Notes under the pieces: generated by a model | What the model was told of the DNA's origin: nothing | What the model saw: only the letters and a program-made list of their open reading frames with translations | Databases searched by the model: none | IMG/VR virus record: IMGVR_UViG_3300033232_000030 | Coordinates: 1 to 38,112 of that record | Reading direction: 5' to 3' (one strand) | Length of the DNA: 38,112 nucleotides | From: a virus | Lineage: Duplodnaviria; Caudoviricetes | Program-made: the position numbers and the translations under genes | Shown: piece by piece, positions 1 to 38,112 of the stretch | How positions within the stretch are numbered: position 1 is the first letter of the stretch | Layout of the letters: every line of letters begins with the position of its first letter

Positions 1-253
1 GATCTACTCTGTGCTTGCCATCCCGCTGCGCCACCATCCCCGGCGTGTCTTTCCAGTCTCTCGCGCTCGGTGTCACCCACCCAGTAAAGTCTGTCTCGAA
101 TGTGCGGCGCACCGACGCCCGCAGACGAAAAAGCAACCGCTGCGCAGGCGTAACCTGCGCCTTCCAAGTCATCGAATACAAGGTCGATCCAAGCCCCTCC
201 AGCCTCTTCATTAGATTCAGTGTTACTCGCTCCTGAAGTTCTTCGCTCGTCAT
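1..253 (-). CDS. Alternative-frame ORF inside the methyltransferase gene, probable small/beta polypeptide (runs off the left edge)
   Basis: ATG 253 after AAGGTG: MTSEELQERVTLNLMKRLEGLGSTLYSMTWKAQVTPAQRLLFRLRASVRRTFETDFTGWVTPSARDWKD. Resembles the W-x-TP-x-ARDWK overlapping ORFs of this phage MTase family; analogous to the M.EcoHK31I alpha/beta arrangement. Confidence 0.65.
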   Translation of the reverse strand, partial: MTSEELQERVTLNLMKRLEGLGSTLYSMTWKAQVTPAQRLLFRLRASVRRTFETDFTGWVTPSARDWKDTPGMVAQRDGKHRVD

Positions 254-1178
254 TTTTTACACCTTGTTTTTCAACCACTGCACGATGATTGACATCGCCA
301 CTTCCTCCCCCCAGTCCCCCAGCATCGCGTTCACTGCAAAAGCTACGATCCGAACATTCCCGTAGATGTAGCCTTTGCTCGGATCGATCCTGTCCAATGA
401 CGGCGTGTTGTATGCCCTCCCTGGAGCAACCCCCAGAGCAAGAGCAATCCCCGACACCTCGCAGATCGCTTTGGATATGCGCTCCTGTATTTGAGCCACA
501 TGCGCATCCAAGTCGAAAGCAATCCCCCTCTTTTGACTCCTTCTCCTGCACTCCGAAATCAAGTAAGCCGCCCGGTTCTTGGCCCTGTATTCCCTCGAAT
601 AAATCTCTGTTTTCTGACTTCTTTTCGCTCTTGCGGCTTTTCGCGCCTCTGTCGAATTTGACCGCCAGGTCTTTTCGTACTCCCTCTGGCACTCCTTGCA
701 TAACGGCCTCAATCCGAGCCTTCCTCTGCCGGAATATTTCCGATACTGATCCAGGGGTTTGACCTCCCCGCACACCGTACAAGCCTTCGTTTCCATAGCC
801 AATTACTCCTTTTGATGCAACCTGTTCACCAAATATTATATCCGGTGAACAGGTTGCAATCAATCTCATCCAAACCGGCCACAGGTGCCGCTCGTCGCCA
901 AACCCCTTTCCTTTGCCTGCCGCGCTGAAAGGCTGACACGGGCATGATCCTGTCCACACTGGTCGGTCGTCGCTCCATCCTGCTTGGCGCAGGGCGTAGC
1001 TCCAGACGCCAATGCCAGCGAAAAAATGGCATTGGGTGAAACCTCTGATGTCGCTGGGGCGAACATCCTCGATCGATCGTTCATCTACTTCTCCTGGGGC
1101 AATAAGCCCCGCATCAATTAAATTTCTGAGCCATTGCGCTGCAAATGGGTCGAATTCGTTGTAGTAGGCTGCGCGCAT
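1..1178 (-). CDS. Phage DNA (cytosine-5) methyltransferase, large/alpha polypeptide; runs off the left edge and carries a ~205-codon insertion
   Basis: Hand translation from ATG 1178: MRAAYYNEFDPFAAQWL...HFFAGIGVW...TGSCPCQPFS...DERHLWP...FGEQVASK-[insert]-AWIDLVFDDLEGAGY...GAPHIRDRLYWVG. No stop down to position 1. Absent from the ORF track because it has no stop in the window. Confidence 0.9.
   Translation of the reverse strand, partial: MRAAYYNEFDPFAAQWLRNLIDAGLIAPGEVDERSIEDVRPSDIRGFTQCHFFAGIGVWSYALRQAGWSDDRPVWTGSCPCQPFSAAGKGKGFGDERHLWPVWMRLIATCSPDIIFGEQVASKGVIGYGNEGLYGVRGGQTPGSVSEIFRQRKARIEAVMQGVPEGVRKDLAVKFDRGAKSRKSEKKSENRDLFEGIQGQEPGGLLDFGVQEKESKEGDCFRLGCACGSNTGAHIQSDLRGVGDCSCSGGCSREGIQHAVIGQDRSEQRLHLRECSDRSFCSERDAGGLGGGSGDVNHRAVVEKQGVKNDERRTSGASNTESNEEAGGAWIDLVFDDLEGAGYACAAVAFSSAGVGAPHIRDRLYWVGDTERERLERHAGDGGAAGWQAQSR
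257..796 (-). CDS. His-Me finger (HNH-like) endonuclease with N-terminal Zn ribbon, nested in the methyltransferase gene
   Basis: CxxC...CxxC N-terminus; PSLDRIDPSKGYxxGNVRxVxxxVN motif; RBS AAAGGAG upstream of ATG 796. Confidence 0.8.
   Translation of the reverse strand: METKACTVCGEVKPLDQYRKYSGRGRLGLRPLCKECQREYEKTWRSNSTEARKAARAKRSQKTEIYSREYRAKNRAAYLISECRRRSQKRGIAFDLDAHVAQIQERISKAICEVSGIALALGVAPGRAYNTPSLDRIDPSKGYIYGNVRIVAFAVNAMLGDWGEEVAMSIIVQWLKNKV
816..863 (-). promoter_or_regulatory. Sigma70-like promoter of the nested endonuclease, overlapped by a 15-bp inverted repeat
   Basis: Minus strand TTGATT(863-858)-17 nt-TATAAT(840-835); arms tgcaacctgttcacc 816-830 and ggtgaacaggttgca 844-858. 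Confidence 0.65.
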
Positions 1179-1209
1179 TCGTCGTGCCTGCTTTATTCGT
1201 TGGTTTGAT

Positions 1210-1443
1210 TCATATATTCCCCTTTTTTGGCCCTCTTTTCGGTGTCAACCCCGGCTTGCCACGGTACTGGTATTTGCCGACTATGCGAAAGTCGGCGCGG
1301 TTGGACTCACATAAATTCCGCAGGGCGCACTGAAGACTGGCGATACTTCCACCCAAAAGATCAGGTGGTATCTCATTGAGGTAAACCCAGTCTTTTTTCT
1401 CCAGGAGCCACTGGTGTAGGACTTCGCGTTTGGTTATTTTCAT
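1210..1443 (-). CDS. Hypothetical protein, possibly winged-helix DNA-binding
   Basis: ATGA overlap with upstream gene; basic C-terminus. Confidence 0.55.
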   Translation of the reverse strand: MKITKREVLHQWLLEKKDWVYLNEIPPDLLGGSIASLQCALRNLCESNRADFRIVGKYQYRGKPGLTPKRGPKKGNI

Positions 1444-1625
1444 GGCCGCAACCAATCAAACCAGCCTTGGTGTAAACCGTAGTCAACTAAAAAAACAGCA
1501 ACGGCAACTGCAACCATGAATGCAAAAAAGAACTGCGCAGACTGCATCCGTGTCAGTGGTATGTATTCATCACGCTCAATCTCTGGCACATGGAGTTCCA
1601 TGTAAGCTTTGTCCCATTCGTTCAT
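1440..1625 (-). CDS. Small membrane protein
   Basis: One hydrophobic helix FFFAFMVAVAVAVFLV; ATGA overlaps at both ends. Confidence 0.65.
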   Translation of the reverse strand: MNEWDKAYMELHVPEIERDEYIPLTRMQSAQFFFAFMVAVAVAVFLVDYGLHQGWFDWLRP

Positions 1626-1984
1626 AGTTTCTCTACCCTTCCGTTACGGTAAAAAAGTTTGTCTAATTGGCGGCTTGGCAAGGCCATTGCATCGTTGCAC
1701 CCTGGTCGGCCATTGAATTGCTTGAGGTCTGATCCGTCATACGGCTCGCTTGTTGTGTATGAACGAGCTGTTGCAATGCGCGATTTGCTGAGTGAAAAGC
1801 CGTAGGTGCGACACCCTTTTTTTGATACTGCATAGGTGACTTCGCCATACTCTTCGGCATGCACAATGAAGCCATTTCTGAGAGCGGCATTGACGTCGCT
1901 TTGTTTTGCTTTGGTCATGCCGATAAGCTCTTGCTTAAGCATGGGGCCTATTTTGTAGAGCGCAGATACGATAGCTTGTTGCAT
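1622..1984 (-). CDS. Hypothetical phage protein
   Basis: First gene after promoter at 2011-2039; C-terminal RPGxxDAxxLPSR motif. Confidence 0.7.
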   Translation of the reverse strand: MQQAIVSALYKIGPMLKQELIGMTKAKQSDVNAALRNGFIVHAEEYGEVTYAVSKKGCRTYGFSLSKSRIATARSYTTSEPYDGSDLKQFNGRPGCNDAMALPSRQLDKLFYRNGRVEKL

Positions 1985-2007
1985 TCTTCTTTCTCTTTGT
2001 GTTGTTT

Positions 2008-2039
2008 TGTATTATGCCGTAAAGCAAACATAAAGGCAA
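2008..2039 (-). promoter_or_regulatory. Leftward phage promoter, copy 1
   Basis: TTGCCT-17-CATAAT; 23 bp (2008-2030) identical to 7158-7180. Confidence 0.7.
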
Positions 2040-2040
2040 T

Positions 2041-2073
2041 AAAAAGCAACAAGTTTTCAGTTTGTTGCTTTTT
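2041..2073. promoter_or_regulatory. 12-bp inverted repeat (operator or weak terminator) after rdgC
   Basis: aaaaagcaacaa-N9-ttgttgcttttt. Confidence 0.45.
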
Positions 2074-2077
2074 GTAT

Positions 2078-2950
2078 TCAAGCTTCGCCGTCAAGCTCTT
2101 CGATCAGGTCTTCAATAAGACCGTTGATTTCTGTGGTGGCAATGACGACGTCTGCATCAAACTGATCGACTTCTTCTGGGTGCCCTTCAAGGAGGTTGCC
2201 AATGATGTCGATCTTCTTGAGCGTGAGGTTATCTGTCAGTGTGAAGTTGACGCGACCCAACCAGGTTAGGTCAAGACTGGCTGGCACCATGCCTGCAGTT
2301 AGGTGATCTTTGATTTCCGGAATGTCAAGCTTGTGCTTGATGTACTTGACCTTGGTGCCGTCTTCCGATTTAAGCTCGCAGCTTTCTTCAATGGCCAGGC
2401 TTTCGGGGGTTCGAACCTCCATCAGCCAGTCGTTCATCGCGTCGGCTGGTGTTGTGCTTGTTTTGACGTTTCCAATCTTAAGACCATTCAAGGCGTTGAG
2501 CAGTATGCCAGCCAAGGTATTCGCCTTGGCTTGACTGGTGGTGCCAACAACCAGCTTCTTGCCAACAGGGTCGAGCCAGGCAATGATGGCCTCATGTTTT
2601 GGGAAAGCCTTTGGCAGCAGACCTTGCGTGATTTCATATTTGAGTTCACGGCGCTCCTTCTTGTCAGGCTTGCGGCCAGTAGATTCTTCGATCTGCTGAG
2701 TTGCAACTTTGAGTTGTTTATCAATGATGTCAGCCGGAACTTTCTTTGTCTCAATCATGAGCTTGAAGACAAGCTGACCATTGATGCATTCGCAAAGAGC
2801 GCCGTTCTCTTCGCGTGGCGGGACAAAGCCGATGCTGCATTTCTGGGTAGATTCGCAGGGTATGAAGGCTATAGCCGCAAGTGCGCCAAGGACATCAAAG
2901 TCTGCGGCAGGTAGGGCGGTGAGGTGGTAGAAGATGGCGTTGTTGATCAT
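2078..2950 (-). CDS. rdgC: Recombination-associated protein RdgC
   Basis: SIGFVPP, ETKKVP, GRKPDKKERRELK, LLPKAF, FDADxxI motifs; 290 aa. Confidence 0.9.
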   Translation of the reverse strand: MINNAIFYHLTALPAADFDVLGALAAIAFIPCESTQKCSIGFVPPREENGALCECINGQLVFKLMIETKKVPADIIDKQLKVATQQIEESTGRKPDKKERRELKYEITQGLLPKAFPKHEAIIAWLDPVGKKLVVGTTSQAKANTLAGILLNALNGLKIGNVKTSTTPADAMNDWLMEVRTPESLAIEESCELKSEDGTKVKYIKHKLDIPEIKDHLTAGMVPASLDLTWLGRVNFTLTDNLTLKKIDIIGNLLEGHPEEVDQFDADVVIATTEINGLIEDLIEELDGEA

Positions 2951-2975
2951 GGATTTCTTTCGTTAATTTGGACCC

Positions 2976-3140
2976 TTAAGAGCTTTTTAGCTTTGGGCAT
3001 TTTTTGTGTATAACTTTTGGCGGCTCATCGTTTTGAAATTTTGGGCCATTGGTGAATGTGCATTCTTTGCCATCCTGAAATGGGCAAGCTGCACATGACG
3101 TGATCGTCTTGGATGGATAAATCTGGAATGTCTTTTCCAT
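2976..3140 (-). CDS. Small Cys-rich hypothetical protein
   Basis: CAACPF...C...CPKL pattern, in operon orientation. Confidence 0.5.
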   Translation of the reverse strand: MEKTFQIYPSKTITSCAACPFQDGKECTFTNGPKFQNDEPPKVIHKKCPKLKSS

Positions 3141-3148
3141 GATCACCC

Positions 3149-3637
3149 TTACATTGCCAGGCAACGGGCAGAGCCGCGCATGGGATTGGCGAATGGGATG
3201 TCGTCATCCATGGCTGCAAAGCCACCAGACTGGCCTTGGCGCACAGGCTGCGGCGCCTGGCGTTGTGGCGCGGCTTGACGTGCTGGTTGCTGGCCTTGCT
3301 GACCGTCAGGCTTCCCGCCAAGCATTTTCATCTCGCTGGCCTGTATTTCGGTGGCGTACTTTTCGACGCCATCTTTGTCGGTGTATTTGCGCGTTTTAAG
3401 TTTTCCGCTGATGTAGATCAACGAACCTTTGTGCAGGTACTGACCAGAGATTTCAGCCAGCTTGCCGAACATTGAAACGCGATGCCACTCCGTGGCTTGT
3501 TTGGCTTCGCCGGTGTTTTTGTCTTTCCACTTCTCAGTGGTGGCAACGGCCAGGTTGGCGACTGGTTCGCCCGTTGGCAGTTGTCTAACTTCGGGGTCAC
3601 GGCCCAGGTGGCCAATGATTTGGATTTGGTTAAGCAT
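3149..3637 (-). CDS. ssb: Single-stranded DNA-binding protein
   Basis: NQIQIIGHLGRDPE, TEWHRV, KGSLIYISGKLKTRKY, acidic DDDIPF near the C-terminus. Confidence 0.97.
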   Translation of the reverse strand: MLNQIQIIGHLGRDPEVRQLPTGEPVANLAVATTEKWKDKNTGEAKQATEWHRVSMFGKLAEISGQYLHKGSLIYISGKLKTRKYTDKDGVEKYATEIQASEMKMLGGKPDGQQGQQPARQAAPQRQAPQPVRQGQSGGFAAMDDDIPFANPMRGSARCLAM

Positions 3638-4259
3638 GATTTTCCTTTTGGTTTGTTACTGGTGTTTTGAATGCCGCATCTATCTCCCACCCAAAAGATA
3701 GACGGCCTTGGACAGTTCCTTTATTGATGCCGTACAGTCTGCAAGCCTCACTTAGCGTCAATGTTTTTTCATCAATCAAAAATAGTCTGTTGTTGCTCCT
3801 GTTGTTGCCTTGAGTCATCTGGCTTGCCCACCGACAGTTTGATGGCTCGTAGTTCCCGTCGTTGTCCTTTCGGTCAACCGTCATGCCAGGCGGTCGCGGC
3901 CCCATGTCCTTCAAGAAGTTTTCATAGACCTGCCACCTTTCGCAAACCGTTATCCCTCTGGCACCATACCTATGCCACTTTGTGTGGTTTGGGTTGTTGC
4001 ATCGCTGCAGCATTCCGTGCCACGCAAAGTATTCTTTCGTTCCACTCGCCCCGTGTGTTACTTGGCTCCGCAGAATCTCTTTGTTGGCGCATCCGCACGA
4101 TGTGGTCGAGCCATATCGGAGTGATTGGCCAAGGATGGACTTGGTTGCACCGCAATCACATACGCATACCCATCTTGCATTGCCATTGGCGTCGCTGCCG
4201 TTACGGCTCATCACTGTCAACCTACTAAACCTGAGCCCGACCATGTCTTTGACTGGCAT
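3630..4259 (-). CDS. Free-standing HNH homing endonuclease-like protein
   Basis: GLRFSRLTV...WVCVCDCG...SCGC, YGARGITVCERW, TVDRKDNDGNYEPSNCRWA..Q.NN. Confidence 0.85.
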   Translation of the reverse strand: MPVKDMVGLRFSRLTVMSRNGSDANGNARWVCVCDCGATKSILGQSLRYGSTTSCGCANKEILRSQVTHGASGTKEYFAWHGMLQRCNNPNHTKWHRYGARGITVCERWQVYENFLKDMGPRPPGMTVDRKDNDGNYEPSNCRWASQMTQGNNRSNNRLFLIDEKTLTLSEACRLYGINKGTVQGRLSFGWEIDAAFKTPVTNQKENHA

Positions 4260-4280
4260 TCGGATTTCCTTTTGTGGTGG

Positions 4281-4856
4281 TTACAAAATAGCGGTGATGT
4301 CTTTGATGCCAAAGTAAACAGCGATGCAGCCTTGCACATCAGCCTTGGCGCCGTGGGCGCCTTCAAGGGCTTTGCCTGTGAAGTGCTGATAGGCTTCGGC
4401 CAGCTTGGGCAGCTTGTTCTTTGCCAGCTTGGTATGTGGGCGCGCCAGTTGGCAGGTGCATTCGGCCGTGCCCGACTTCCAAAGCGCCATCTCGCTTTCA
4501 GATTTGCCAAAGCGCGACTGTGCGATGCGGACAATGCGCGCATCGAATGCCTCGTTGTGGCCTACGCGCAGGCGCTCACCCCATAGCGCCATGAGCATGG
4601 CTATTGCCATTTCCTCAGGGATGCCGACGTCCATGGCGTGCTCGGTGGTGATGCCATGGATGGCTGTCACCTGCTCTGGAATCGTCCAGCCATCGGGTTT
4701 GACAATCACATCCATACTGGCGATGGTGCTGCGCGTGCCCAGGTCAACCAGGTTGGCTGCCAACTGCACGATGTGCGGCTGGTCAGGGTGGCAGGACGGC
4801 TCCTTGTACAAGGGCAGTCCTGTGGTTTCGGTGTCGTAGAAAAGGGCGAGGTTCAA
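4281..4856 (-). CDS. DnaQ-like DEDDh 3'-5' exonuclease
   Basis: YDTETTG (ExoI), GHNEAFD (ExoII), AHGAKADV (ExoIII); probable TTG start at 4856. Confidence 0.9.
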   Translation of the reverse strand: MNLALFYDTETTGLPLYKEPSCHPDQPHIVQLAANLVDLGTRSTIASMDVIVKPDGWTIPEQVTAIHGITTEHAMDVGIPEEMAIAMLMALWGERLRVGHNEAFDARIVRIAQSRFGKSESEMALWKSGTAECTCQLARPHTKLAKNKLPKLAEAYQHFTGKALEGAHGAKADVQGCIAVYFGIKDITAIL

Positions 4857-4866
4857 GATGTACGCC

Positions 4867-6387
4867 TTACGCCGCCTTGCGGTAAAGGTCGGCAACAAAG
4901 TTCAGCACTGCGGTGATCTGGTTGGCATTGAGGTTGTCAAGCATGGTGTTGATGCGCTGGCGCTCTGTATTCATGCTGCCGACCAGGATGTCACTGGCAA
5001 GCCTGACGGGTGTCGCAACAGGTGTGGCATTTTGTTGAACGCCGGGAATCTCCTGCTCAGGCTGTTTGGCCACATTGGTTTCGGCCTCAAGGCGGACAGC
5101 CTCCTTGGTCTTGTGGTCTTGAATGCGTGCAGCAACCACAGCCGCAAAGTCTTCTGAGTCTTTAAGACAAAGGGTGCTCAGGTCTGCGAACAAGAATTGA
5201 TAGTCAGCCAGGCCGGTGGTTTTGAGGTTGAGCTCAATGCGGTCAGCCAGTGCAGAGGCTTCGATCTTGGTGCGTGCCAGCTCGGTATCAATGGCGTTGT
5301 GCAGTGATTCGATGGTGCGCTTGTTCTTGACAACGTCGCTCCAGTTGCCATTGATGACAGGCATATAGGGTTTGCCGATGCGCTCATTGAGCTTGCTGAC
5401 GTGTTCGCGCAACTTGTCATGCGCTTCGTGGATGAGGTTTGTTTTGATGAGTTCTTTTTGTTCCTTGACGGATTTCTCCAGCTTGAGGCCCAGTGCATCA
5501 AACTTGCCAGCGTAAAGTTCAAGGGTGCGAACCGCATCACTGATGCTGGCGATTTGCTCAATCACTTCTTTGGCTTTTGTCTTGAGTGCCTTGGCTGTAG
5601 TGCGGGAAAACTTGGCATTGGATTCGCCATCAGCAAAGTCCTGATCAGTCACCAGCGTGGTTTTGGTGTTGGCCAGGTAGGTGTCGAACTTGGGTGTGAC
5701 CTGGTCCAGGTTGGAGGCTGACAGTTGGCCGGTGACATTGATCACCACGACAGGCAGTTGTGACTGCACATCAACCTCTGTTTTTGTGACTGGCGCCACA
5801 GGCACATAGGCAGCAACATCGGCTTCAAGCTGTTCCCAGGCATCAATGATCTGGCCGCGCAGGACAAGGTTTTTTTCGTACCAGCAGTGGCGCTCTTCAA
5901 TCAGGGTATCGCCGTCCCATTTGCTGGCCATGAACAATACCTTGTCGCATCCGGCAACGAGACACTGTTGCTCCATCTGTATCTGGTATTCCATTGGCAG
6001 GTCTGCGCCGGTGCAGCCGTCAACCATGGTTGAGCGCAGGGTGTTGTTCAGGCTTTTATGTTCAAAGCCAATGTCTTCCTCCATGGTCAGCCCATCGAAA
6101 GATGCGGAGTATTTGCCGAGTGAACCCGTTACCGGGTAGAGATCGCTTCCAATGATCGACTCAGCCAGTGGTCTGGCGAGTGCCTCGAAGCGATGCCCAT
6201 CGTCAAATCGGCGCTGGGTGGCTGGATCAACTTCCGGGATGATTTCGGTAGCACGCTCTTTGATAAGCTGGTTTCTGGTTTTATAGCTCGATTGCCCCAT
6301 GGCAGCCGGTGCATCGGAAGCATTCAAATGCTCAATCCTGTAGGCATGCCACTCTTTGGTGCCCTGCAATAAATTATGTGTTTTCAT
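4867..6387 (-). CDS. YqaJ-like (lambda exonuclease family) nuclease with coiled-coil C-terminus
   Basis: QGTKEWHAYR, ASDAPAAMG, GHRFE, SASFDG, FEHK, YQIQMEQQ. Confidence 0.9.
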   Translation of the reverse strand: MKTHNLLQGTKEWHAYRIEHLNASDAPAAMGQSSYKTRNQLIKERATEIIPEVDPATQRRFDDGHRFEALARPLAESIIGSDLYPVTGSLGKYSASFDGLTMEEDIGFEHKSLNNTLRSTMVDGCTGADLPMEYQIQMEQQCLVAGCDKVLFMASKWDGDTLIEERHCWYEKNLVLRGQIIDAWEQLEADVAAYVPVAPVTKTEVDVQSQLPVVVINVTGQLSASNLDQVTPKFDTYLANTKTTLVTDQDFADGESNAKFSRTTAKALKTKAKEVIEQIASISDAVRTLELYAGKFDALGLKLEKSVKEQKELIKTNLIHEAHDKLREHVSKLNERIGKPYMPVINGNWSDVVKNKRTIESLHNAIDTELARTKIEASALADRIELNLKTTGLADYQFLFADLSTLCLKDSEDFAAVVAARIQDHKTKEAVRLEAETNVAKQPEQEIPGVQQNATPVATPVRLASDILVGSMNTERQRINTMLDNLNANQITAVLNFVADLYRKAA

Positions 6388-6389
6388 GG

Positions 6390-7136
6390 TTACTCTCCTT
6401 TGATTTGAGCGGCTTGCGCTTTGGTGAGGGTGAATTTGGTTTGCAGTGCCGAGATGATTGCGTCTGGGGTTTTCTTGCCCTGAGCAATAAGCTCTTTCCA
6501 GGCTGGCAGCTTGCTGTTGAATTCTTCATCGGTGTAGCAAGGCAGAGGCTGGCGTTGTTCGTTCCCAAATGGGCGGTCAGGCTGGTCGTCATAGGCACGG
6601 CCATCGTCGTCCGGCAAGTCCATGGTGGCCAGACCGCATGCCGCAAGCAGGGTGTAGCGCTGCAAGTAGGTCTGCGCAGAGGCAATAGCTTGGATGTTGT
6701 TTTTCTTGCCACTGATGTCGGGTGGCGACTGCATGCTGTTTGATTCGCTGTGGCCCATGCGGTGCGTGATGCGGCAAGTGACAATGATCATGTTGCCTTC
6801 TTGCTTGGTTTCCCAGCTGTGGCTGAAGCCGTGACTGGCCAGCGTATCCACGATGGCTTTTGTTACATCACCAATGGTGGCGTGCATGTATTCGGTGCCA
6901 GAAAAGCTGACCAGCTTGTTTTTGTAGATTTCTGGCGGGTTGAGTTTGAAAGCCGCCATGTCGGCCACATACGCTTTACGCGCTTCATTGGCTTCCCACT
7001 CTTTTTGCAGCTCCATGATGCCCTTGAGGTGCTCAAGCGACATGCCTGCCTGCAGTGCTGCAATGGCGTTGGCCATGGGGCCGACGGCAAGCTGGGTGGC
7101 GGGTGCAGTGTTTTCGATGACTGAAACTGTGTTCAT
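6390..7136 (-). CDS. ERF-family ssDNA annealing protein
   Basis: VTCRITHRMGHSES, QAIASAQTYLQRYTLLAACGLA..DDDG. Confidence 0.9.
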   Translation of the reverse strand: MNTVSVIENTAPATQLAVGPMANAIAALQAGMSLEHLKGIMELQKEWEANEARKAYVADMAAFKLNPPEIYKNKLVSFSGTEYMHATIGDVTKAIVDTLASHGFSHSWETKQEGNMIIVTCRITHRMGHSESNSMQSPPDISGKKNNIQAIASAQTYLQRYTLLAACGLATMDLPDDDGRAYDDQPDRPFGNEQRQPLPCYTDEEFNSKLPAWKELIAQGKKTPDAIISALQTKFTLTKAQAAQIKGE

Positions 7137-7157
7137 GATGTTTTACTCCTGTTGAAA

Positions 7158-7189
7158 TGTATTATGCCGTAAAGCAAACAACAATGCAA
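7158..7189 (-). promoter_or_regulatory. Leftward phage promoter, copy 2
   Basis: TTGCAT-17-CATAAT upstream of the ERF gene RBS. Confidence 0.7.
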
Positions 7190-7190
7190 A

Positions 7191-7565
7191 CTAATTTGCA
7201 ATTGATTGTTGTTTTTCTGTTAAGCAGAATGGGTTTGCTGATGTATCAGGGACGGGGACTGACTTGGGCCATAGCTCTCGCCAAACGAGCTCGCGCACGG
7301 TTCGGATATGGGCGGACAACCAAACCTGCTGGCGCTGCTCTTTGGTGCCATTGCCTTGGTCAAGGGCCATGTGGCAGGCGTAACACAGGCTGGCGACCGC
7401 CGTATCGCTTGCCTTGATGCCGCGCCCTTTGCCGTGCTGACTCCAGTTGGAGTGCGCTGCAACCACGGTGCCGTCATCAGACCCACAGTTTTGGCAAGGT
7501 ATCAGGCGGCAGGCCTCTATCAACTTTTTGCTTCTGACGTAGGCGTGCTTTGGGCGTGAGATCAT
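7191..7565 (-). CDS. DUF1364/DUF968-like Zn-binding putative nuclease
   Basis: PCQNCG...VVAAHSN...GKGRGIKASD...LCYACH. Confidence 0.75.
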   Translation of the reverse strand: MISRPKHAYVRSKKLIEACRLIPCQNCGSDDGTVVAAHSNWSQHGKGRGIKASDTAVASLCYACHMALDQGNGTKEQRQQVWLSAHIRTVRELVWRELWPKSVPVPDTSANPFCLTEKQQSIAN

Positions 7566-8529
7566 CGAAACTCACGAGAAATCCCGGCGTTCAGGCCGGG
7601 GAGGTAGAGGGCGGCAGCAAAGAACTTGGCTTGCATTCCGGCACAGTGAACGCAGTGTGCGAGCAGTACGCCAAGTCGCGCAGCCAGAAGAAACGGCCCT
7701 ATCTGCGCTACCGTGGCAAGAAATCTACAGGCTGGGTGCCGCTCAAGGGCCGCGATTTGAAGCGAGAAGGTAATGCATTTCGCTTTGCGGGCAACACGTT
7801 TCGCGTATTCAATAGCCGTGCGCTTCCAGCTGGCAAGATTAAGGACGGCACGAACTTCTCCCGAGATAGCCGGGGCAACTGGTTTTTGAACATCGTGATC
7901 GAGTTCGAAGCTGCTGCGCCAGGCGCTCGCCATCCGGTCAATGGCGTGGGCATTGATCTGGGGCTCAAGGACTTCGCCACTCTGTCCACGGGCGAGAAGA
8001 TCGAAGCGCAACACATCTACCGGGGCACTGAACAGGCCCTGGCAGTTGCGCAACGGGCTCACAAAAAGAAACGGGTTAAGGCGATACACACCAAGATTGC
8101 GAATCGCCGCAACGACTTTCACCACCAGCTCAGCACCCGCATCGTGCGTGAGTTTGATTACATTGCGGTAGGCAACGTGAATGCCGCCGGGCTCGCCAAG
8201 ACCAACATGGCCAAGTCCGTTCTCGATGCAGGTTGGTCGTCCTTCAGAAGTCAACTCGCGTACAAGGCTATTAAGCATGGCGCATGGTTTGAAGAAGTGA
8301 ACGAGAGCTATACAACCCAGACCTGCTCGGATTGCGGCACCCTGCCAGATTCGAGGCCGAAAGGTATCGCAGGCCTTGGAATAAGGAATTGGATTTGTTC
8401 TGAGTGTGGATGTGTGCATGATCGTGATGTGAATGCCGCAAAAAATATCCTGAAGAAGTTTGGTTCCCGTGCCGGACATGGCACGCCAGTAGTGGGAATC
8501 TCCGTCCTTTAGGGCGGGGAGGATGTCAG
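7566..8529 (+). mobile_element. Internally deleted IS200/IS605-family element (tnpB only)
   Basis: Target TCAT 7562-7565; left end GAAA 7578-7581 plus hairpin 7582-7602; right end GAAT 8496-8499 plus hairpin 8500-8519, ending TCAG 8529; no target duplication. Confidence 0.85.
7610..8512 (+). pseudogene. tnpB: TnpB RNA-guided endonuclease, N-terminally truncated
   Basis: GIDLGLKDFA (RuvC-I), IAVGNVN, EVNESYTTQTCSDCG, WICSECGCVHDRDVNAA. Sequence joins the left-end hairpin directly to mid-gene; no credible start codon. Confidence 0.8.
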
Positions 8530-8545
8530 GCATACCTCATGATTT
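8380..8545 (+). ncRNA. Putative omega/reRNA scaffold plus guide from flanking DNA; 5' boundary approximate
   Basis: TnpB reRNAs overlap the tnpB 3' end and right end; guide would begin gcatacctcatg at 8530. Confidence 0.45.
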
Positions 8546-8993
8546 GCTCAACCAGATTCCTGAGCTCTTGCTCATCCATGTCGCCGTGGTAAACGTGTTT
8601 GAGAGCGCAGTCGATCAGGCTGGAGTAGATTTTCTCGAACGCTTCCTGGTCACAGTTGGCAAAAGACAGGGACTTGGCCTTGAGCTTGATGTGCCCACGG
8701 ATGTCAAAGGTCACGTTGTAGTGGCCAGCCAGAATGACAAACTGCTCACGCCAAACATCAAAGTCAGGCTTGGCCTGGATGCCTTTGTATTCGGCCATTT
8801 CAAGCTTGTCGCAGAAACGCTCATAGCAAAGCTGAAGCAGGCTGAAAGCCTTGTTGTGAAAAGCGCCATTGCGCATCAGCCTGAATTCACCTCGGATGAT
8901 TTCGCCTGCCTTGAAGCGCGAAAGCTTGGTAGCTTCTTCGCTGTTGATGGGTATCAGCGCACCGTTTGGGGATCGTGCCATGAGGACTTCCAT
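8526..8993 (-). CDS. DUF1367-family phage protein
   Basis: RNGAFHNKAFSLL, FDVWREQFVILAGHY, AKSLSFANCDQEAFEKIY; TGATG overlap with thyX. Confidence 0.85.
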   Translation of the reverse strand: MEVLMARSPNGALIPINSEEATKLSRFKAGEIIRGEFRLMRNGAFHNKAFSLLQLCYERFCDKLEMAEYKGIQAKPDFDVWREQFVILAGHYNVTFDIRGHIKLKAKSLSFANCDQEAFEKIYSSLIDCALKHVYHGDMDEQELRNLVEQIMRYA

Positions 8994-9679
8994 CAGCAAA
9001 GCCCATTGAGTTGGTGTTTTTTGAGTGCAGCGACGGCAACGGGAACGATGGGCTCAATCAGCTTGAGCATGGCCTGTGCATAAACTCTGATCTCGTACTG
9101 GCTGTGCTCATGCAAACGCAGCTTAAGGAAGTGAGACAGGTTGTGAAGGTTCATGCTGGTGAACATGTGGCTGTAGGTGTTGACAGGCAACACGCCACGG
9201 GCCAGTTCACGCGGACAGCCGCTTTGAATCAGCTTGTGGTACATGGCATGCGAAAGCGCGCACATGCTGGAAATTTCGTCCTGAATCAATTCGGCTTCAG
9301 GGTGAATTGTTTCGGTGCGCATCTGTTTGTTTGATGTGCTTTGCGTGGTGATCTGGCTAACTTCTGGGATGTAATACTCTTCTGGCAGTTTGGCGTAGCG
9401 TGCCGATATTTCGTTGATTGATTGGGTGCGGTGCCGATGCCACTGCCGAAATACAAAGATCGGCGCTTTCACTTCAAAGGTGAACTGCACACATTCCAGC
9501 GGGCTGGTGTGGTGGTTGCGGATAAGGTAGTCAATGAGCTTTTCGTCTTTGCCTTCGTCAGCACCAGCACGCCATTCGGCGTCATACGAGACCCGCGCAG
9601 AGCGCACGATGGATAGGTCAGACCCCATGTGGTCGATAAGCCTGATAAAGCCGCGGTTGAGTAGTTTGATTTCATTCAT
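8993..9679 (-). CDS. thyX: FAD-dependent thymidylate synthase
   Basis: HTSPLE; ThyX motif RHRTQSINEISAR; ELARGVLP; HSQYEIR; start MNEIKLL at 9679. Confidence 0.95.
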   Translation of the reverse strand: MNEIKLLNRGFIRLIDHMGSDLSIVRSARVSYDAEWRAGADEGKDEKLIDYLIRNHHTSPLECVQFTFEVKAPIFVFRQWHRHRTQSINEISARYAKLPEEYYIPEVSQITTQSTSNKQMRTETIHPEAELIQDEISSMCALSHAMYHKLIQSGCPRELARGVLPVNTYSHMFTSMNLHNLSHFLKLRLHEHSQYEIRVYAQAMLKLIEPIVPVAVAALKKHQLNGLC

Positions 9680-9681
9680 TG

Positions 9682-9990
9682 TTACTTGCCTTGGAAATAG
9701 TCGCACCGCCAAAGGACGGTTTTGACGGGTTGAAAATTCTTGGTCTTGCAGGCGTTGCGTTCTTTGCAGTAGTCGCCACTGAGGTGTTTGCAGGCCAGAC
9801 AAATCTTGCGGTCGTCATGCTTGTCGCGGTCGCGTAGCATGAGTTGGTTGGCCACCGCTTCAGCGTCAGCGGTGTACCTTGACAGTACTTTGACACGGCC
9901 CATGAACAGCTTTATTTCTGCACCGTTCATGGCGTCAGAGTTTGGCCAGCACCAGCGGTCAAGCGGCTCGCCTTGGTCGTTGCAATCCAT
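9682..9990 (-). CDS. Hypothetical phage protein with C-terminal Cys cluster; start uncertain
   Basis: DRWCWPNSDAMN...RDRDKHDDRKICLACKHL...RCDYF; overlaps the primase 3' end. Confidence 0.6.
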   Translation of the reverse strand: MDCNDQGEPLDRWCWPNSDAMNGAEIKLFMGRVKVLSRYTADAEAVANQLMLRDRDKHDDRKICLACKHLSGDYCKERNACKTKNFQPVKTVLWRCDYFQGK

Positions 9991-10880
9991 TTGCGCAGGG
10001 TTTGTGATGCTTTGAATAATCCGCTCCTTCGGCATAGGTCGTTCCAGTCTTCGCCTTCAACGTCGCTCATCAGGTACGGCAGGCCGGTTTCTTTGGCAGC
10101 GTTTTCGCCAACGTGGCTGGCGTCGTTATCTGCAACCACGAACCCGCTGTGCGCCAGGCGCTTGAGGTTGTGCGCGCTAAAGCAGATGTGGATGCGATAG
10201 GGCAGTTTGAGCGCTTGCAGGCAGAGCTTGAGGCTCCAGCCAGTTGCCCAGCCCTCTACAAAAAAGTCAGTGCCATGGTTGTCAAGCAGAAACTCTGCCC
10301 TGGCGGTGATGCCGTCAGTGAGAAACTTCTTTGCGCCTGTCTTGTCGATCATTTGCACACTGCTCAACACTCCGTTGATGCGCATCGGGATGCACAGCAG
10401 GTTGGTCTCGATGTCTGGACGCCAGACCAGGCCGGTCATTTCCGGGAATCCCTTTGATTGCAAATAGGCGTGCTGCTCAGGGACGCATTGGTCAAGAATC
10501 CATTGCGCCTTTTGTGCTGCCATTTCGCCTCGCCTGGCGCGCTCACGGCCCTCCATGGAGCGGCGCACTTGCTCTTCTTTGCGCCTTGCCTCAATTTGCT
10601 TGGCACTTGGTTTTTGGTGTGGCTCAGTGGGTCGCCAGCCAAACGACTGTGCCTCTTTGTAAAGGCTTGCAATGGTGATGCCGGTGCCACGACAGCTTTT
10701 CCAAACAGCTTGCGCTGATTTGGCGTTGTAGTTGTGCGCCGTTTGCGACCACTGATTCCAGATGTCAAAGCCACCGTCACCCAACTCAGATTTGACGGAC
10801 ATGGCCATGCGCACCCAGGTGTCTCTTTCATCGGCTGGAATAAAGTCCAGGGCAGATTCAATCTCTTTCAATGGCGCCAC
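9927..10880 (-). CDS. Primase-like protein (PriCT-2 N-terminus plus TOPRIM domain)
   Basis: ALDFIPADERDTWVRMAMSVK...WNQWSQ; HAYLQSKG; VEGWATG; VADND; DWND. Confidence 0.85.
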   Translation of the reverse strand: MAPLKEIESALDFIPADERDTWVRMAMSVKSELGDGGFDIWNQWSQTAHNYNAKSAQAVWKSCRGTGITIASLYKEAQSFGWRPTEPHQKPSAKQIEARRKEEQVRRSMEGRERARRGEMAAQKAQWILDQCVPEQHAYLQSKGFPEMTGLVWRPDIETNLLCIPMRINGVLSSVQMIDKTGAKKFLTDGITARAEFLLDNHGTDFFVEGWATGWSLKLCLQALKLPYRIHICFSAHNLKRLAHSGFVVADNDASHVGENAAKETGLPYLMSDVEGEDWNDLCRRSGLFKASQTLRKWIATTKASRLTAGAGQTLTP

Positions 10881-12349
10881 CTTGATACGCCTTTGGCGTA
10901 AGCAATGGCTCTGCTTTTGACCCAGCCAACAACTTCTGGCGATGGGTGCTTGGCAGCTGGCTTGGAGGCCGGAGGATCGGTCTTGAATTTCTTTTTGTAC
11001 AGGTGCCAGCTGTAGCCCGGCTTTTTGTTGTACTCTGACTCGTAACCGATCAGCTGGGCGTAGTAGTCAAGCTGGTCAACTTTTGGTTTGTCGCTGACCT
11101 TGACCTCTTTCATCACCCCGGAAATTGAGACAACGTCGTGGCGCCTGGTGCGGACGTGCCCACAGTGCCCACAGATGTCTGCGTTGCCCCAAAGGTAGCC
11201 GCAAGACGGGCACTTGGATGCTTCTTTTTCTTTTGGCGTTGGCTCGGTGCGTGGTTTTTTGTCTTCGCCAGTGTCAAGCGAAGTCACGCCATCGTTGTAG
11301 AGCTTGTTGAACGATTCCTGAAACCGGAGGTAGTTGCCACTATGGTCTTGCACTACGGCAAACTGCTTGTCTGGATACGGGCGTGCGACGCGCCCCATTT
11401 GCTGGACATGCTCTGAGAAACTTTTCTTCAGCGGCCTGGCCAGAATGACGTGATGAACATCAGGCTGGTCAAAGCCGCGCGACAAGATGGCCACCGAGAT
11501 AATGACCTTGATGTCAGAGTCTGGCTTGGCAAAGTCGGCAAGCACTTCGGCACGGTACTCATCTTCATCATTGGATGAAATCTGCACAGCGTTGATGTCA
11601 GCCTCGATGAACTTGCGCGCCAGCTCTGCACCATGGGCAATGCCGCATGAGAAGCAAATGGTCTTGCGCTGCTCACCCCAGACTTCGTTTGAAATGCGGA
11701 TGTAGTCAGTAACCACGTCGCCGACGATCTTCTGGCCGCGCGCCTCAAGCTCATCCTTTTGCCATTCGCCAGCCACGACCTTGACGCCCGTGGTGTCGAT
11801 CTCATGGGCAACAAAGACACGGTAGGGAACCAGGTAGCCTTTATCGACCAACTCTTTCATGGTGATGACCGAGGTGACCGCAGAAAAATAGTTGCCCAAC
11901 TCAGGATTGAATGGGGTCGCGGTGGCACCTATGACACGCAGGTCTTGGCGGTTGTTGAACAGACGCTTTAGTGATGTCCGAAGGCACGCATGGACTTCAT
12001 CGACAAAGCAGATGTCAAACTGTGGCCAGCTGTCCATGCGCTCAAGGGTTTGTGCCGTGGCCACCTGGACCTGTGCATCTGGGCGAAAACGCCAATGCTT
12101 GGCCATCAGCACGCCATGATCGATACCGGCGGAGTCGAGGTGCTTGGAGAACTGCTCAACGAGCACGCGGCGCTCACAGATAAAGACAATTCTGGAACCC
12201 TTGGCCTGGGCTGCCTTGATCATTTGCAGCATCACGACCGATTTTCCGGCGCCTGTAGAAGCCGACAGAATCTGGCGGCGATGTCCATTGCGAAAGCCCT
12301 GGCGCAGGCTTTCAATGGCATCTTGCTGGTATTGCCTGTCTTCAATCAT
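10868..12349 (-). CDS. Superfamily 2 (DEAH-type) helicase with C-terminal Zn ribbon
   Basis: RQYQ, STGAGKS, DEVH, TATP, GFDQP, QQMGRVAR, CPSCG...CGHCG. Confidence 0.95.
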   Translation of the reverse strand: MIEDRQYQQDAIESLRQGFRNGHRRQILSASTGAGKSVVMLQMIKAAQAKGSRIVFICERRVLVEQFSKHLDSAGIDHGVLMAKHWRFRPDAQVQVATAQTLERMDSWPQFDICFVDEVHACLRTSLKRLFNNRQDLRVIGATATPFNPELGNYFSAVTSVITMKELVDKGYLVPYRVFVAHEIDTTGVKVVAGEWQKDELEARGQKIVGDVVTDYIRISNEVWGEQRKTICFSCGIAHGAELARKFIEADINAVQISSNDEDEYRAEVLADFAKPDSDIKVIISVAILSRGFDQPDVHHVILARPLKKSFSEHVQQMGRVARPYPDKQFAVVQDHSGNYLRFQESFNKLYNDGVTSLDTGEDKKPRTEPTPKEKEASKCPSCGYLWGNADICGHCGHVRTRRHDVVSISGVMKEVKVSDKPKVDQLDYYAQLIGYESEYNKKPGYSWHLYKKKFKTDPPASKPAAKHPSPEVVGWVKSRAIAYAKGVSRWRH

Positions 12350-12993
12350 GCCTGCATCCTCCTGTGATTTGCCTCAAACACGGCTTTTGCAAACCCTGCT
12401 GGCGTGGCGCTGCGGATGCTGGCCCGGTCTGGCCCAGGGGGGCATTTGTGAATGCGGTCATCAGGATCACAAAGCCCTGGAGCCTGAAAGGGTGGCGGCA
12501 TCACGAAACCGCCGCCTGTCCACAGGCATGTCTTCTTGGTGTAGTTGTCACCACTAAACCATCCAGTGAAGTGGTGCGGGCTGAAGTAATGGTCCGGCTT
12601 GCGCCAATAGCTTGAGATGCTGCTAACAGGGTTCTCGATGCCATAAGGCGCTTGCGACCATTCGCAGAACTCAACTGCCGTGGCAAACATTGACACCCCT
12701 TGGGCCAAGCGCCTCAATCCCTTTCCTTTGAACCATCGCGCACCGCTTACGGCAAGGTGGTCACATGGCGGGAAGGCAAACACGAATGCAATGCGGTCGC
12801 GGTCAATCGGGAGCAGCAATGGCACCATCAGGTCAGCGTGCTTCTTGTGAAGTCTTCCAATGATCGTCACGCCATCTGTGTCGTAGGCCACGGGGTGCTG
12901 TATGTCAACGGTCCAGCACTCATAACCCGCATCAAGCCACGGCTCGGCCATAATTCCAGTGATGTCAAACAAAAATACGGCGATGTCCTTCAT
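12346..12993 (-). CDS. Second C5 DNA methyltransferase-like protein (short phage Dcm-like family)
   Basis: FAFPPCDHLAVSGARW, IENPVS, YTKKTCLW; ATGA overlaps at both ends. Confidence 0.75.
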   Translation of the reverse strand: MKDIAVFLFDITGIMAEPWLDAGYECWTVDIQHPVAYDTDGVTIIGRLHKKHADLMVPLLLPIDRDRIAFVFAFPPCDHLAVSGARWFKGKGLRRLAQGVSMFATAVEFCEWSQAPYGIENPVSSISSYWRKPDHYFSPHHFTGWFSGDNYTKKTCLWTGGGFVMPPPFQAPGLCDPDDRIHKCPPGPDRASIRSATPAGFAKAVFEANHRRMQA

Positions 12994-13859
12994 GCTCGCA
13001 ACCTCTTGAGTTTGTTTTGCAGCGATAGGCATTGCCGCTTGGCTTGCGCTGCTTCGTTTTGATATTGATCGCGTGAGCGGGTAACGGCCTCCAGGTTGAT
13101 CTCCAGCGTGCGCACTTGTTGGCGAAGCTCTTTGGTGTGCGCAAGTGCCTGGGCTGCTTCGTCGTCAGTAGGGTGAAGAACAATCGCATCGAGCCGGTCT
13201 TGCAGTGCCTGGTTTTGCTGATGCAGTTCCTGGATGTGGTCTTGCGCCTCATCAAGCGCGGTGTATTTGGGCGTGTCTTGCGCTTTGGTGGCTGGCTCGG
13301 CTGCTGGTTGATTGGCTGGCTGCTCGGCGGCGCGGTTCTGCGCCTTGCCAATGCCACCGGTTTTCATTGTTGACGTGGTGCCGTGCTTGGTGGTGTAGGT
13401 GCGCTCTGTGGGCTTCTCACTCAAATCGGATTTGAGTGAGCGCCGAACTGAGCTGACAAAATTCTGTGACACCGCGCAGGTTTTGGCAATGGCGCCGTCG
13501 CTCCAGGCCGCCCACTCGGCATCGCCCAGCATGGCTAGTACCGACTTGCGCTTGTCGGCGTTGGTTGGGCGCTTGCCGTGTCTGCCATTGGCGCCAACAC
13601 TGTAGAGCTTGGCGTCGCGGACAGTGCCTTTACGCACATCAGAGACGATGGATGTTTTGCCAGCTTGGGTGTGGGCGTGGTAGCGGTGGAAGCCGTCGGC
13701 CAGCCAGCCATCTACCCCGTCGTAAAAGACCACGACCGCAGGGAATTCGTCGCCCGACTTGATGGCCTCGGCGTATTCAGTGACAGTGTTGTTGTCGATC
13801 TGGACGCGTGATTGCGTGTCCCCGTCGATACGGATGCTTGCGATGTCGATGGTCTTCAT
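12990..13859 (-). CDS. ParB/Srx-like N-terminal domain protein with HTH and coiled coil
   Basis: TQSR, FPAVVVF, LADGFHRYHA, AN.RHG, WSDGAIAKTCAVSQNFVSSVR. Confidence 0.85.
   Translation of the reverse strand: MKTIDIASIRIDGDTQSRVQIDNNTVTEYAEAIKSGDEFPAVVVFYDGVDGWLADGFHRYHAHTQAGKTSIVSDVRKGTVRDAKLYSVGANGRHGKRPTNADKRKSVLAMLGDAEWAAWSDGAIAKTCAVSQNFVSSVRRSLKSDLSEKPTERTYTTKHGTTSTMKTGGIGKAQNRAAEQPANQPAAEPATKAQDTPKYTALDEAQDHIQELHQQNQALQDRLDAIVLHPTDDEAAQALAHTKELRQQVRTLEINLEAVTRSRDQYQNEAAQAKRQCLSLQNKLKRLRA
13414..13440. repeat. Palindromic site, copy 1, inside the ParB-like gene
   Basis: ctcactcaaatc-g-gatttgagtgag; reverse complement of 13414-13440 equals 25828-25854 exactly. Confidence 0.9.
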
Positions 13860-13963
13860 TTTTGTAACTGGTGTTGCTTTAAGGCACACTTGTGCTGTAG
13901 GGACATTGAGATACCTTTGCTTTTTTTTTCCTAAACAGGCTATTTGTTTGCTAACGCACTTAC

Positions 13964-14224
13964 TTACACGCTGCTTTTGTGCGAGACTTTGCTTAAGGAG
14001 CGCAGAGCAGCCTTCTCTTTGCGATGGGCCTCGCGCTCTTTAACAAGCGTGGCGTAGCTGACCTTGTTTTTTGAAAGCTTGACGATGATTTCCATCCATT
14101 CTGTAGGCATCAGAATGTGGCCAGACTTGGCATTAGTGATGTTGGATCGATGGATACCAAGTTGCTTTGCAATTGTTGTTGCCATGCCGTAGTTTTCATC
14201 TAACCATGCGCTGAATTTTTTCAT
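13964..14224 (-). CDS. Cro-like HTH regulator
   Basis: Divergent from the CI-like gene; ATTIAKQLGIHRSNITNAK HTH. Confidence 0.7.
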   Translation of the reverse strand: MKKFSAWLDENYGMATTIAKQLGIHRSNITNAKSGHILMPTEWMEIIVKLSKNKVSYATLVKEREAHRKEKAALRSLSKVSHKSSV

Positions 14225-14282
14225 AAATGTTGCTTTAAGCTTGAAACAGTTTAAGTGTACAGCAAACAATTAGGAGTGTGTT

Positions 14283-14954
14283 ATGGATACATCAAAAGAT
14301 ATGGCGGTTTTGCGCCGGGCTAATCTGGAGGCATGGATGCACAAACACCGACTCAGCCAAACCGATGTTGCAAACAGGACAAACCGAAGCCGATCGCAGA
14401 TTTCTCTGTTGTTCAAGCGGTTTTTTGGCGAGAAGCTGGCGCGCGATATGGAACGCGATCTGGGTATGCCAAGCGGCTTTCTGGATGACGACACAACGTC
14501 GCCCAAGGGGGTTGAGGCATGGGCAACACCGGATGATTTGCAGCTTGGTGTTTATGCACTGGTGCCAATGGTGATGCTGGCGCTGTCAGATGGCAACCTG
14601 GTTAAACAGGAACAGGCAGCACCACCGCTGGCGTTCCGGCAGGAATGGCTAAAGAGTAAGAGCGTGACGGCCAAGCACAATTTGTGCGTGCTTGCCATGA
14701 CTGGCGATGCCATGACACCGTATTTGCAAGACAAGGATATGCTGTTGATTGATGTCGGGCAAACGGATGTCAATGACAACCAGATTTATGCGATTTCTTA
14801 TGGTGGAGAACTGCGCATGAAGCGCTTGAGCAGACGCTTTGACGGTGGCCTCAAGATCAGATCAGACAACCCGTCTTACCCGGACGATGACCTGAGCCCG
14901 GAGCAGGCAGGGCACATCGCAATTGTGGGTAAGTTGATTTGGCGTGCTGGCTAA
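14283..14954 (+). CDS. CI-like repressor (HTH plus S24 peptidase-like domain, catalytic Ser replaced by Ala)
   Basis: SQTDVANRTNRSRSQIS HTH; FGEKLARDME; GDAMTP; MKRL; SDNPSY; IVGKLIW; RBS AGGAG. Confidence 0.9.
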   Translation: MDTSKDMAVLRRANLEAWMHKHRLSQTDVANRTNRSRSQISLLFKRFFGEKLARDMERDLGMPSGFLDDDTTSPKGVEAWATPDDLQLGVYALVPMVMLALSDGNLVKQEQAAPPLAFRQEWLKSKSVTAKHNLCVLAMTGDAMTPYLQDKDMLLIDVGQTDVNDNQIYAISYGGELRMKRLSRRFDGGLKIRSDNPSYPDDDLSPEQAGHIAIVGKLIWRAG

Positions 14955-15121
14955 AGCTCTTGATGATGTGCCAGATTGAGCGCCTCAATGAGGACTGGCA
15001 CAAGGTCTGCGGGTAGCGTGATGGAATCATCACCTTGCTGAATGATGACGGTATCGTCTTTTGAGCCGACATGAACAGCTTCAAAACTCGAAAATACTTG
15101 ATTGAATTTGCAGGTTTGCAT
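14951..15121 (-). CDS. 56-aa hypothetical protein, not in the ORF track
   Basis: MQTCKFNQVFSSFEAVHVGSKDDTVIIQQGDDSITLPADLVPVLIEALNLAHHQEL; AGGA upstream; stop overlaps the CI stop. Confidence 0.5.
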   Translation of the reverse strand: MQTCKFNQVFSSFEAVHVGSKDDTVIIQQGDDSITLPADLVPVLIEALNLAHHQEL

Positions 15122-15177
15122 AATGATTCCTGAACAGGCTTGGGGTGACGTGATAGCTTTGCGATACTCTTTTGTTT

Positions 15178-15366
15178 TTATTGCGGCTGATTTTGTGGTA
15201 ACTTGTTTGCCGTGTCAATGCGCAAAATAAGGCTGGCCAGTTTATTGATTGGCTTTGAGCCGCCTGCTTTTTCTTGACGGCAATACGACCTGAGTGAAAT
15301 GCCGAGCTCGCTGGCCATGCGCTCTTGTGTCAAGTGAAGTTGAGTGCGGATTTGGCGCAGGTTCAT
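15178..15366 (-). CDS. XRE-family HTH protein
   Basis: LRQIRTQLHLTQERMASELGISLRSYCRQE. Confidence 0.85.
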   Translation of the reverse strand: MNLRQIRTQLHLTQERMASELGISLRSYCRQEKAGGSKPINKLASLILRIDTANKLPQNQPQ

Positions 15367-15734
15367 GATGGCGCTCCTGGCAGGTCCATCCAGTGGGTGG
15401 TGCTACTCAATATCCAGCCCTCGGAGCCGTTGTCTTTCCAGCGCGGCAGAGAGTCTTTGTCGATCTGTTCCAGGTAGGCAAGGCTGTAGTCGCAGCCATC
15501 CGACACAAGTACGACGCGAGAGTTGGGCCAGCCAAAGTCGCACTGGTCCATCACAGGAACATCTGGGATTGTGTGCCACCCAGGTTGGGCCGCTTGCCAG
15601 CACTCCCACAAGGTTTGGACGTGTGAGCTGTTGTAGTTGCCAGATGGCATGGGTTTGATGTTTGACCGGTAGCCTTGGGTAACTAACCAGGCGTGGAAGG
15701 TGTTGCGCTCTTCATTGTTTGTGTGTGTGCTCAT
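15363..15734 (-). CDS. DUF551-like hypothetical protein
   Basis: C-terminal THWMDLP; WECWQAA. Confidence 0.7.
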   Translation of the reverse strand: MSTHTNNEERNTFHAWLVTQGYRSNIKPMPSGNYNSSHVQTLWECWQAAQPGWHTIPDVPVMDQCDFGWPNSRVVLVSDGCDYSLAYLEQIDKDSLPRWKDNGSEGWILSSTTHWMDLPGAPS

Positions 15735-16639
15735 GATGTGAGTCCTTTCAGGATGCGGGTTTTGACGCTGCGTTCAGCGGCTTTTAAGGTGTTGCGGTGA
15801 ATGGCCAGGACAGGGTCGGTAAAGATAGTGCCGTCTTTTGGCTTTTGGTAACCACCAGCGTGACAGTAAACAATGGGCGCCATGATGTTGTCGAAAACAT
15901 CTTGGTCACGCTGGCGCAGCTCTTCATCATCAAGGTAGCCACCGAGTGGGTCTTTGATGTGCGGGTCGGCACCAGCCTGGTAGAGCACAAGGTTTGGCTT
16001 GAAGGTGTTGATGTCTGCAATGGCTTCGTGCAGCCAGGCCTGGAATTCGAGCGCTTCTTGCTTGGGTCTGTCGCCGTAAAAGTGATTGCCAGAGCTAAGG
16101 TGCAAGATGTTTGATTTCAGGGCCTGGTGCTTGTCAATAATGTTTTGAGTGCCATCACCAAAATGCATGTCGCAATCGAGTATGGCAATTTTGAATGACG
16201 GGTTTTCCTGGATCAGCTTGGCTGCCACAACCATGAGCCCATTGAATGTGCAGTAGCCACCGCCAAAATCGTAGCCAGCATGGTGAAAGCCAGAGGTTGG
16301 CGAGCATACCGGGCGATCAGGGTGATTGATGGCGAAACGTGCTGCCGACAGCAGGCTGCCAATGGTCCACATGCAGGCCTCAGGAACCCTGTCATCACGC
16401 AGCTCGAAGCCGTTGAGGATGGTGCCATCAAAAACACCGTTGACGTAGTCTGTTTTATGCACTAACAGCAGGGCAGCACGGGTAATTGGGGTGACTTTGC
16501 CAAGCCATGAATTGTTGTAGTCGCGGTAGTTGTAGTGCTGGATTAGCGTCATAAAGCGTGCAGGCTTGCCTGCCGATAGGCTGAAACTGTCCAGGTTCGG
16601 GACGTTTATGCGAGCGTCATAAAAAATTGGGATGGCCAT
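15731..16639 (-). CDS. Zn-dependent histone deacetylase family (lysine/acetylpolyamine deacylase) protein
   Basis: SGFHHAG, GGYCTFN, ILDCDMHFGDGT, YQAGADPHIKDPLG, GGY; start MAIPIFY at 16639. Confidence 0.92.
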   Translation of the reverse strand: MAIPIFYDARINVPNLDSFSLSAGKPARFMTLIQHYNYRDYNNSWLGKVTPITRAALLLVHKTDYVNGVFDGTILNGFELRDDRVPEACMWTIGSLLSAARFAINHPDRPVCSPTSGFHHAGYDFGGGYCTFNGLMVVAAKLIQENPSFKIAILDCDMHFGDGTQNIIDKHQALKSNILHLSSGNHFYGDRPKQEALEFQAWLHEAIADINTFKPNLVLYQAGADPHIKDPLGGYLDDEELRQRDQDVFDNIMAPIVYCHAGGYQKPKDGTIFTDPVLAIHRNTLKAAERSVKTRILKGLTS

Positions 16640-16643
16640 GTGC

Positions 16644-16829
16644 TTACGCCTGATTCTTGACATAAAGGTTGAGGCGCTTGATGAGCCCCTCGTGGTATTC
16701 GCTAAGCTTGCCATGGTACTCAGCAGCAGAACGGTGAGCCAGCGCCTGACGCTTGGCTTCTTCAAGCTCACGCTGTGCCAGCCTGGTGGCGTTTGGCTTG
16801 CAGAACGGTTGGATCAATTGTTTGAGCAT
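16644..16829 (-). CDS. Hypothetical protein
   Basis: Helical 61-aa ORF, LAQRELEEAKR...AAEYH; RBS GGAG. Confidence 0.7.
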   Translation of the reverse strand: MLKQLIQPFCKPNATRLAQRELEEAKRQALAHRSAAEYHGKLSEYHEGLIKRLNLYVKNQA

Positions 16830-17050
16830 GTTGTCTCCAGAAGATGGACGTTAATGATGTCGCGCAGCTTGGTGAGTTGCTCGCGCTCCAATAAGCTTGC
16901 GAATAAGGTTCGCTCTTCTTTTGGCTTTTTGCATTTGGCTTGCTGGCTGGTGAAGTGCAACCAGAAGTAGTCAAGTTCATGGTTGAAGCATTCTATTTTT
17001 TGAACGTGCAGGCGCAGCGTGTGGCTACCGTTGTCGATGAGTTTGTTCAT
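16814..17050 (-). CDS. Hypothetical protein
   Basis: ATGA-coupled ORF in the early operon. Confidence 0.6.
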   Translation of the reverse strand: MNKLIDNGSHTLRLHVQKIECFNHELDYFWLHFTSQQAKCKKPKEERTLFASLLEREQLTKLRDIINVHLLETTCSNN

Positions 17051-17313
17051 TGTTCGGCCTTTGCGATGGCTGCTTTGATGATGTTGATGGATTCGTTGAC
17101 ATAGCCTGGCTTGTAGCAATCGTCCATGGCGCAGTCTTCGAGGAACGGCAAGGCCAGGTACAGGGCGTTGAGTAGGTCGGTGTAGGCATTGAGCGCCACG
17201 GCTCCGGCCTTGAGTTCTTCGGGCGTGAATTTGCCTCCGCCAATGGTGGCCCCCTTGCGCTCGATGAAGGCGTTGCGCATGTTGGCGGCCAGTGTGTTGA
17301 TGTCACTCATCAT
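17047..17313 (-). CDS. Hypothetical protein
   Basis: RBS AGGAGG; DLLNAL...AAIAKAE phage motif. Confidence 0.7.
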   Translation of the reverse strand: MMSDINTLAANMRNAFIERKGATIGGGKFTPEELKAGAVALNAYTDLLNALYLALPFLEDCAMDDCYKPGYVNESINIIKAAIAKAEQ

Positions 17314-17506
17314 TTCCTCCTGTTGTGTTTGAGATTGCTTTTAACGCGATGGTCAGGTCGCGCTTTAGGGCGGCATATTCGATCTCTCTTTCGCCGTGGT
17401 ACTCAGATGGCGTTTCTGTCCGCGGGCTGTAATTGGTGCGGGTGACGCAAAAGGTATCGACATGCACTTTGCATGGGATGCCTGCGATTCGGGTGTCGAT
17501 GTTCAT
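17303..17506 (-). CDS. Hypothetical protein
   Basis: IDTRIAGIPC motif; RBS GGAG. Confidence 0.65.
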   Translation of the reverse strand: MNIDTRIAGIPCKVHVDTFCVTRTNYSPRTETPSEYHGEREIEYAALKRDLTIALKAISNTTGGNDE

Positions 17507-17601
17507 AGCGGTCTCCAGTAGTAAAGGTCAAGCGCCAGAATGAAAAAAGCCGCGGTGTAAACAGCGGCTGCGATGAGGTTGAGAATTCGGTGGTAATTCA
17601 T
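17503..17601 (-). CDS. 32-aa membrane peptide, not in the ORF track
   Basis: MNYHRILNLIAAAVYTAAFFILALDLYYWRPL; RBS GAGG; ATGA overlap with the next gene. Confidence 0.65.
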   Translation of the reverse strand: MNYHRILNLIAAAVYTAAFFILALDLYYWRPL

Positions 17602-17610
17602 TTTTTACCC

Positions 17611-18117
17611 TCAGATGAAGACCAGCACTTTGCCGTCTTTGTTAACAAATTTCACGTCGCCGCCATAGCGTGCATCTCTGGCGTATTGCTCAAAGTTGAT
17701 GTAGCCGCGTGCATACTCTGGAATATCAGCAAGCATGCCAGCGGACTCCCAGTATTCTTCAGCCCATTCGGCTTCGCTGTCGAATTTGCCGTAGTAAGCC
17801 TCTTGTGCTTTGTCGATGTCGCCTTCTGGATCGATGCAGCAGAGATAGACTTCCAGCAGCTCTTTGTCATCGTCGTCAAGGCTGACCCATGAGTCCCAGA
17901 CTTCGGGGTCAAGGTGCGATTCGCTGATGAAGCGCTCGGGGATGCCTTCGTGGTCTTGGTACATGAATTCGTGTTCACCTTGACCATGCAACTCTTGGCA
18001 GGCTTCCTCGAATTCTTTAATGTCATCGTATTCTTCGAGGTTGAGCCAGGCGCCATCAATGGCGCCAGCGTTGTATTTGCCGTAGGTGCCGACGTAGATT
18101 CGTGGGGTGGTGCTCAT
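17611..18117 (-). CDS. ardA: Antirestriction protein ArdA (DNA mimic)
   Basis: IYVGTYGKYNAG...GAWLNL, FMYQDHE, YINFEQYARD; highly acidic. Confidence 0.92.
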   Translation of the reverse strand: MSTTPRIYVGTYGKYNAGAIDGAWLNLEEYDDIKEFEEACQELHGQGEHEFMYQDHEGIPERFISESHLDPEVWDSWVSLDDDDKELLEVYLCCIDPEGDIDKAQEAYYGKFDSEAEWAEEYWESAGMLADIPEYARGYINFEQYARDARYGGDVKFVNKDGKVLVFI

Positions 18118-18129
18118 GATGTGTGCTCC

Positions 18130-18516
18130 TTAGTAGTGTGGGGTGCTTAGCAGGGCGACGTGCAGCCTGAATGCGAATGCTTTGCGCTTGGCCAATGTGC
18201 TGTGGTTGTCTGGCGTGGCTAGCCATCCGCTCACGGCTTGCAGGTTTTCGCGGCAGCGGCGGTGGTCGGCCTTGAGGCGGTTAACTTCGTCCTGCAAAGC
18301 ATTGATCATGGTGTCTGCATCCAGACCCATGCCCTCGGTTTTGCCTTCTTCATAGGCCTCTGCGCGGGCTGCTTCGATCTCCTGCTCGTGCCGGTCATCG
18401 TCATCTTTTTTGTCTTCCAAGTCGGCAGCAAATGCCGCCAGGTGCGCCTTGCCGTACAGGTAGGCATACCGTTCAATTTCAGCGTTTGTAAGATTGGCGT
18501 TCCAGATTGTTCCCAT
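18130..18516 (-). CDS. Hypothetical coiled-coil protein
   Basis: RBS GGAG; operon orientation. Confidence 0.7.
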   Translation of the reverse strand: MGTIWNANLTNAEIERYAYLYGKAHLAAFAADLEDKKDDDDRHEQEIEAARAEAYEEGKTEGMGLDADTMINALQDEVNRLKADHRRCRENLQAVSGWLATPDNHSTLAKRKAFAFRLHVALLSTPHY

Positions 18517-18540
18517 GGTGTTCTCCAGGTTTCAGGCAAT

Positions 18541-18562
18541 AAAAAACCCGCCGTAGCGGGTT
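18541..18562 (-). terminator. Rho-independent terminator
   Basis: Minus strand aacccgc-tacg-gcgggtt followed by a T-run. Confidence 0.7.
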
Positions 18563-18577
18563 GTGGTTTGAGTGAGG

Positions 18578-18889
18578 TTACTTAAGGTCTGGATACCCCA
18601 GATCATCAAGGATTGCTTGCTGATCTTCCCCCTCCAAAATTTTAATCAGACAGCGGCCATTTTTGGCCACCCTGATTACCTCGCCAACGCCGTGACCATG
18701 GGTCGAAACGTCGTTGTAGCTGCCACACCAGCCATGGAGCCTGGGCATGTGGCTCTGATTTGTGTAGGGTGGCGTGTCTCTTAGCTCCCACCGTTCCCAC
18801 CCCCCGTTGTAGGGGTTGGCCTTTTCGATCAGAAAGCCAACATCCCCAACGCTGAGTGAGTCGTCAGGGCCAATCCATTGCGTAGTCAT
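18578..18889 (-). CDS. Hypothetical protein
   Basis: ORF in operon orientation with RLHGWCGSYND motif; start uncertain. Confidence 0.6.
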   Translation of the reverse strand: MTTQWIGPDDSLSVGDVGFLIEKANPYNGGWERWELRDTPPYTNQSHMPRLHGWCGSYNDVSTHGHGVGEVIRVAKNGRCLIKILEGEDQQAILDDLGYPDLK

Positions 18890-18993
18890 GTCAAATCCAA
18901 TCAAGTAAACACCGGTAAGCGACCGGGGCGCAGATGCAATATAGCATCACTGATCTAGCCCCTGTCACAGGCTAGAGCGCTGATGTCATGTTT

Positions 18994-19512
18994 TTAGCAG
19001 GCTAATTCCGTGTTAACCAAAGTGGCCCTGGCGAGCTGTTTGGCGTTCATGCGGTAGCGGCAGCCACCACTGCTGTGTACGATCCAGCCCTTGCGAGGAC
19101 CGGCCGGGCTGATCAGTGTGTAGGTGTCTTTACCGTAAGATATGACCTGGCCAGCAAAGGCTTTGTTCTTTTTGTTGCTCTGATGCGCCCTTACTTTAAG
19201 GCGCCAGTCACCGGCATAACCAGTGGTTGGCGCAGGGGCAGCGTCCAGGTAGGACAGCGGACAGTCGTAGCAGTATGGGCCGCAGGTTTCGTCCATGCTT
19301 TTGTAGCCCCAGCCCATGTTCTTCCCGCCGCCTTGCAGCAGGTCCAGGCCGATCCAGGTGACGCCGTTGGTCTCGGCCAGATACCAGTGATGGTTGCCGA
19401 CTGTGCAAGCCTTGAGTAGCTTGGTTTGCGGGCCGAAGCGGCTCGGACTGCGAAGTTCTGCAACGCAGGCTGCTTTGTTGTGCGACGTATCGTAAGCGAA
19501 TGACCAACCCAT
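18994..19512 (-). CDS. DUF6927-like hypothetical protein
   Basis: MGW start; WGYKSMDETCGPYCYDCPLSYLD; strong RBS AAGGAG. Confidence 0.75.
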   Translation of the reverse strand: MGWSFAYDTSHNKAACVAELRSPSRFGPQTKLLKACTVGNHHWYLAETNGVTWIGLDLLQGGGKNMGWGYKSMDETCGPYCYDCPLSYLDAAPAPTTGYAGDWRLKVRAHQSNKKNKAFAGQVISYGKDTYTLISPAGPRKGWIVHSSGGCRYRMNAKQLARATLVNTELAC

Positions 19513-19581
19513 GATGATTCTCCTTTAAAAATGAAACCGTCAGATGGCTTCCACGGAAACAAAAAACCCTGTTCGCTGATG

Positions 19582-19767
19582 TCATGTTTTAAGAGTCGTT
19601 TCATAAACCAGGCTCAAACCATATTTGGTTCCTGATTTAGCTGTGAAGCGTTCGTAACGCTCTTCAAAAGAACGTAATCCTTCATTCCAGGAATGCAGTG
19701 GCTGACCATTTGGCATTTGGCCAATGATCTTTAGATTTTCTGGTGGTGGAGTATGTTTTTCATGCAT
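19582..19767 (-). CDS. Hypothetical protein
   Basis: TGATG coupling with the upstream gene. Confidence 0.5.
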   Translation of the reverse strand: MHEKHTPPPENLKIIGQMPNGQPLHSWNEGLRSFEERYERFTAKSGTKYGLSLVYETTLKT

Positions 19768-19973
19768 CACAGCACCGCCTTTTCTGCCAGCTCATCGCTG
19801 ATGTCGCCGTTGCGTAGGCAGTAGTCAATAAAGTCGCACCAGGCAACCCGAATATCAACTGGCTGGCTGTTTTGACGCTTGCCGCGTGTGCCCGCTTGAC
19901 GGGCTTGCAAATCAAATTCAGGGTGGTTTTCCCAGAATGCATCGCGCAACTGTTTTTGTGTGGTGTAGTTCAT
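19767..19973 (-). CDS. Hypothetical protein
   Basis: RBS AAGGAG; TTQKQLRDAFW...AWCDFIDYCLRNGDIS. Confidence 0.7.
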   Translation of the reverse strand: MNYTTQKQLRDAFWENHPEFDLQARQAGTRGKRQNSQPVDIRVAWCDFIDYCLRNGDISDELAEKAVL

Positions 19974-20236
19974 GGTGACTCCTTGTAAGTAATCCGTTTT
20001 GTGATGGTCCAACGATCAAGCACTGGTGCGCCGTATTCGTTTTCATCAATGGCGACGTAGGCAACGCCCTTGCGGACAATGCCGAAGCGCACGCCGTCAA
20101 GAACATCAATCTCGTGAATGAGATCATGGCTGATAGCCCAGGCATTGTTCGTTGGTTTGAACGTGAAATAGCGGCGGGTTTCAGGAACATAGAACTCGCC
20201 ACTGTCTCCAGAAAATTGTTTGTCGTAGCGTATCAT
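19970..20236 (-). CDS. Hypothetical protein, first gene of the early operon
   Basis: RBS AGGAG; ATGA overlap with the next gene. Confidence 0.7.
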   Translation of the reverse strand: MIRYDKQFSGDSGEFYVPETRRYFTFKPTNNAWAISHDLIHEIDVLDGVRFGIVRKGVAYVAIDENEYGAPVLDRWTITKRITYKESP

Positions 20237-20251
20237 TTCTGCTCCTAGTTT

Positions 20252-20580
20252 GAAAAAACAAAAGCCACCTGGTTGGCAAGTGGCTTGTGTTTTGCCCCTG
20301 TTGCCAAGGGCTTACGCATCACGTTTTGCTATCCAGACCCCCGGATATGTGATGCTGTGGACGTCTCCCCGTTTCCGGGCTTCCACATGATGTCCGTCTC
20401 TTCCGGCCGACGTAGCCGCTTTCCACACCGTCGCTTTGAGCCCGGTATTGCTACCGTAGAGCGCTTCCTGTCTGATATGAATCAGGAGGATGCAAGGGCG
20501 TCCACTCATTTGTATTCCGCCGTGGAGGGCGGTGCGACCGTTTTTGCTGGTCTGGCGATCCGGGCGATGCCGTTCGATGG
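20252..20580 (-). ncRNA. Candidate large structured non-coding RNA or leader
   Basis: Lies between a promoter and a terminator; about nine helices, several capped by GNRA loops (GCAA, GAAA). Confidence 0.6.
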
Positions 20581-20585
20581 GGTCT

Positions 20586-20614
20586 ATTGTTTTCCAAAAA
20601 GCAAACAATGTCAA
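20586..20614 (-). promoter_or_regulatory. Leftward promoter of the early operon / ncRNA
   Basis: TTGACA(20614-20609)-17-AACAAT; spacer contains TGTTTGCTT as in the other leftward promoters. Confidence 0.6.
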
Positions 20615-20846
20615 GTTAGCATGTCAAAGTGGCTGATTTGCATGTTGCTTTTTTGTTGATCCCCCAATGAAAACCATCGTTTTCAAATAGTTGAGTTTGT
20701 CGAAGGGTTATTTGGCGATTTGCTTTGCGCATGACATGTGCGCCTGGCTGCCAGTGCCAGATGTGTGTATGGGTGGGCGTCGCGCGGTTTATTCCAGTCG
20801 CGCGAGGCGTTTTGCGTGTTGTGCCAGTTGCCAGTCAAGGATGCCG

Positions 20847-21674
20847 TCAAGCCTGGCAAGCTGGCGCTTGTTGAGGTGCGCTGGATGTTCGCCAATCAGT
20901 CATGTCCCAGTTGCCCTTGCCCCCATTGCAGTCGCCACAAAGAATTTGGAGGTTGTCGATATTCAGCGCCAGGTCCGGAAATATCTTGCGCGGCTTGATG
21001 TGGTCAACGTGAATGACAGCACCAGTCTTGGCTGAGGCGCCACAGCACTGACAGACAGGGCCGTATTTTTTCAGTGCCATCATGCGGGTGGCTTTCCATT
21101 CGAATGTGCTCAAAAAGTCGTCCGAAGCCGGGTTGACTTTAGAGTGATTGACAATAAATGATTTGACGGATTGCTCTGTTGGCTGACGCGCGACCAATCT
21201 GCTTAATGGTTCATGGTGCGACTGGGCCTTGCTTGGTTGAGCTTTCACACGAGGAATCCAGTTCAACTGACACCACTCGCGCAGCTTTTTCTTGTTTTCG
21301 CGCATGAATACCTTCACGCTGCCGGAATATGTTGAGCCAAGTACTTCGACAACACGAGGAGCAACAGCGCCAAACAAACCAATACCACCGAGACGACTGC
21401 CATTAATTCCAGAGCACCTAAGGATGTCGTAGGCGAGTGTTGTGAGCTCTTTTCCCTCGACCTTCTTCCGTAATTTTTTATTCGCATTCTTTGGATGGCT
21501 GATTGCAGGCGGTCTATTTGCCGTAGCCTTTTGCGCTACAGCTTTAATGGCAGAGGCCGTTTTGCGCTCGGATTTCAGCTTTTTCTCAATCAAAGAAAGG
21601 AATGCGTGCCTTTTCTGCTTTGATGCTGCTTTCCATTCTTCAGTCTCTTTTAACTCCTCTATCTTCATTTTCAT
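20847..21674 (-). CDS. HNH endonuclease with basic N-terminal extension
   Basis: CQCCG...IHVDHIKP...NLQILCGDCNGGK. Confidence 0.85.
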   Translation of the reverse strand: MKMKIEELKETEEWKAASKQKRHAFLSLIEKKLKSERKTASAIKAVAQKATANRPPAISHPKNANKKLRKKVEGKELTTLAYDILRCSGINGSRLGGIGLFGAVAPRVVEVLGSTYSGSVKVFMRENKKKLREWCQLNWIPRVKAQPSKAQSHHEPLSRLVARQPTEQSVKSFIVNHSKVNPASDDFLSTFEWKATRMMALKKYGPVCQCCGASAKTGAVIHVDHIKPRKIFPDLALNIDNLQILCGDCNGGKGNWDMTDWRTSSAPQQAPACQA

Positions 21675-21895
21675 CTTCAACTTAGTTCCTTGGTATTCAG
21701 GTATCACCCCGAAAGAAAACAGAAAACCAAACCACAAACCCCCCCTACCCCCCAAGCCGATCTCAGGGTGGCACCCGGTTAATTCCGGAAAGCCCAAAGC
21801 AAAGAAAAAGAAAGTGTCAATGGACGTGTGATCCGCTCACACTTTCTCTTTCGTGCTGACCTATCTCTGGGGTTGTAGCCCCACAAAATCCTTTC

Positions 21896-22036
21896 AAAAA
21901 AAAGCCATTAAGTCCTGGTCTTCCGCCTGCCAGCGTGACCCCGAAGGGTTTGGAAGACCAAGGCTTAATGGCTTTGGTTTTGTCACGCTGGCGGCTTGAC
22001 GAAAAGAATTCTACAACAAAGTTTTCACGAAAGCAA
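21896..22036 (-). promoter_or_regulatory. Promoter plus attenuator-like / C4-like structured leader
   Basis: TTGCTT-17-TAGAAT (22036-22008); long stem 21901-21924/21952-21975 followed by a T-run; loop segment 21929-21939 complementary to 21982-21992. Confidence 0.55.
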
Positions 22037-22069
22037 CATGACAGTATGTTGCAAGGTAAAATATGCCTC

Positions 22070-22429
22070 ATGACAAACGAACTTACTTTGCCGTGGCCAC
22101 CAAAGGGGCTGAGCCCGAATGCGCGACTGCATTGGGCTGCCAAGTCAAAGATCACCAAAGCGTACAAAGAGGTTTGCTGGGCGTTATGCAAGGAATCCGG
22201 CATGGTGGCACCTGATTCGCACAGGATTGCTTTGTGGTTGGATTTCTTTCCGCCCGACCGTAGAGCACGCGATGACGACAATATCATTGCCAGTTTCAAG
22301 GCTGGCCGCGATGGATTGGCGCTTGCGTTGGGGATAGACGATAAGAGATTTGTCTTGCGCCCATTTGTGCAGGATAAGGTGGGCGGAATAATCAAGGTTC
22401 GATTAAGCACTTACCCGGAGAGCGCATGA
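22070..22429 (+). CDS. rusA: RusA-like Holliday junction resolvase
   Basis: LPWPP..LSPN.R.HW; PPDRRARDDDNIIASFKAGRDG; IDD. Confidence 0.85.
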   Translation: MTNELTLPWPPKGLSPNARLHWAAKSKITKAYKEVCWALCKESGMVAPDSHRIALWLDFFPPDRRARDDDNIIASFKAGRDGLALALGIDDKRFVLRPFVQDKVGGIIKVRLSTYPESA

Positions 22430-22692
22430 CCCACAGCCATTACTTCAAAGATGTCGCTAATTTGCAACAGATTGATGTTTACCGTGTCCTTGAGCTGTTC
22501 GAGGTAACCTGCCCAGTGGCACAGCACATTGTCAAAAAAGCCCTGGTGGCCGGTAACCGTGGGGCAAAAAGCCAAACCAGAGACATGCAGGACATTGCTG
22601 ACAGCGCACAAAGATGGTTGGAGATGCGCAAAGAGGATGGCACCAGTAACCGATTGGATGAGGCCTATGAAAAAGCCAAGGGAGCCGCTTGA
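22426..22692 (+). CDS. DUF3310-like hypothetical protein
   Basis: HSHY...IDVYRVL...VKKALVAGNRGAK...DMQD. Confidence 0.65.
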   Translation: MTHSHYFKDVANLQQIDVYRVLELFEVTCPVAQHIVKKALVAGNRGAKSQTRDMQDIADSAQRWLEMRKEDGTSNRLDEAYEKAKGAA

Positions 22693-23234
22693 TGGCGAGC
22701 ATGCAGGAGCGCTACTTTGCTGCGCGCAACAGCAGCAATTTGAGGCTTAACCCGGAGCGTGTTGGCGCAACTGATGTGCTGATCGCATCTGGCAGGGTGG
22801 CTGGCCGCAGTGAGCGCAAGGCATTGGCAATTGCCGTATGGGGCACGCTCTCTTCAGACCATATGACGGGGGCAAATGCAATAGCAGAGCGCATGGCCGG
22901 GTGGCTGCGCAAACGCTCATTCGCCAGAGATGGCAAGGCGATTCCAGACACCCACGCCAAAGATACGGCTATGGCCGTGCTTAAGTGGTGGCGAAAACCG
23001 GCATGCCTGACATGTGGTGGCCATGGACATCCATTGATACCGGATTCGCCAGTGATCGATACAAGCCGGGATTGCACTGACTGCAATGGCACTGGTCAGA
23101 TGCCACTGAGAAAGATTGTGCGCACCGAATATATCAATGATGCCTATTGGCTAAGTGCAGAGATTGATATGCTGTGTGCCTTGGTATTTGGCGAGATGGC
23201 GCGTGAGATTAAAGCAGACATGGACACACTATGA
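22689..23234 (+). CDS. Putative late antiterminator (Q-like, CxxCxGxG Zn finger)
   Basis: CLTCGGHG and CTDCNGTG; positioned before the late promoter/terminator and packaging genes. Confidence 0.6.
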   Translation: MMASMQERYFAARNSSNLRLNPERVGATDVLIASGRVAGRSERKALAIAVWGTLSSDHMTGANAIAERMAGWLRKRSFARDGKAIPDTHAKDTAMAVLKWWRKPACLTCGGHGHPLIPDSPVIDTSRDCTDCNGTGQMPLRKIVRTEYINDAYWLSAEIDMLCALVFGEMAREIKADMDTL

Positions 23235-23428
23235 AAAAGTACGGCTGCCACGACAGAGCAGATTACCCGCCAACATACCAAGGCCAAGATGGCTGGATTC
23301 GCTCAGGTGATCAAGCTGTCGCAAAGATGGTAGATATTGAATTCAAATCCAGCCAGGAATGCAACTACACAATGACGGACCTGGGTAGGGTTGATCCAAG
23401 GTGTGAGGGCTGTTCTCGTAAAAAATAA
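23231..23428 (+). CDS. Small Cys-containing hypothetical protein
   Basis: YGCHDR...C.Y...DPRCEGC; ATGA overlap. Confidence 0.65.
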   Translation: MKKYGCHDRADYPPTYQGQDGWIRSGDQAVAKMVDIEFKSSQECNYTMTDLGRVDPRCEGCSRKK

Positions 23429-23440
23429 TTGTCAACACTA

Positions 23441-23468
23441 TTGCAAATATCTTGTAATCTGTTACATT
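23441..23468 (+). promoter_or_regulatory. Candidate late promoter
   Basis: TTGCAA-16-TACATT. Confidence 0.45.
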
Positions 23469-23632
23469 AACGCTCAGCAACAGAGCCGGACAGACAGCAC
23501 CGGCATTAAAACAAGCAGCAACCCTTAAGGCACAGGTGCCTCTAGTTGCGGAAAAACAACAGTTTACAGAACATTAAGCCGATCCATTTGGATCAGGTAA
23601 CCAAGTACTCCTTCAGCTCGCAAGGGCTGTTC

Positions 23633-23663
23633 ACCCCTGTCGAGTTCGCTCCAGGGGTTTTTT
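23633..23663 (+). terminator. Terminator in the late leader (tR'-like)
   Basis: acccctg...caggggt followed by a T-run, upstream of terS. Confidence 0.7.
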
Positions 23664-23696
23664 ATTGTTGCTCCTGGCGTGAGCGAGGGGAATGAG

Positions 23697-24311
23697 ATGG
23701 AAGAGAACAAGCAAAGACGACGTGACACGGATTGGGATGCAGTTCATCGTGATTACAGGACTGGCAAGTTTACCGACCGTGAATTGGCAGCCAAGTACAA
23801 GCTGACGCACACAGCCATTGGTAAGAAGCGCCGTGAAGGTGGTTGGCAAAAGGATTTGTCTGAGATCATCAGGCAAGAAACAGAAGCGGCTGTGCTTAAT
23901 GCGATTGCAGCAAAGGAAACTGCAAGGCAAGAAGTCATCCAGAAAGCCGCAAGAGATAGCGACCTGTCAGAGGAACAAGTTTCCAAAGTAGTTTCCAGGG
24001 ACGCGGATAACAGTTTCCAAGAAGTTTCCAAAGTCGTAAAAACGGCAGCTGCAGTCAATTTACGGGTGATTGAAGGACAGCACACAAGGCTTGAAGCTTT
24101 GCGTGATTTGTTTGTATCTGGGGCGAATGCTGCACGACGTTTACTTGATGACCCTGACTTGAAGTCAGCTCAGGCTGGCGTACAGGCAATGGCTACAGCA
24201 ATAGGCGCTGGAAAGGTGATTACCGAGCTTGAGAACAAGGTTCATAAGCTTGATAAAGAAGAAACCGGAGATTCGTCATTTGAGGCAGCGCTAAGGGCTT
24301 TGCATGGATGA
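23697..24311 (+). CDS. Terminase small subunit
   Basis: DWDAVHRDYRTG...RELAAKY...AIGKKRREGGW HTH; directly before terL. Confidence 0.8.
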   Translation: MEENKQRRRDTDWDAVHRDYRTGKFTDRELAAKYKLTHTAIGKKRREGGWQKDLSEIIRQETEAAVLNAIAAKETARQEVIQKAARDSDLSEEQVSKVVSRDADNSFQEVSKVVKTAAAVNLRVIEGQHTRLEALRDLFVSGANAARRLLDDPDLKSAQAGVQAMATAIGAGKVITELENKVHKLDKEETGDSSFEAALRALHG

Positions 24312-25824
24312 GCAACTCCAAAGAAACCTGAGGCAAATCGTTGATAGCCTTGAGGTGTTTGGGGCGCATTGTCTGAAGATTGCCGATAAGTCTGGCAAGA
24401 CGGTGCCATTTGTGTTTAACAGGGCTCAAAAGTACCTGCATGAAAAGCTTGAAGCGCAGCTAAAGGCAACCGGAAAGGTCAGGGCGCTGGTACTCAAAGG
24501 CAGACAGCAGGGTGTCTCGACATACGTTGCGGCCAGGTTCTATCACAAAACGACCACGGCATTTGGGCGAAAGACGCTGATTGTTGCGCACCAGCAAAAG
24601 AGCACCAGTGGCCTGTTTGACATGGTCAAGATGTACCACAAGTACAACCCGATGGGTGTCTCGACCGAGAAGTCAAACGCGATTGAACTGGTGTTCGATA
24701 AGCTCGAAGGCAGGTATTCACTGGCAACAGCAGGTACCGAGGACGTTGCCCGAGGGATGACGGCACAGCTTGCGCATTTGAGCGAATTTGGCTTTTGGAC
24801 AAACGGTCAGAAACATATGGCTGGTTTGGGCAACGTGGTGCCTGATGTGGATGGCTCAGAGGTAATCATTGAGAGCACCGCCAATGGCATCGGCAATGCG
24901 TTTCATTCGCTCTGGCAGGAGGCTGAGGCGGGGCGCGGTGAGTACATCACGGTCTTTTTGCCTTGGTACTGGTCTGATGAGTATCGATCCGCCGTGCAAG
25001 ATGGGTTCAAGCGCACAGAGGAAGAGGCGTTACTGGCTGATACCTATGGCCTTGATGATGCACAGTTGCAGTGGCGCCGAAACAAGATCAGTTCATATGG
25101 TGATGGCTATGAGTGGTTGTTTTTTCAAGAATTTCCGAACTGCGCCTCAGAGGCGTTTCAGACAAGCTCAAGAAATTCGCTGATTAGCCCCAACTATGTG
25201 ATGGCGGCAGTCAACAGCAAATCATCAGACATGAATGCGCCGTTGATTATTGGCTGCGATCCGGCTGGTGATGGCACAGAGGATGCTGACCGCACGGCGA
25301 TTTGTTTTCGCCGGGGCAGGACAGTGTTTCGTGTGGAGTACCACCAGGGCATGGACACGATGCAGATTGCTGGCCTGCTGAGTCAGTACCACACAGAGCA
25401 TCAGCCCGATGGTTTGATCATCGACAAGGGTGGTTTGGGCGCTGGCGTGTATGACAGGCTAAATGAGCTCAATGTGCCTGTAATTGGCATCAATAGCGCA
25501 CAAAGAGCAACAGATTCAGAGCGGTATGAAAACATTCGCGCTGAGATGTGGTGGAAGATGAAAGAGTGGTTTGAAGATCAGCCCTGCCGTATTCCAAACA
25601 ATTCCGCGCTGATTAGTGATCTGACAGCGCCACAGCCAACGGTTAGCTCAAACGGGCGCAAGCTGTTGGAGAAAAAGGAAAAGATGAAGGCCAGGCAGGT
25701 TCGCTCACCAGATGGCGCGGACAGTATGGCACTCACATTTGCGATGCCGGTGAGTCATAGAGACGGTACGCATTTCGCCAGGCCGGTGAAGACCAAGAAA
25801 GCGGCAACCAGTGCCGGTTATTGA
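24304..25824 (+). CDS. Terminase large subunit
   Basis: FNRAQ, LKGRQQGVST (Walker A), HLSE, ESTANG, GCDPA, SPDGADS. Confidence 0.95.
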   Translation: MDEQLQRNLRQIVDSLEVFGAHCLKIADKSGKTVPFVFNRAQKYLHEKLEAQLKATGKVRALVLKGRQQGVSTYVAARFYHKTTTAFGRKTLIVAHQQKSTSGLFDMVKMYHKYNPMGVSTEKSNAIELVFDKLEGRYSLATAGTEDVARGMTAQLAHLSEFGFWTNGQKHMAGLGNVVPDVDGSEVIIESTANGIGNAFHSLWQEAEAGRGEYITVFLPWYWSDEYRSAVQDGFKRTEEEALLADTYGLDDAQLQWRRNKISSYGDGYEWLFFQEFPNCASEAFQTSSRNSLISPNYVMAAVNSKSSDMNAPLIIGCDPAGDGTEDADRTAICFRRGRTVFRVEYHQGMDTMQIAGLLSQYHTEHQPDGLIIDKGGLGAGVYDRLNELNVPVIGINSAQRATDSERYENIRAEMWWKMKEWFEDQPCRIPNNSALISDLTAPQPTVSSNGRKLLEKKEKMKARQVRSPDGADSMALTFAMPVSHRDGTHFARPVKTKKAATSAGY

Positions 25825-25825
25825 A

Positions 25826-25854
25826 TTCTCACTCAAATCCGATTTGAGTGAGAA
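25826..25854. repeat. Palindromic site, copy 2 (14-bp arms), just after the terL stop
   Basis: ttctcactcaaatc-c-gatttgagtgagaa. Confidence 0.9.
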
Positions 25855-25880
25855 CTGAAATCAACGTAAGAAAGAGCACC

Positions 25881-26576
25881 ATGGACAAAGAACGCAGCGC
25901 ATTCGGGCAAGCGTGGGAACGTTTGTTGGCAGGCAACATTGATGATGAAAATAGCGAAGCCTATGCACGTTACCGTGACGCAGATGGCAACATTCAGGAA
26001 AAGCGCAATTCGGACGCCGAGATTGCCGAGATGCGCAAGCCTGCTGCGAAAGAGGCGCCCAAGGTTTCCGTGGTCAAGATGGAAATGACAGAAACACCTG
26101 ACCCGATGGCCGATGCCCTGGCAGAAGAGGCCAAAGGCAAAACAAGCTGGGAAGCCCAAAATGCAGAAGATTTGAAAGTGTTCAGCGAGGCTTTCAACGC
26201 ACCAGAGGCACCAGAGGCAGCAAAGCCTGAAACTTTCGCCCAAGCTTGGAAAAAAGCGCGCGCTGCTGGCTTGAAGACATTTGATTGGGCCGGTAAGCCT
26301 GGCACCAAGTTCAGCACAGAAAACAAGGAAGAAAAGGCTGCGCGTGAGGCACTTGCAGCAAGCAAGACCACTGCAAGCAAACCAACGCCACAGCAAATTG
26401 AAGCCAAGGTAAAAACAAAAGGTGCTTCTAGCAACGCAAAAGACAGGCCAAGCGTTTACCATGATAATTTTATTAAGGATGCCATTAACAAGGTCAAAGA
26501 AAAGCTATCCGATGACGTCCAAGTGGGCAAAGCTAAATTCCATGCCAATGGCAGGCCAAACCTGACTGCACGGTAA
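25881..26576 (+). CDS. Hypothetical phage protein
   Basis: Contains ETFAQAWKKARAAGLKTFDWAGK motif; TAATG coupling to portal. Confidence 0.75.
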   Translation: MDKERSAFGQAWERLLAGNIDDENSEAYARYRDADGNIQEKRNSDAEIAEMRKPAAKEAPKVSVVKMEMTETPDPMADALAEEAKGKTSWEAQNAEDLKVFSEAFNAPEAPEAAKPETFAQAWKKARAAGLKTFDWAGKPGTKFSTENKEEKAAREALAASKTTASKPTPQQIEAKVKTKGASSNAKDRPSVYHDNFIKDAINKVKEKLSDDVQVGKAKFHANGRPNLTAR

Positions 26577-28831
26577 TGAACGAAGCGCTGCAATACGAAC
26601 TGGCATCACGCGAGGCGTTCAAAGACAACGGCACGACCGCGTCTGTCATGAGCGCATTGGGCACTAAGTTGCTGCGTGAGTTCAGCCAGGCCGAGGAAGA
26701 CCGCAATGCCACCGAGATGCGTTGGTTGCAGGATTTGCGACAGTTCAAAGGGCAATATGATCCCGAGGTGATTGCCGCCATTGGGCCAAAGCGCTCGCGT
26801 GCATTTGTGCGTAAAACCAGGGTAAAGGTCAAGACAGCCAACAGTCGCGTAGAGGATTTGCTGTTTCCGAGTGGCAGCGAAAAGAATTGGGAAGTTGACA
26901 CCACCCCGGTGCCGACGGTCTCTGATGAAGTGCGCCAAGGGGTCATCAAGCAGTTGCAACAGATGGCCCAGCAAGCCATGCAGCAAGGGCAGCAGATGCC
27001 AGCACCTTACATCAGCAAAAAGATGGTCGATGAGGCTGTGCTGAAGCTGTGCAAAGAATCAGCCAAGGGAATGGCCAAGGTGATTGATGACCAGCTGAGC
27101 GAGATTCGCTACAAACAGATTTGCAAAAAGGTGATCAATTCCGGCCATCTGTATGGCACAGGCATTCTCAAAGGGCCGCTGGTAGAGCGGCGCATTAGAA
27201 GCAAGTTTGTTCAGGAAAACGGCAAGTGGGTTGAGAAAAGCGAAAGCTACATTGTGCCGTTTGTGGACTACGTGCCGCTTTGGCGCTTTTACCCGGACAT
27301 GGATGCCGATAGCCTTGACAACTGCCGTTTTGTCTATGAGCGCCACCAGATGGTGCAAGCTGACCTGGCTGAGCTGGCACAGCGCAAGAGCTTTCGCAAA
27401 GAGATCATTGTTGACTACCTGAAGAGCCATCCTGATGGCGAGAGCACGATCAAGTTTGTTGACAACGAGCTCAAATCGATTGGCGACCGGGTTGCCAAAC
27501 AGGGCAGCAGTGGCGGCAAGTACGAGGTGCTGGAGCGCTGGGGCTGGATGTCTGGTGAAGACTTGCACGCTGCGGGTTTGGCAGTGACTGAAGACAGGCG
27601 CCACGAGAGCTTTTTCAGCAATATCTGGATGCTGCCCAATGGCGAGGTCATTAAAGCGGTCTTGCAGCCGATCAATGGCATTACATGGCCGTATCACATT
27701 TACTACTTTGACAAGGATGAAACAAGCATCTTTGGCGAGGGCCTGAGTGCGGTGATGCGCGATGATCAGACGATGATGAACGCTGCAACACGCTTGATGC
27801 TTGATAACGGAGCTATCACTTCTGGAGCAATGATCGAGGTTGCCACGGGCCTGTTATCGAGCATGGAAGACGGTACCGAGATTGAGCCGTGGAAAGTGTT
27901 CATGCGCAATTCGGCCAGCCCTGGAACACCTGCAGTGCGCGCCATTGAGTTGCCATCGCGCTTGGGTGATTTGAATAACCTGGCAAACCGGTTTGAGAAC
28001 AATGCTGACGAGGTGAGCGCAATACCGCGCTATATGACTGGCGAGAATGTGGCCACGGGTGCTGGTGGTACGGCAAGCGGCATGAGTATGCTCATGGGTG
28101 CGGCCAACATCATGATCAAGGACTTGGTGAGCAGCTGGGACGAAGGCATCACACGCTCTTTCATTACCAGCATGTACCGCTGGAATATGCAATTCCATCC
28201 TGATTCTGCGATCAAGGGCGACTACGATGTCAAAGCCAGGGGCTCATCGAGCCTGGTGGCGCGCGAGGTCAGGGCACAGCAATTGGACGCATTCAGTATG
28301 GCCGTGGCCAACCCGATGGATGCGCCATTCATCAAGCGGGCCAGTTTGCTCAGGCAGCGCGCCGAAGCGCACGAGTTGTCAGACGTCATCAAGACAGAAG
28401 ATGAAGTGATGGCAGAGCAGAGTAACGAGCAGGCCATGCAGGCGCAGCAGATGCAGCAGGCGCAAATGGAGCTAACCATGGCTGAGTTGCAGCAAAAGGT
28501 GGCGCTGATTACCGCCCAGGCTGCCAAGGCGATGGCTGAGGTTGAGTTGGTGAAGGCCAAGGCAACGGGGGCCAAGGTGTCTTCCGTATTCGCTGCACTG
28601 CAAGCTGGCGGTACCGCGGTGGAAAACCCGCAAGTGGCCCCGGCTGGTGATGAGATTTTGCGCAGCTCAGGCTGGGTTGACGCAACCCCAGAGCCAAGCA
28701 TTGCCCAGCTTAACCAAGAGCAAGTGCAAGAGGCGCCAACTTTTGACCCGCTCAAGGAAATGGAAAAACCAGAGACGGGCCGTGTTGGCCTGAATGCTGG
28801 AATGGAAACTGCGGTGATGAATGACAACTAA
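26576..28831 (+). CDS. Portal protein (podovirus type)
   Basis: 751 aa after terminase; YGTGILKGP, FYPD, GTASGMSMLM, Q-rich C-terminal coil. Confidence 0.9.
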   Translation: MNEALQYELASREAFKDNGTTASVMSALGTKLLREFSQAEEDRNATEMRWLQDLRQFKGQYDPEVIAAIGPKRSRAFVRKTRVKVKTANSRVEDLLFPSGSEKNWEVDTTPVPTVSDEVRQGVIKQLQQMAQQAMQQGQQMPAPYISKKMVDEAVLKLCKESAKGMAKVIDDQLSEIRYKQICKKVINSGHLYGTGILKGPLVERRIRSKFVQENGKWVEKSESYIVPFVDYVPLWRFYPDMDADSLDNCRFVYERHQMVQADLAELAQRKSFRKEIIVDYLKSHPDGESTIKFVDNELKSIGDRVAKQGSSGGKYEVLERWGWMSGEDLHAAGLAVTEDRRHESFFSNIWMLPNGEVIKAVLQPINGITWPYHIYYFDKDETSIFGEGLSAVMRDDQTMMNAATRLMLDNGAITSGAMIEVATGLLSSMEDGTEIEPWKVFMRNSASPGTPAVRAIELPSRLGDLNNLANRFENNADEVSAIPRYMTGENVATGAGGTASGMSMLMGAANIMIKDLVSSWDEGITRSFITSMYRWNMQFHPDSAIKGDYDVKARGSSSLVAREVRAQQLDAFSMAVANPMDAPFIKRASLLRQRAEAHELSDVIKTEDEVMAEQSNEQAMQAQQMQQAQMELTMAELQQKVALITAQAAKAMAEVELVKAKATGAKVSSVFAALQAGGTAVENPQVAPAGDEILRSSGWVDATPEPSIAQLNQEQVQEAPTFDPLKEMEKPETGRVGLNAGMETAVMNDN

Positions 28832-29075
28832 AAAAACGGATGAACAACTGATGCATGAGCGCCTGATTGAGGCGTCGCGCACTGTGCGCCAGTACGCTGG
28901 CACCGAAGGGTCACGGCATATGGTTGACATGCTTGACACACTGGGGCGCAGCTACATGACTGACCTGGTGAACGTGAAGCCTGATGGCCTGGTTGCATTA
29001 CAGGCGGCGATCAAGCAGACCTACGCGATTCGCGCGATTGTGGCCAATGAAGGCCAGGACGTGCCAAAGATTTAA
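28821..29075 (+). CDS. Small hypothetical protein after portal
   Basis: 84 aa, overlaps the portal stop. Confidence 0.7.
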   Translation: MTTKKTDEQLMHERLIEASRTVRQYAGTEGSRHMVDMLDTLGRSYMTDLVNVKPDGLVALQAAIKQTYAIRAIVANEGQDVPKI

Positions 29076-29102
29076 CGATTCTCCAACCCCTGACAAGACA
29101 GA

Positions 29103-29124
29103 GCCGCTTCATTGCGGCTTTTTT
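29103..29124 (+). terminator. Rho-independent terminator
   Basis: gccgc-ttcatt-gcggc followed by tttttt. Confidence 0.65.
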
Positions 29125-29180
29125 GCGTCAGGACAGTTCGAGCCTGAAAGGGCTCTTTTTTGCCCCGAAAGGAAAACGCC

Positions 29181-30188
29181 ATGGCGACCAAAGAACAAAA
29201 CATGCAAGAGCAAGAAGATTTTGCAAATGCATTTACAGACGATGTGCAGCGCACAGAGATGAGCGAGGACGAGGCCTTTGGCCTGGAGCCCGAAGCCGTT
29301 GACAACCCGGATGATGCTGAGGTGGTTGAAGAACCCGAAGAGCCTGAAGTTGCAGAAGAGCCTGAGGCCGATGACCCACAGGACCCGGCAGCTGCCGAGA
29401 CTGGAGAGGCTGGCCCTGTTGAAGAGACAGCTGTTGTAGTGGAGCCTGGTGCTACCGACGCTGGTGACATCGAGGTGATGAGCCCGGAAGACATCCAGCG
29501 CGAGAAGTCATGGATGGGCCGACTCAAAGCCAAAGAGGCCGAGCTAAAGGCGCGAGAGGAAGCGCTAAAGAATGCTTCAATTGCGACAGATACTGCCGAA
29601 AACAGCTCTGAAGAGGCGGCTGAAAACGCGCCTACTGAAGCCATAGAAGATGCTATGGACAAGGTTGACAGTGGTGAGTTGACGTTTGACCAGGCCATGA
29701 AAACGCTGGAAGATGACTTTGGCCCTGACTTTGGCCGCATGCTCAGTGTCATCACCAAGCGCATTGGGTCAGAGGTGGCTGATGAGCGTGCCAATGCAGT
29801 GCGTGGCGAGATTGATAACGTGGTCAGTGAATTGCGCAGCGAAAAAGAGCGCTCGCACTTCGAGTCCATCGCTGATGCTCACCCTGACTTCATTGAAGTG
29901 GCATCAAGCCCTGAGTTCAAGGCCTACGTTGACAGCTTGCCTGACAGTGATGCAGCAAAGCAGGTCATTGAGGCTGGCAGCGCCAAGCAGATCAACAAGC
30001 TGTTGAGCAACTACAAAGACAGCACCAAAGTCAACGAAGCACAAGAACCTGTTGCAGAGACTGTTGCAGAACCGATTGACGAGTCTGCTGTAGATGCCGC
30101 TGAGGGTGTGCGCTCTGCTGGCCTGAAGATTCCAGAGAAGCCCATGCAGGCAGATGACTATGAGGCCGCATGGGCTGAGTTTTCTTGA
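29181..30188 (+). CDS. Putative capsid scaffolding protein
   Basis: Very acidic, coiled coil, AHPDF motif; between portal and capsid; RBS AAGGA. Confidence 0.75.
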   Translation: MATKEQNMQEQEDFANAFTDDVQRTEMSEDEAFGLEPEAVDNPDDAEVVEEPEEPEVAEEPEADDPQDPAAAETGEAGPVEETAVVVEPGATDAGDIEVMSPEDIQREKSWMGRLKAKEAELKAREEALKNASIATDTAENSSEEAAENAPTEAIEDAMDKVDSGELTFDQAMKTLEDDFGPDFGRMLSVITKRIGSEVADERANAVRGEIDNVVSELRSEKERSHFESIADAHPDFIEVASSPEFKAYVDSLPDSDAAKQVIEAGSAKQINKLLSNYKDSTKVNEAQEPVAETVAEPIDESAVDAAEGVRSAGLKIPEKPMQADDYEAAWAEFS

Positions 30189-30426
30189 TTCGGGAGTAAT
30201 CCCTAACCATTGATGAAGTTGGTTACCTCATCCGCGTTGTTCAGTGCGCGTTATCACTGAACATTTTCGGAGCACGACACCGGTCGCGCTGCTGGGTTCA
30301 TGTGGGACAAGTCGCAAGACTCCCCTGATGCATGACCTGGGCTGCATACGGCATTACGCGTCAGTTCGCTCCTTTTGATATGGCTCCTTCTGGGGCCTTT
30401 TGTGTTTTTTATCTTAAGGAAAAATC

Positions 30427-31410
30427 ATGGCTAATACTGCTTATGGGGACATCAGCCCCCGCACCGCCGCCTATGCTTGCAAGGAATTGCTCAAGCGCGG
30501 CACCCCGTACCTTGTGTTCGAGAAGTTCGGCCAGGCCAAGAGCCTTCCAGGCAACTCAAGCAAGGTTGAAGTCTTTCGACGCTATACGGCGCTGCCCACC
30601 ACGCCCACGGCCTTGACCGAGGGTGTGACACCTACAGCGCAAACGCTGGCCAAGAGTGATGTGACGGCAACACTGGTTCAGTACGGCGACTTGATCACCG
30701 TGTCTGATGTCATCATGGACACCCATGAAGATCCGGTGCTCAATGAGTCCATCGAGTTGCTTGGTGAGCAGGCCGCGCAGATGATCGAGAAGATGCGCTA
30801 TGGCGTGCTGAAGGCTGGCACCAACAAGCTCCATGCCAATGGCGCTGCCCGCACTGACGTGAACACGCCCTTCACTGTGGCGCTGCAACGCAAGGCTGTG
30901 CGTGCCCTGAAGCGTCAGAACGCTCGCCCGATCACATCGGTGGTGCGCTCTACGCCGAACTTTGGCACCGAGAACGTGGCACCTGGTTTTGTCGCCATCA
31001 TCCACCCGGATATGGAGTCTGCCGTGCGTGATCAGCCTGGCTTTACGCCTTCTGAGAAGTATGGCTCGATCTCTCCGTGGGAAAACGAGATCGGCAAGAT
31101 CGACGACGTGCGCTACCTGTCCACCACCATCGTCGAGCCCTATGCCGACGCTGGCGGCTTGAAAGGCACCATGTTGTCAACGTCTGGCACCAATGCTGAC
31201 GTTTACCCGGTGATCTTCCTGGGCCGCGATGCTTACGGCATTGTGGCACTCAAAGGTCAGTACGCCGTGACGCCCATGGTGACCAATGCCAAGCCGTCTG
31301 ACTCTGACCCGTTGGCTCAGCGTAGCCACGTTGGCTGGAAGTCCATGCAAACCTGCGTGATCCTGAACGACGCCTGGCAGGTTGTTGCTGAGGCCGCAGT
31401 CGTTGCGTAA
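30427..31410 (+). CDS. Major capsid protein, N4-gp56 family
   Basis: YGDISPRTA, FRRY, LTEGVTP, QYG, EIGKID, DPLAQR..VGWK. Confidence 0.93.
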   Translation: MANTAYGDISPRTAAYACKELLKRGTPYLVFEKFGQAKSLPGNSSKVEVFRRYTALPTTPTALTEGVTPTAQTLAKSDVTATLVQYGDLITVSDVIMDTHEDPVLNESIELLGEQAAQMIEKMRYGVLKAGTNKLHANGAARTDVNTPFTVALQRKAVRALKRQNARPITSVVRSTPNFGTENVAPGFVAIIHPDMESAVRDQPGFTPSEKYGSISPWENEIGKIDDVRYLSTTIVEPYADAGGLKGTMLSTSGTNADVYPVIFLGRDAYGIVALKGQYAVTPMVTNAKPSDSDPLAQRSHVGWKSMQTCVILNDAWQVVAEAAVVA

Positions 31411-31462
31411 ACCTTGACGGTCCTGGTGACAGGCCGTAGCAAATTCCCAACCGGGAATAAAC

Positions 31463-31496
31463 AAGCCACCGTGAAGAAATTCCGGTGGCTTTTTTC
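31463..31496 (+). terminator. Terminator after the capsid gene
   Basis: aagccaccg...cggtggctt followed by a T-run. Confidence 0.75.
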
Positions 31497-31534
31497 ATGG
31501 GCCTTTGATGGCCATTTTCTTAAGAGGTAACCAC

Positions 31535-31873
31535 ATGGCAACTAAATCACAAATCAGCACACTTGAAGACGATGTGCAAGAAACATTGGTCGAGGAAAAA
31601 GCAAATACGCCTCGTGCCAGAGCGGTCGATGGCGGCTCCGGAAAGTATGAGCTGCTGACCATTTATTCGGGCACTGAAGCCGATGGCCAGGATGCCGTCT
31701 TTATCGGTCTGGAAGGCTATGCCTACCAAATCCCGCGCAACAAGCCTTATCTGGTGCCGGTTGAAGTGGTCAATATCTTGCGTGAGTCGGTGATCCGCTC
31801 TTACTCAAACGTCAACGGTCAGCAAGTGGCTACAGACCGCCCGCGTTACGCCTTTTCTGCCATCCCAGAGTAA
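31535..31873 (+). CDS. Hypothetical virion-associated protein
   Basis: VFIGLEGYAYQIPRNK..VP.EV..IL...PRYAF; RBS GAGG. Confidence 0.75.
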   Translation: MATKSQISTLEDDVQETLVEEKANTPRARAVDGGSGKYELLTIYSGTEADGQDAVFIGLEGYAYQIPRNKPYLVPVEVVNILRESVIRSYSNVNGQQVATDRPRYAFSAIPE

Positions 31874-31887
31874 GACTGTAGCCAATC

Positions 31888-32529
31888 ATGTTGCTTGCCA
31901 AATTTCATAACTATGTGGCGCCCGAGGTGATTGGCTGCCCTACGCCTACGCTGGATCAGGCATTGGTATTGACGGCCATTGAATTTTGCCGCGAGACCAA
32001 GGTTTGGACAGACATGCAAGAGCCTGTGATGCTTGTAGATGGCGTGCCGGACTACGAAATTGACGTACCAAAAGATGCCTACCTGCAAACCGTGCGTGAT
32101 GTATGGGTTGGCGGCAGACGCCTTCAGCCGATCACCATGACAGGCTTGCAAGAAGTGATGCCTGACTGGGACACCGCTCAGGCAAGTGAGCCGAGCTACT
32201 ACAACATGGCCGGTGAACTGCCACTGCTGAAAGTGTTCCCGACGCCAGCAAACGCCAACAAAAAAACCATGATTGTGCGTGCCGTCTTTGTGCCGACGGC
32301 TGCCGCCACGAGCCTGCCTGATTTTCTTGGGCAGCGCCATATGGAAGCCATTGCCAGTGGCACCAAGGCCCGTTTGATGGCCATGCCAGCCGTCCCATGG
32401 AGCAACCCTGAGTTGGCCATGTACTACCGGGCAAATTTTGACAAGGCAATTTTGAGCACAAGGATCGAAGAGGCGCATGAGCGTGTACCTGGAACGATTC
32501 GCGTGCAACCCCGCAGCTTTGGCTTTTAA
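31888..32529 (+). CDS. Putative head-tail adaptor
   Basis: GCP...AIEFCRET.VW, LKVFPTP, IASGTKARL. Confidence 0.7.
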   Translation: MLLAKFHNYVAPEVIGCPTPTLDQALVLTAIEFCRETKVWTDMQEPVMLVDGVPDYEIDVPKDAYLQTVRDVWVGGRRLQPITMTGLQEVMPDWDTAQASEPSYYNMAGELPLLKVFPTPANANKKTMIVRAVFVPTAAATSLPDFLGQRHMEAIASGTKARLMAMPAVPWSNPELAMYYRANFDKAILSTRIEEAHERVPGTIRVQPRSFGF

Positions 32530-32541
32530 CCAGGAAAAACC

Positions 32542-33231
32542 ATGACCATCTCAGCCCAATCCATCATTCACCGCGCCACTGACCTGCTGCAAGACCAAAC
32601 CAGTGTGCGCTGGCCTGCCAACGAGCTGGTGCGCTGGCTCAATGATGCGCAACGCGCCATCGTCAAAGTCCGACCGGACGCGATGAATACCACGGCCACC
32701 ATGACGCTGGCTGCGGGTTCGCGGCAAGACCTGGACAACGCCAATCTGACGCCACCTCCGGCCAAGCTGATCGAGATCACGCGCAACATGGCAGCGACCT
32801 CCAATAAAGGGGCGGTGCGCCTGGTGCCGCGGCAGATTCTGGATGCGCAAACACCCGGCTGGCATAACCTGAGCGGCTCGGTGAATATCTTGCATTACAT
32901 GTTCGACCCGCGTGATCCCAAGACGTTTTATGTGTACCCGCCCGCTACCACAGCCGCGCAGCTTGAGGTGATGTATTCGGCCTACCCGAGCGACATTACC
33001 GAACCTGCGGAGGGTTCGCTGTACACGGCGGTGACTGGCAACCTGAGCTTGCCCGATATTTACTCGGATGACGTGCTGAATTTGATTCTTTACCGTGCTT
33101 ACAGCAAGGACAGTGAGTATGCGGGCAACTCTGAACGTGCTGCTGGCTATCTGGGTGTAGTTACCCAGTCCCTCGGGGCTGAAATTGCCGCAACGATGGC
33201 AATCCAGCCTCAACTCAAACCCGGCGCTTAA
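32542..33231 (+). CDS. Putative head-tail adaptor (DUF6682-like)
   Basis: LQD...VRW...EL..WLNDAQ, FYVYPP, LYRAYSKD. Confidence 0.75.
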   Translation: MTISAQSIIHRATDLLQDQTSVRWPANELVRWLNDAQRAIVKVRPDAMNTTATMTLAAGSRQDLDNANLTPPPAKLIEITRNMAATSNKGAVRLVPRQILDAQTPGWHNLSGSVNILHYMFDPRDPKTFYVYPPATTAAQLEVMYSAYPSDITEPAEGSLYTAVTGNLSLPDIYSDDVLNLILYRAYSKDSEYAGNSERAAGYLGVVTQSLGAEIAATMAIQPQLKPGA

Positions 33232-33243
33232 GGAGAACCTACC

Positions 33244-33630
33244 ATGGCCGTTACTTATTCCACCGCTGTCAAGACAGCACGTATGACCGCTGTGCGCGAC
33301 CAGATGGACGCTGGCGGTGCCGCAGCCAAGTTGGAGATTTGCTCCGCTGGCTATGCCGCTGTGCTGGCGACGATCACGCTGGGCTACTCTGGCGCGTCCA
33401 CCGGCACAGTTGCCGGGCTGGTGCTGACGCTGGCGGGTTTCCCGAAATCTGACACAGCGGCTGATGCCACCGGCACGGCGGCGCTTGCCCGTATCCGCAC
33501 TTCGGCCAACGCCGACGTGATTACCGGACTGACCGTGGGCCTGAGCGGCTCCGATGTCAACCTGGACAGCTTGAGTATTACCGCAGGCCAGACAGTCACG
33601 ATCAGCTCGGTGGCATTTACGCACGGGTAA
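33244..33630 (+). CDS. Virion structural protein (beta-rich)
   Basis: ADATGTAALARIR, ITAGQTVTISS; RBS AAGGAG. Confidence 0.7.
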   Translation: MAVTYSTAVKTARMTAVRDQMDAGGAAAKLEICSAGYAAVLATITLGYSGASTGTVAGLVLTLAGFPKSDTAADATGTAALARIRTSANADVITGLTVGLSGSDVNLDSLSITAGQTVTISSVAFTHG

Positions 33631-33633
33631 AGC

Positions 33634-35205
33634 ATGACCACCGCAACCCTTTACTTTGTCAGTAGCGTCTCTGGCAACGTCGCCACGCCTGGCAATGCAC
33701 TGGGCGCGGCTGATGGCGTATTTACCACTGACGCCAATGCCACCGTAAGCTGGACGCACCGCTGGCGGCTCGGTACCGTTGCCGACGCCACCCCATCAGG
33801 CACCCAAAGCATTACGCTGGTGATGCGCAAGGGCAGCAACACGGGCAATCCGACGGTTTCCAGTGTGACGCTGTATCAGGGCGGGGCCTCACTGGGCGCG
33901 CTCACGCTGTTCAGCGGCTCAACCACCATCGACAGCACCACCGGGCAGGAGCTGGTGTACCAGTTTGCCGGTTCACTGCTGGCCGACATGGTGGACGTGG
34001 ACATCGAGATTGCCACAGCGGGCACCGGCGGCGCGCCCGCCAATAAAAATGCCGCATCGATTGACGCTGGCGCCTGGGCGGCGAACTACGACCAGGCCGT
34101 CGTCACTACGGGCTCTGTTGCGGCCACCGACAGCGATGTGGACACGGCCAGCAGCAGCGGCACCGTGTCGTGGGCCCCCGTTACGGGCACAGTGGCGGCG
34201 ACTGACGCAGACACCGATACCGCCACAGCATCAGGCACGGTCTTGGTGCAAGGCCTGTTGAACGCAACAGACACGCCTGCTGATACTGCTGATGCGACGG
34301 GCGCTGTGCTGGTGCAAGGCGCTGTGGCTGTCACTGACGCCGACGTGGACACAGCCAGCGCCACGGGCACGGTGGCTGATGCAGCCGCAGGCGGCACCGT
34401 TGCAGCCACTGAAACCACGCAAGATACGAGCAGCGTCACAGGCACGGTGTTGGTGCAGGGCGCGTTGGCCGCAACAGAGGCCACCAGCGATGCAGCGAGC
34501 AGTACCGGGGTTGTGCTGGTGCAAGGGGCACTGACGGCAACGGAGGCCGACACAGATAGCGCTGATTTGACGGGTAGGGTTTTGGTGCAGGGCACGCTGG
34601 CGGCAACGGAGGCTGGCGCAGACACGGCTAGCGGCGCAGGAGCCGTGCGGGTATCAGGCGCGATTGCGGCCACCGATACCGATGTGGATACCGCGCAGAT
34701 CAGCACTGCCACCATTCGCACCGGCACCATTGCAGCTACCGAAACCACGCAGGACACGGCAACGATCACAGGCACGGTGTTCTGGGTGCCAGTGACCGGG
34801 AGCCTGGCGGCAACAGACACAGGCGCAGACAGCGCAGCCAGCACAGGCGAAGTCTGGGTCATGGGCTTGTTTGACGCCGCCGAGACAGATCAGGATACGG
34901 CAGCGGCGCTTGGCAAGGTTTACCTCTACGGCGGTCTGGCCGCGCTGGAAGACGCACTGGATACCTGTTTCGCAACCGGCACGGCCATTGTGCGCAGTAC
35001 CGCGCCGAGCCGATTCAAGTCAGGCACCAGCGTGACCGCCAGCGCCAGCCGGGTAGCCGCGCAGCGCTATGCAAGCAATGTTGCAACGGGCAACACCCGC
35101 AGCGCCAGCCGGGTAGCCGCGCAGCGCTATGCAAGCAATGTTGCAACGGGCAACACCCGCAGCGCCAGCCGGGTAGGTGAATACCGCAGCACCGCGGGTC
35201 ATTAA
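33634..35205 (+). CDS. Repetitive Ala/Thr/Asp-rich virion protein
   Basis: About a dozen ~24-aa repeats of V(Q)GxLAAT(E/D)xxxD(T/S)AxxTGxV. Confidence 0.75.
   Translation: MTTATLYFVSSVSGNVATPGNALGAADGVFTTDANATVSWTHRWRLGTVADATPSGTQSITLVMRKGSNTGNPTVSSVTLYQGGASLGALTLFSGSTTIDSTTGQELVYQFAGSLLADMVDVDIEIATAGTGGAPANKNAASIDAGAWAANYDQAVVTTGSVAATDSDVDTASSSGTVSWAPVTGTVAATDADTDTATASGTVLVQGLLNATDTPADTADATGAVLVQGAVAVTDADVDTASATGTVADAAAGGTVAATETTQDTSSVTGTVLVQGALAATEATSDAASSTGVVLVQGALTATEADTDSADLTGRVLVQGTLAATEAGADTASGAGAVRVSGAIAATDTDVDTAQISTATIRTGTIAATETTQDTATITGTVFWVPVTGSLAATDTGADSAASTGEVWVMGLFDAAETDQDTAAALGKVYLYGGLAALEDALDTCFATGTAIVRSTAPSRFKSGTSVTASASRVAAQRYASNVATGNTRSASRVAAQRYASNVATGNTRSASRVGEYRSTAGH
35040..35176 (+). 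repeat. Perfect 60-bp tandem repeat, ~2.3 copies
   Basis: 35041-35100 identical to 35101-35160, partial third copy; encodes SASRVAAQRYASNVATGNTR. Confidence 0.95.
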
Positions 35206-35228
35206 CAAGCATACGAAAGAGGCCAAGG

Positions 35229-35507
35229 ATGATTTCAGATCGATTTAACAAGCAGCCCGCCGAGGTGCAGGACTACGACATTGATTTTGGCGAGTATCTG
35301 ACTGCCATGGCCGACACCGGGTCGAGCCATTTTGTAACAGTAGAGCAGGGCATCACCTTGGTGTCGAGCACGCTGGCCAGCGGGGTTGTGAAGGTCTGGT
35401 TGTCTGGCGGCACCCACGGAACGAACTACAAGGTGACGGCCACTTTGACGACCACCGGTGGGCGCGTGAAAGAGCATGAAATTTTGATCCGCGTGCGCGA
35501 GATTTAA
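35229..35507 (+). CDS. Putative fibre-tail adaptor
   Basis: KQPAEVQDYDIDF..., VKVWLSGG..G..YKVT...TTTGGR. Confidence 0.75.
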   Translation: MISDRFNKQPAEVQDYDIDFGEYLTAMADTGSSHFVTVEQGITLVSSTLASGVVKVWLSGGTHGTNYKVTATLTTTGGRVKEHEILIRVREI

Positions 35508-35516
35508 GGACACACC

Positions 35517-36659
35517 ATGAGCTACTACAAAACAGGCACGATAGCCCTGACCAACGGGTCCACTACCGTCACTGGCACGGGCACTGACTTTATTACTGGC
35601 GCGGCAGTTGGCGAGGCGGTTAACGCGCCTGATGGCAGGCTGTACGAGATACTGAGCATTGTGTCGGCCACGGGGCTGACGCTGGGCTCGCCGTACCTTG
35701 GGGCCACGGCCTCCGGGCAGAGCTACAGCATTGTGCCGACCCAGTCTTATATTCGTGAGCTGGCCAGCCAGGCGGCTGCGCTGGTCAACGATTATGCTGG
35801 CGTCGCAGCCGGTGCAGGCGAGGGCAAGTTTGCCGATGGCACGCAGGCAGTGCCTGGCATACGGTTCAGCGCGGATGAGAACACCGGGGTGCGCCGGACG
35901 GGCTCTGATGCAGTGGCCCTGGTGACCGGCGGCACGGATCGTGTCACGGTGAGTGCCACTGGTGCTGTTGCCGTTCCTGGCACATTGGCAGTCACAGGCG
36001 CGGTGACCGGCCCAACTGCAGCCGCAGGTACCAACACGACGCAACTCGCTACCACGGCGCATGTGTTTGCGGAGCGCACCAACACGGCCACGCTGACCAA
36101 CAAGACGCTGACAAGCCCAGCAATAAGCGCGCCTACGGGCATTGTCAAGGGTGATGTTGGCCTTGGTAATGTAGATAACACCAGTGATGCAGCGAAAAAT
36201 TCGGCGGTCGCTACGCTGACCAACAAAACCATCACCGACCCAACCATTGATGGTGTGAAGTATCTGGCTACGCAGTCGCAGTTGACTTTTGCCATTGACT
36301 ACGCCATTGATCAAGCAGGTGCAGCCAACAAGCGCGTCACTGATGCCACCACGTTGCAAACGCAAACCGGCAGCGCCAGCTTTACCCAGTCGGCCAGCAC
36401 GGCGCTGGTGCGCACCTATGCCACAGCCACGGTGAACTTGCCCAAAGCCTACCAGAACGCCGACTATCAGGTAGTGATCGACCCGGTGTCGGCCACACCT
36501 GCGCTGGGGTTTCAAGGCGAAATCTCAGTGCAAAGCCGAACGGTCAACAGCTTTGTGCTGCAAATGTCGGGCTCTGCCACGGCGTGCAGCGTGCGCTGGA
36601 AAATTTTGCACCCCAATGCCGAGATGCGCGTGCACGCGGTCTTGCCCACAGCCATTTAA
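35517..36659 (+). CDS. Tail fibre protein
   Basis: YKTGTIALTNGSTTVTGTGT, DGT.A.PGIRF..D.NTG, TLTNKT, DVGLGNVDNTSD. Confidence 0.85.
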   Translation: MSYYKTGTIALTNGSTTVTGTGTDFITGAAVGEAVNAPDGRLYEILSIVSATGLTLGSPYLGATASGQSYSIVPTQSYIRELASQAAALVNDYAGVAAGAGEGKFADGTQAVPGIRFSADENTGVRRTGSDAVALVTGGTDRVTVSATGAVAVPGTLAVTGAVTGPTAAAGTNTTQLATTAHVFAERTNTATLTNKTLTSPAISAPTGIVKGDVGLGNVDNTSDAAKNSAVATLTNKTITDPTIDGVKYLATQSQLTFAIDYAIDQAGAANKRVTDATTLQTQTGSASFTQSASTALVRTYATATVNLPKAYQNADYQVVIDPVSATPALGFQGEISVQSRTVNSFVLQMSGSATACSVRWKILHPNAEMRVHAVLPTAI

Positions 36660-36668
36660 GGAAGCATT

Positions 36669-36938
36669 ATGAACCTCATTACCTCAGAGCCTTGCGCCGA
36701 TGCCGTTGAGTCCGGCGATTACGTCACTATCACTTGGGATGGTCACAGCATCACCCTGCCAACCCTGGCGCGCCCAGGTAATTACACCGAGGCCATTTAC
36801 CTGGCCGATGACGGGGCGCTCACATTCATCCCCGGTACGGTGCCCACCATGGTCGCTACGCTGGCCTGCCACGACAGTGTGATGACGCTCACGCTGTGCC
36901 CGCTGACGCCGGTCATTACACCCACCCAACCCGTTTAA
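36669..36938 (+). CDS. Small tail-associated hypothetical protein
   Basis: RBS AAGGA; between the tail fibre and the Mtd-like gene. Confidence 0.65.
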   Translation: MNLITSEPCADAVESGDYVTITWDGHSITLPTLARPGNYTEAIYLADDGALTFIPGTVPTMVATLACHDSVMTLTLCPLTPVITPTQPV

Positions 36939-36947
36939 GGAGGCATC

Positions 36948-38057
36948 ATGCCATTAACCATTTCTGTTCCCGACGCGCTGCGTGCCAGCGTGGAAGCCGC
37001 CAGTGGCGGTCGCCAAACCGTGCTGTACACCGCACTGGGGCAACCGACATTCATGAACGTGATTCCACAATTCACAGGTGCGCAAGTGGGTGTGACGGGC
37101 TACACCGACCCGCACCCGATGTTTTACGGCACCGACGGCACGCCCAAGTCGGAATACTTCTTTGGCAGCTACCCAGGCGTTGTCAAAAACGGCGAGCTGT
37201 TGAGCTTGCCGGGGGTGGACCCCAGCGCTTCACTAAACCACGACCAGTTTGTGGCCTACGCCCGTGCTTGCGGCACTGGCCACCATGTGGTGACTGACCA
37301 AGCCTACGCTGGCATGGCATTGTGGTGCCGGGCCAACAGCTTTCAGCCGCGCGGTAACAGCTACTACGGTGCATCGAGCGACGCCACTTGGGAGACAGGG
37401 CGGCGGCAGGATGGCGTGACACCGGGCACGGCCTCTGGCACGGCCCGCACCCTGACTGGCTCCGGCCCGGCATCATGGCGGCACGACAACAGCAGCTCGG
37501 GCATTGCTGATCTGTGCGGCAATGTGTGGGAGTGGTCGCCGGGGGTGCGCATTGATGCGGGTGAAATCCAGGTGCTGCGCAACGATGCCGCTACTACCAT
37601 CCCCAAGAATGACGGCGTAATGAACGCGATTGACATGGCGGCGGGCTCGACCAAGTGGTGGGCCATAGATGGCACAGCGGCCAGCACCAGTTGTTTTGTG
37701 GCACCCGGCAGCGCCAACACAGTGAAATACGCAACCAGCGGCACCACAGCACAGACCTTGGTGCGGGCCTCGGGCACGTCTTTTGAGGGCATGGCCAGCT
37801 ATGTGACTGGCGCAGGTGCTGTGCTGGTGCTGAAAGCCCTGGGCTTGATGCCGGTAACGGCCCAATTGGGCGGCACCATTGCTGTGCCTGCTGCTAACGG
37901 CGACGGCTTTTGGATCGATGTGACTTCCGAGCGTCTGCCGCTCCGTGGCGGTGGTTGGCTCTCCGCGGCGACTGCTGGGGTGTTTGCGCTGTATTGCGTC
38001 AACACGCGCTCCCTTACGAACACGCGTTTTGGGGCCCGCCCCGCCTTTGTGCTTTGA
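36948..38057 (+). CDS. Mtd-like / FGE-sulfatase (C-type lectin fold) receptor-binding protein, probable DGR target
   Basis: LTGSGPASWRHD, GIADLCGNVWEW, C-terminal RGGGW...AGVFAL...R...FGARPAF. Confidence 0.85.
   Translation: MPLTISVPDALRASVEAASGGRQTVLYTALGQPTFMNVIPQFTGAQVGVTGYTDPHPMFYGTDGTPKSEYFFGSYPGVVKNGELLSLPGVDPSASLNHDQFVAYARACGTGHHVVTDQAYAGMALWCRANSFQPRGNSYYGASSDATWETGRRQDGVTPGTASGTARTLTGSGPASWRHDNSSSGIADLCGNVWEWSPGVRIDAGEIQVLRNDAATTIPKNDGVMNAIDMAAGSTKWWAIDGTAASTSCFVAPGSANTVKYATSGTTAQTLVRASGTSFEGMASYVTGAGAVLVLKALGLMPVTAQLGGTIAVPAANGDGFWIDVTSERLPLRGGGWLSAATAGVFALYCVNTRSLTNTRFGARPAFVL
37929..38057 (+). other. Probable DGR variable repeat with G/C element and IMH
   Basis: NNY codons at the expected variable positions; G/C-only run ggggcccgccccgcc 38031-38045. 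Confidence 0.7.
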
Positions 38058-38073
38058 GCCCTGAGCGATAGCG

Positions 38074-38112
38074 ATGGGCACTCACTCTGAAGCCAGTCTG
38101 GATACCAAGTTT
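38074..38112 (+). CDS. Start of a probable Avd (four-helix bundle) gene, truncated by the window
   Basis: MGTHSEASLDTKF directly after the VR; resembles N-termini of phage Avd-like proteins as recalled; only 13 codons visible. Confidence 0.5.
   Translation, partial: MGTHSEASLDTKF

Follow-up and report, generated by a model that had tools for sequence, protein, structure and literature searches.

The closest described system is the ShiLan element of mycobacteriophage DNA methylases, in which an HNH endonuclease lies out of frame within a stop-free insert of 202 aa (Arsenault, Gosselin and Gogarten 2025; PMC11855218). That account, as far as it bears on the element, is entirely computational and proposes that the insert persists as an unspliced loop. 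A hidden out-of-frame HNH gene of the ShiLan type was described earlier (Gosselin 2023; PMC9957025), and the principle of an out-of-frame nuclease in a methylase is already in print (PMC11855218). Coding in two frames is also known from a methylase in its own right. The beta chain of M.EcoHK31I is encoded in another frame of the alpha gene and bears motif IX, and its N-terminal 42 residues are dispensable in vitro (PMC2836561), while the alpha chain has motifs I–VIII and X (PMC2836561, PMC3404938). Split C5-methylases complement best in the region after motif VIII (PMC3404938). A free-standing endonuclease gene can also interrupt a host gene, as in the case of Aeh1 mobE in nrdA, which is associated with a genes-in-pieces ribonucleotide reductase (PMC3045599). 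Control through promoters placed in hairpins and through operators that resemble homing sites is known for T4-type nucleases; examples are the autorepression of I-TevI and the hairpin just upstream of the unsequestered ribosome-binding site of seg43(25) (PMC2988022).

Here we describe a phage locus that probably combines several of these features: a homing endonuclease residing in the beta frame of a two-frame C5 methylase, unspliced, with the alpha chain read straight through and the beta chain restarted after the nuclease stop codon.

Methylase host gene and nested nuclease

The window, that is, the whole 38,112-nucleotide stretch analyzed (IMG/VR record IMGVR_UViG_3300033232_000030), is a linear virus record about 47% complete, with a phage gene set that includes recombination genes, a CI-like repressor, terminase, portal and capsid. 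It also harbors three further HNH-type nuclease genes, the first of which sits between ssb and an exonuclease gene, as well as a second DNA methyltransferase and an anti-restriction protein, the last two of which suggest a phage with several anti-restriction genes (Table 1).

The alpha chain of the methylase matches PF00145 (E 1.2e-11), phrog_363 (E 1.1e-60) and M.HhaI (E 3e-16). As an earlier reading made from the letters of this DNA and its open reading frames (hereafter the sequence-only reading) had stated, the alpha frame runs from an ATG at position 1178 on the minus strand to the window edge without a stop. The gene leaves the window at that edge, and in relatives motif X falls beyond this point; there, a GN-type motif X terminates alpha. 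The alpha gene is complete in the relative L003/L167. EQV and motif VIII are separated by 239 codons in the window and by 37 codons in 73 of the 75 parsed empty alleles, giving an insert of 202 codons with an uncertainty of about 4 codons in the exact junctions. The long insert between motifs VI and VII claimed in the sequence-only reading, which had proposed this comparison with insertion-free alleles, is consequently real, although its size is 202 and not about 205 codons. The insertion site aligns with the loop after ENV of M.HhaI. The alpha-frame product of the insert is G/E/R/S-rich and predicted to be disordered. In the model of the complete alpha chain from L167 the methylase core is confident and the insert mostly has pLDDT <50, a prediction that fits the disordered loop suggested earlier; a Foldseek search with the alpha model gave weak C5-methylase matches only.

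The 179-aa nuclease ORF, the AAAGGAG site in front of it and the register of the two frames, in which position 1 of the alpha codon is position 3 of the nuclease codon (+1), were all recovered as first read. The nuclease has an N-terminal CxxC...CxxC and a DR-x6-Y...N...N core (D135, R136, Y143, N147 and N156), and its best profile matches are phrog_3322 (E 2.9e-28) and phrog_1035 (E 4.1e-27). A sequence profile search gave weak matches to Hpy99I and PacI (PacI at E 0.19). The structural model (mean pLDDT 90.7) has PacI as its best Foldseek match (E 5.5e-3, prob 0.99), and neither this model nor that of alpha returned a match at E 0.001. By its core motif and predicted fold, the product is a His-Me finger endonuclease of a PacI-like kind. 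The DR...GY...N...N core motif is intact in 33 of the 36 loci designated class A below, and 2 of the 3 misses are cut contigs.

Table 1. Positions of the methylase, the nested nuclease, associated signals and further genes in the window
Feature	Position	Strand	Remarks
C5 cytosine methyltransferase alpha chain	1..1178	-	motifs I, IV PCQ, VI EQV, VII, VIII in window
Stretch alpha K123 to W330 holding the 606-nt (202-codon) in-frame insert	192..809	-	from comparison with empty alleles
Nested His-Me finger (beta-beta-alpha-metal) endonuclease, 179 aa	257..796	-	+1 relative to alpha, the beta frame
Shine-Dalgarno-like AAAGGAG	806..812	-	9 nt before nuclease ATG; read as alpha K123-G124
Putative sigma70-like promoter, TTGATT-17-TATAAT	835..863	-	in alpha codons (LIATC...); 10/12 matches
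Inverted repeat, predicted hairpin	812..863		816-836 and 838-858 form the core arms; the repeat encloses the -10 box and extends as far as the Shine-Dalgarno site
Orphaned N-terminal part of beta frame	866..1084	-	native start region; ends at TGA 868-866
Restarted beta chain	1..253	-	ATG one codon past nuclease stop; phrog_1008 E 2.2e-9
HNH-type nuclease gene	3630..4259	-	phrog_374
HNH-type nuclease gene	7191..7565	-	phrog_131
Second DNA methyltransferase	12346..13032	-	phrog_757
Anti-restriction protein	17611..18117	-	phrog_2059
HNH-type nuclease gene	20847..21797	-	phrog_144

Stop avoidance and selection on the two frames

The nuclease codons of the window contain 0 alpha-frame stops, whereas 100,000 within-gene synonymous shuffles average 6.85. 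Stop-free shuffles were rare both within the gene (8/100,000) and under the codon usage of the window (2/50,000). The sequence-only reading had remarked that the nuclease gene lacks any NNT codon that would stop alpha, and T-ending codons indeed occupy 0/44 stop-forming sites as opposed to 28/94 sites elsewhere (Fisher p = 6e-6).

Related loci were fetched with an alignment of 27 nuclease relatives, so that openness of the host frame had no influence on the sampling. A nuclease match was present in 99 of the 100 loci scanned, the remaining one (L006, without a nuclease profile match) being removed before counting, and 77 loci were left at 97% dereplication. Classes were assigned by flanking methylase HMM matches rather than by stops, and class A comprises the 36 loci with the nuclease between motifs VI and VII/VIII. 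All 36 are free of alpha-frame stops where 204.0 were expected, and at 70% dereplication the same holds for 27/27 loci (153.5 expected). The 35 control copies located after, before or without a methylase contain 261 stops versus 282 expected, made up of 122 versus 128.8 for copies at or after motif X (13 loci), 133 versus 148.0 for copies with no methylase in view (21 loci, 1 of them stop-free) and 6 versus 5.1 for an upstream copy (1 locus). Copies after motif VIII have 31 stops versus 48.4 expected (5 loci, 1 stop-free), and the third frame of the 36 class-A loci has 297 versus 272.3. In this stop-avoidance test, which the sequence-only reading had suggested, homologous insertions at the site thus keep the host frame open and the controls carry stops; frequent host-frame stops in such insertions, an outcome named as refuting that reading, were not seen. 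The purging of alpha-frame stops is limited to the insertion site between motifs VI and VII. A frame left open by chance was considered and rejected on the basis of the synonymous shuffles and the 36 stop-free class-A loci.

Substitutions are distributed unevenly between the two frames. Among the window, L167 and L189, differences amount to 0.17-0.21 at nuclease position 3 and 0.03-0.07 at positions 1-2, and identity is 77-82% in the alpha frame versus 91-94% for the nuclease. In more distant pairs (62-72% nuclease identity), alpha-frame identity is 0.34 versus 0.27 in controls, and fourfold sites are near saturation. No amino-acid conservation of the loop was found beyond the nuclease-frame constraint. 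Judging from these patterns, purifying selection acts on the nuclease frame; the changes at nuclease position 3 together with the lower alpha identity indicate that the nuclease is conserved as a protein and alpha only as an open frame.

An open frame would likewise be required if alpha were translated through and the loop then removed, whether host proteases clipped it out and the two halves stayed together or protein splicing of some unknown form took place. Such removal fits the stop avoidance equally well, and a long, predicted disordered loop is a natural protease target. However, the alpha-frame junctions have no conserved terminal residues across the family, there are at least two insertion points with inserts of 140-217 codons, and the near-control identity of the loop in the alpha frame makes a conserved splicing catalyst unlikely. 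We therefore regard post-translational removal as unlikely and favor a loop retained in a methylase that is read straight through.

It is also possible to suppose that the filled methylase is inactive or weak and that the open frame is kept for another reason, for example a new role of the long alpha chain. The 202-residue loop adjoins the catalytic ENV motif, directly after which the insert sits, and could lower methylase activity; moreover, phage orphan methylases can be dispensable (PMC11855218). The locus L170 (1840-2620) encodes a shortened methylase that has lost motifs IV–VIII, and the frame is nonetheless open across the nuclease to motif X, with 0 alpha-frame stops versus 5.7 expected. 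What speaks against an inactive host is that only insertions flanked on either side by methylase core motifs are purged of stops, that a diverse range of filled alleles retains motifs IV, VI and VIII as well as the beta chain, and that the loop residues are not conserved. Among the 23 class-A alpha ORFs that reach their stop and include the motif IV region, PCQ is present in 22, motif VI in 23 and motif VIII in 23. A non-functional host therefore appears quite unlikely, and a filled methylase that presumably works is the reading we retain. Besides L170, the frame is also open in L193, where the nuclease lies after motif VIII.

Splicing, introns and inteins

A search of 10 loci against Rfam down to E 1, as the sequence-only reading had proposed in order to look for splicing RNA, gave no intron match and one tRNA only. 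The Pfam intein domain had no match, and no conserved intein-like ends were found at the alpha-frame junctions across the family. The earlier statement that the insert has neither intein termini nor a group I core is borne out by these Pfam, Rfam and junction comparisons. A group I or II intron was rejected, there being no ribozyme core in the Rfam search of the 10 loci, and an intein was rejected as there is no Hint domain and there are no C/S/T...HN termini in the host frame. In L194 (518-589), a tRNA gene is located about 1 kb upstream of the filled methylase.

Both junctions are spanned by contigs of relatives in a single metatranscriptome library, with no skipping joint among the matches listed; these are contigs only and may be DNA. 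Contigs from DNA runs include filled and skipping forms of the locus. No sequencing run contained half of the words searched (best 0.23).

The insert could still be a self-splicing intron that went unrecognised, or an element that ribosomes bypass, its open frame being a relic or backup. There is a strong hairpin at the 5′ junction, and degenerate introns can escape Rfam. However, the space outside the nuclease ORF is about 10 nt before it and about 60 nt after it, the latter coding for beta, so that there is no room for a ribozyme core, and splicing would delete the beta start. Either process would free the frame, yet none of the 204 expected stops is found while fourfold sites approach saturation. 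Together with the Rfam result and, as far as contigs can show, the bridged junctions, this makes a spliced or bypassed insert very improbable compared with an unspliced one.

The beta frame: two-frame host, restart and fusion

By the layout of its frames, the host is a two-frame alpha/beta C5 methylase like M.EcoHK31I, and it is the beta frame that the nuclease occupies. The +1 (beta) frame is open across the site in 75/75 parsed empty alleles (of 79 fetched), extending 71-205 codons before the site and 132-283 codons after it, and phrog_1008 matches 42/42 beta sequences checked. Beta contains a conserved LNP...WLMGLP block, which may be motif IX; searches of Pfam methylase families and PDB sequences with beta gave no match to confirm this.

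The insertion point falls within the codons of the first conserved helix of beta, in which L6, L10 and L14 are nearly invariant. The last codons of the insert encode a replacement for this helix, and the first helix of the restarted beta chain is encoded by the insert's 3′ end. Class A has two solutions for beta: 22 nucleases are stand-alone and 14 are fused into one beta ORF. All 20 stand-alone alleles with the 3′ end on the contig have an ATG or GTG within one codon of the nuclease stop.

The fused alleles are L172, L174-L176, L178, L187, L220, L224, L225, L229, L230, L235, L236 and L257. Several of them are without the N-terminal zinc finger; both host frames are open and there is no promoter-like site. 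L187 is from a Bacillota MAG.

A complex of alpha with insert and restarted beta was modelled from the relative L167, the window gene being truncated. The model scored an ipSAE of 0.87 (best of 3 controls, 0.00), with at least 69% of contacts agreeing between runs and a partner pLDDT of at least 65; the ipSAE mark is reached by 116/157 solved and 2/215 mismatched pairs. The best alpha-beta contacts in this model include beta residues 6-14. The model supports an association of the two chains, although the score may reflect a resemblance to single-chain C5-methylases of solved structure.

Promoter-like site and inverted repeat

The putative sigma70-like promoter upstream of the nuclease is written in alpha codons, and the TGA and TAA of its two words are stops in the beta frame. 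Since the promoter words create these stops, they can exist only after the beta start has moved, and we infer that the promoter arose after that move. The relevant comparison comprises 18 stand-alone alleles whose contigs include the flank, 12 fused alleles and 79 empty alleles. A promoter score of at least 8 of 12 at the fixed register is seen in 13/18 stand-alone alleles (the other 5/18 lack a promoter match), 0/12 fused and 0/79 empty alleles. A beta-frame stop within the promoter's 15 codons has a similar distribution (16/18, 1/12 and 0/79), as do the alpha residues LI.TC (12/18, 0/12 and 0/79).

The inverted repeat folds more strongly than its shuffles (z = -6.7, with 0/200 as strong) and is 76% paired over the 18 alleles. 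Covariation in the hairpin is not above shuffles (167/500), a slid control being lower and the structure being derived from the window. Predicted accessibility of the Shine-Dalgarno site is 0.69 in a long transcript versus 0.76 in a short one, and that of the upstream standby region is 0.00 versus 0.48. A terminator scan found no intrinsic terminator at the hairpin.

Probable mobility, insertion sites and host tree

The window and L167 are 90.8% identical over the insert, 92.5% over the 93-nt 5′ flank and 90.0% over 120 nt downstream. Further upstream their identity is 74.8%, compared to 84.8% between L167 and the empty allele L013, and 52/79 empty alleles resemble L167 more closely than the window does. 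A single clade of the 24 filled hosts was rejected (p-AU 0.0035) in a tree built on 270 nt only, for which empty alleles had been chosen for their proximity to the window and from which the cut row L188 had been removed before rebuilding. The window and L167 as sister hosts were not rejected (p 0.185 in the careful tree, 0.807 in the quick tree). The quick host tree was itself rejected as unreliable, as the constrained tree scored higher. The likeness of insert and flanks over divergent hosts fits homing with co-conversion.

Leaving L007 aside, the nuclease is absent from all 79 nearest methylase loci, and viral contigs searched with the alpha-frame insert alignment yielded 1 filled locus among 80. 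GenBank phages have only distant nucleases (<60% identity, 85 records). Four database proteins have the insert in frame (82, 77, 50 and 35% identity), in agreement with the open host frame, although as called ORFs they are a biased sample. Given the rejected clade of filled hosts and the higher identity of insert than of host (91 versus 75%), the distribution of the insert is patchy and homing-like. In the nuclease tree, 13 fused copies form a group that also takes in a single free-standing row on a long branch, whereas stand-alone copies are spread over several lineages; this tree has few columns and unsettled bootstraps, leaves out 7 short rows, and gives no order of events.

A second insertion point lies about 17 codons later than that of the window; here the motif VII helix is duplicated and the frame stays open. 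In L173, L193, L210, L211 and L232 the nuclease is found about 40-45 codons after EQV, past motif VIII. The alpha frame of L210, L211 and L232 stops at the nuclease start, ATG-led pieces resume in two frames and motif VIII is duplicated, and these loci likely encode a three-piece methylase. L173 has 3 alpha-frame stops and L193 none. In L177, L212, L214, L216, L231, L234, L237, L239 and L241-L243 the nuclease lies right after alpha motif X and is often followed by a second, partial motif X. At motif X the host end is duplicated, and stop counts are neutral. The position in the fold would appear to set which of three splice-free solutions the family adopts: in the catalytic core the frame would be read through, past motif VIII the gene is split, and at motif X there is duplication.

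The nuclease family is found mostly in or beside this methylase (56/77 loci), and in 14 alleles it forms part of the beta chain by fusion. Both would fit a domesticated partner, for instance one that does the cutting in a compact restriction-modification unit or that helps the methylase to bind DNA. On the other hand, the nuclease occurs at several positions within or next to the gene, and host motifs are duplicated there, the insert and its close flanks are far more alike than their hosts, and nearly all of the nearest methylases do without it, as noted above. A domesticated nuclease is thus improbable in the extreme, and a mobile, homing nuclease accounts better for its distribution.

Proposed mechanism

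As a homing endonuclease, the nuclease would cut empty alleles near the motif VI codons and be copied in with flanking host DNA. The insertion site is in the catalytic domain, where the chain probably cannot be split, so that only read-through alleles would survive there; after motif VIII, the methylase gene may break into pieces. Insertion would have cut the first conserved helix of beta, and the element would supply a new helix in its place, along with a start codon coupled to the stop of the nuclease. If the old N-terminus of beta was dispensable, the upstream host codons would have been free to become a promoter, from which nuclease and beta could be transcribed together. The hairpin may reduce how much nuclease is translated from the long message; alternatively, the repeat may serve as an operator.

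The sequence-only reading, of a splicing-free, dual-coding homing element tolerated as a disordered loop, is supported by this comparison of alleles as regards the unspliced loop; it had overlooked the two-frame host, the rewiring of beta and the promoter-like site. These last features suggest, more tentatively and at somewhat less than even chance, that the element has captured half of the host enzyme, the rebuilt beta helix and the promoter making beta a coupled passenger of the nuclease message. If so, the phage could not silence the nuclease without losing the methylase, and a selfish gene would be seen rewriting a dual-coded host.

Reading through would give a homing nuclease a third way to live in a gene, besides introns and inteins. 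The family amounts to a natural experiment, with 0 of 204 expected stops at one site and neutral rates elsewhere, and one methylase offers empty, filled, fused and split alleles as compact substrates. It also holds a warning for annotation, as gene callers give either the long methylase or the nuclease and miss the three-protein layout.

Comparison with known systems

The locus shares with ShiLan an endonuclease ORF out of frame in a phage methylase, a 202-aa insert without a host-frame stop, the lack of intron or intein signs, a proposed unspliced loop and a patchy distribution. ShiLan gp65, in contrast, belongs to the amino-methylases (DPPY motif), and its nested nuclease is a canonical HNH in the +2 frame. 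The locus in the window has a two-frame C5-methylase with a PacI-like nuclease in +1 and, within its family, several insertion sites; it has a Shine-Dalgarno and a promoter-like site, whereas ShiLan has been proposed to lack a leader. Beta is restarted or fused here, and the stop test was run with controls. The alpha, beta and nuclease profiles had no match to ShiLan, pointing to an independent origin. Membership of the same family was rejected on these profiles and on the other methylase class and frame. In phage ShiLan itself (L263:4786-7668), the annotated gp65 ORF ends well before the short downstream 'DNA methylase' gp67, the conserved block of which lies in another frame; the ShiLan methylase may be in two pieces or frameshifted.

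M.EcoHK31I likewise has a second ORF in another frame of the alpha gene, and its tolerance of N-terminal loss in beta fits the loss of the beta N-terminus here. Unlike the present locus it has no nested nuclease, and the two are likened by their layout; the present beta chain may be longer and include some of the variable region. Aeh1 mobE is similar as a free-standing endonuclease in a coding gene without splicing, with insertion-derived sequence becoming part of the host protein. In that case the host is split into two chains, whereas here alpha would be read through and only beta restarted; the copies after motif VIII resemble the Aeh1 solution. Out-of-frame Endo VII-like nucleases have been reported inside splicing inteins, whereas no intein surrounds the nuclease here. 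The likeness to PacI is one of fold and of the DR...Y...N core, on weak matches in both sequence (E 0.19) and structure (5.5e-3). With T4-type control the locus shares a promoter in a hairpin upstream of the nuclease start and possibly an operator resembling the homing site; the putative promoter here differs in being sigma70-like and written in the codons of the host methylase.

In the literature covered, which included few subscription papers, we found no account of a nuclease nested in a two-frame C5-methylase, of a beta restart or of this promoter. The published ShiLan case has so far had no statistical or bench support. What the present locus adds to that published kind is a stop test with controls, a beta frame captured by the element and a putative promoter encoded in host codons.

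Follow-up and report, generated by a model that had tools for sequence, protein, structure and literature searches.

The closest described systems are ParB-parS and Noc-NBS, in which a ParB-N fold and a helix-turn-helix (HTH) go with a palindromic site and a few residues set the bases; at the first residue of the recognition helix, Arg (ParB R173) reads G and Gln (Noc) reads A (PMC7383237). KorB of plasmid RK2 is a ParB-family protein whose OB sites lie near to or far from the target promoters and which slides over a long range; it also acts in partition and together with KorA (PMC11790492). BisD of ICEclc is a ParB-like clamp on a mobile element with two identical 23-bp odd palindromes, the bisS sites, within genes (inrR and ssb, outside bisD); BisD requires BisC, and activation was demonstrated for BisD-bisS (PMC12409273). 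BstA is a prophage protein with a KilA-N-like domain, and its cognate DNA element aba, 63 bp long with direct repeats, overlaps its own gene; defence was demonstrated, and BstA/aba variant pairs are mutually exclusive (PMC8585504). Orphan ParB-CTPase-fold proteins of phages lack ParA and often lie beside, or are fused to, methyltransferases; the main text of that study has no mention of 'palindrom' and describes no DNA sites (PMC12704722).

The phage system analysed here lies in a window of 38,112 nucleotides, the whole stretch of viral DNA that was analysed. It differs from ParB-parS and Noc-NBS in that ParA is lacking, the site lies in the protein's own gene beside the HTH codons, the C-terminus is a predicted coiled coil and an extra hairpin is tied to a longer site; whereas the known systems have one conserved site, 52 distinct cores were counted among 74 genes of the phage family. 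Unlike KorB-OB, specificity differs from phage to phage. A ParB fold plus HTH takes the place of the KilA-N-like domain of BstA, and the phage site is a palindrome. Clamping as by BisD and long-range action as by KorB would be shared by analogy. A search of literature listings found no description of a ParB with a self-encoded site. From the comparisons below, it is very likely that the ParB-like protein docks at the palindrome within its own gene.

The ParB-like gene (12990..13859, minus strand) encodes 289 amino acids and matched phrog_1033 (E 1.9e-17). For the structure model (AF2, pLDDT 84.6), Foldseek returned M. xanthus ParB (E 2e-7), then Noc, Spo0J and KorB; together with the phrog_1033 match, this identifies the ParB-N fold of the ParB-CTPase superfamily. 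Pfam ParB_N gave no direct match at E 0.05, although PF02195 is precomputed for the protein; no NCBIfam ParB model matched at E 0.1, and weak Noc matches, far under the cut-off, were obtained for two of four relatives. A structure match (TM 0.54) to the NovG_helical cluster of the Atlas was also obtained, and some phage relatives carry a StrR-like label. Regulators of the StrR/NovG type are activators of actinomycete gene clusters, with sites upstream of operons and outside their own genes.

By alignment and conservation, the nucleotide-binding ParB-N fold occupies residues 1-95 (13575..13859, minus strand), where Q16, R18, D55-G-F-H-R59 and N91 are near-invariant among relatives. The GxxR nucleotide motif aligns to that of ParB (G56, H58 and R59 in 158 of 160 relatives); F57 stands where M. 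xanthus ParB has its catalytic Glu, and hydrolysis may therefore differ. The HTH (residues 121-142; 13434..13499, minus strand) was located by the model and by covariation, and its profile alone gave only generic HTH matches against PDB. A modelled beta hairpin, RTYTTKHG (residues 153-165; 13365..13403, minus strand), belongs to a class that follows the outer anchor of the site (70/106 matches against 4/54). The C-terminal coiled coil (residues 238-288; 12996..13148, minus strand) is the predicted interface of a KorB/BisD-type dimer, with a score of 0.53 against 0.00 for the best of three controls; among solved pairs 20 of 30 attained this mark, among single chains 1 of 23, and the runs gave at least 69% contact agreement and a partner pLDDT of at least 63. 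Domain and structure searches detected no nuclease or effector domain.

Site 1 (13414..13440) contains a 25-bp palindrome (13416-13440) inside the gene, made of the anchor CTCACT, the core CAAATC and a 1-bp spacer. It encodes the peptide SLKSDLSE (residues 141-148), directly past the predicted recognition helix (132-142), and does not overlap the specificity codons (13494-13496 for residue 122, 13458-13469 for 131-134). Site 2 (25826..25854; like site 1, assigned to no strand) is a 29-bp palindrome that begins 2 nt past the stop codon of terL (25824); from its end, 26 nt remain to the probable start codon of the following gene (ATG, 25881). An identical palindrome at both places, in inverted orientation, had been claimed in the sequence-only reading. 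The identity held, 13414-13440 and 25828-25854 being 100% complementary over 27 nt with 12,387 nt between them; the inversion held only as that complementarity, for only the middle base and two bases in the flanks decide it, and both sites have the same orientation relative to their respective transcription. Further copies, for which a scan had been proposed, did not appear: the perfect 25-bp palindrome is present at 13416-13440 and 25828-25852, with no third copy in the window at up to three mismatches, and no other perfect palindrome there has arms of more than 8 bp. Chance origin of the pair was rejected, since 0 of 100 shuffled sequences yielded any match. The exact site sequence had no match in the viral contigs searched. 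With 80 kb in one terL relative that is complete, the window probably belongs to a longer genome. Promoter scanning detected no promoter near site 2 and a weak one immediately upstream of site 1, where 2 were found and 0.9 would be expected.

Relatives of the gene were collected at 236 loci and reduced to 160 non-redundant ones, 76 being dropped as redundant or too short; a search from a distant member gave three loci only. A palindrome just after the HTH codons was present in 86 of the 160, compared with 15 of 956 control windows, as the sequence-only reading had proposed to look for. The long in-gene palindrome is absent from the other 74, and in many of these the predicted site is missing too. 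Constraint at the protein level was rejected as its cause, the palindrome occurring in all three reading frames (32/29/13; the code tables omit 12 of the 86 palindromes, which have no anchor). Comparison of the relatives showed that the sequence of the site changes but its palindromic form in the DNA is maintained.

The exact 27-nt inverted match could also be expected of two recombination sites for inversion, and an RNA hairpin can be folded from site 2 (z -2.7). Both junctions are, however, as in relatives, the ParB-like gene aligning over its entire length and the gene next to terL being of the kind found there in relatives, and the earlier suggestion of looping or inversion found no support. 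An RNA hairpin was rejected on the pairing: among the 70 sites whose spacer is 0-1 nt long, the innermost pair is complementary in 54, and G-U accounts for only 4 of 40 mismatches. Both ideas leave the residue-to-base code unexplained, and we regard them as extremely improbable.

Each core base follows particular HTH residues. Mutual information peaked for base 1 with residue 122 (z 20.9), base 2 with 132 (z 17.0), base 3 with 133 (z 11.5) and base 6 with 134 (z 18.0), core bases 3-6 covarying with residues 131-134. Leave-one-out prediction of bases reached 0.76, compared with 0.42 from the nearest ParB-N neighbour and 0.45 from the majority, and five of the six bases of the window core were predicted correctly. 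In a held-out set, the predicted site lay in the gene and among the top three of its locus in 37 of 86 cases (controls, 80 of 839). At a four-fold synonymous position, G was found in 12 of 14 genes with R122 and 0 of 17 with another residue. Linkage of the whole block was rejected as the cause of covariation: in pairs with 132-134 fixed and 122 differing, base 1 differed in 39 of 43 and base 2 in 4 of 43. A tree-based test had only two to four supported independent pairs, too few to reach significance; among the test summaries listed, the matched tests pointed the same way (3.9, 3.7 and 3.9 of 4 and 1.2 of 2), and the mismatched controls did not. At residue 132, R goes with G and Q with A, which in the presumed register mirrors ParB R173 and Noc Q. 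By covariation alone, the palindrome would be read by the HTH as in ParABS, and every comparative test run (covariation, prediction, synonymous position) agreed with the earlier inference of a self-encoded site covarying with the HTH. It is highly probable that the protein binds directly, with the 6-bp cores recognised by the HTH and the outer anchor by the beta hairpin. Phages often carry orphan ParB proteins, whose DNA targets are, to our knowledge, undescribed. With a candidate target readable from the gene itself, dozens of natural HTH-site pairs become available, offering a recognition code that can be put to the test and has much more variety than the ParB/Noc pair, and possibly orthogonal labels of the ParB/parS type.

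The ParB-like gene is the first after cro, here a cro-like ORF (13964-14269, minus strand) assigned by position and a weak Pfam match only; a cI-like repressor gene (14283-14954, plus strand) lies beyond. The downstream operon (9927..13032, minus strand) encodes a DNA methyltransferase-like protein (12346-13032), an SF2 helicase (10868-12349) and a PriCT-2/Toprim primase (9927-10880), all on the minus strand. The absence of visible ParA from the window was confirmed, with none among 35 ORFs scanned and none found in the contig by two ParA-like queries. A parS centromere for partition of a plasmid-like prophage would account for the ParB fold, GxxR motif, palindrome and predicted dimer; the lytic-operon position, the integrated proviruses in which several relatives sit and the rarity of ParA-like matches (two queries; a single locus out of 160, a single contig out of 57) make it very unlikely.

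The site might instead be a lytic replication origin, where the bound protein recruits the adjacent helicase and primase; the initiator gene of lambda, O, contains its own origin. Of 107 loci, 84 have a helicase gene no more than 4 kb downstream and 71-74 a primase gene; these counts, the place after cro and the in-gene copy standing alone in most long-site members agree with this. Short-site members, however, have 6-12 dispersed copies, one of them (G025) without any in the gene, extra copies favour terminase junctions, and sites persist in satellite-like elements that encode a Rep or primase themselves. Neither A+T nor GC skew shifts at the site in coarse 2-kb bins. As to iterons and an A+T-rich unwinding tract, the site here is a single palindrome, tandem sites occur in 9 of 160 genes, and A+T is flat at the 2-kb resolution. 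We consider an origin unlikely.

The second copy of the site is optional. Long-site relatives mostly lack one, and those lacking it include 10 contigs with a completeness rating of 90% or more; besides the window, one clear case within 10 kb was found among 37 loci. Repetition elsewhere in homologous genomes, another earlier proposal, was upheld in that further pairs on single contigs turned up in other scans, but they are a minority, with extra copies in 1 of 24 whole contigs. Over 57 contigs, the density of code-matched sites beyond the gene was 18.5 per Mb versus 1.6. In members whose gene holds no site, 5 of the 17 sites found elsewhere lay just upstream of the gene (1.3 expected); 38 of 49 outside sites fell within coding DNA, and 3 of 49 had a promoter-like neighbour, which is the background level.

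Extra copies are frequently at terminase or head genes. In the window, terS (23679-24311), terL (24304-25824), an unknown gene after site 2 (25881-26576) and a portal-like gene (26576-28831) are all on the plus strand; family-type sites were found at terS/terL junctions of seven other lineages. A site lay within 500 bp of a terL end in 4 of 11 genomes including the window (0.89 expected), whereas in a second motif scan 0 of 5 perfect outside sites were at terL. None of 17 terL-relative contigs, mostly fragments, carried the ParB-family gene, and the L316/L317 site is therefore not linkable to its own protein.

We propose that a dimer of the ParB-like protein would load at the palindrome, slide along the phage's own DNA and likely act in cis as a long-range regulator like KorB or BisD. 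It would tune the early replication operon headed by its gene and, where a second copy lies at a terminase/head junction as in the window, the late genes too. A site inside the gene or at shifting places would suffice because the clamp would load there and slide; the HTH codons and the site lie within about 100 bp and would therefore be inherited as one specificity cassette. Nucleotide-gated loading is fairly probable, although the F57 replacement of the catalytic Glu counts against it, and 17 of 28 ParB-fold proteins bound no NTP (PMC12704722). The background level of promoter-like neighbours, the coding position of most outside sites and the scarcity of second copies among long-site relatives count against the regulator reading. 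The regulatory job stands at about an even chance, the helicase/primase linkage being equally compatible with an origin, and the whole reading, from docking site to self-loading cis regulator, is likewise evenly poised.

The second copy and the look-alike sites of satellites suggest that the site may mark the phage's own DNA. Satellite-like elements, so labelled from the gene content of short fragments, carry arrays of 2-5 differing cores, most of which match in-gene cores exactly (background, 1.7%), and two (G082 and G083) have arrays without the ParB-like gene. A self tag in the manner of BstA/aba, also a cognate pair whose aba element overlaps the gene (PMC8585504), by which the protein hampers siteless DNA or shields site-bearing DNA while satellites gather sites in order to be taken for self or to titrate it, would suit these arrays and the diversity of cores. 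It is rather doubtful, given that no effector domain was seen, that the gene lies in the early lytic operon rather than a lysogenic cargo slot, and that arrays might equally borrow an activator or initiator. A wider version, a widespread identity-tag system of phages, is tentatively offered: in each phage the palindrome would be a private lock beside the codons of its key, the HTH, the clamp marking lock-bearing DNA as self, be it for replication, late expression or protection; satellites collecting foreign locks would drive rapid turnover of the code. Terminase-adjacent sites and satellite-like arrays point to a phage-satellite conflict. Among 17 stretches from a tandem-pattern scan, 10 had no family-type site, two were repeats and five, from three lineages, carried different sites in tandem.

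A perfect 25-bp palindrome was confirmed in the window at 13416-13440, inside the ParB-like gene (site 1), and at 25828-25852, in the gap separating the terL stop from the following gene (site 2), in agreement with the sequence-only reading; the inverted 27-nt match between the two sites is exact. The ParB-like gene (12990-13859, minus strand, 289 amino acids) is the first after cro, and is followed by a methyltransferase-like gene and genes for an SF2 helicase and a primase. Neither a further copy of the palindrome at up to 3 mismatches (0 in 100 shuffles) nor any other palindrome with arms longer than 8 bp was detected in the window. Inversion between the two sites, for which a check was suggested on first reading, was unsupported, both junctions matching those of relatives. 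The window is the entire record, yet is probably a fragment of a larger genome, because a complete terL relative is 80 kb long.

Having such a site within the gene is characteristic of the family. Among 236 loci including the window, reduced to 160 at 90% identity, a palindrome scoring at least 8 directly after the HTH, the feature that the first reading had suggested looking for in homologues, was present in 86 of the 160; control windows taken within and near these genes gave 15 of 956. A shared anchor, mostly CTCACT, CTATCT, GTCACT or CATACT, surrounds two 6-bp cores in 74 of these 86; the remaining 12 were omitted from the code tables. The in-gene sites occur in all three frames (32, 29 and 13) and comprise 52 different cores. 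Among the 70 sites whose spacer is 0-1 nt, 54 have a complementary innermost pair, and G-U accounts for just 4 of 40 mismatches, indicating selection on double-stranded DNA.

Co-variation of the site with the HTH, raised as a possibility from the window alone, was borne out among relatives: for each core base (numbered 1-6) the top partner was an HTH residue (numbered as in the window's protein). The top protein columns were residue 122 for base 1 (z 20.9), 132 for base 2 (z 17.0), 133 for base 3 (z 11.5) and 134 for base 6 (z 18.0); base 4 was partnered by residues 134, 131 and 133, and base 5 by residue 131. In the arms, R122 went with G (63/66), N122 with T (30/34) and E122 with C (10/10); H132 went with G (48/54), E or D132 with C (20/20) and Q132 with A (14/20). 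The specificity codons lie clear of the site. After exclusion of kin above 70%, the code gave the right base at 76% of core positions, compared with 42% when the nearest ParB-N neighbour was used and 45% when the majority base was; for the window core it was right at 5 of 6 bases. In 37 of 86 relatives not used for training, the site that the code predicted lay in the gene and ranked in the locus top 3; control matrices achieved this in 80 of 839. The association persisted at a Leu position with four-fold synonymy, where G was found with R122 in 12/14 and with other residues in 0/17. In stratified pairs the base tracked its own residue: when residue 122 differed and residues 132-134 were fixed, base 1 differed in 39/43 and base 2 in 4/43. 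A second stratified-pair comparison of bases and residues gave 97 versus 475 of 545; for a tree-based test, supported pairs were too few. Hairpin class agreed with the anchor (TKHG with TCACT, 45/51; VERNG with TATCT or CATCT, 13/15; FIHPKTG with ATACT, 4/4), and the long site was rare in members lacking the hairpin (4/54); as hairpin and anchor are adjacent, linkage could account for that one pairing. By HTH register, residue 132 would correspond to ParB R173, a position where G is read by Arg and A by Gln (PMC7383237). Because only binding of the protein to its own in-gene site explains the position-specific code, such binding is very probable.

The AF2 model of the window protein (pLDDT 84.6) consisted of a ParB-N domain, the HTH (121-142), a beta hairpin (153-165) and, beyond a loose linker, a long helix at the C-terminus, and its best solved-structure matches were ParB, Noc, Spo0J and KorB. 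Q16, R18, D55, G56, H58, R59 and N91 are conserved in 157-159 of 160 relatives; F57 occupies the place of the catalytic Glu of M. xanthus ParB in the alignment, so the nucleotide and its hydrolysis may differ. The two-copy model passed via a coiled coil at 238-288, scoring 0.53 versus 0.00 in the best of 3 controls, at a mark reached by 20/30 solved pairs and 1/23 single chains (contact agreement at least 69%, pLDDT at least 63), lending support to a possible dimer. The protein belongs to the ParB fold superfamily and is not a ParABS member. A partition system fails for lack of ParA, found in only 1/160 loci and 1/57 contigs. In L407 (2993-4375) a family protein is fused to a DNA methyltransferase; in L413 (4222-7762) longer family proteins neighbour an FtsK-like gene, and further sites adjoin the integrase.

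The second site is optional. Paired copies, expected in related phages, were indeed found as matching pairs on single contigs (L350/L359, L380/L381, L417/L401, L412/L416, L076, L242, L285), but G032 was the sole relative, out of 24 with whole contigs, to carry further copies of its own site, and such copies were absent from 10 relatives' contigs with a completeness rating of at least 90%. Code-matched outside sites in 57 contigs numbered 49, or 18.5 per Mb against 1.6 in the control, the majority of them in short-site members, where 6-12 copies are dispersed; 11 were intergenic (5.6 expected), and promoter-like neighbours were at background level only. These dispersed copies do not fit a replication origin, a role that we consider unlikely even though the linkage of a helicase (84/107 loci) and a primase (71-74/107 loci) fits it.

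Outside sites lay within 500 bp of terL ends in 4/11 genomes including the window (0.89 expected, p 0.007). Among 23 terL relatives, a family-type site whose core is different follows the stop by 39-46 nt in the near-identical L316 and L317, and the three closest have none after terL. A first motif scan returned 47 stretches, with 10 manually grouped lineages having a perfect outside site (terS/terL in 7, head genes in 2, an unrelated place in 1), and a second returned 26 stretches, with 5 such lineages (terL in 0, beside integrase in 2, capsid genes in 2, the interval from thyX to a helicase in 1), the terminase and capsid counts of both being probably inflated by the enrichment of short IMG/VR contigs for these genes. 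Older sites with other cores adjoin current ones at terL in L359 and L339/L340, suggesting that the terL copy is renewed upon specificity change. In members lacking the in-gene site, 5/17 outside sites lay directly upstream of the gene (1.3 expected), one of them, in L055, between TTGACA and a -10-like hexamer. A regulator acting as a KorB/BisD-like clamp, which would load on the phage's own DNA and regulate at a distance, is favoured, at about even chance, because coding positions are no obstacle to the sites, which remain within the operon or immediately ahead of it and reappear where terminase and head genes meet.

Several genes (L170 and L172, 43-88 nt after the helix, and those of proteins P0032 and P0087) have two or three different sites, one fitting the present helix and the others fitting other helices; these are possible intermediates of specificity change. 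At position 8080 of G004, a site like another member's core (3 mismatches) lies upstream of a family gene whose own helix differs. A second hairpin, its core being GTACCCGGTAC, was observed directly past terL in L318 (after the stop at 6319), L365 (near 1290) and L373 (near 3450), in two cases immediately ahead of a family-type site. Short-type sites lie within erf genes of three phages (L158, 15347; L051, 572; L055, 2967).

Arrays of differing family-type palindromes were found in L349/L387 (4961-5110; five sites, all in frame within a gene for a primase-helicase), L356 (528-617; two sites upstream of a capsid gene), L366 (1097-1668; four upstream of a capsid gene, with palindromes of other kinds) and L357 (5960-6024; two sites). 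At least one arm matched a known in-gene core exactly in 11 of the 13 sites, which include the search targets (one per array, two in L366); the rate for a random 6-mer is 1.7%. The array-bearing elements, of which L356 and L366 are 5-kb fragments, encode integrase or Rep, primase, capsid, protease, portal and terminase, and by gene content presumably resemble phage satellites. The family gene is absent from G082 and G083, which carry arrays, and L343 and L422 contain scraps of it with its site. L343 (3786-10365), a small element, also has two ParA-like genes, a Rep-O-like gene and capsid genes, and its long inverted repeats with sites flank terS-terL. Arrays and site hypervariability would fit a self tag like that of BstA-aba (PMC8585504), the nearest case of a cognate element within its own gene, but the protein is without an effector domain and this role is unlikely.

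The proposed clamp-like regulator would resemble ParB-parS in mode of working, though it is not ParABS, and would work like KorB-OB (PMC11790492) and BisD-bisS (PMC12409273). The main text of an orphan ParB-fold survey (PMC12704722) describes no such sites, and no published in-gene-site ParB-like system was found in a literature search covering few subscription papers. The observation is real, and the underlying system is probably a variant of known ParB-type systems.

Elsewhere in the window, a histone-deacetylase-family gene (15731-16771, minus strand; PF00850, E 3.6e-30), without a PHROG match, lies in the phage early region. Intergenic repeats of 85-88% identity, at 2000-2039 and 7150-7189 and, related to these, at 7191-7214 and 22457-22480, are possibly shared promoters or regulator sites. 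A terminator-like inverted repeat of 29 nt (21896-21980), which encloses a 27-nt loop and has A/T tails, lies between divergent gene blocks, and a virion-region gene (34110-35176) contains internal 66/75-nt repeats as well as, at its end, a tandem repeat of 60 nt.

Follow-up and report, generated by a model that had tools for sequence, protein, structure and literature searches.

An uncatalogued, modular leader RNA heads early gene clusters of uncultured phages and may promote terminator read-through

The DNA analyzed here (38,112 nucleotides, hereafter the window) is a 38-kb virus record with a completeness of about 47%, and the records of all its relatives are likewise incomplete. Genes for head, portal, and tail proteins occupy the plus strand from about 23.7 kb, and replication and recombination genes lie on the minus strand. 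At approximately 14 kb, a gene for a cI-like S24 repressor (14283–14954) is accompanied by a cro-like ORF, the pair spanning 13964–14954. Between this pair and the late arm is a 5-kb run of small minus-strand genes, which includes genes for the anti-restriction protein ArdA and a histone-deacetylase-family protein, and this cluster is headed by a noncoding leader of approximately 325 nt located at the predicted start of the early-gene transcript (Table 1). In contrast to the lambda PL operon, the cluster reaches cI at the 3′ end of that gene, and two relatives (L134 and L135) have the same layout. ArdA is carried by the cluster in the window and in L134, and relatives of the deacetylase-family gene were found in five of six leader-bearing clusters versus only 11 of 50,697 GenBank phage records. 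A 20-nt direct repeat with 95% identity (18978–18997 and 19574–19593) lies at ends of early-cluster genes and is possibly an operator or a recombination site. Just before the terminase genes, a 181-aa protein with a CXXC zinc-finger region is encoded on the plus strand (22689–23234), and its position suggests a late antiterminator.

Table 1. Promoter, leader RNA domains, and early-cluster features of the window, listed in the direction of transcription
Feature	Position	Strand	Basis
Predicted sigma-70-type promoter, TTGACA-17-AACAAT; predicted RNA start at about 20578	20586..20614	-	Promoter scan
Core hairpin 1 with near-invariant CAUCG loop; begins at about +3	20556..20576	-	Six pairs, one with a two-sided and one with a one-sided change
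Core hairpin 2; 9-nt A-rich loop	20536..20552	-	Three pairs counted, 100% paired, two with two-sided changes
Core H-type pseudoknot; stem 20532-20517, loop UCCAC with GUGGA (20505-20501), 11-nt A-rich linker	20501..20532	-	Predicted in 16/16 leaders
M3, three-way junction; variable hairpin (includes 20472-20485) and GNAA-capped hairpin (20443-20456)	20425..20501	-	4/16 leaders
M4, 33-nt hairpin; small pseudoknot predicted between loop CGUC and GACG downstream	20389..20421	-	3/16 leaders
M5, hairpin with GAAA tetraloop; 3′ strand would alternatively pair in the proposed long-range helix	20356..20387	-	Folding only, z -2.2; no homologue found
M6, hairpin with asymmetric internal loop	20316..20355	-	Folding only, z -3.8; no homologue found
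M7, hairpin with GNAA loop	20294..20311	-	Folds at this position
Intrinsic terminator closing the leader, ahead of the first gene	20253..20293	-	Scan and folding
First gene (88 aa, without clear family) and its ribosome-binding site	19970..20246	-	31 related loci
Second intrinsic terminator, within the cluster; no promoter-like site after it	18537..18562	-	Terminator and promoter scan
ArdA anti-restriction gene, downstream of two terminators	17611..18117	-	PF07275, E 1e-25
Gene of the histone-deacetylase family, toward the far end of the cluster	15731..16771	-	PF00850, E 4e-30

The original prediction, made from the letters of the window, had placed a highly structured RNA between a TTGACA promoter and a terminator. 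Both sites are present: the promoter (20614–20586) had the top score among seven promoter-like sites in positions 17000–24000, and the terminator, with its stem at 20286–20262 and a U-rich tail, had the longest stem among 12 terminator-like sites; the totals of promoter-like and terminator-like sites were not above those in shuffled sequences, and the scan alone proves neither site. Folding of the 346-nt strand gave −128 kcal/mol (z = −3.92), with none of 100 shuffles as stable, and the structured element is real. Two ORFs overlap the leader, and that on the minus strand begins within the −35 box. Both are broken by stops or frame changes in the homologous leaders described below and matched no protein family; a protein product was ruled out because the reading frames are not kept, in line with the earlier view that the leader holds no convincing coding sequence. 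No tRNA or tmRNA gene was found in the window by ARAGORN, again as predicted, and none of the 20 largest repeat families shown lies inside the leader. A search of the window leader against Rfam 15 gave no match at E ≤ 1, the C4, EAR, type III antitoxin, riboswitch, and ribozyme families included, and nothing reached the gathering level on the leader in 12 homologue loci (scanned by E-value, E ≤ 5) or in five long regions. The leader RNA family is thus absent from Rfam 15; this absence, and the occurrence of 15 homologous leaders with compensatory changes, bears out the suggestion of a novel phage noncoding RNA.

These 15 homologous leaders come from uncultured phages and form, with the window, a working set of 16 that includes some near-identical pairs and three leaders cut short by contig ends. 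True leaders accounted for 5/6, 2/3, 12/77, 6/10, and 1/1 of the hits in the motif scans; the other hits (1/6, 1/3, 65/77, and 4/10), which had neither a promoter nor a 5′ arm, were discarded as chance, and duplicates (L067, L070, L092, L116, and L117) and re-finds were merged. TTGAC stands 34–36 nt before the RNA start in 16/16 leaders, a figure that is partly circular because the promoter was used to sort true matches, and the homologues have a TANANT-like −10 element. Each leader heads an early gene cluster after a predicted sigma-70-type promoter and, in contigs that extend further, is followed by consecutive small genes on the same strand; the genes upstream differ widely among relatives. 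A model of the core described below found one copy in the window and one per whole record in all five relatives searched. The 88-aa first gene has 31 relatives, and in 30 of their records, which are mostly fragments, the core model had no match; L002 gave a weak match (E 0.0015) to the leader and has the same layout as the window. A tie of the RNA to the first gene or to an upstream HNH gene was rejected: most first-gene relatives lack the RNA, and the upstream genes vary; judged from these sequences, the first gene appears to be a mobile early gene that is not tied to the leader RNA. Exact patterns from the 3′ half of the window leader gave no matches. BLASTN searches of 50,697 GenBank phages with the leaders of the window, L103, and L060 returned nothing or short chance matches, as did plasmids (two matches, both short and by chance) and a GTDB genome scan (two matches, both by chance). 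A TTCATTGGG-type motif lies ~50–70 nt upstream of the −35 box in the window (about 20660–20675) and, at the corresponding position, in several homologues, and some relatives have a GTTGC...GCAAC inverted repeat farther upstream of it; both are possible protein-binding sites.

Sequence comparison indicates that all 16 leaders share a core of ~80 nt, predicted to form two hairpins and an H-type pseudoknot, and only this core is common to all of them. Single-sequence folding favors a different register for hairpin 1, whereas covariation supports the register given in Table 1. The pseudoknot was recovered in 16/16 leaders by a search restricted to the expected interval: it lies at +45 to +47 in 15 leaders and at +86, after an insertion, in L041. 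Its second helix occurs as nine different sequences, every one of which is fully complementary, and in seven leaders tested only 0–4 of 60 shuffles matched it. In an alignment of 12 leaders, 98.1% of the cells of hairpins 1 and 2 pair, 3/9 pairs change on both sides, and 1/500 shuffles reach the score, and for the pseudoknot 3/10 pairs have two-sided changes in each of two subtypes (six and five sequences); these covariation figures are not probabilities because the structures were derived from the same sequences and the sets are small. Among the homologues, folding z-scores lie between −4.6 and +0.2; thermodynamic stability is therefore not general by itself, and the case rests on covariation. 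The loops of hairpins 1 and 2 hardly vary in sequence, which suggests specific contacts.

All eight hairpins listed in the original prediction fold as it described. It had overlooked the 5′ hairpin, the core pseudoknot, the three-way junction, and the likely second pseudoknot (Table 1), and two of its long-range contacts are probably wrong when set against the homologous sequences. The first, a helix closing a multibranch domain, has the claimed complement (20499–20505 with 20357–20363) and a pair probability of 0.67 in pseudoknot-free folding, and barring the pseudoknot strands from pairing in such folding raises the energy by only 2.9 kcal/mol. As a working structure, it is unsupported by the homologues: it would engage the pseudoknot's covarying 3′ strand, and a partner is missing from 9 of the 12 leaders examined. 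The second, a kissing or switch interaction of UUGGCAA with UUGCCAA in the terminator loop, likewise exists as a complement in the sequence, yet this pairing would be less stable than the two hairpins by 13.8 kcal/mol, and complementarity is limited to 4 nt in the two further leaders that end in a terminator. A ligand-sensing attenuator, in which the pseudoknot or junction would sense a metabolite and switch the terminator, or a self-cleaving ribozyme would suit such an alternative helix, as well as the compact pseudoknots and the three-way junction with their conserved unpaired letters. We regard this explanation as highly improbable: the alternative helix is not conserved and does not touch the terminator, Rfam gave no riboswitch or ribozyme match, and no metabolic theme is evident among the downstream genes.

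3′ of the core, the 16 leaders are mosaic, carrying differing mixes of RNA domains in which at least ten accessory motifs appear in mix-and-match order; the tail of the window consists of M3, M4, M5, M6, the GNAA hairpin M7, and the terminator. M3 folds as one and the same three-way junction in three leaders. Its inner helices show two-sided changes (three sequences), as counted with a first-guess closing helix that has been replaced by one also fitting L095 and L041; in the latter helix, 35/36 cells are paired and the changes are one-sided only. M4 keeps 31/33 nt across three different contexts; M3 accompanies it in L095 but not in L121. The small pseudoknot predicted for M4 is likely, though its helix is invariant among homologues and so gives no covariation in its favor; M4 as a whole shows one two-sided change, which is not above shuffles (146/500). 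A look-alike of M7 with a GAAA loop occurs at the same place in L036 as a weak match (E 0.37), and analogous hairpins were seen by eye in other leaders. Across six long regions, the longer accessory motifs were found in leaders only, and the three shortest patterns occurred elsewhere at chance level. From this distribution, the rear domains (M3–M7 in the window and others elsewhere) appear to be exchangeable add-ons. More uncatalogued leader RNA motifs that are missing from the window occur in L103 (1098–1540), L121 (2175–2516), L085, L122, and L034–L036, each of which could be an RNA family of its own.

The original prediction had treated the element as a discrete promoter-to-terminator RNA. 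As a general form this fails, since the terminator pattern ends only 3/16 leaders (a further three are truncated by contig ends). The GCCAC...GUGGC stem type of the leader terminator also occurs between cluster genes in relatives, which suggests that it is probably an acquired cluster terminator and not a part of the RNA family. These endings bear on whether the leaders act in trans as arrays of decoys. Such a leader would be set free at the terminator or through processing, accumulate as a stable and abundant RNA, and use its separate domains to mimic ligands of host proteins, for example a defense sensor or a toxin; it would be the RNA counterpart of the variable anti-defense genes behind it. 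The mix-and-match occurrence of motifs whose longer members are seen in leaders only, the constancy of M4 in three contexts, and the presence of ArdA in the clusters of the window and L134 all agree with decoys. Type III antitoxins fold as H-type pseudoknots, and pseudo-ToxI of PhiTE is a tandem repeat. The phage-made pseudo-ToxI is a known case of phage RNA mimicking an antitoxin (PMC3475682). Unlike pseudo-ToxI, the leader has single dissimilar domains without tandem repeats of a unit and one core copy per record, and no antitoxin or CRISPR-repeat match was found in Rfam at E ≤ 1 for the window or E ≤ 5 for the homologues. The scarcity of terminator-ended leaders also tells against decoys, which in addition leave terminator read-through unexplained, and on balance we consider this explanation, the chief rival of the one favored below, fairly unlikely. 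The protein sponges CsrB and RsmZ carry many ANGGA motifs in loops; a CsrA-type sponge was rejected because the window leader has one ANGGA and the homologues have 0–3. The GGA count of the leader is only marginally high (11 versus a mean of 7.3; 53/1000 shuffles).

A stabilizer or processing platform at the 5′ end of the early mRNA was also considered, in which the paired 5′ end and the pseudoknot would shield the transcript from decay, the rear domains would set cleavage or translation of the first gene, and the terminators would leak. Hairpin 1 lies only a few nucleotides from the RNA start, the stems covary while the sequence of the pseudoknot helix is free, as expected of a barrier that depends on shape only, and 7/16 leaders end in a hairpin module adjoining the ribosome-binding site. 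The near-invariant loops of hairpins 1 and 2, however, suggest specific contacts, and two to four serial terminators would leave little distal expression by leakage alone. We therefore rate this platform as quite unlikely.

The distribution of terminators points to another function. Six leader-bearing clusters (35.5 kb) contain 15 sense-strand terminators (two to four each), no antisense terminators, and two internal promoter-like sites, versus 18 terminators and 50 promoter-like sites in 21 control loci (113 kb) that have the same first gene without the leader; these controls are unmatched in region and base composition, and 9/30 were omitted as near-duplicates. The first terminator of the window leaves only about 15 nt to the start codon of gene one, and ArdA is reached only past a second one, so that read-through is needed. 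Because a terminator stands ahead of every gene in the window, L034, and L037, read-through there could not be started by an N-like protein from the operon itself. The six clusters have no ORF family that occurs in all of them, the most widespread one (5/6) lies beyond terminators, and ahead of the terminators all clusters share only the RNA core.

These observations lead us to propose that the leader is a cis-acting, RNA-only, put-like antiterminator that is unrelated by sequence to HK022 put, a proposal that we favor while giving it somewhat less than an even chance. Host sigma-70 polymerase would start at about 20578, and the core would fold cotranscriptionally, at a time when the competing strand (about +217) has yet to be made. 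We infer that the core would then bind the host RNA polymerase making it and stay on it during elongation, and that a polymerase carrying the core would pass the terminators at 20262 and 18545, so that ArdA and other early genes could be made without any phage protein. Polymerases stopping at 20253 would release a 325-nt RNA. Several points weigh against this antiterminator: the terminators could simply leak and thereby grade expression, the controls are unmatched and also hold terminators of their own, and an antiterminator protein encoded elsewhere in the phage is possible in view of the incomplete records. Furthermore, put is described as about 65 nt long (PMC8632103), and therefore 170–360 nt of further conserved domains would be left unexplained.

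A protein-dependent site resembling nut is one such possibility. A phage protein from another transcript would bind the A-rich loop of hairpin 2 and modify the polymerase. In nut/N antitermination, boxA and boxB are accompanied by a cognate N gene before the first terminator. The A-rich loop is conserved, and the cI/cro-like pair in the window is as in lambdoid phages. A boxA-like motif, however, occurs in 1/16 leaders, the clusters have no shared protein, and the variety of the genes upstream of the leader also speaks against a nut-like site, which we judge very unlikely. The decoy role for the rear domains is compatible with the antiterminator proposed above and is the bolder of the two. A two-part device, in which the universal knotted core makes the host polymerase processive and the rear is an array of independent RNA domains, exchanged among phages in the manner of anti-defense genes, that forms an RNA-only counter-defense island acting ahead of any phage protein synthesis, is conceivable, and we hold it to be unlikely.

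EAR RNA of Bacillus subtilis contains a pseudoknot and is chromosomal and intergenic, not at a transcript start. No Rfam match of the window leader to EAR was found. A review passage names put, EAR, and RARE as the RNA-based antitermination systems, with EAR as the second (PMC8632103). The put RNA of HK022 is described as a cis-acting double-hairpin RNA that drives read-through of early genes (PMC8632103; PMC9378689), and its two stems form a V in which stem I contains a triplex, and an A9–G35 pair is present (PMC9378689). As with HK022 putL and putR, the leader is a promoter-proximal structured RNA with two adjacent stem-loops, heading an early operon with predicted internal terminators, and no phage protein is apparent in the incomplete records at hand. 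The put RNA acts in cis against termination and binds the zinc-binding domain of the polymerase β′ subunit. The core hairpins are shorter than the put stems and are followed by a pseudoknot, which put lacks, as it lacks the long modular tail; moreover, the operon here points toward cI and not away from it. Homology to putL was rejected: local alignments were no better than chance (58–179 of 300 shuffles scored as well), and core model R1 gave ≤ 8.1 bits over the HK022 region holding PL. A −10-like element (NANNAT or TANNNT), present in putL at about +23 to +28, occurs in the first 40 nt of 0/16 leaders, and the lack of both this pause element and any likeness to putL above chance counts against the antiterminator.

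A similar arrangement was noticed in the A1 transcript of T7 (L137, 149–240), where a candidate hairpin–hairpin–pseudoknot lies no more than about 90 nt from the first promoter for the host polymerase and ahead of an anti-restriction gene. This candidate, which is located between the first two host promoters and unannotated in the T7 record, is shared by three relatives (L140, L143, and L144), and its pseudoknot part matches several hundred phage records. Like the leader, it has the same order of elements and starts with CCATCGA; unlike the leader, it has no modular tail, T3 lacks the CCATCGA start, and CATCG is found at that place in 2/28 control promoters. The T7 element was rejected as a homologue (R1 7.6 bits, E 0.53) and is an analogue of the leader, not support for it.

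Taken together, the results describe a real, uncatalogued, modular phage leader RNA whose structure is well supported and whose function is a proposal drawn from sequence. If antitermination is true, a structurally unrelated pseudoknotted family would mean that the mechanism arose more than once, and a compact 80-nt element would become available for work on polymerase processivity and its engineering. That phage leaders exchange entire RNA domains is unusual in itself and offers at least ten new motifs as decoy candidates. If leader pseudoknots are general to first phage transcripts, as the analogous T7 arrangement raises, the question extends to textbook phages. No description of this RNA was found in the literature: the readable supplement tables of PMC10690425, a study of over ten thousand phage RNA candidates, contain neither the motifs nor the five contig names tried, and an earlier listing is possible in the alignments of that study or in the supplement of PMC5737381.

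A second structured RNA accompanies the leader in the same kind of phage. Betaproteobacteria-1 RNA (RF02932) lies upstream of the leader in L038 (76–205) and L095 (837–957) and also occurs in L003 (4879–4996); it is a separate element and was unmatched in the window. About 230–290 nt upstream of the 88-aa gene in L003, a GAAA...CUGAUGA arrangement, which we take to be a hammerhead-like motif, was seen by eye and is below the Rfam gathering score. The relatives of the terminase, at < 45% identity, gave no host clue, and our guess that the host is a betaproteobacterium is based on the occurrence of Betaproteobacteria-1 RNA close to the leaders of two relatives.
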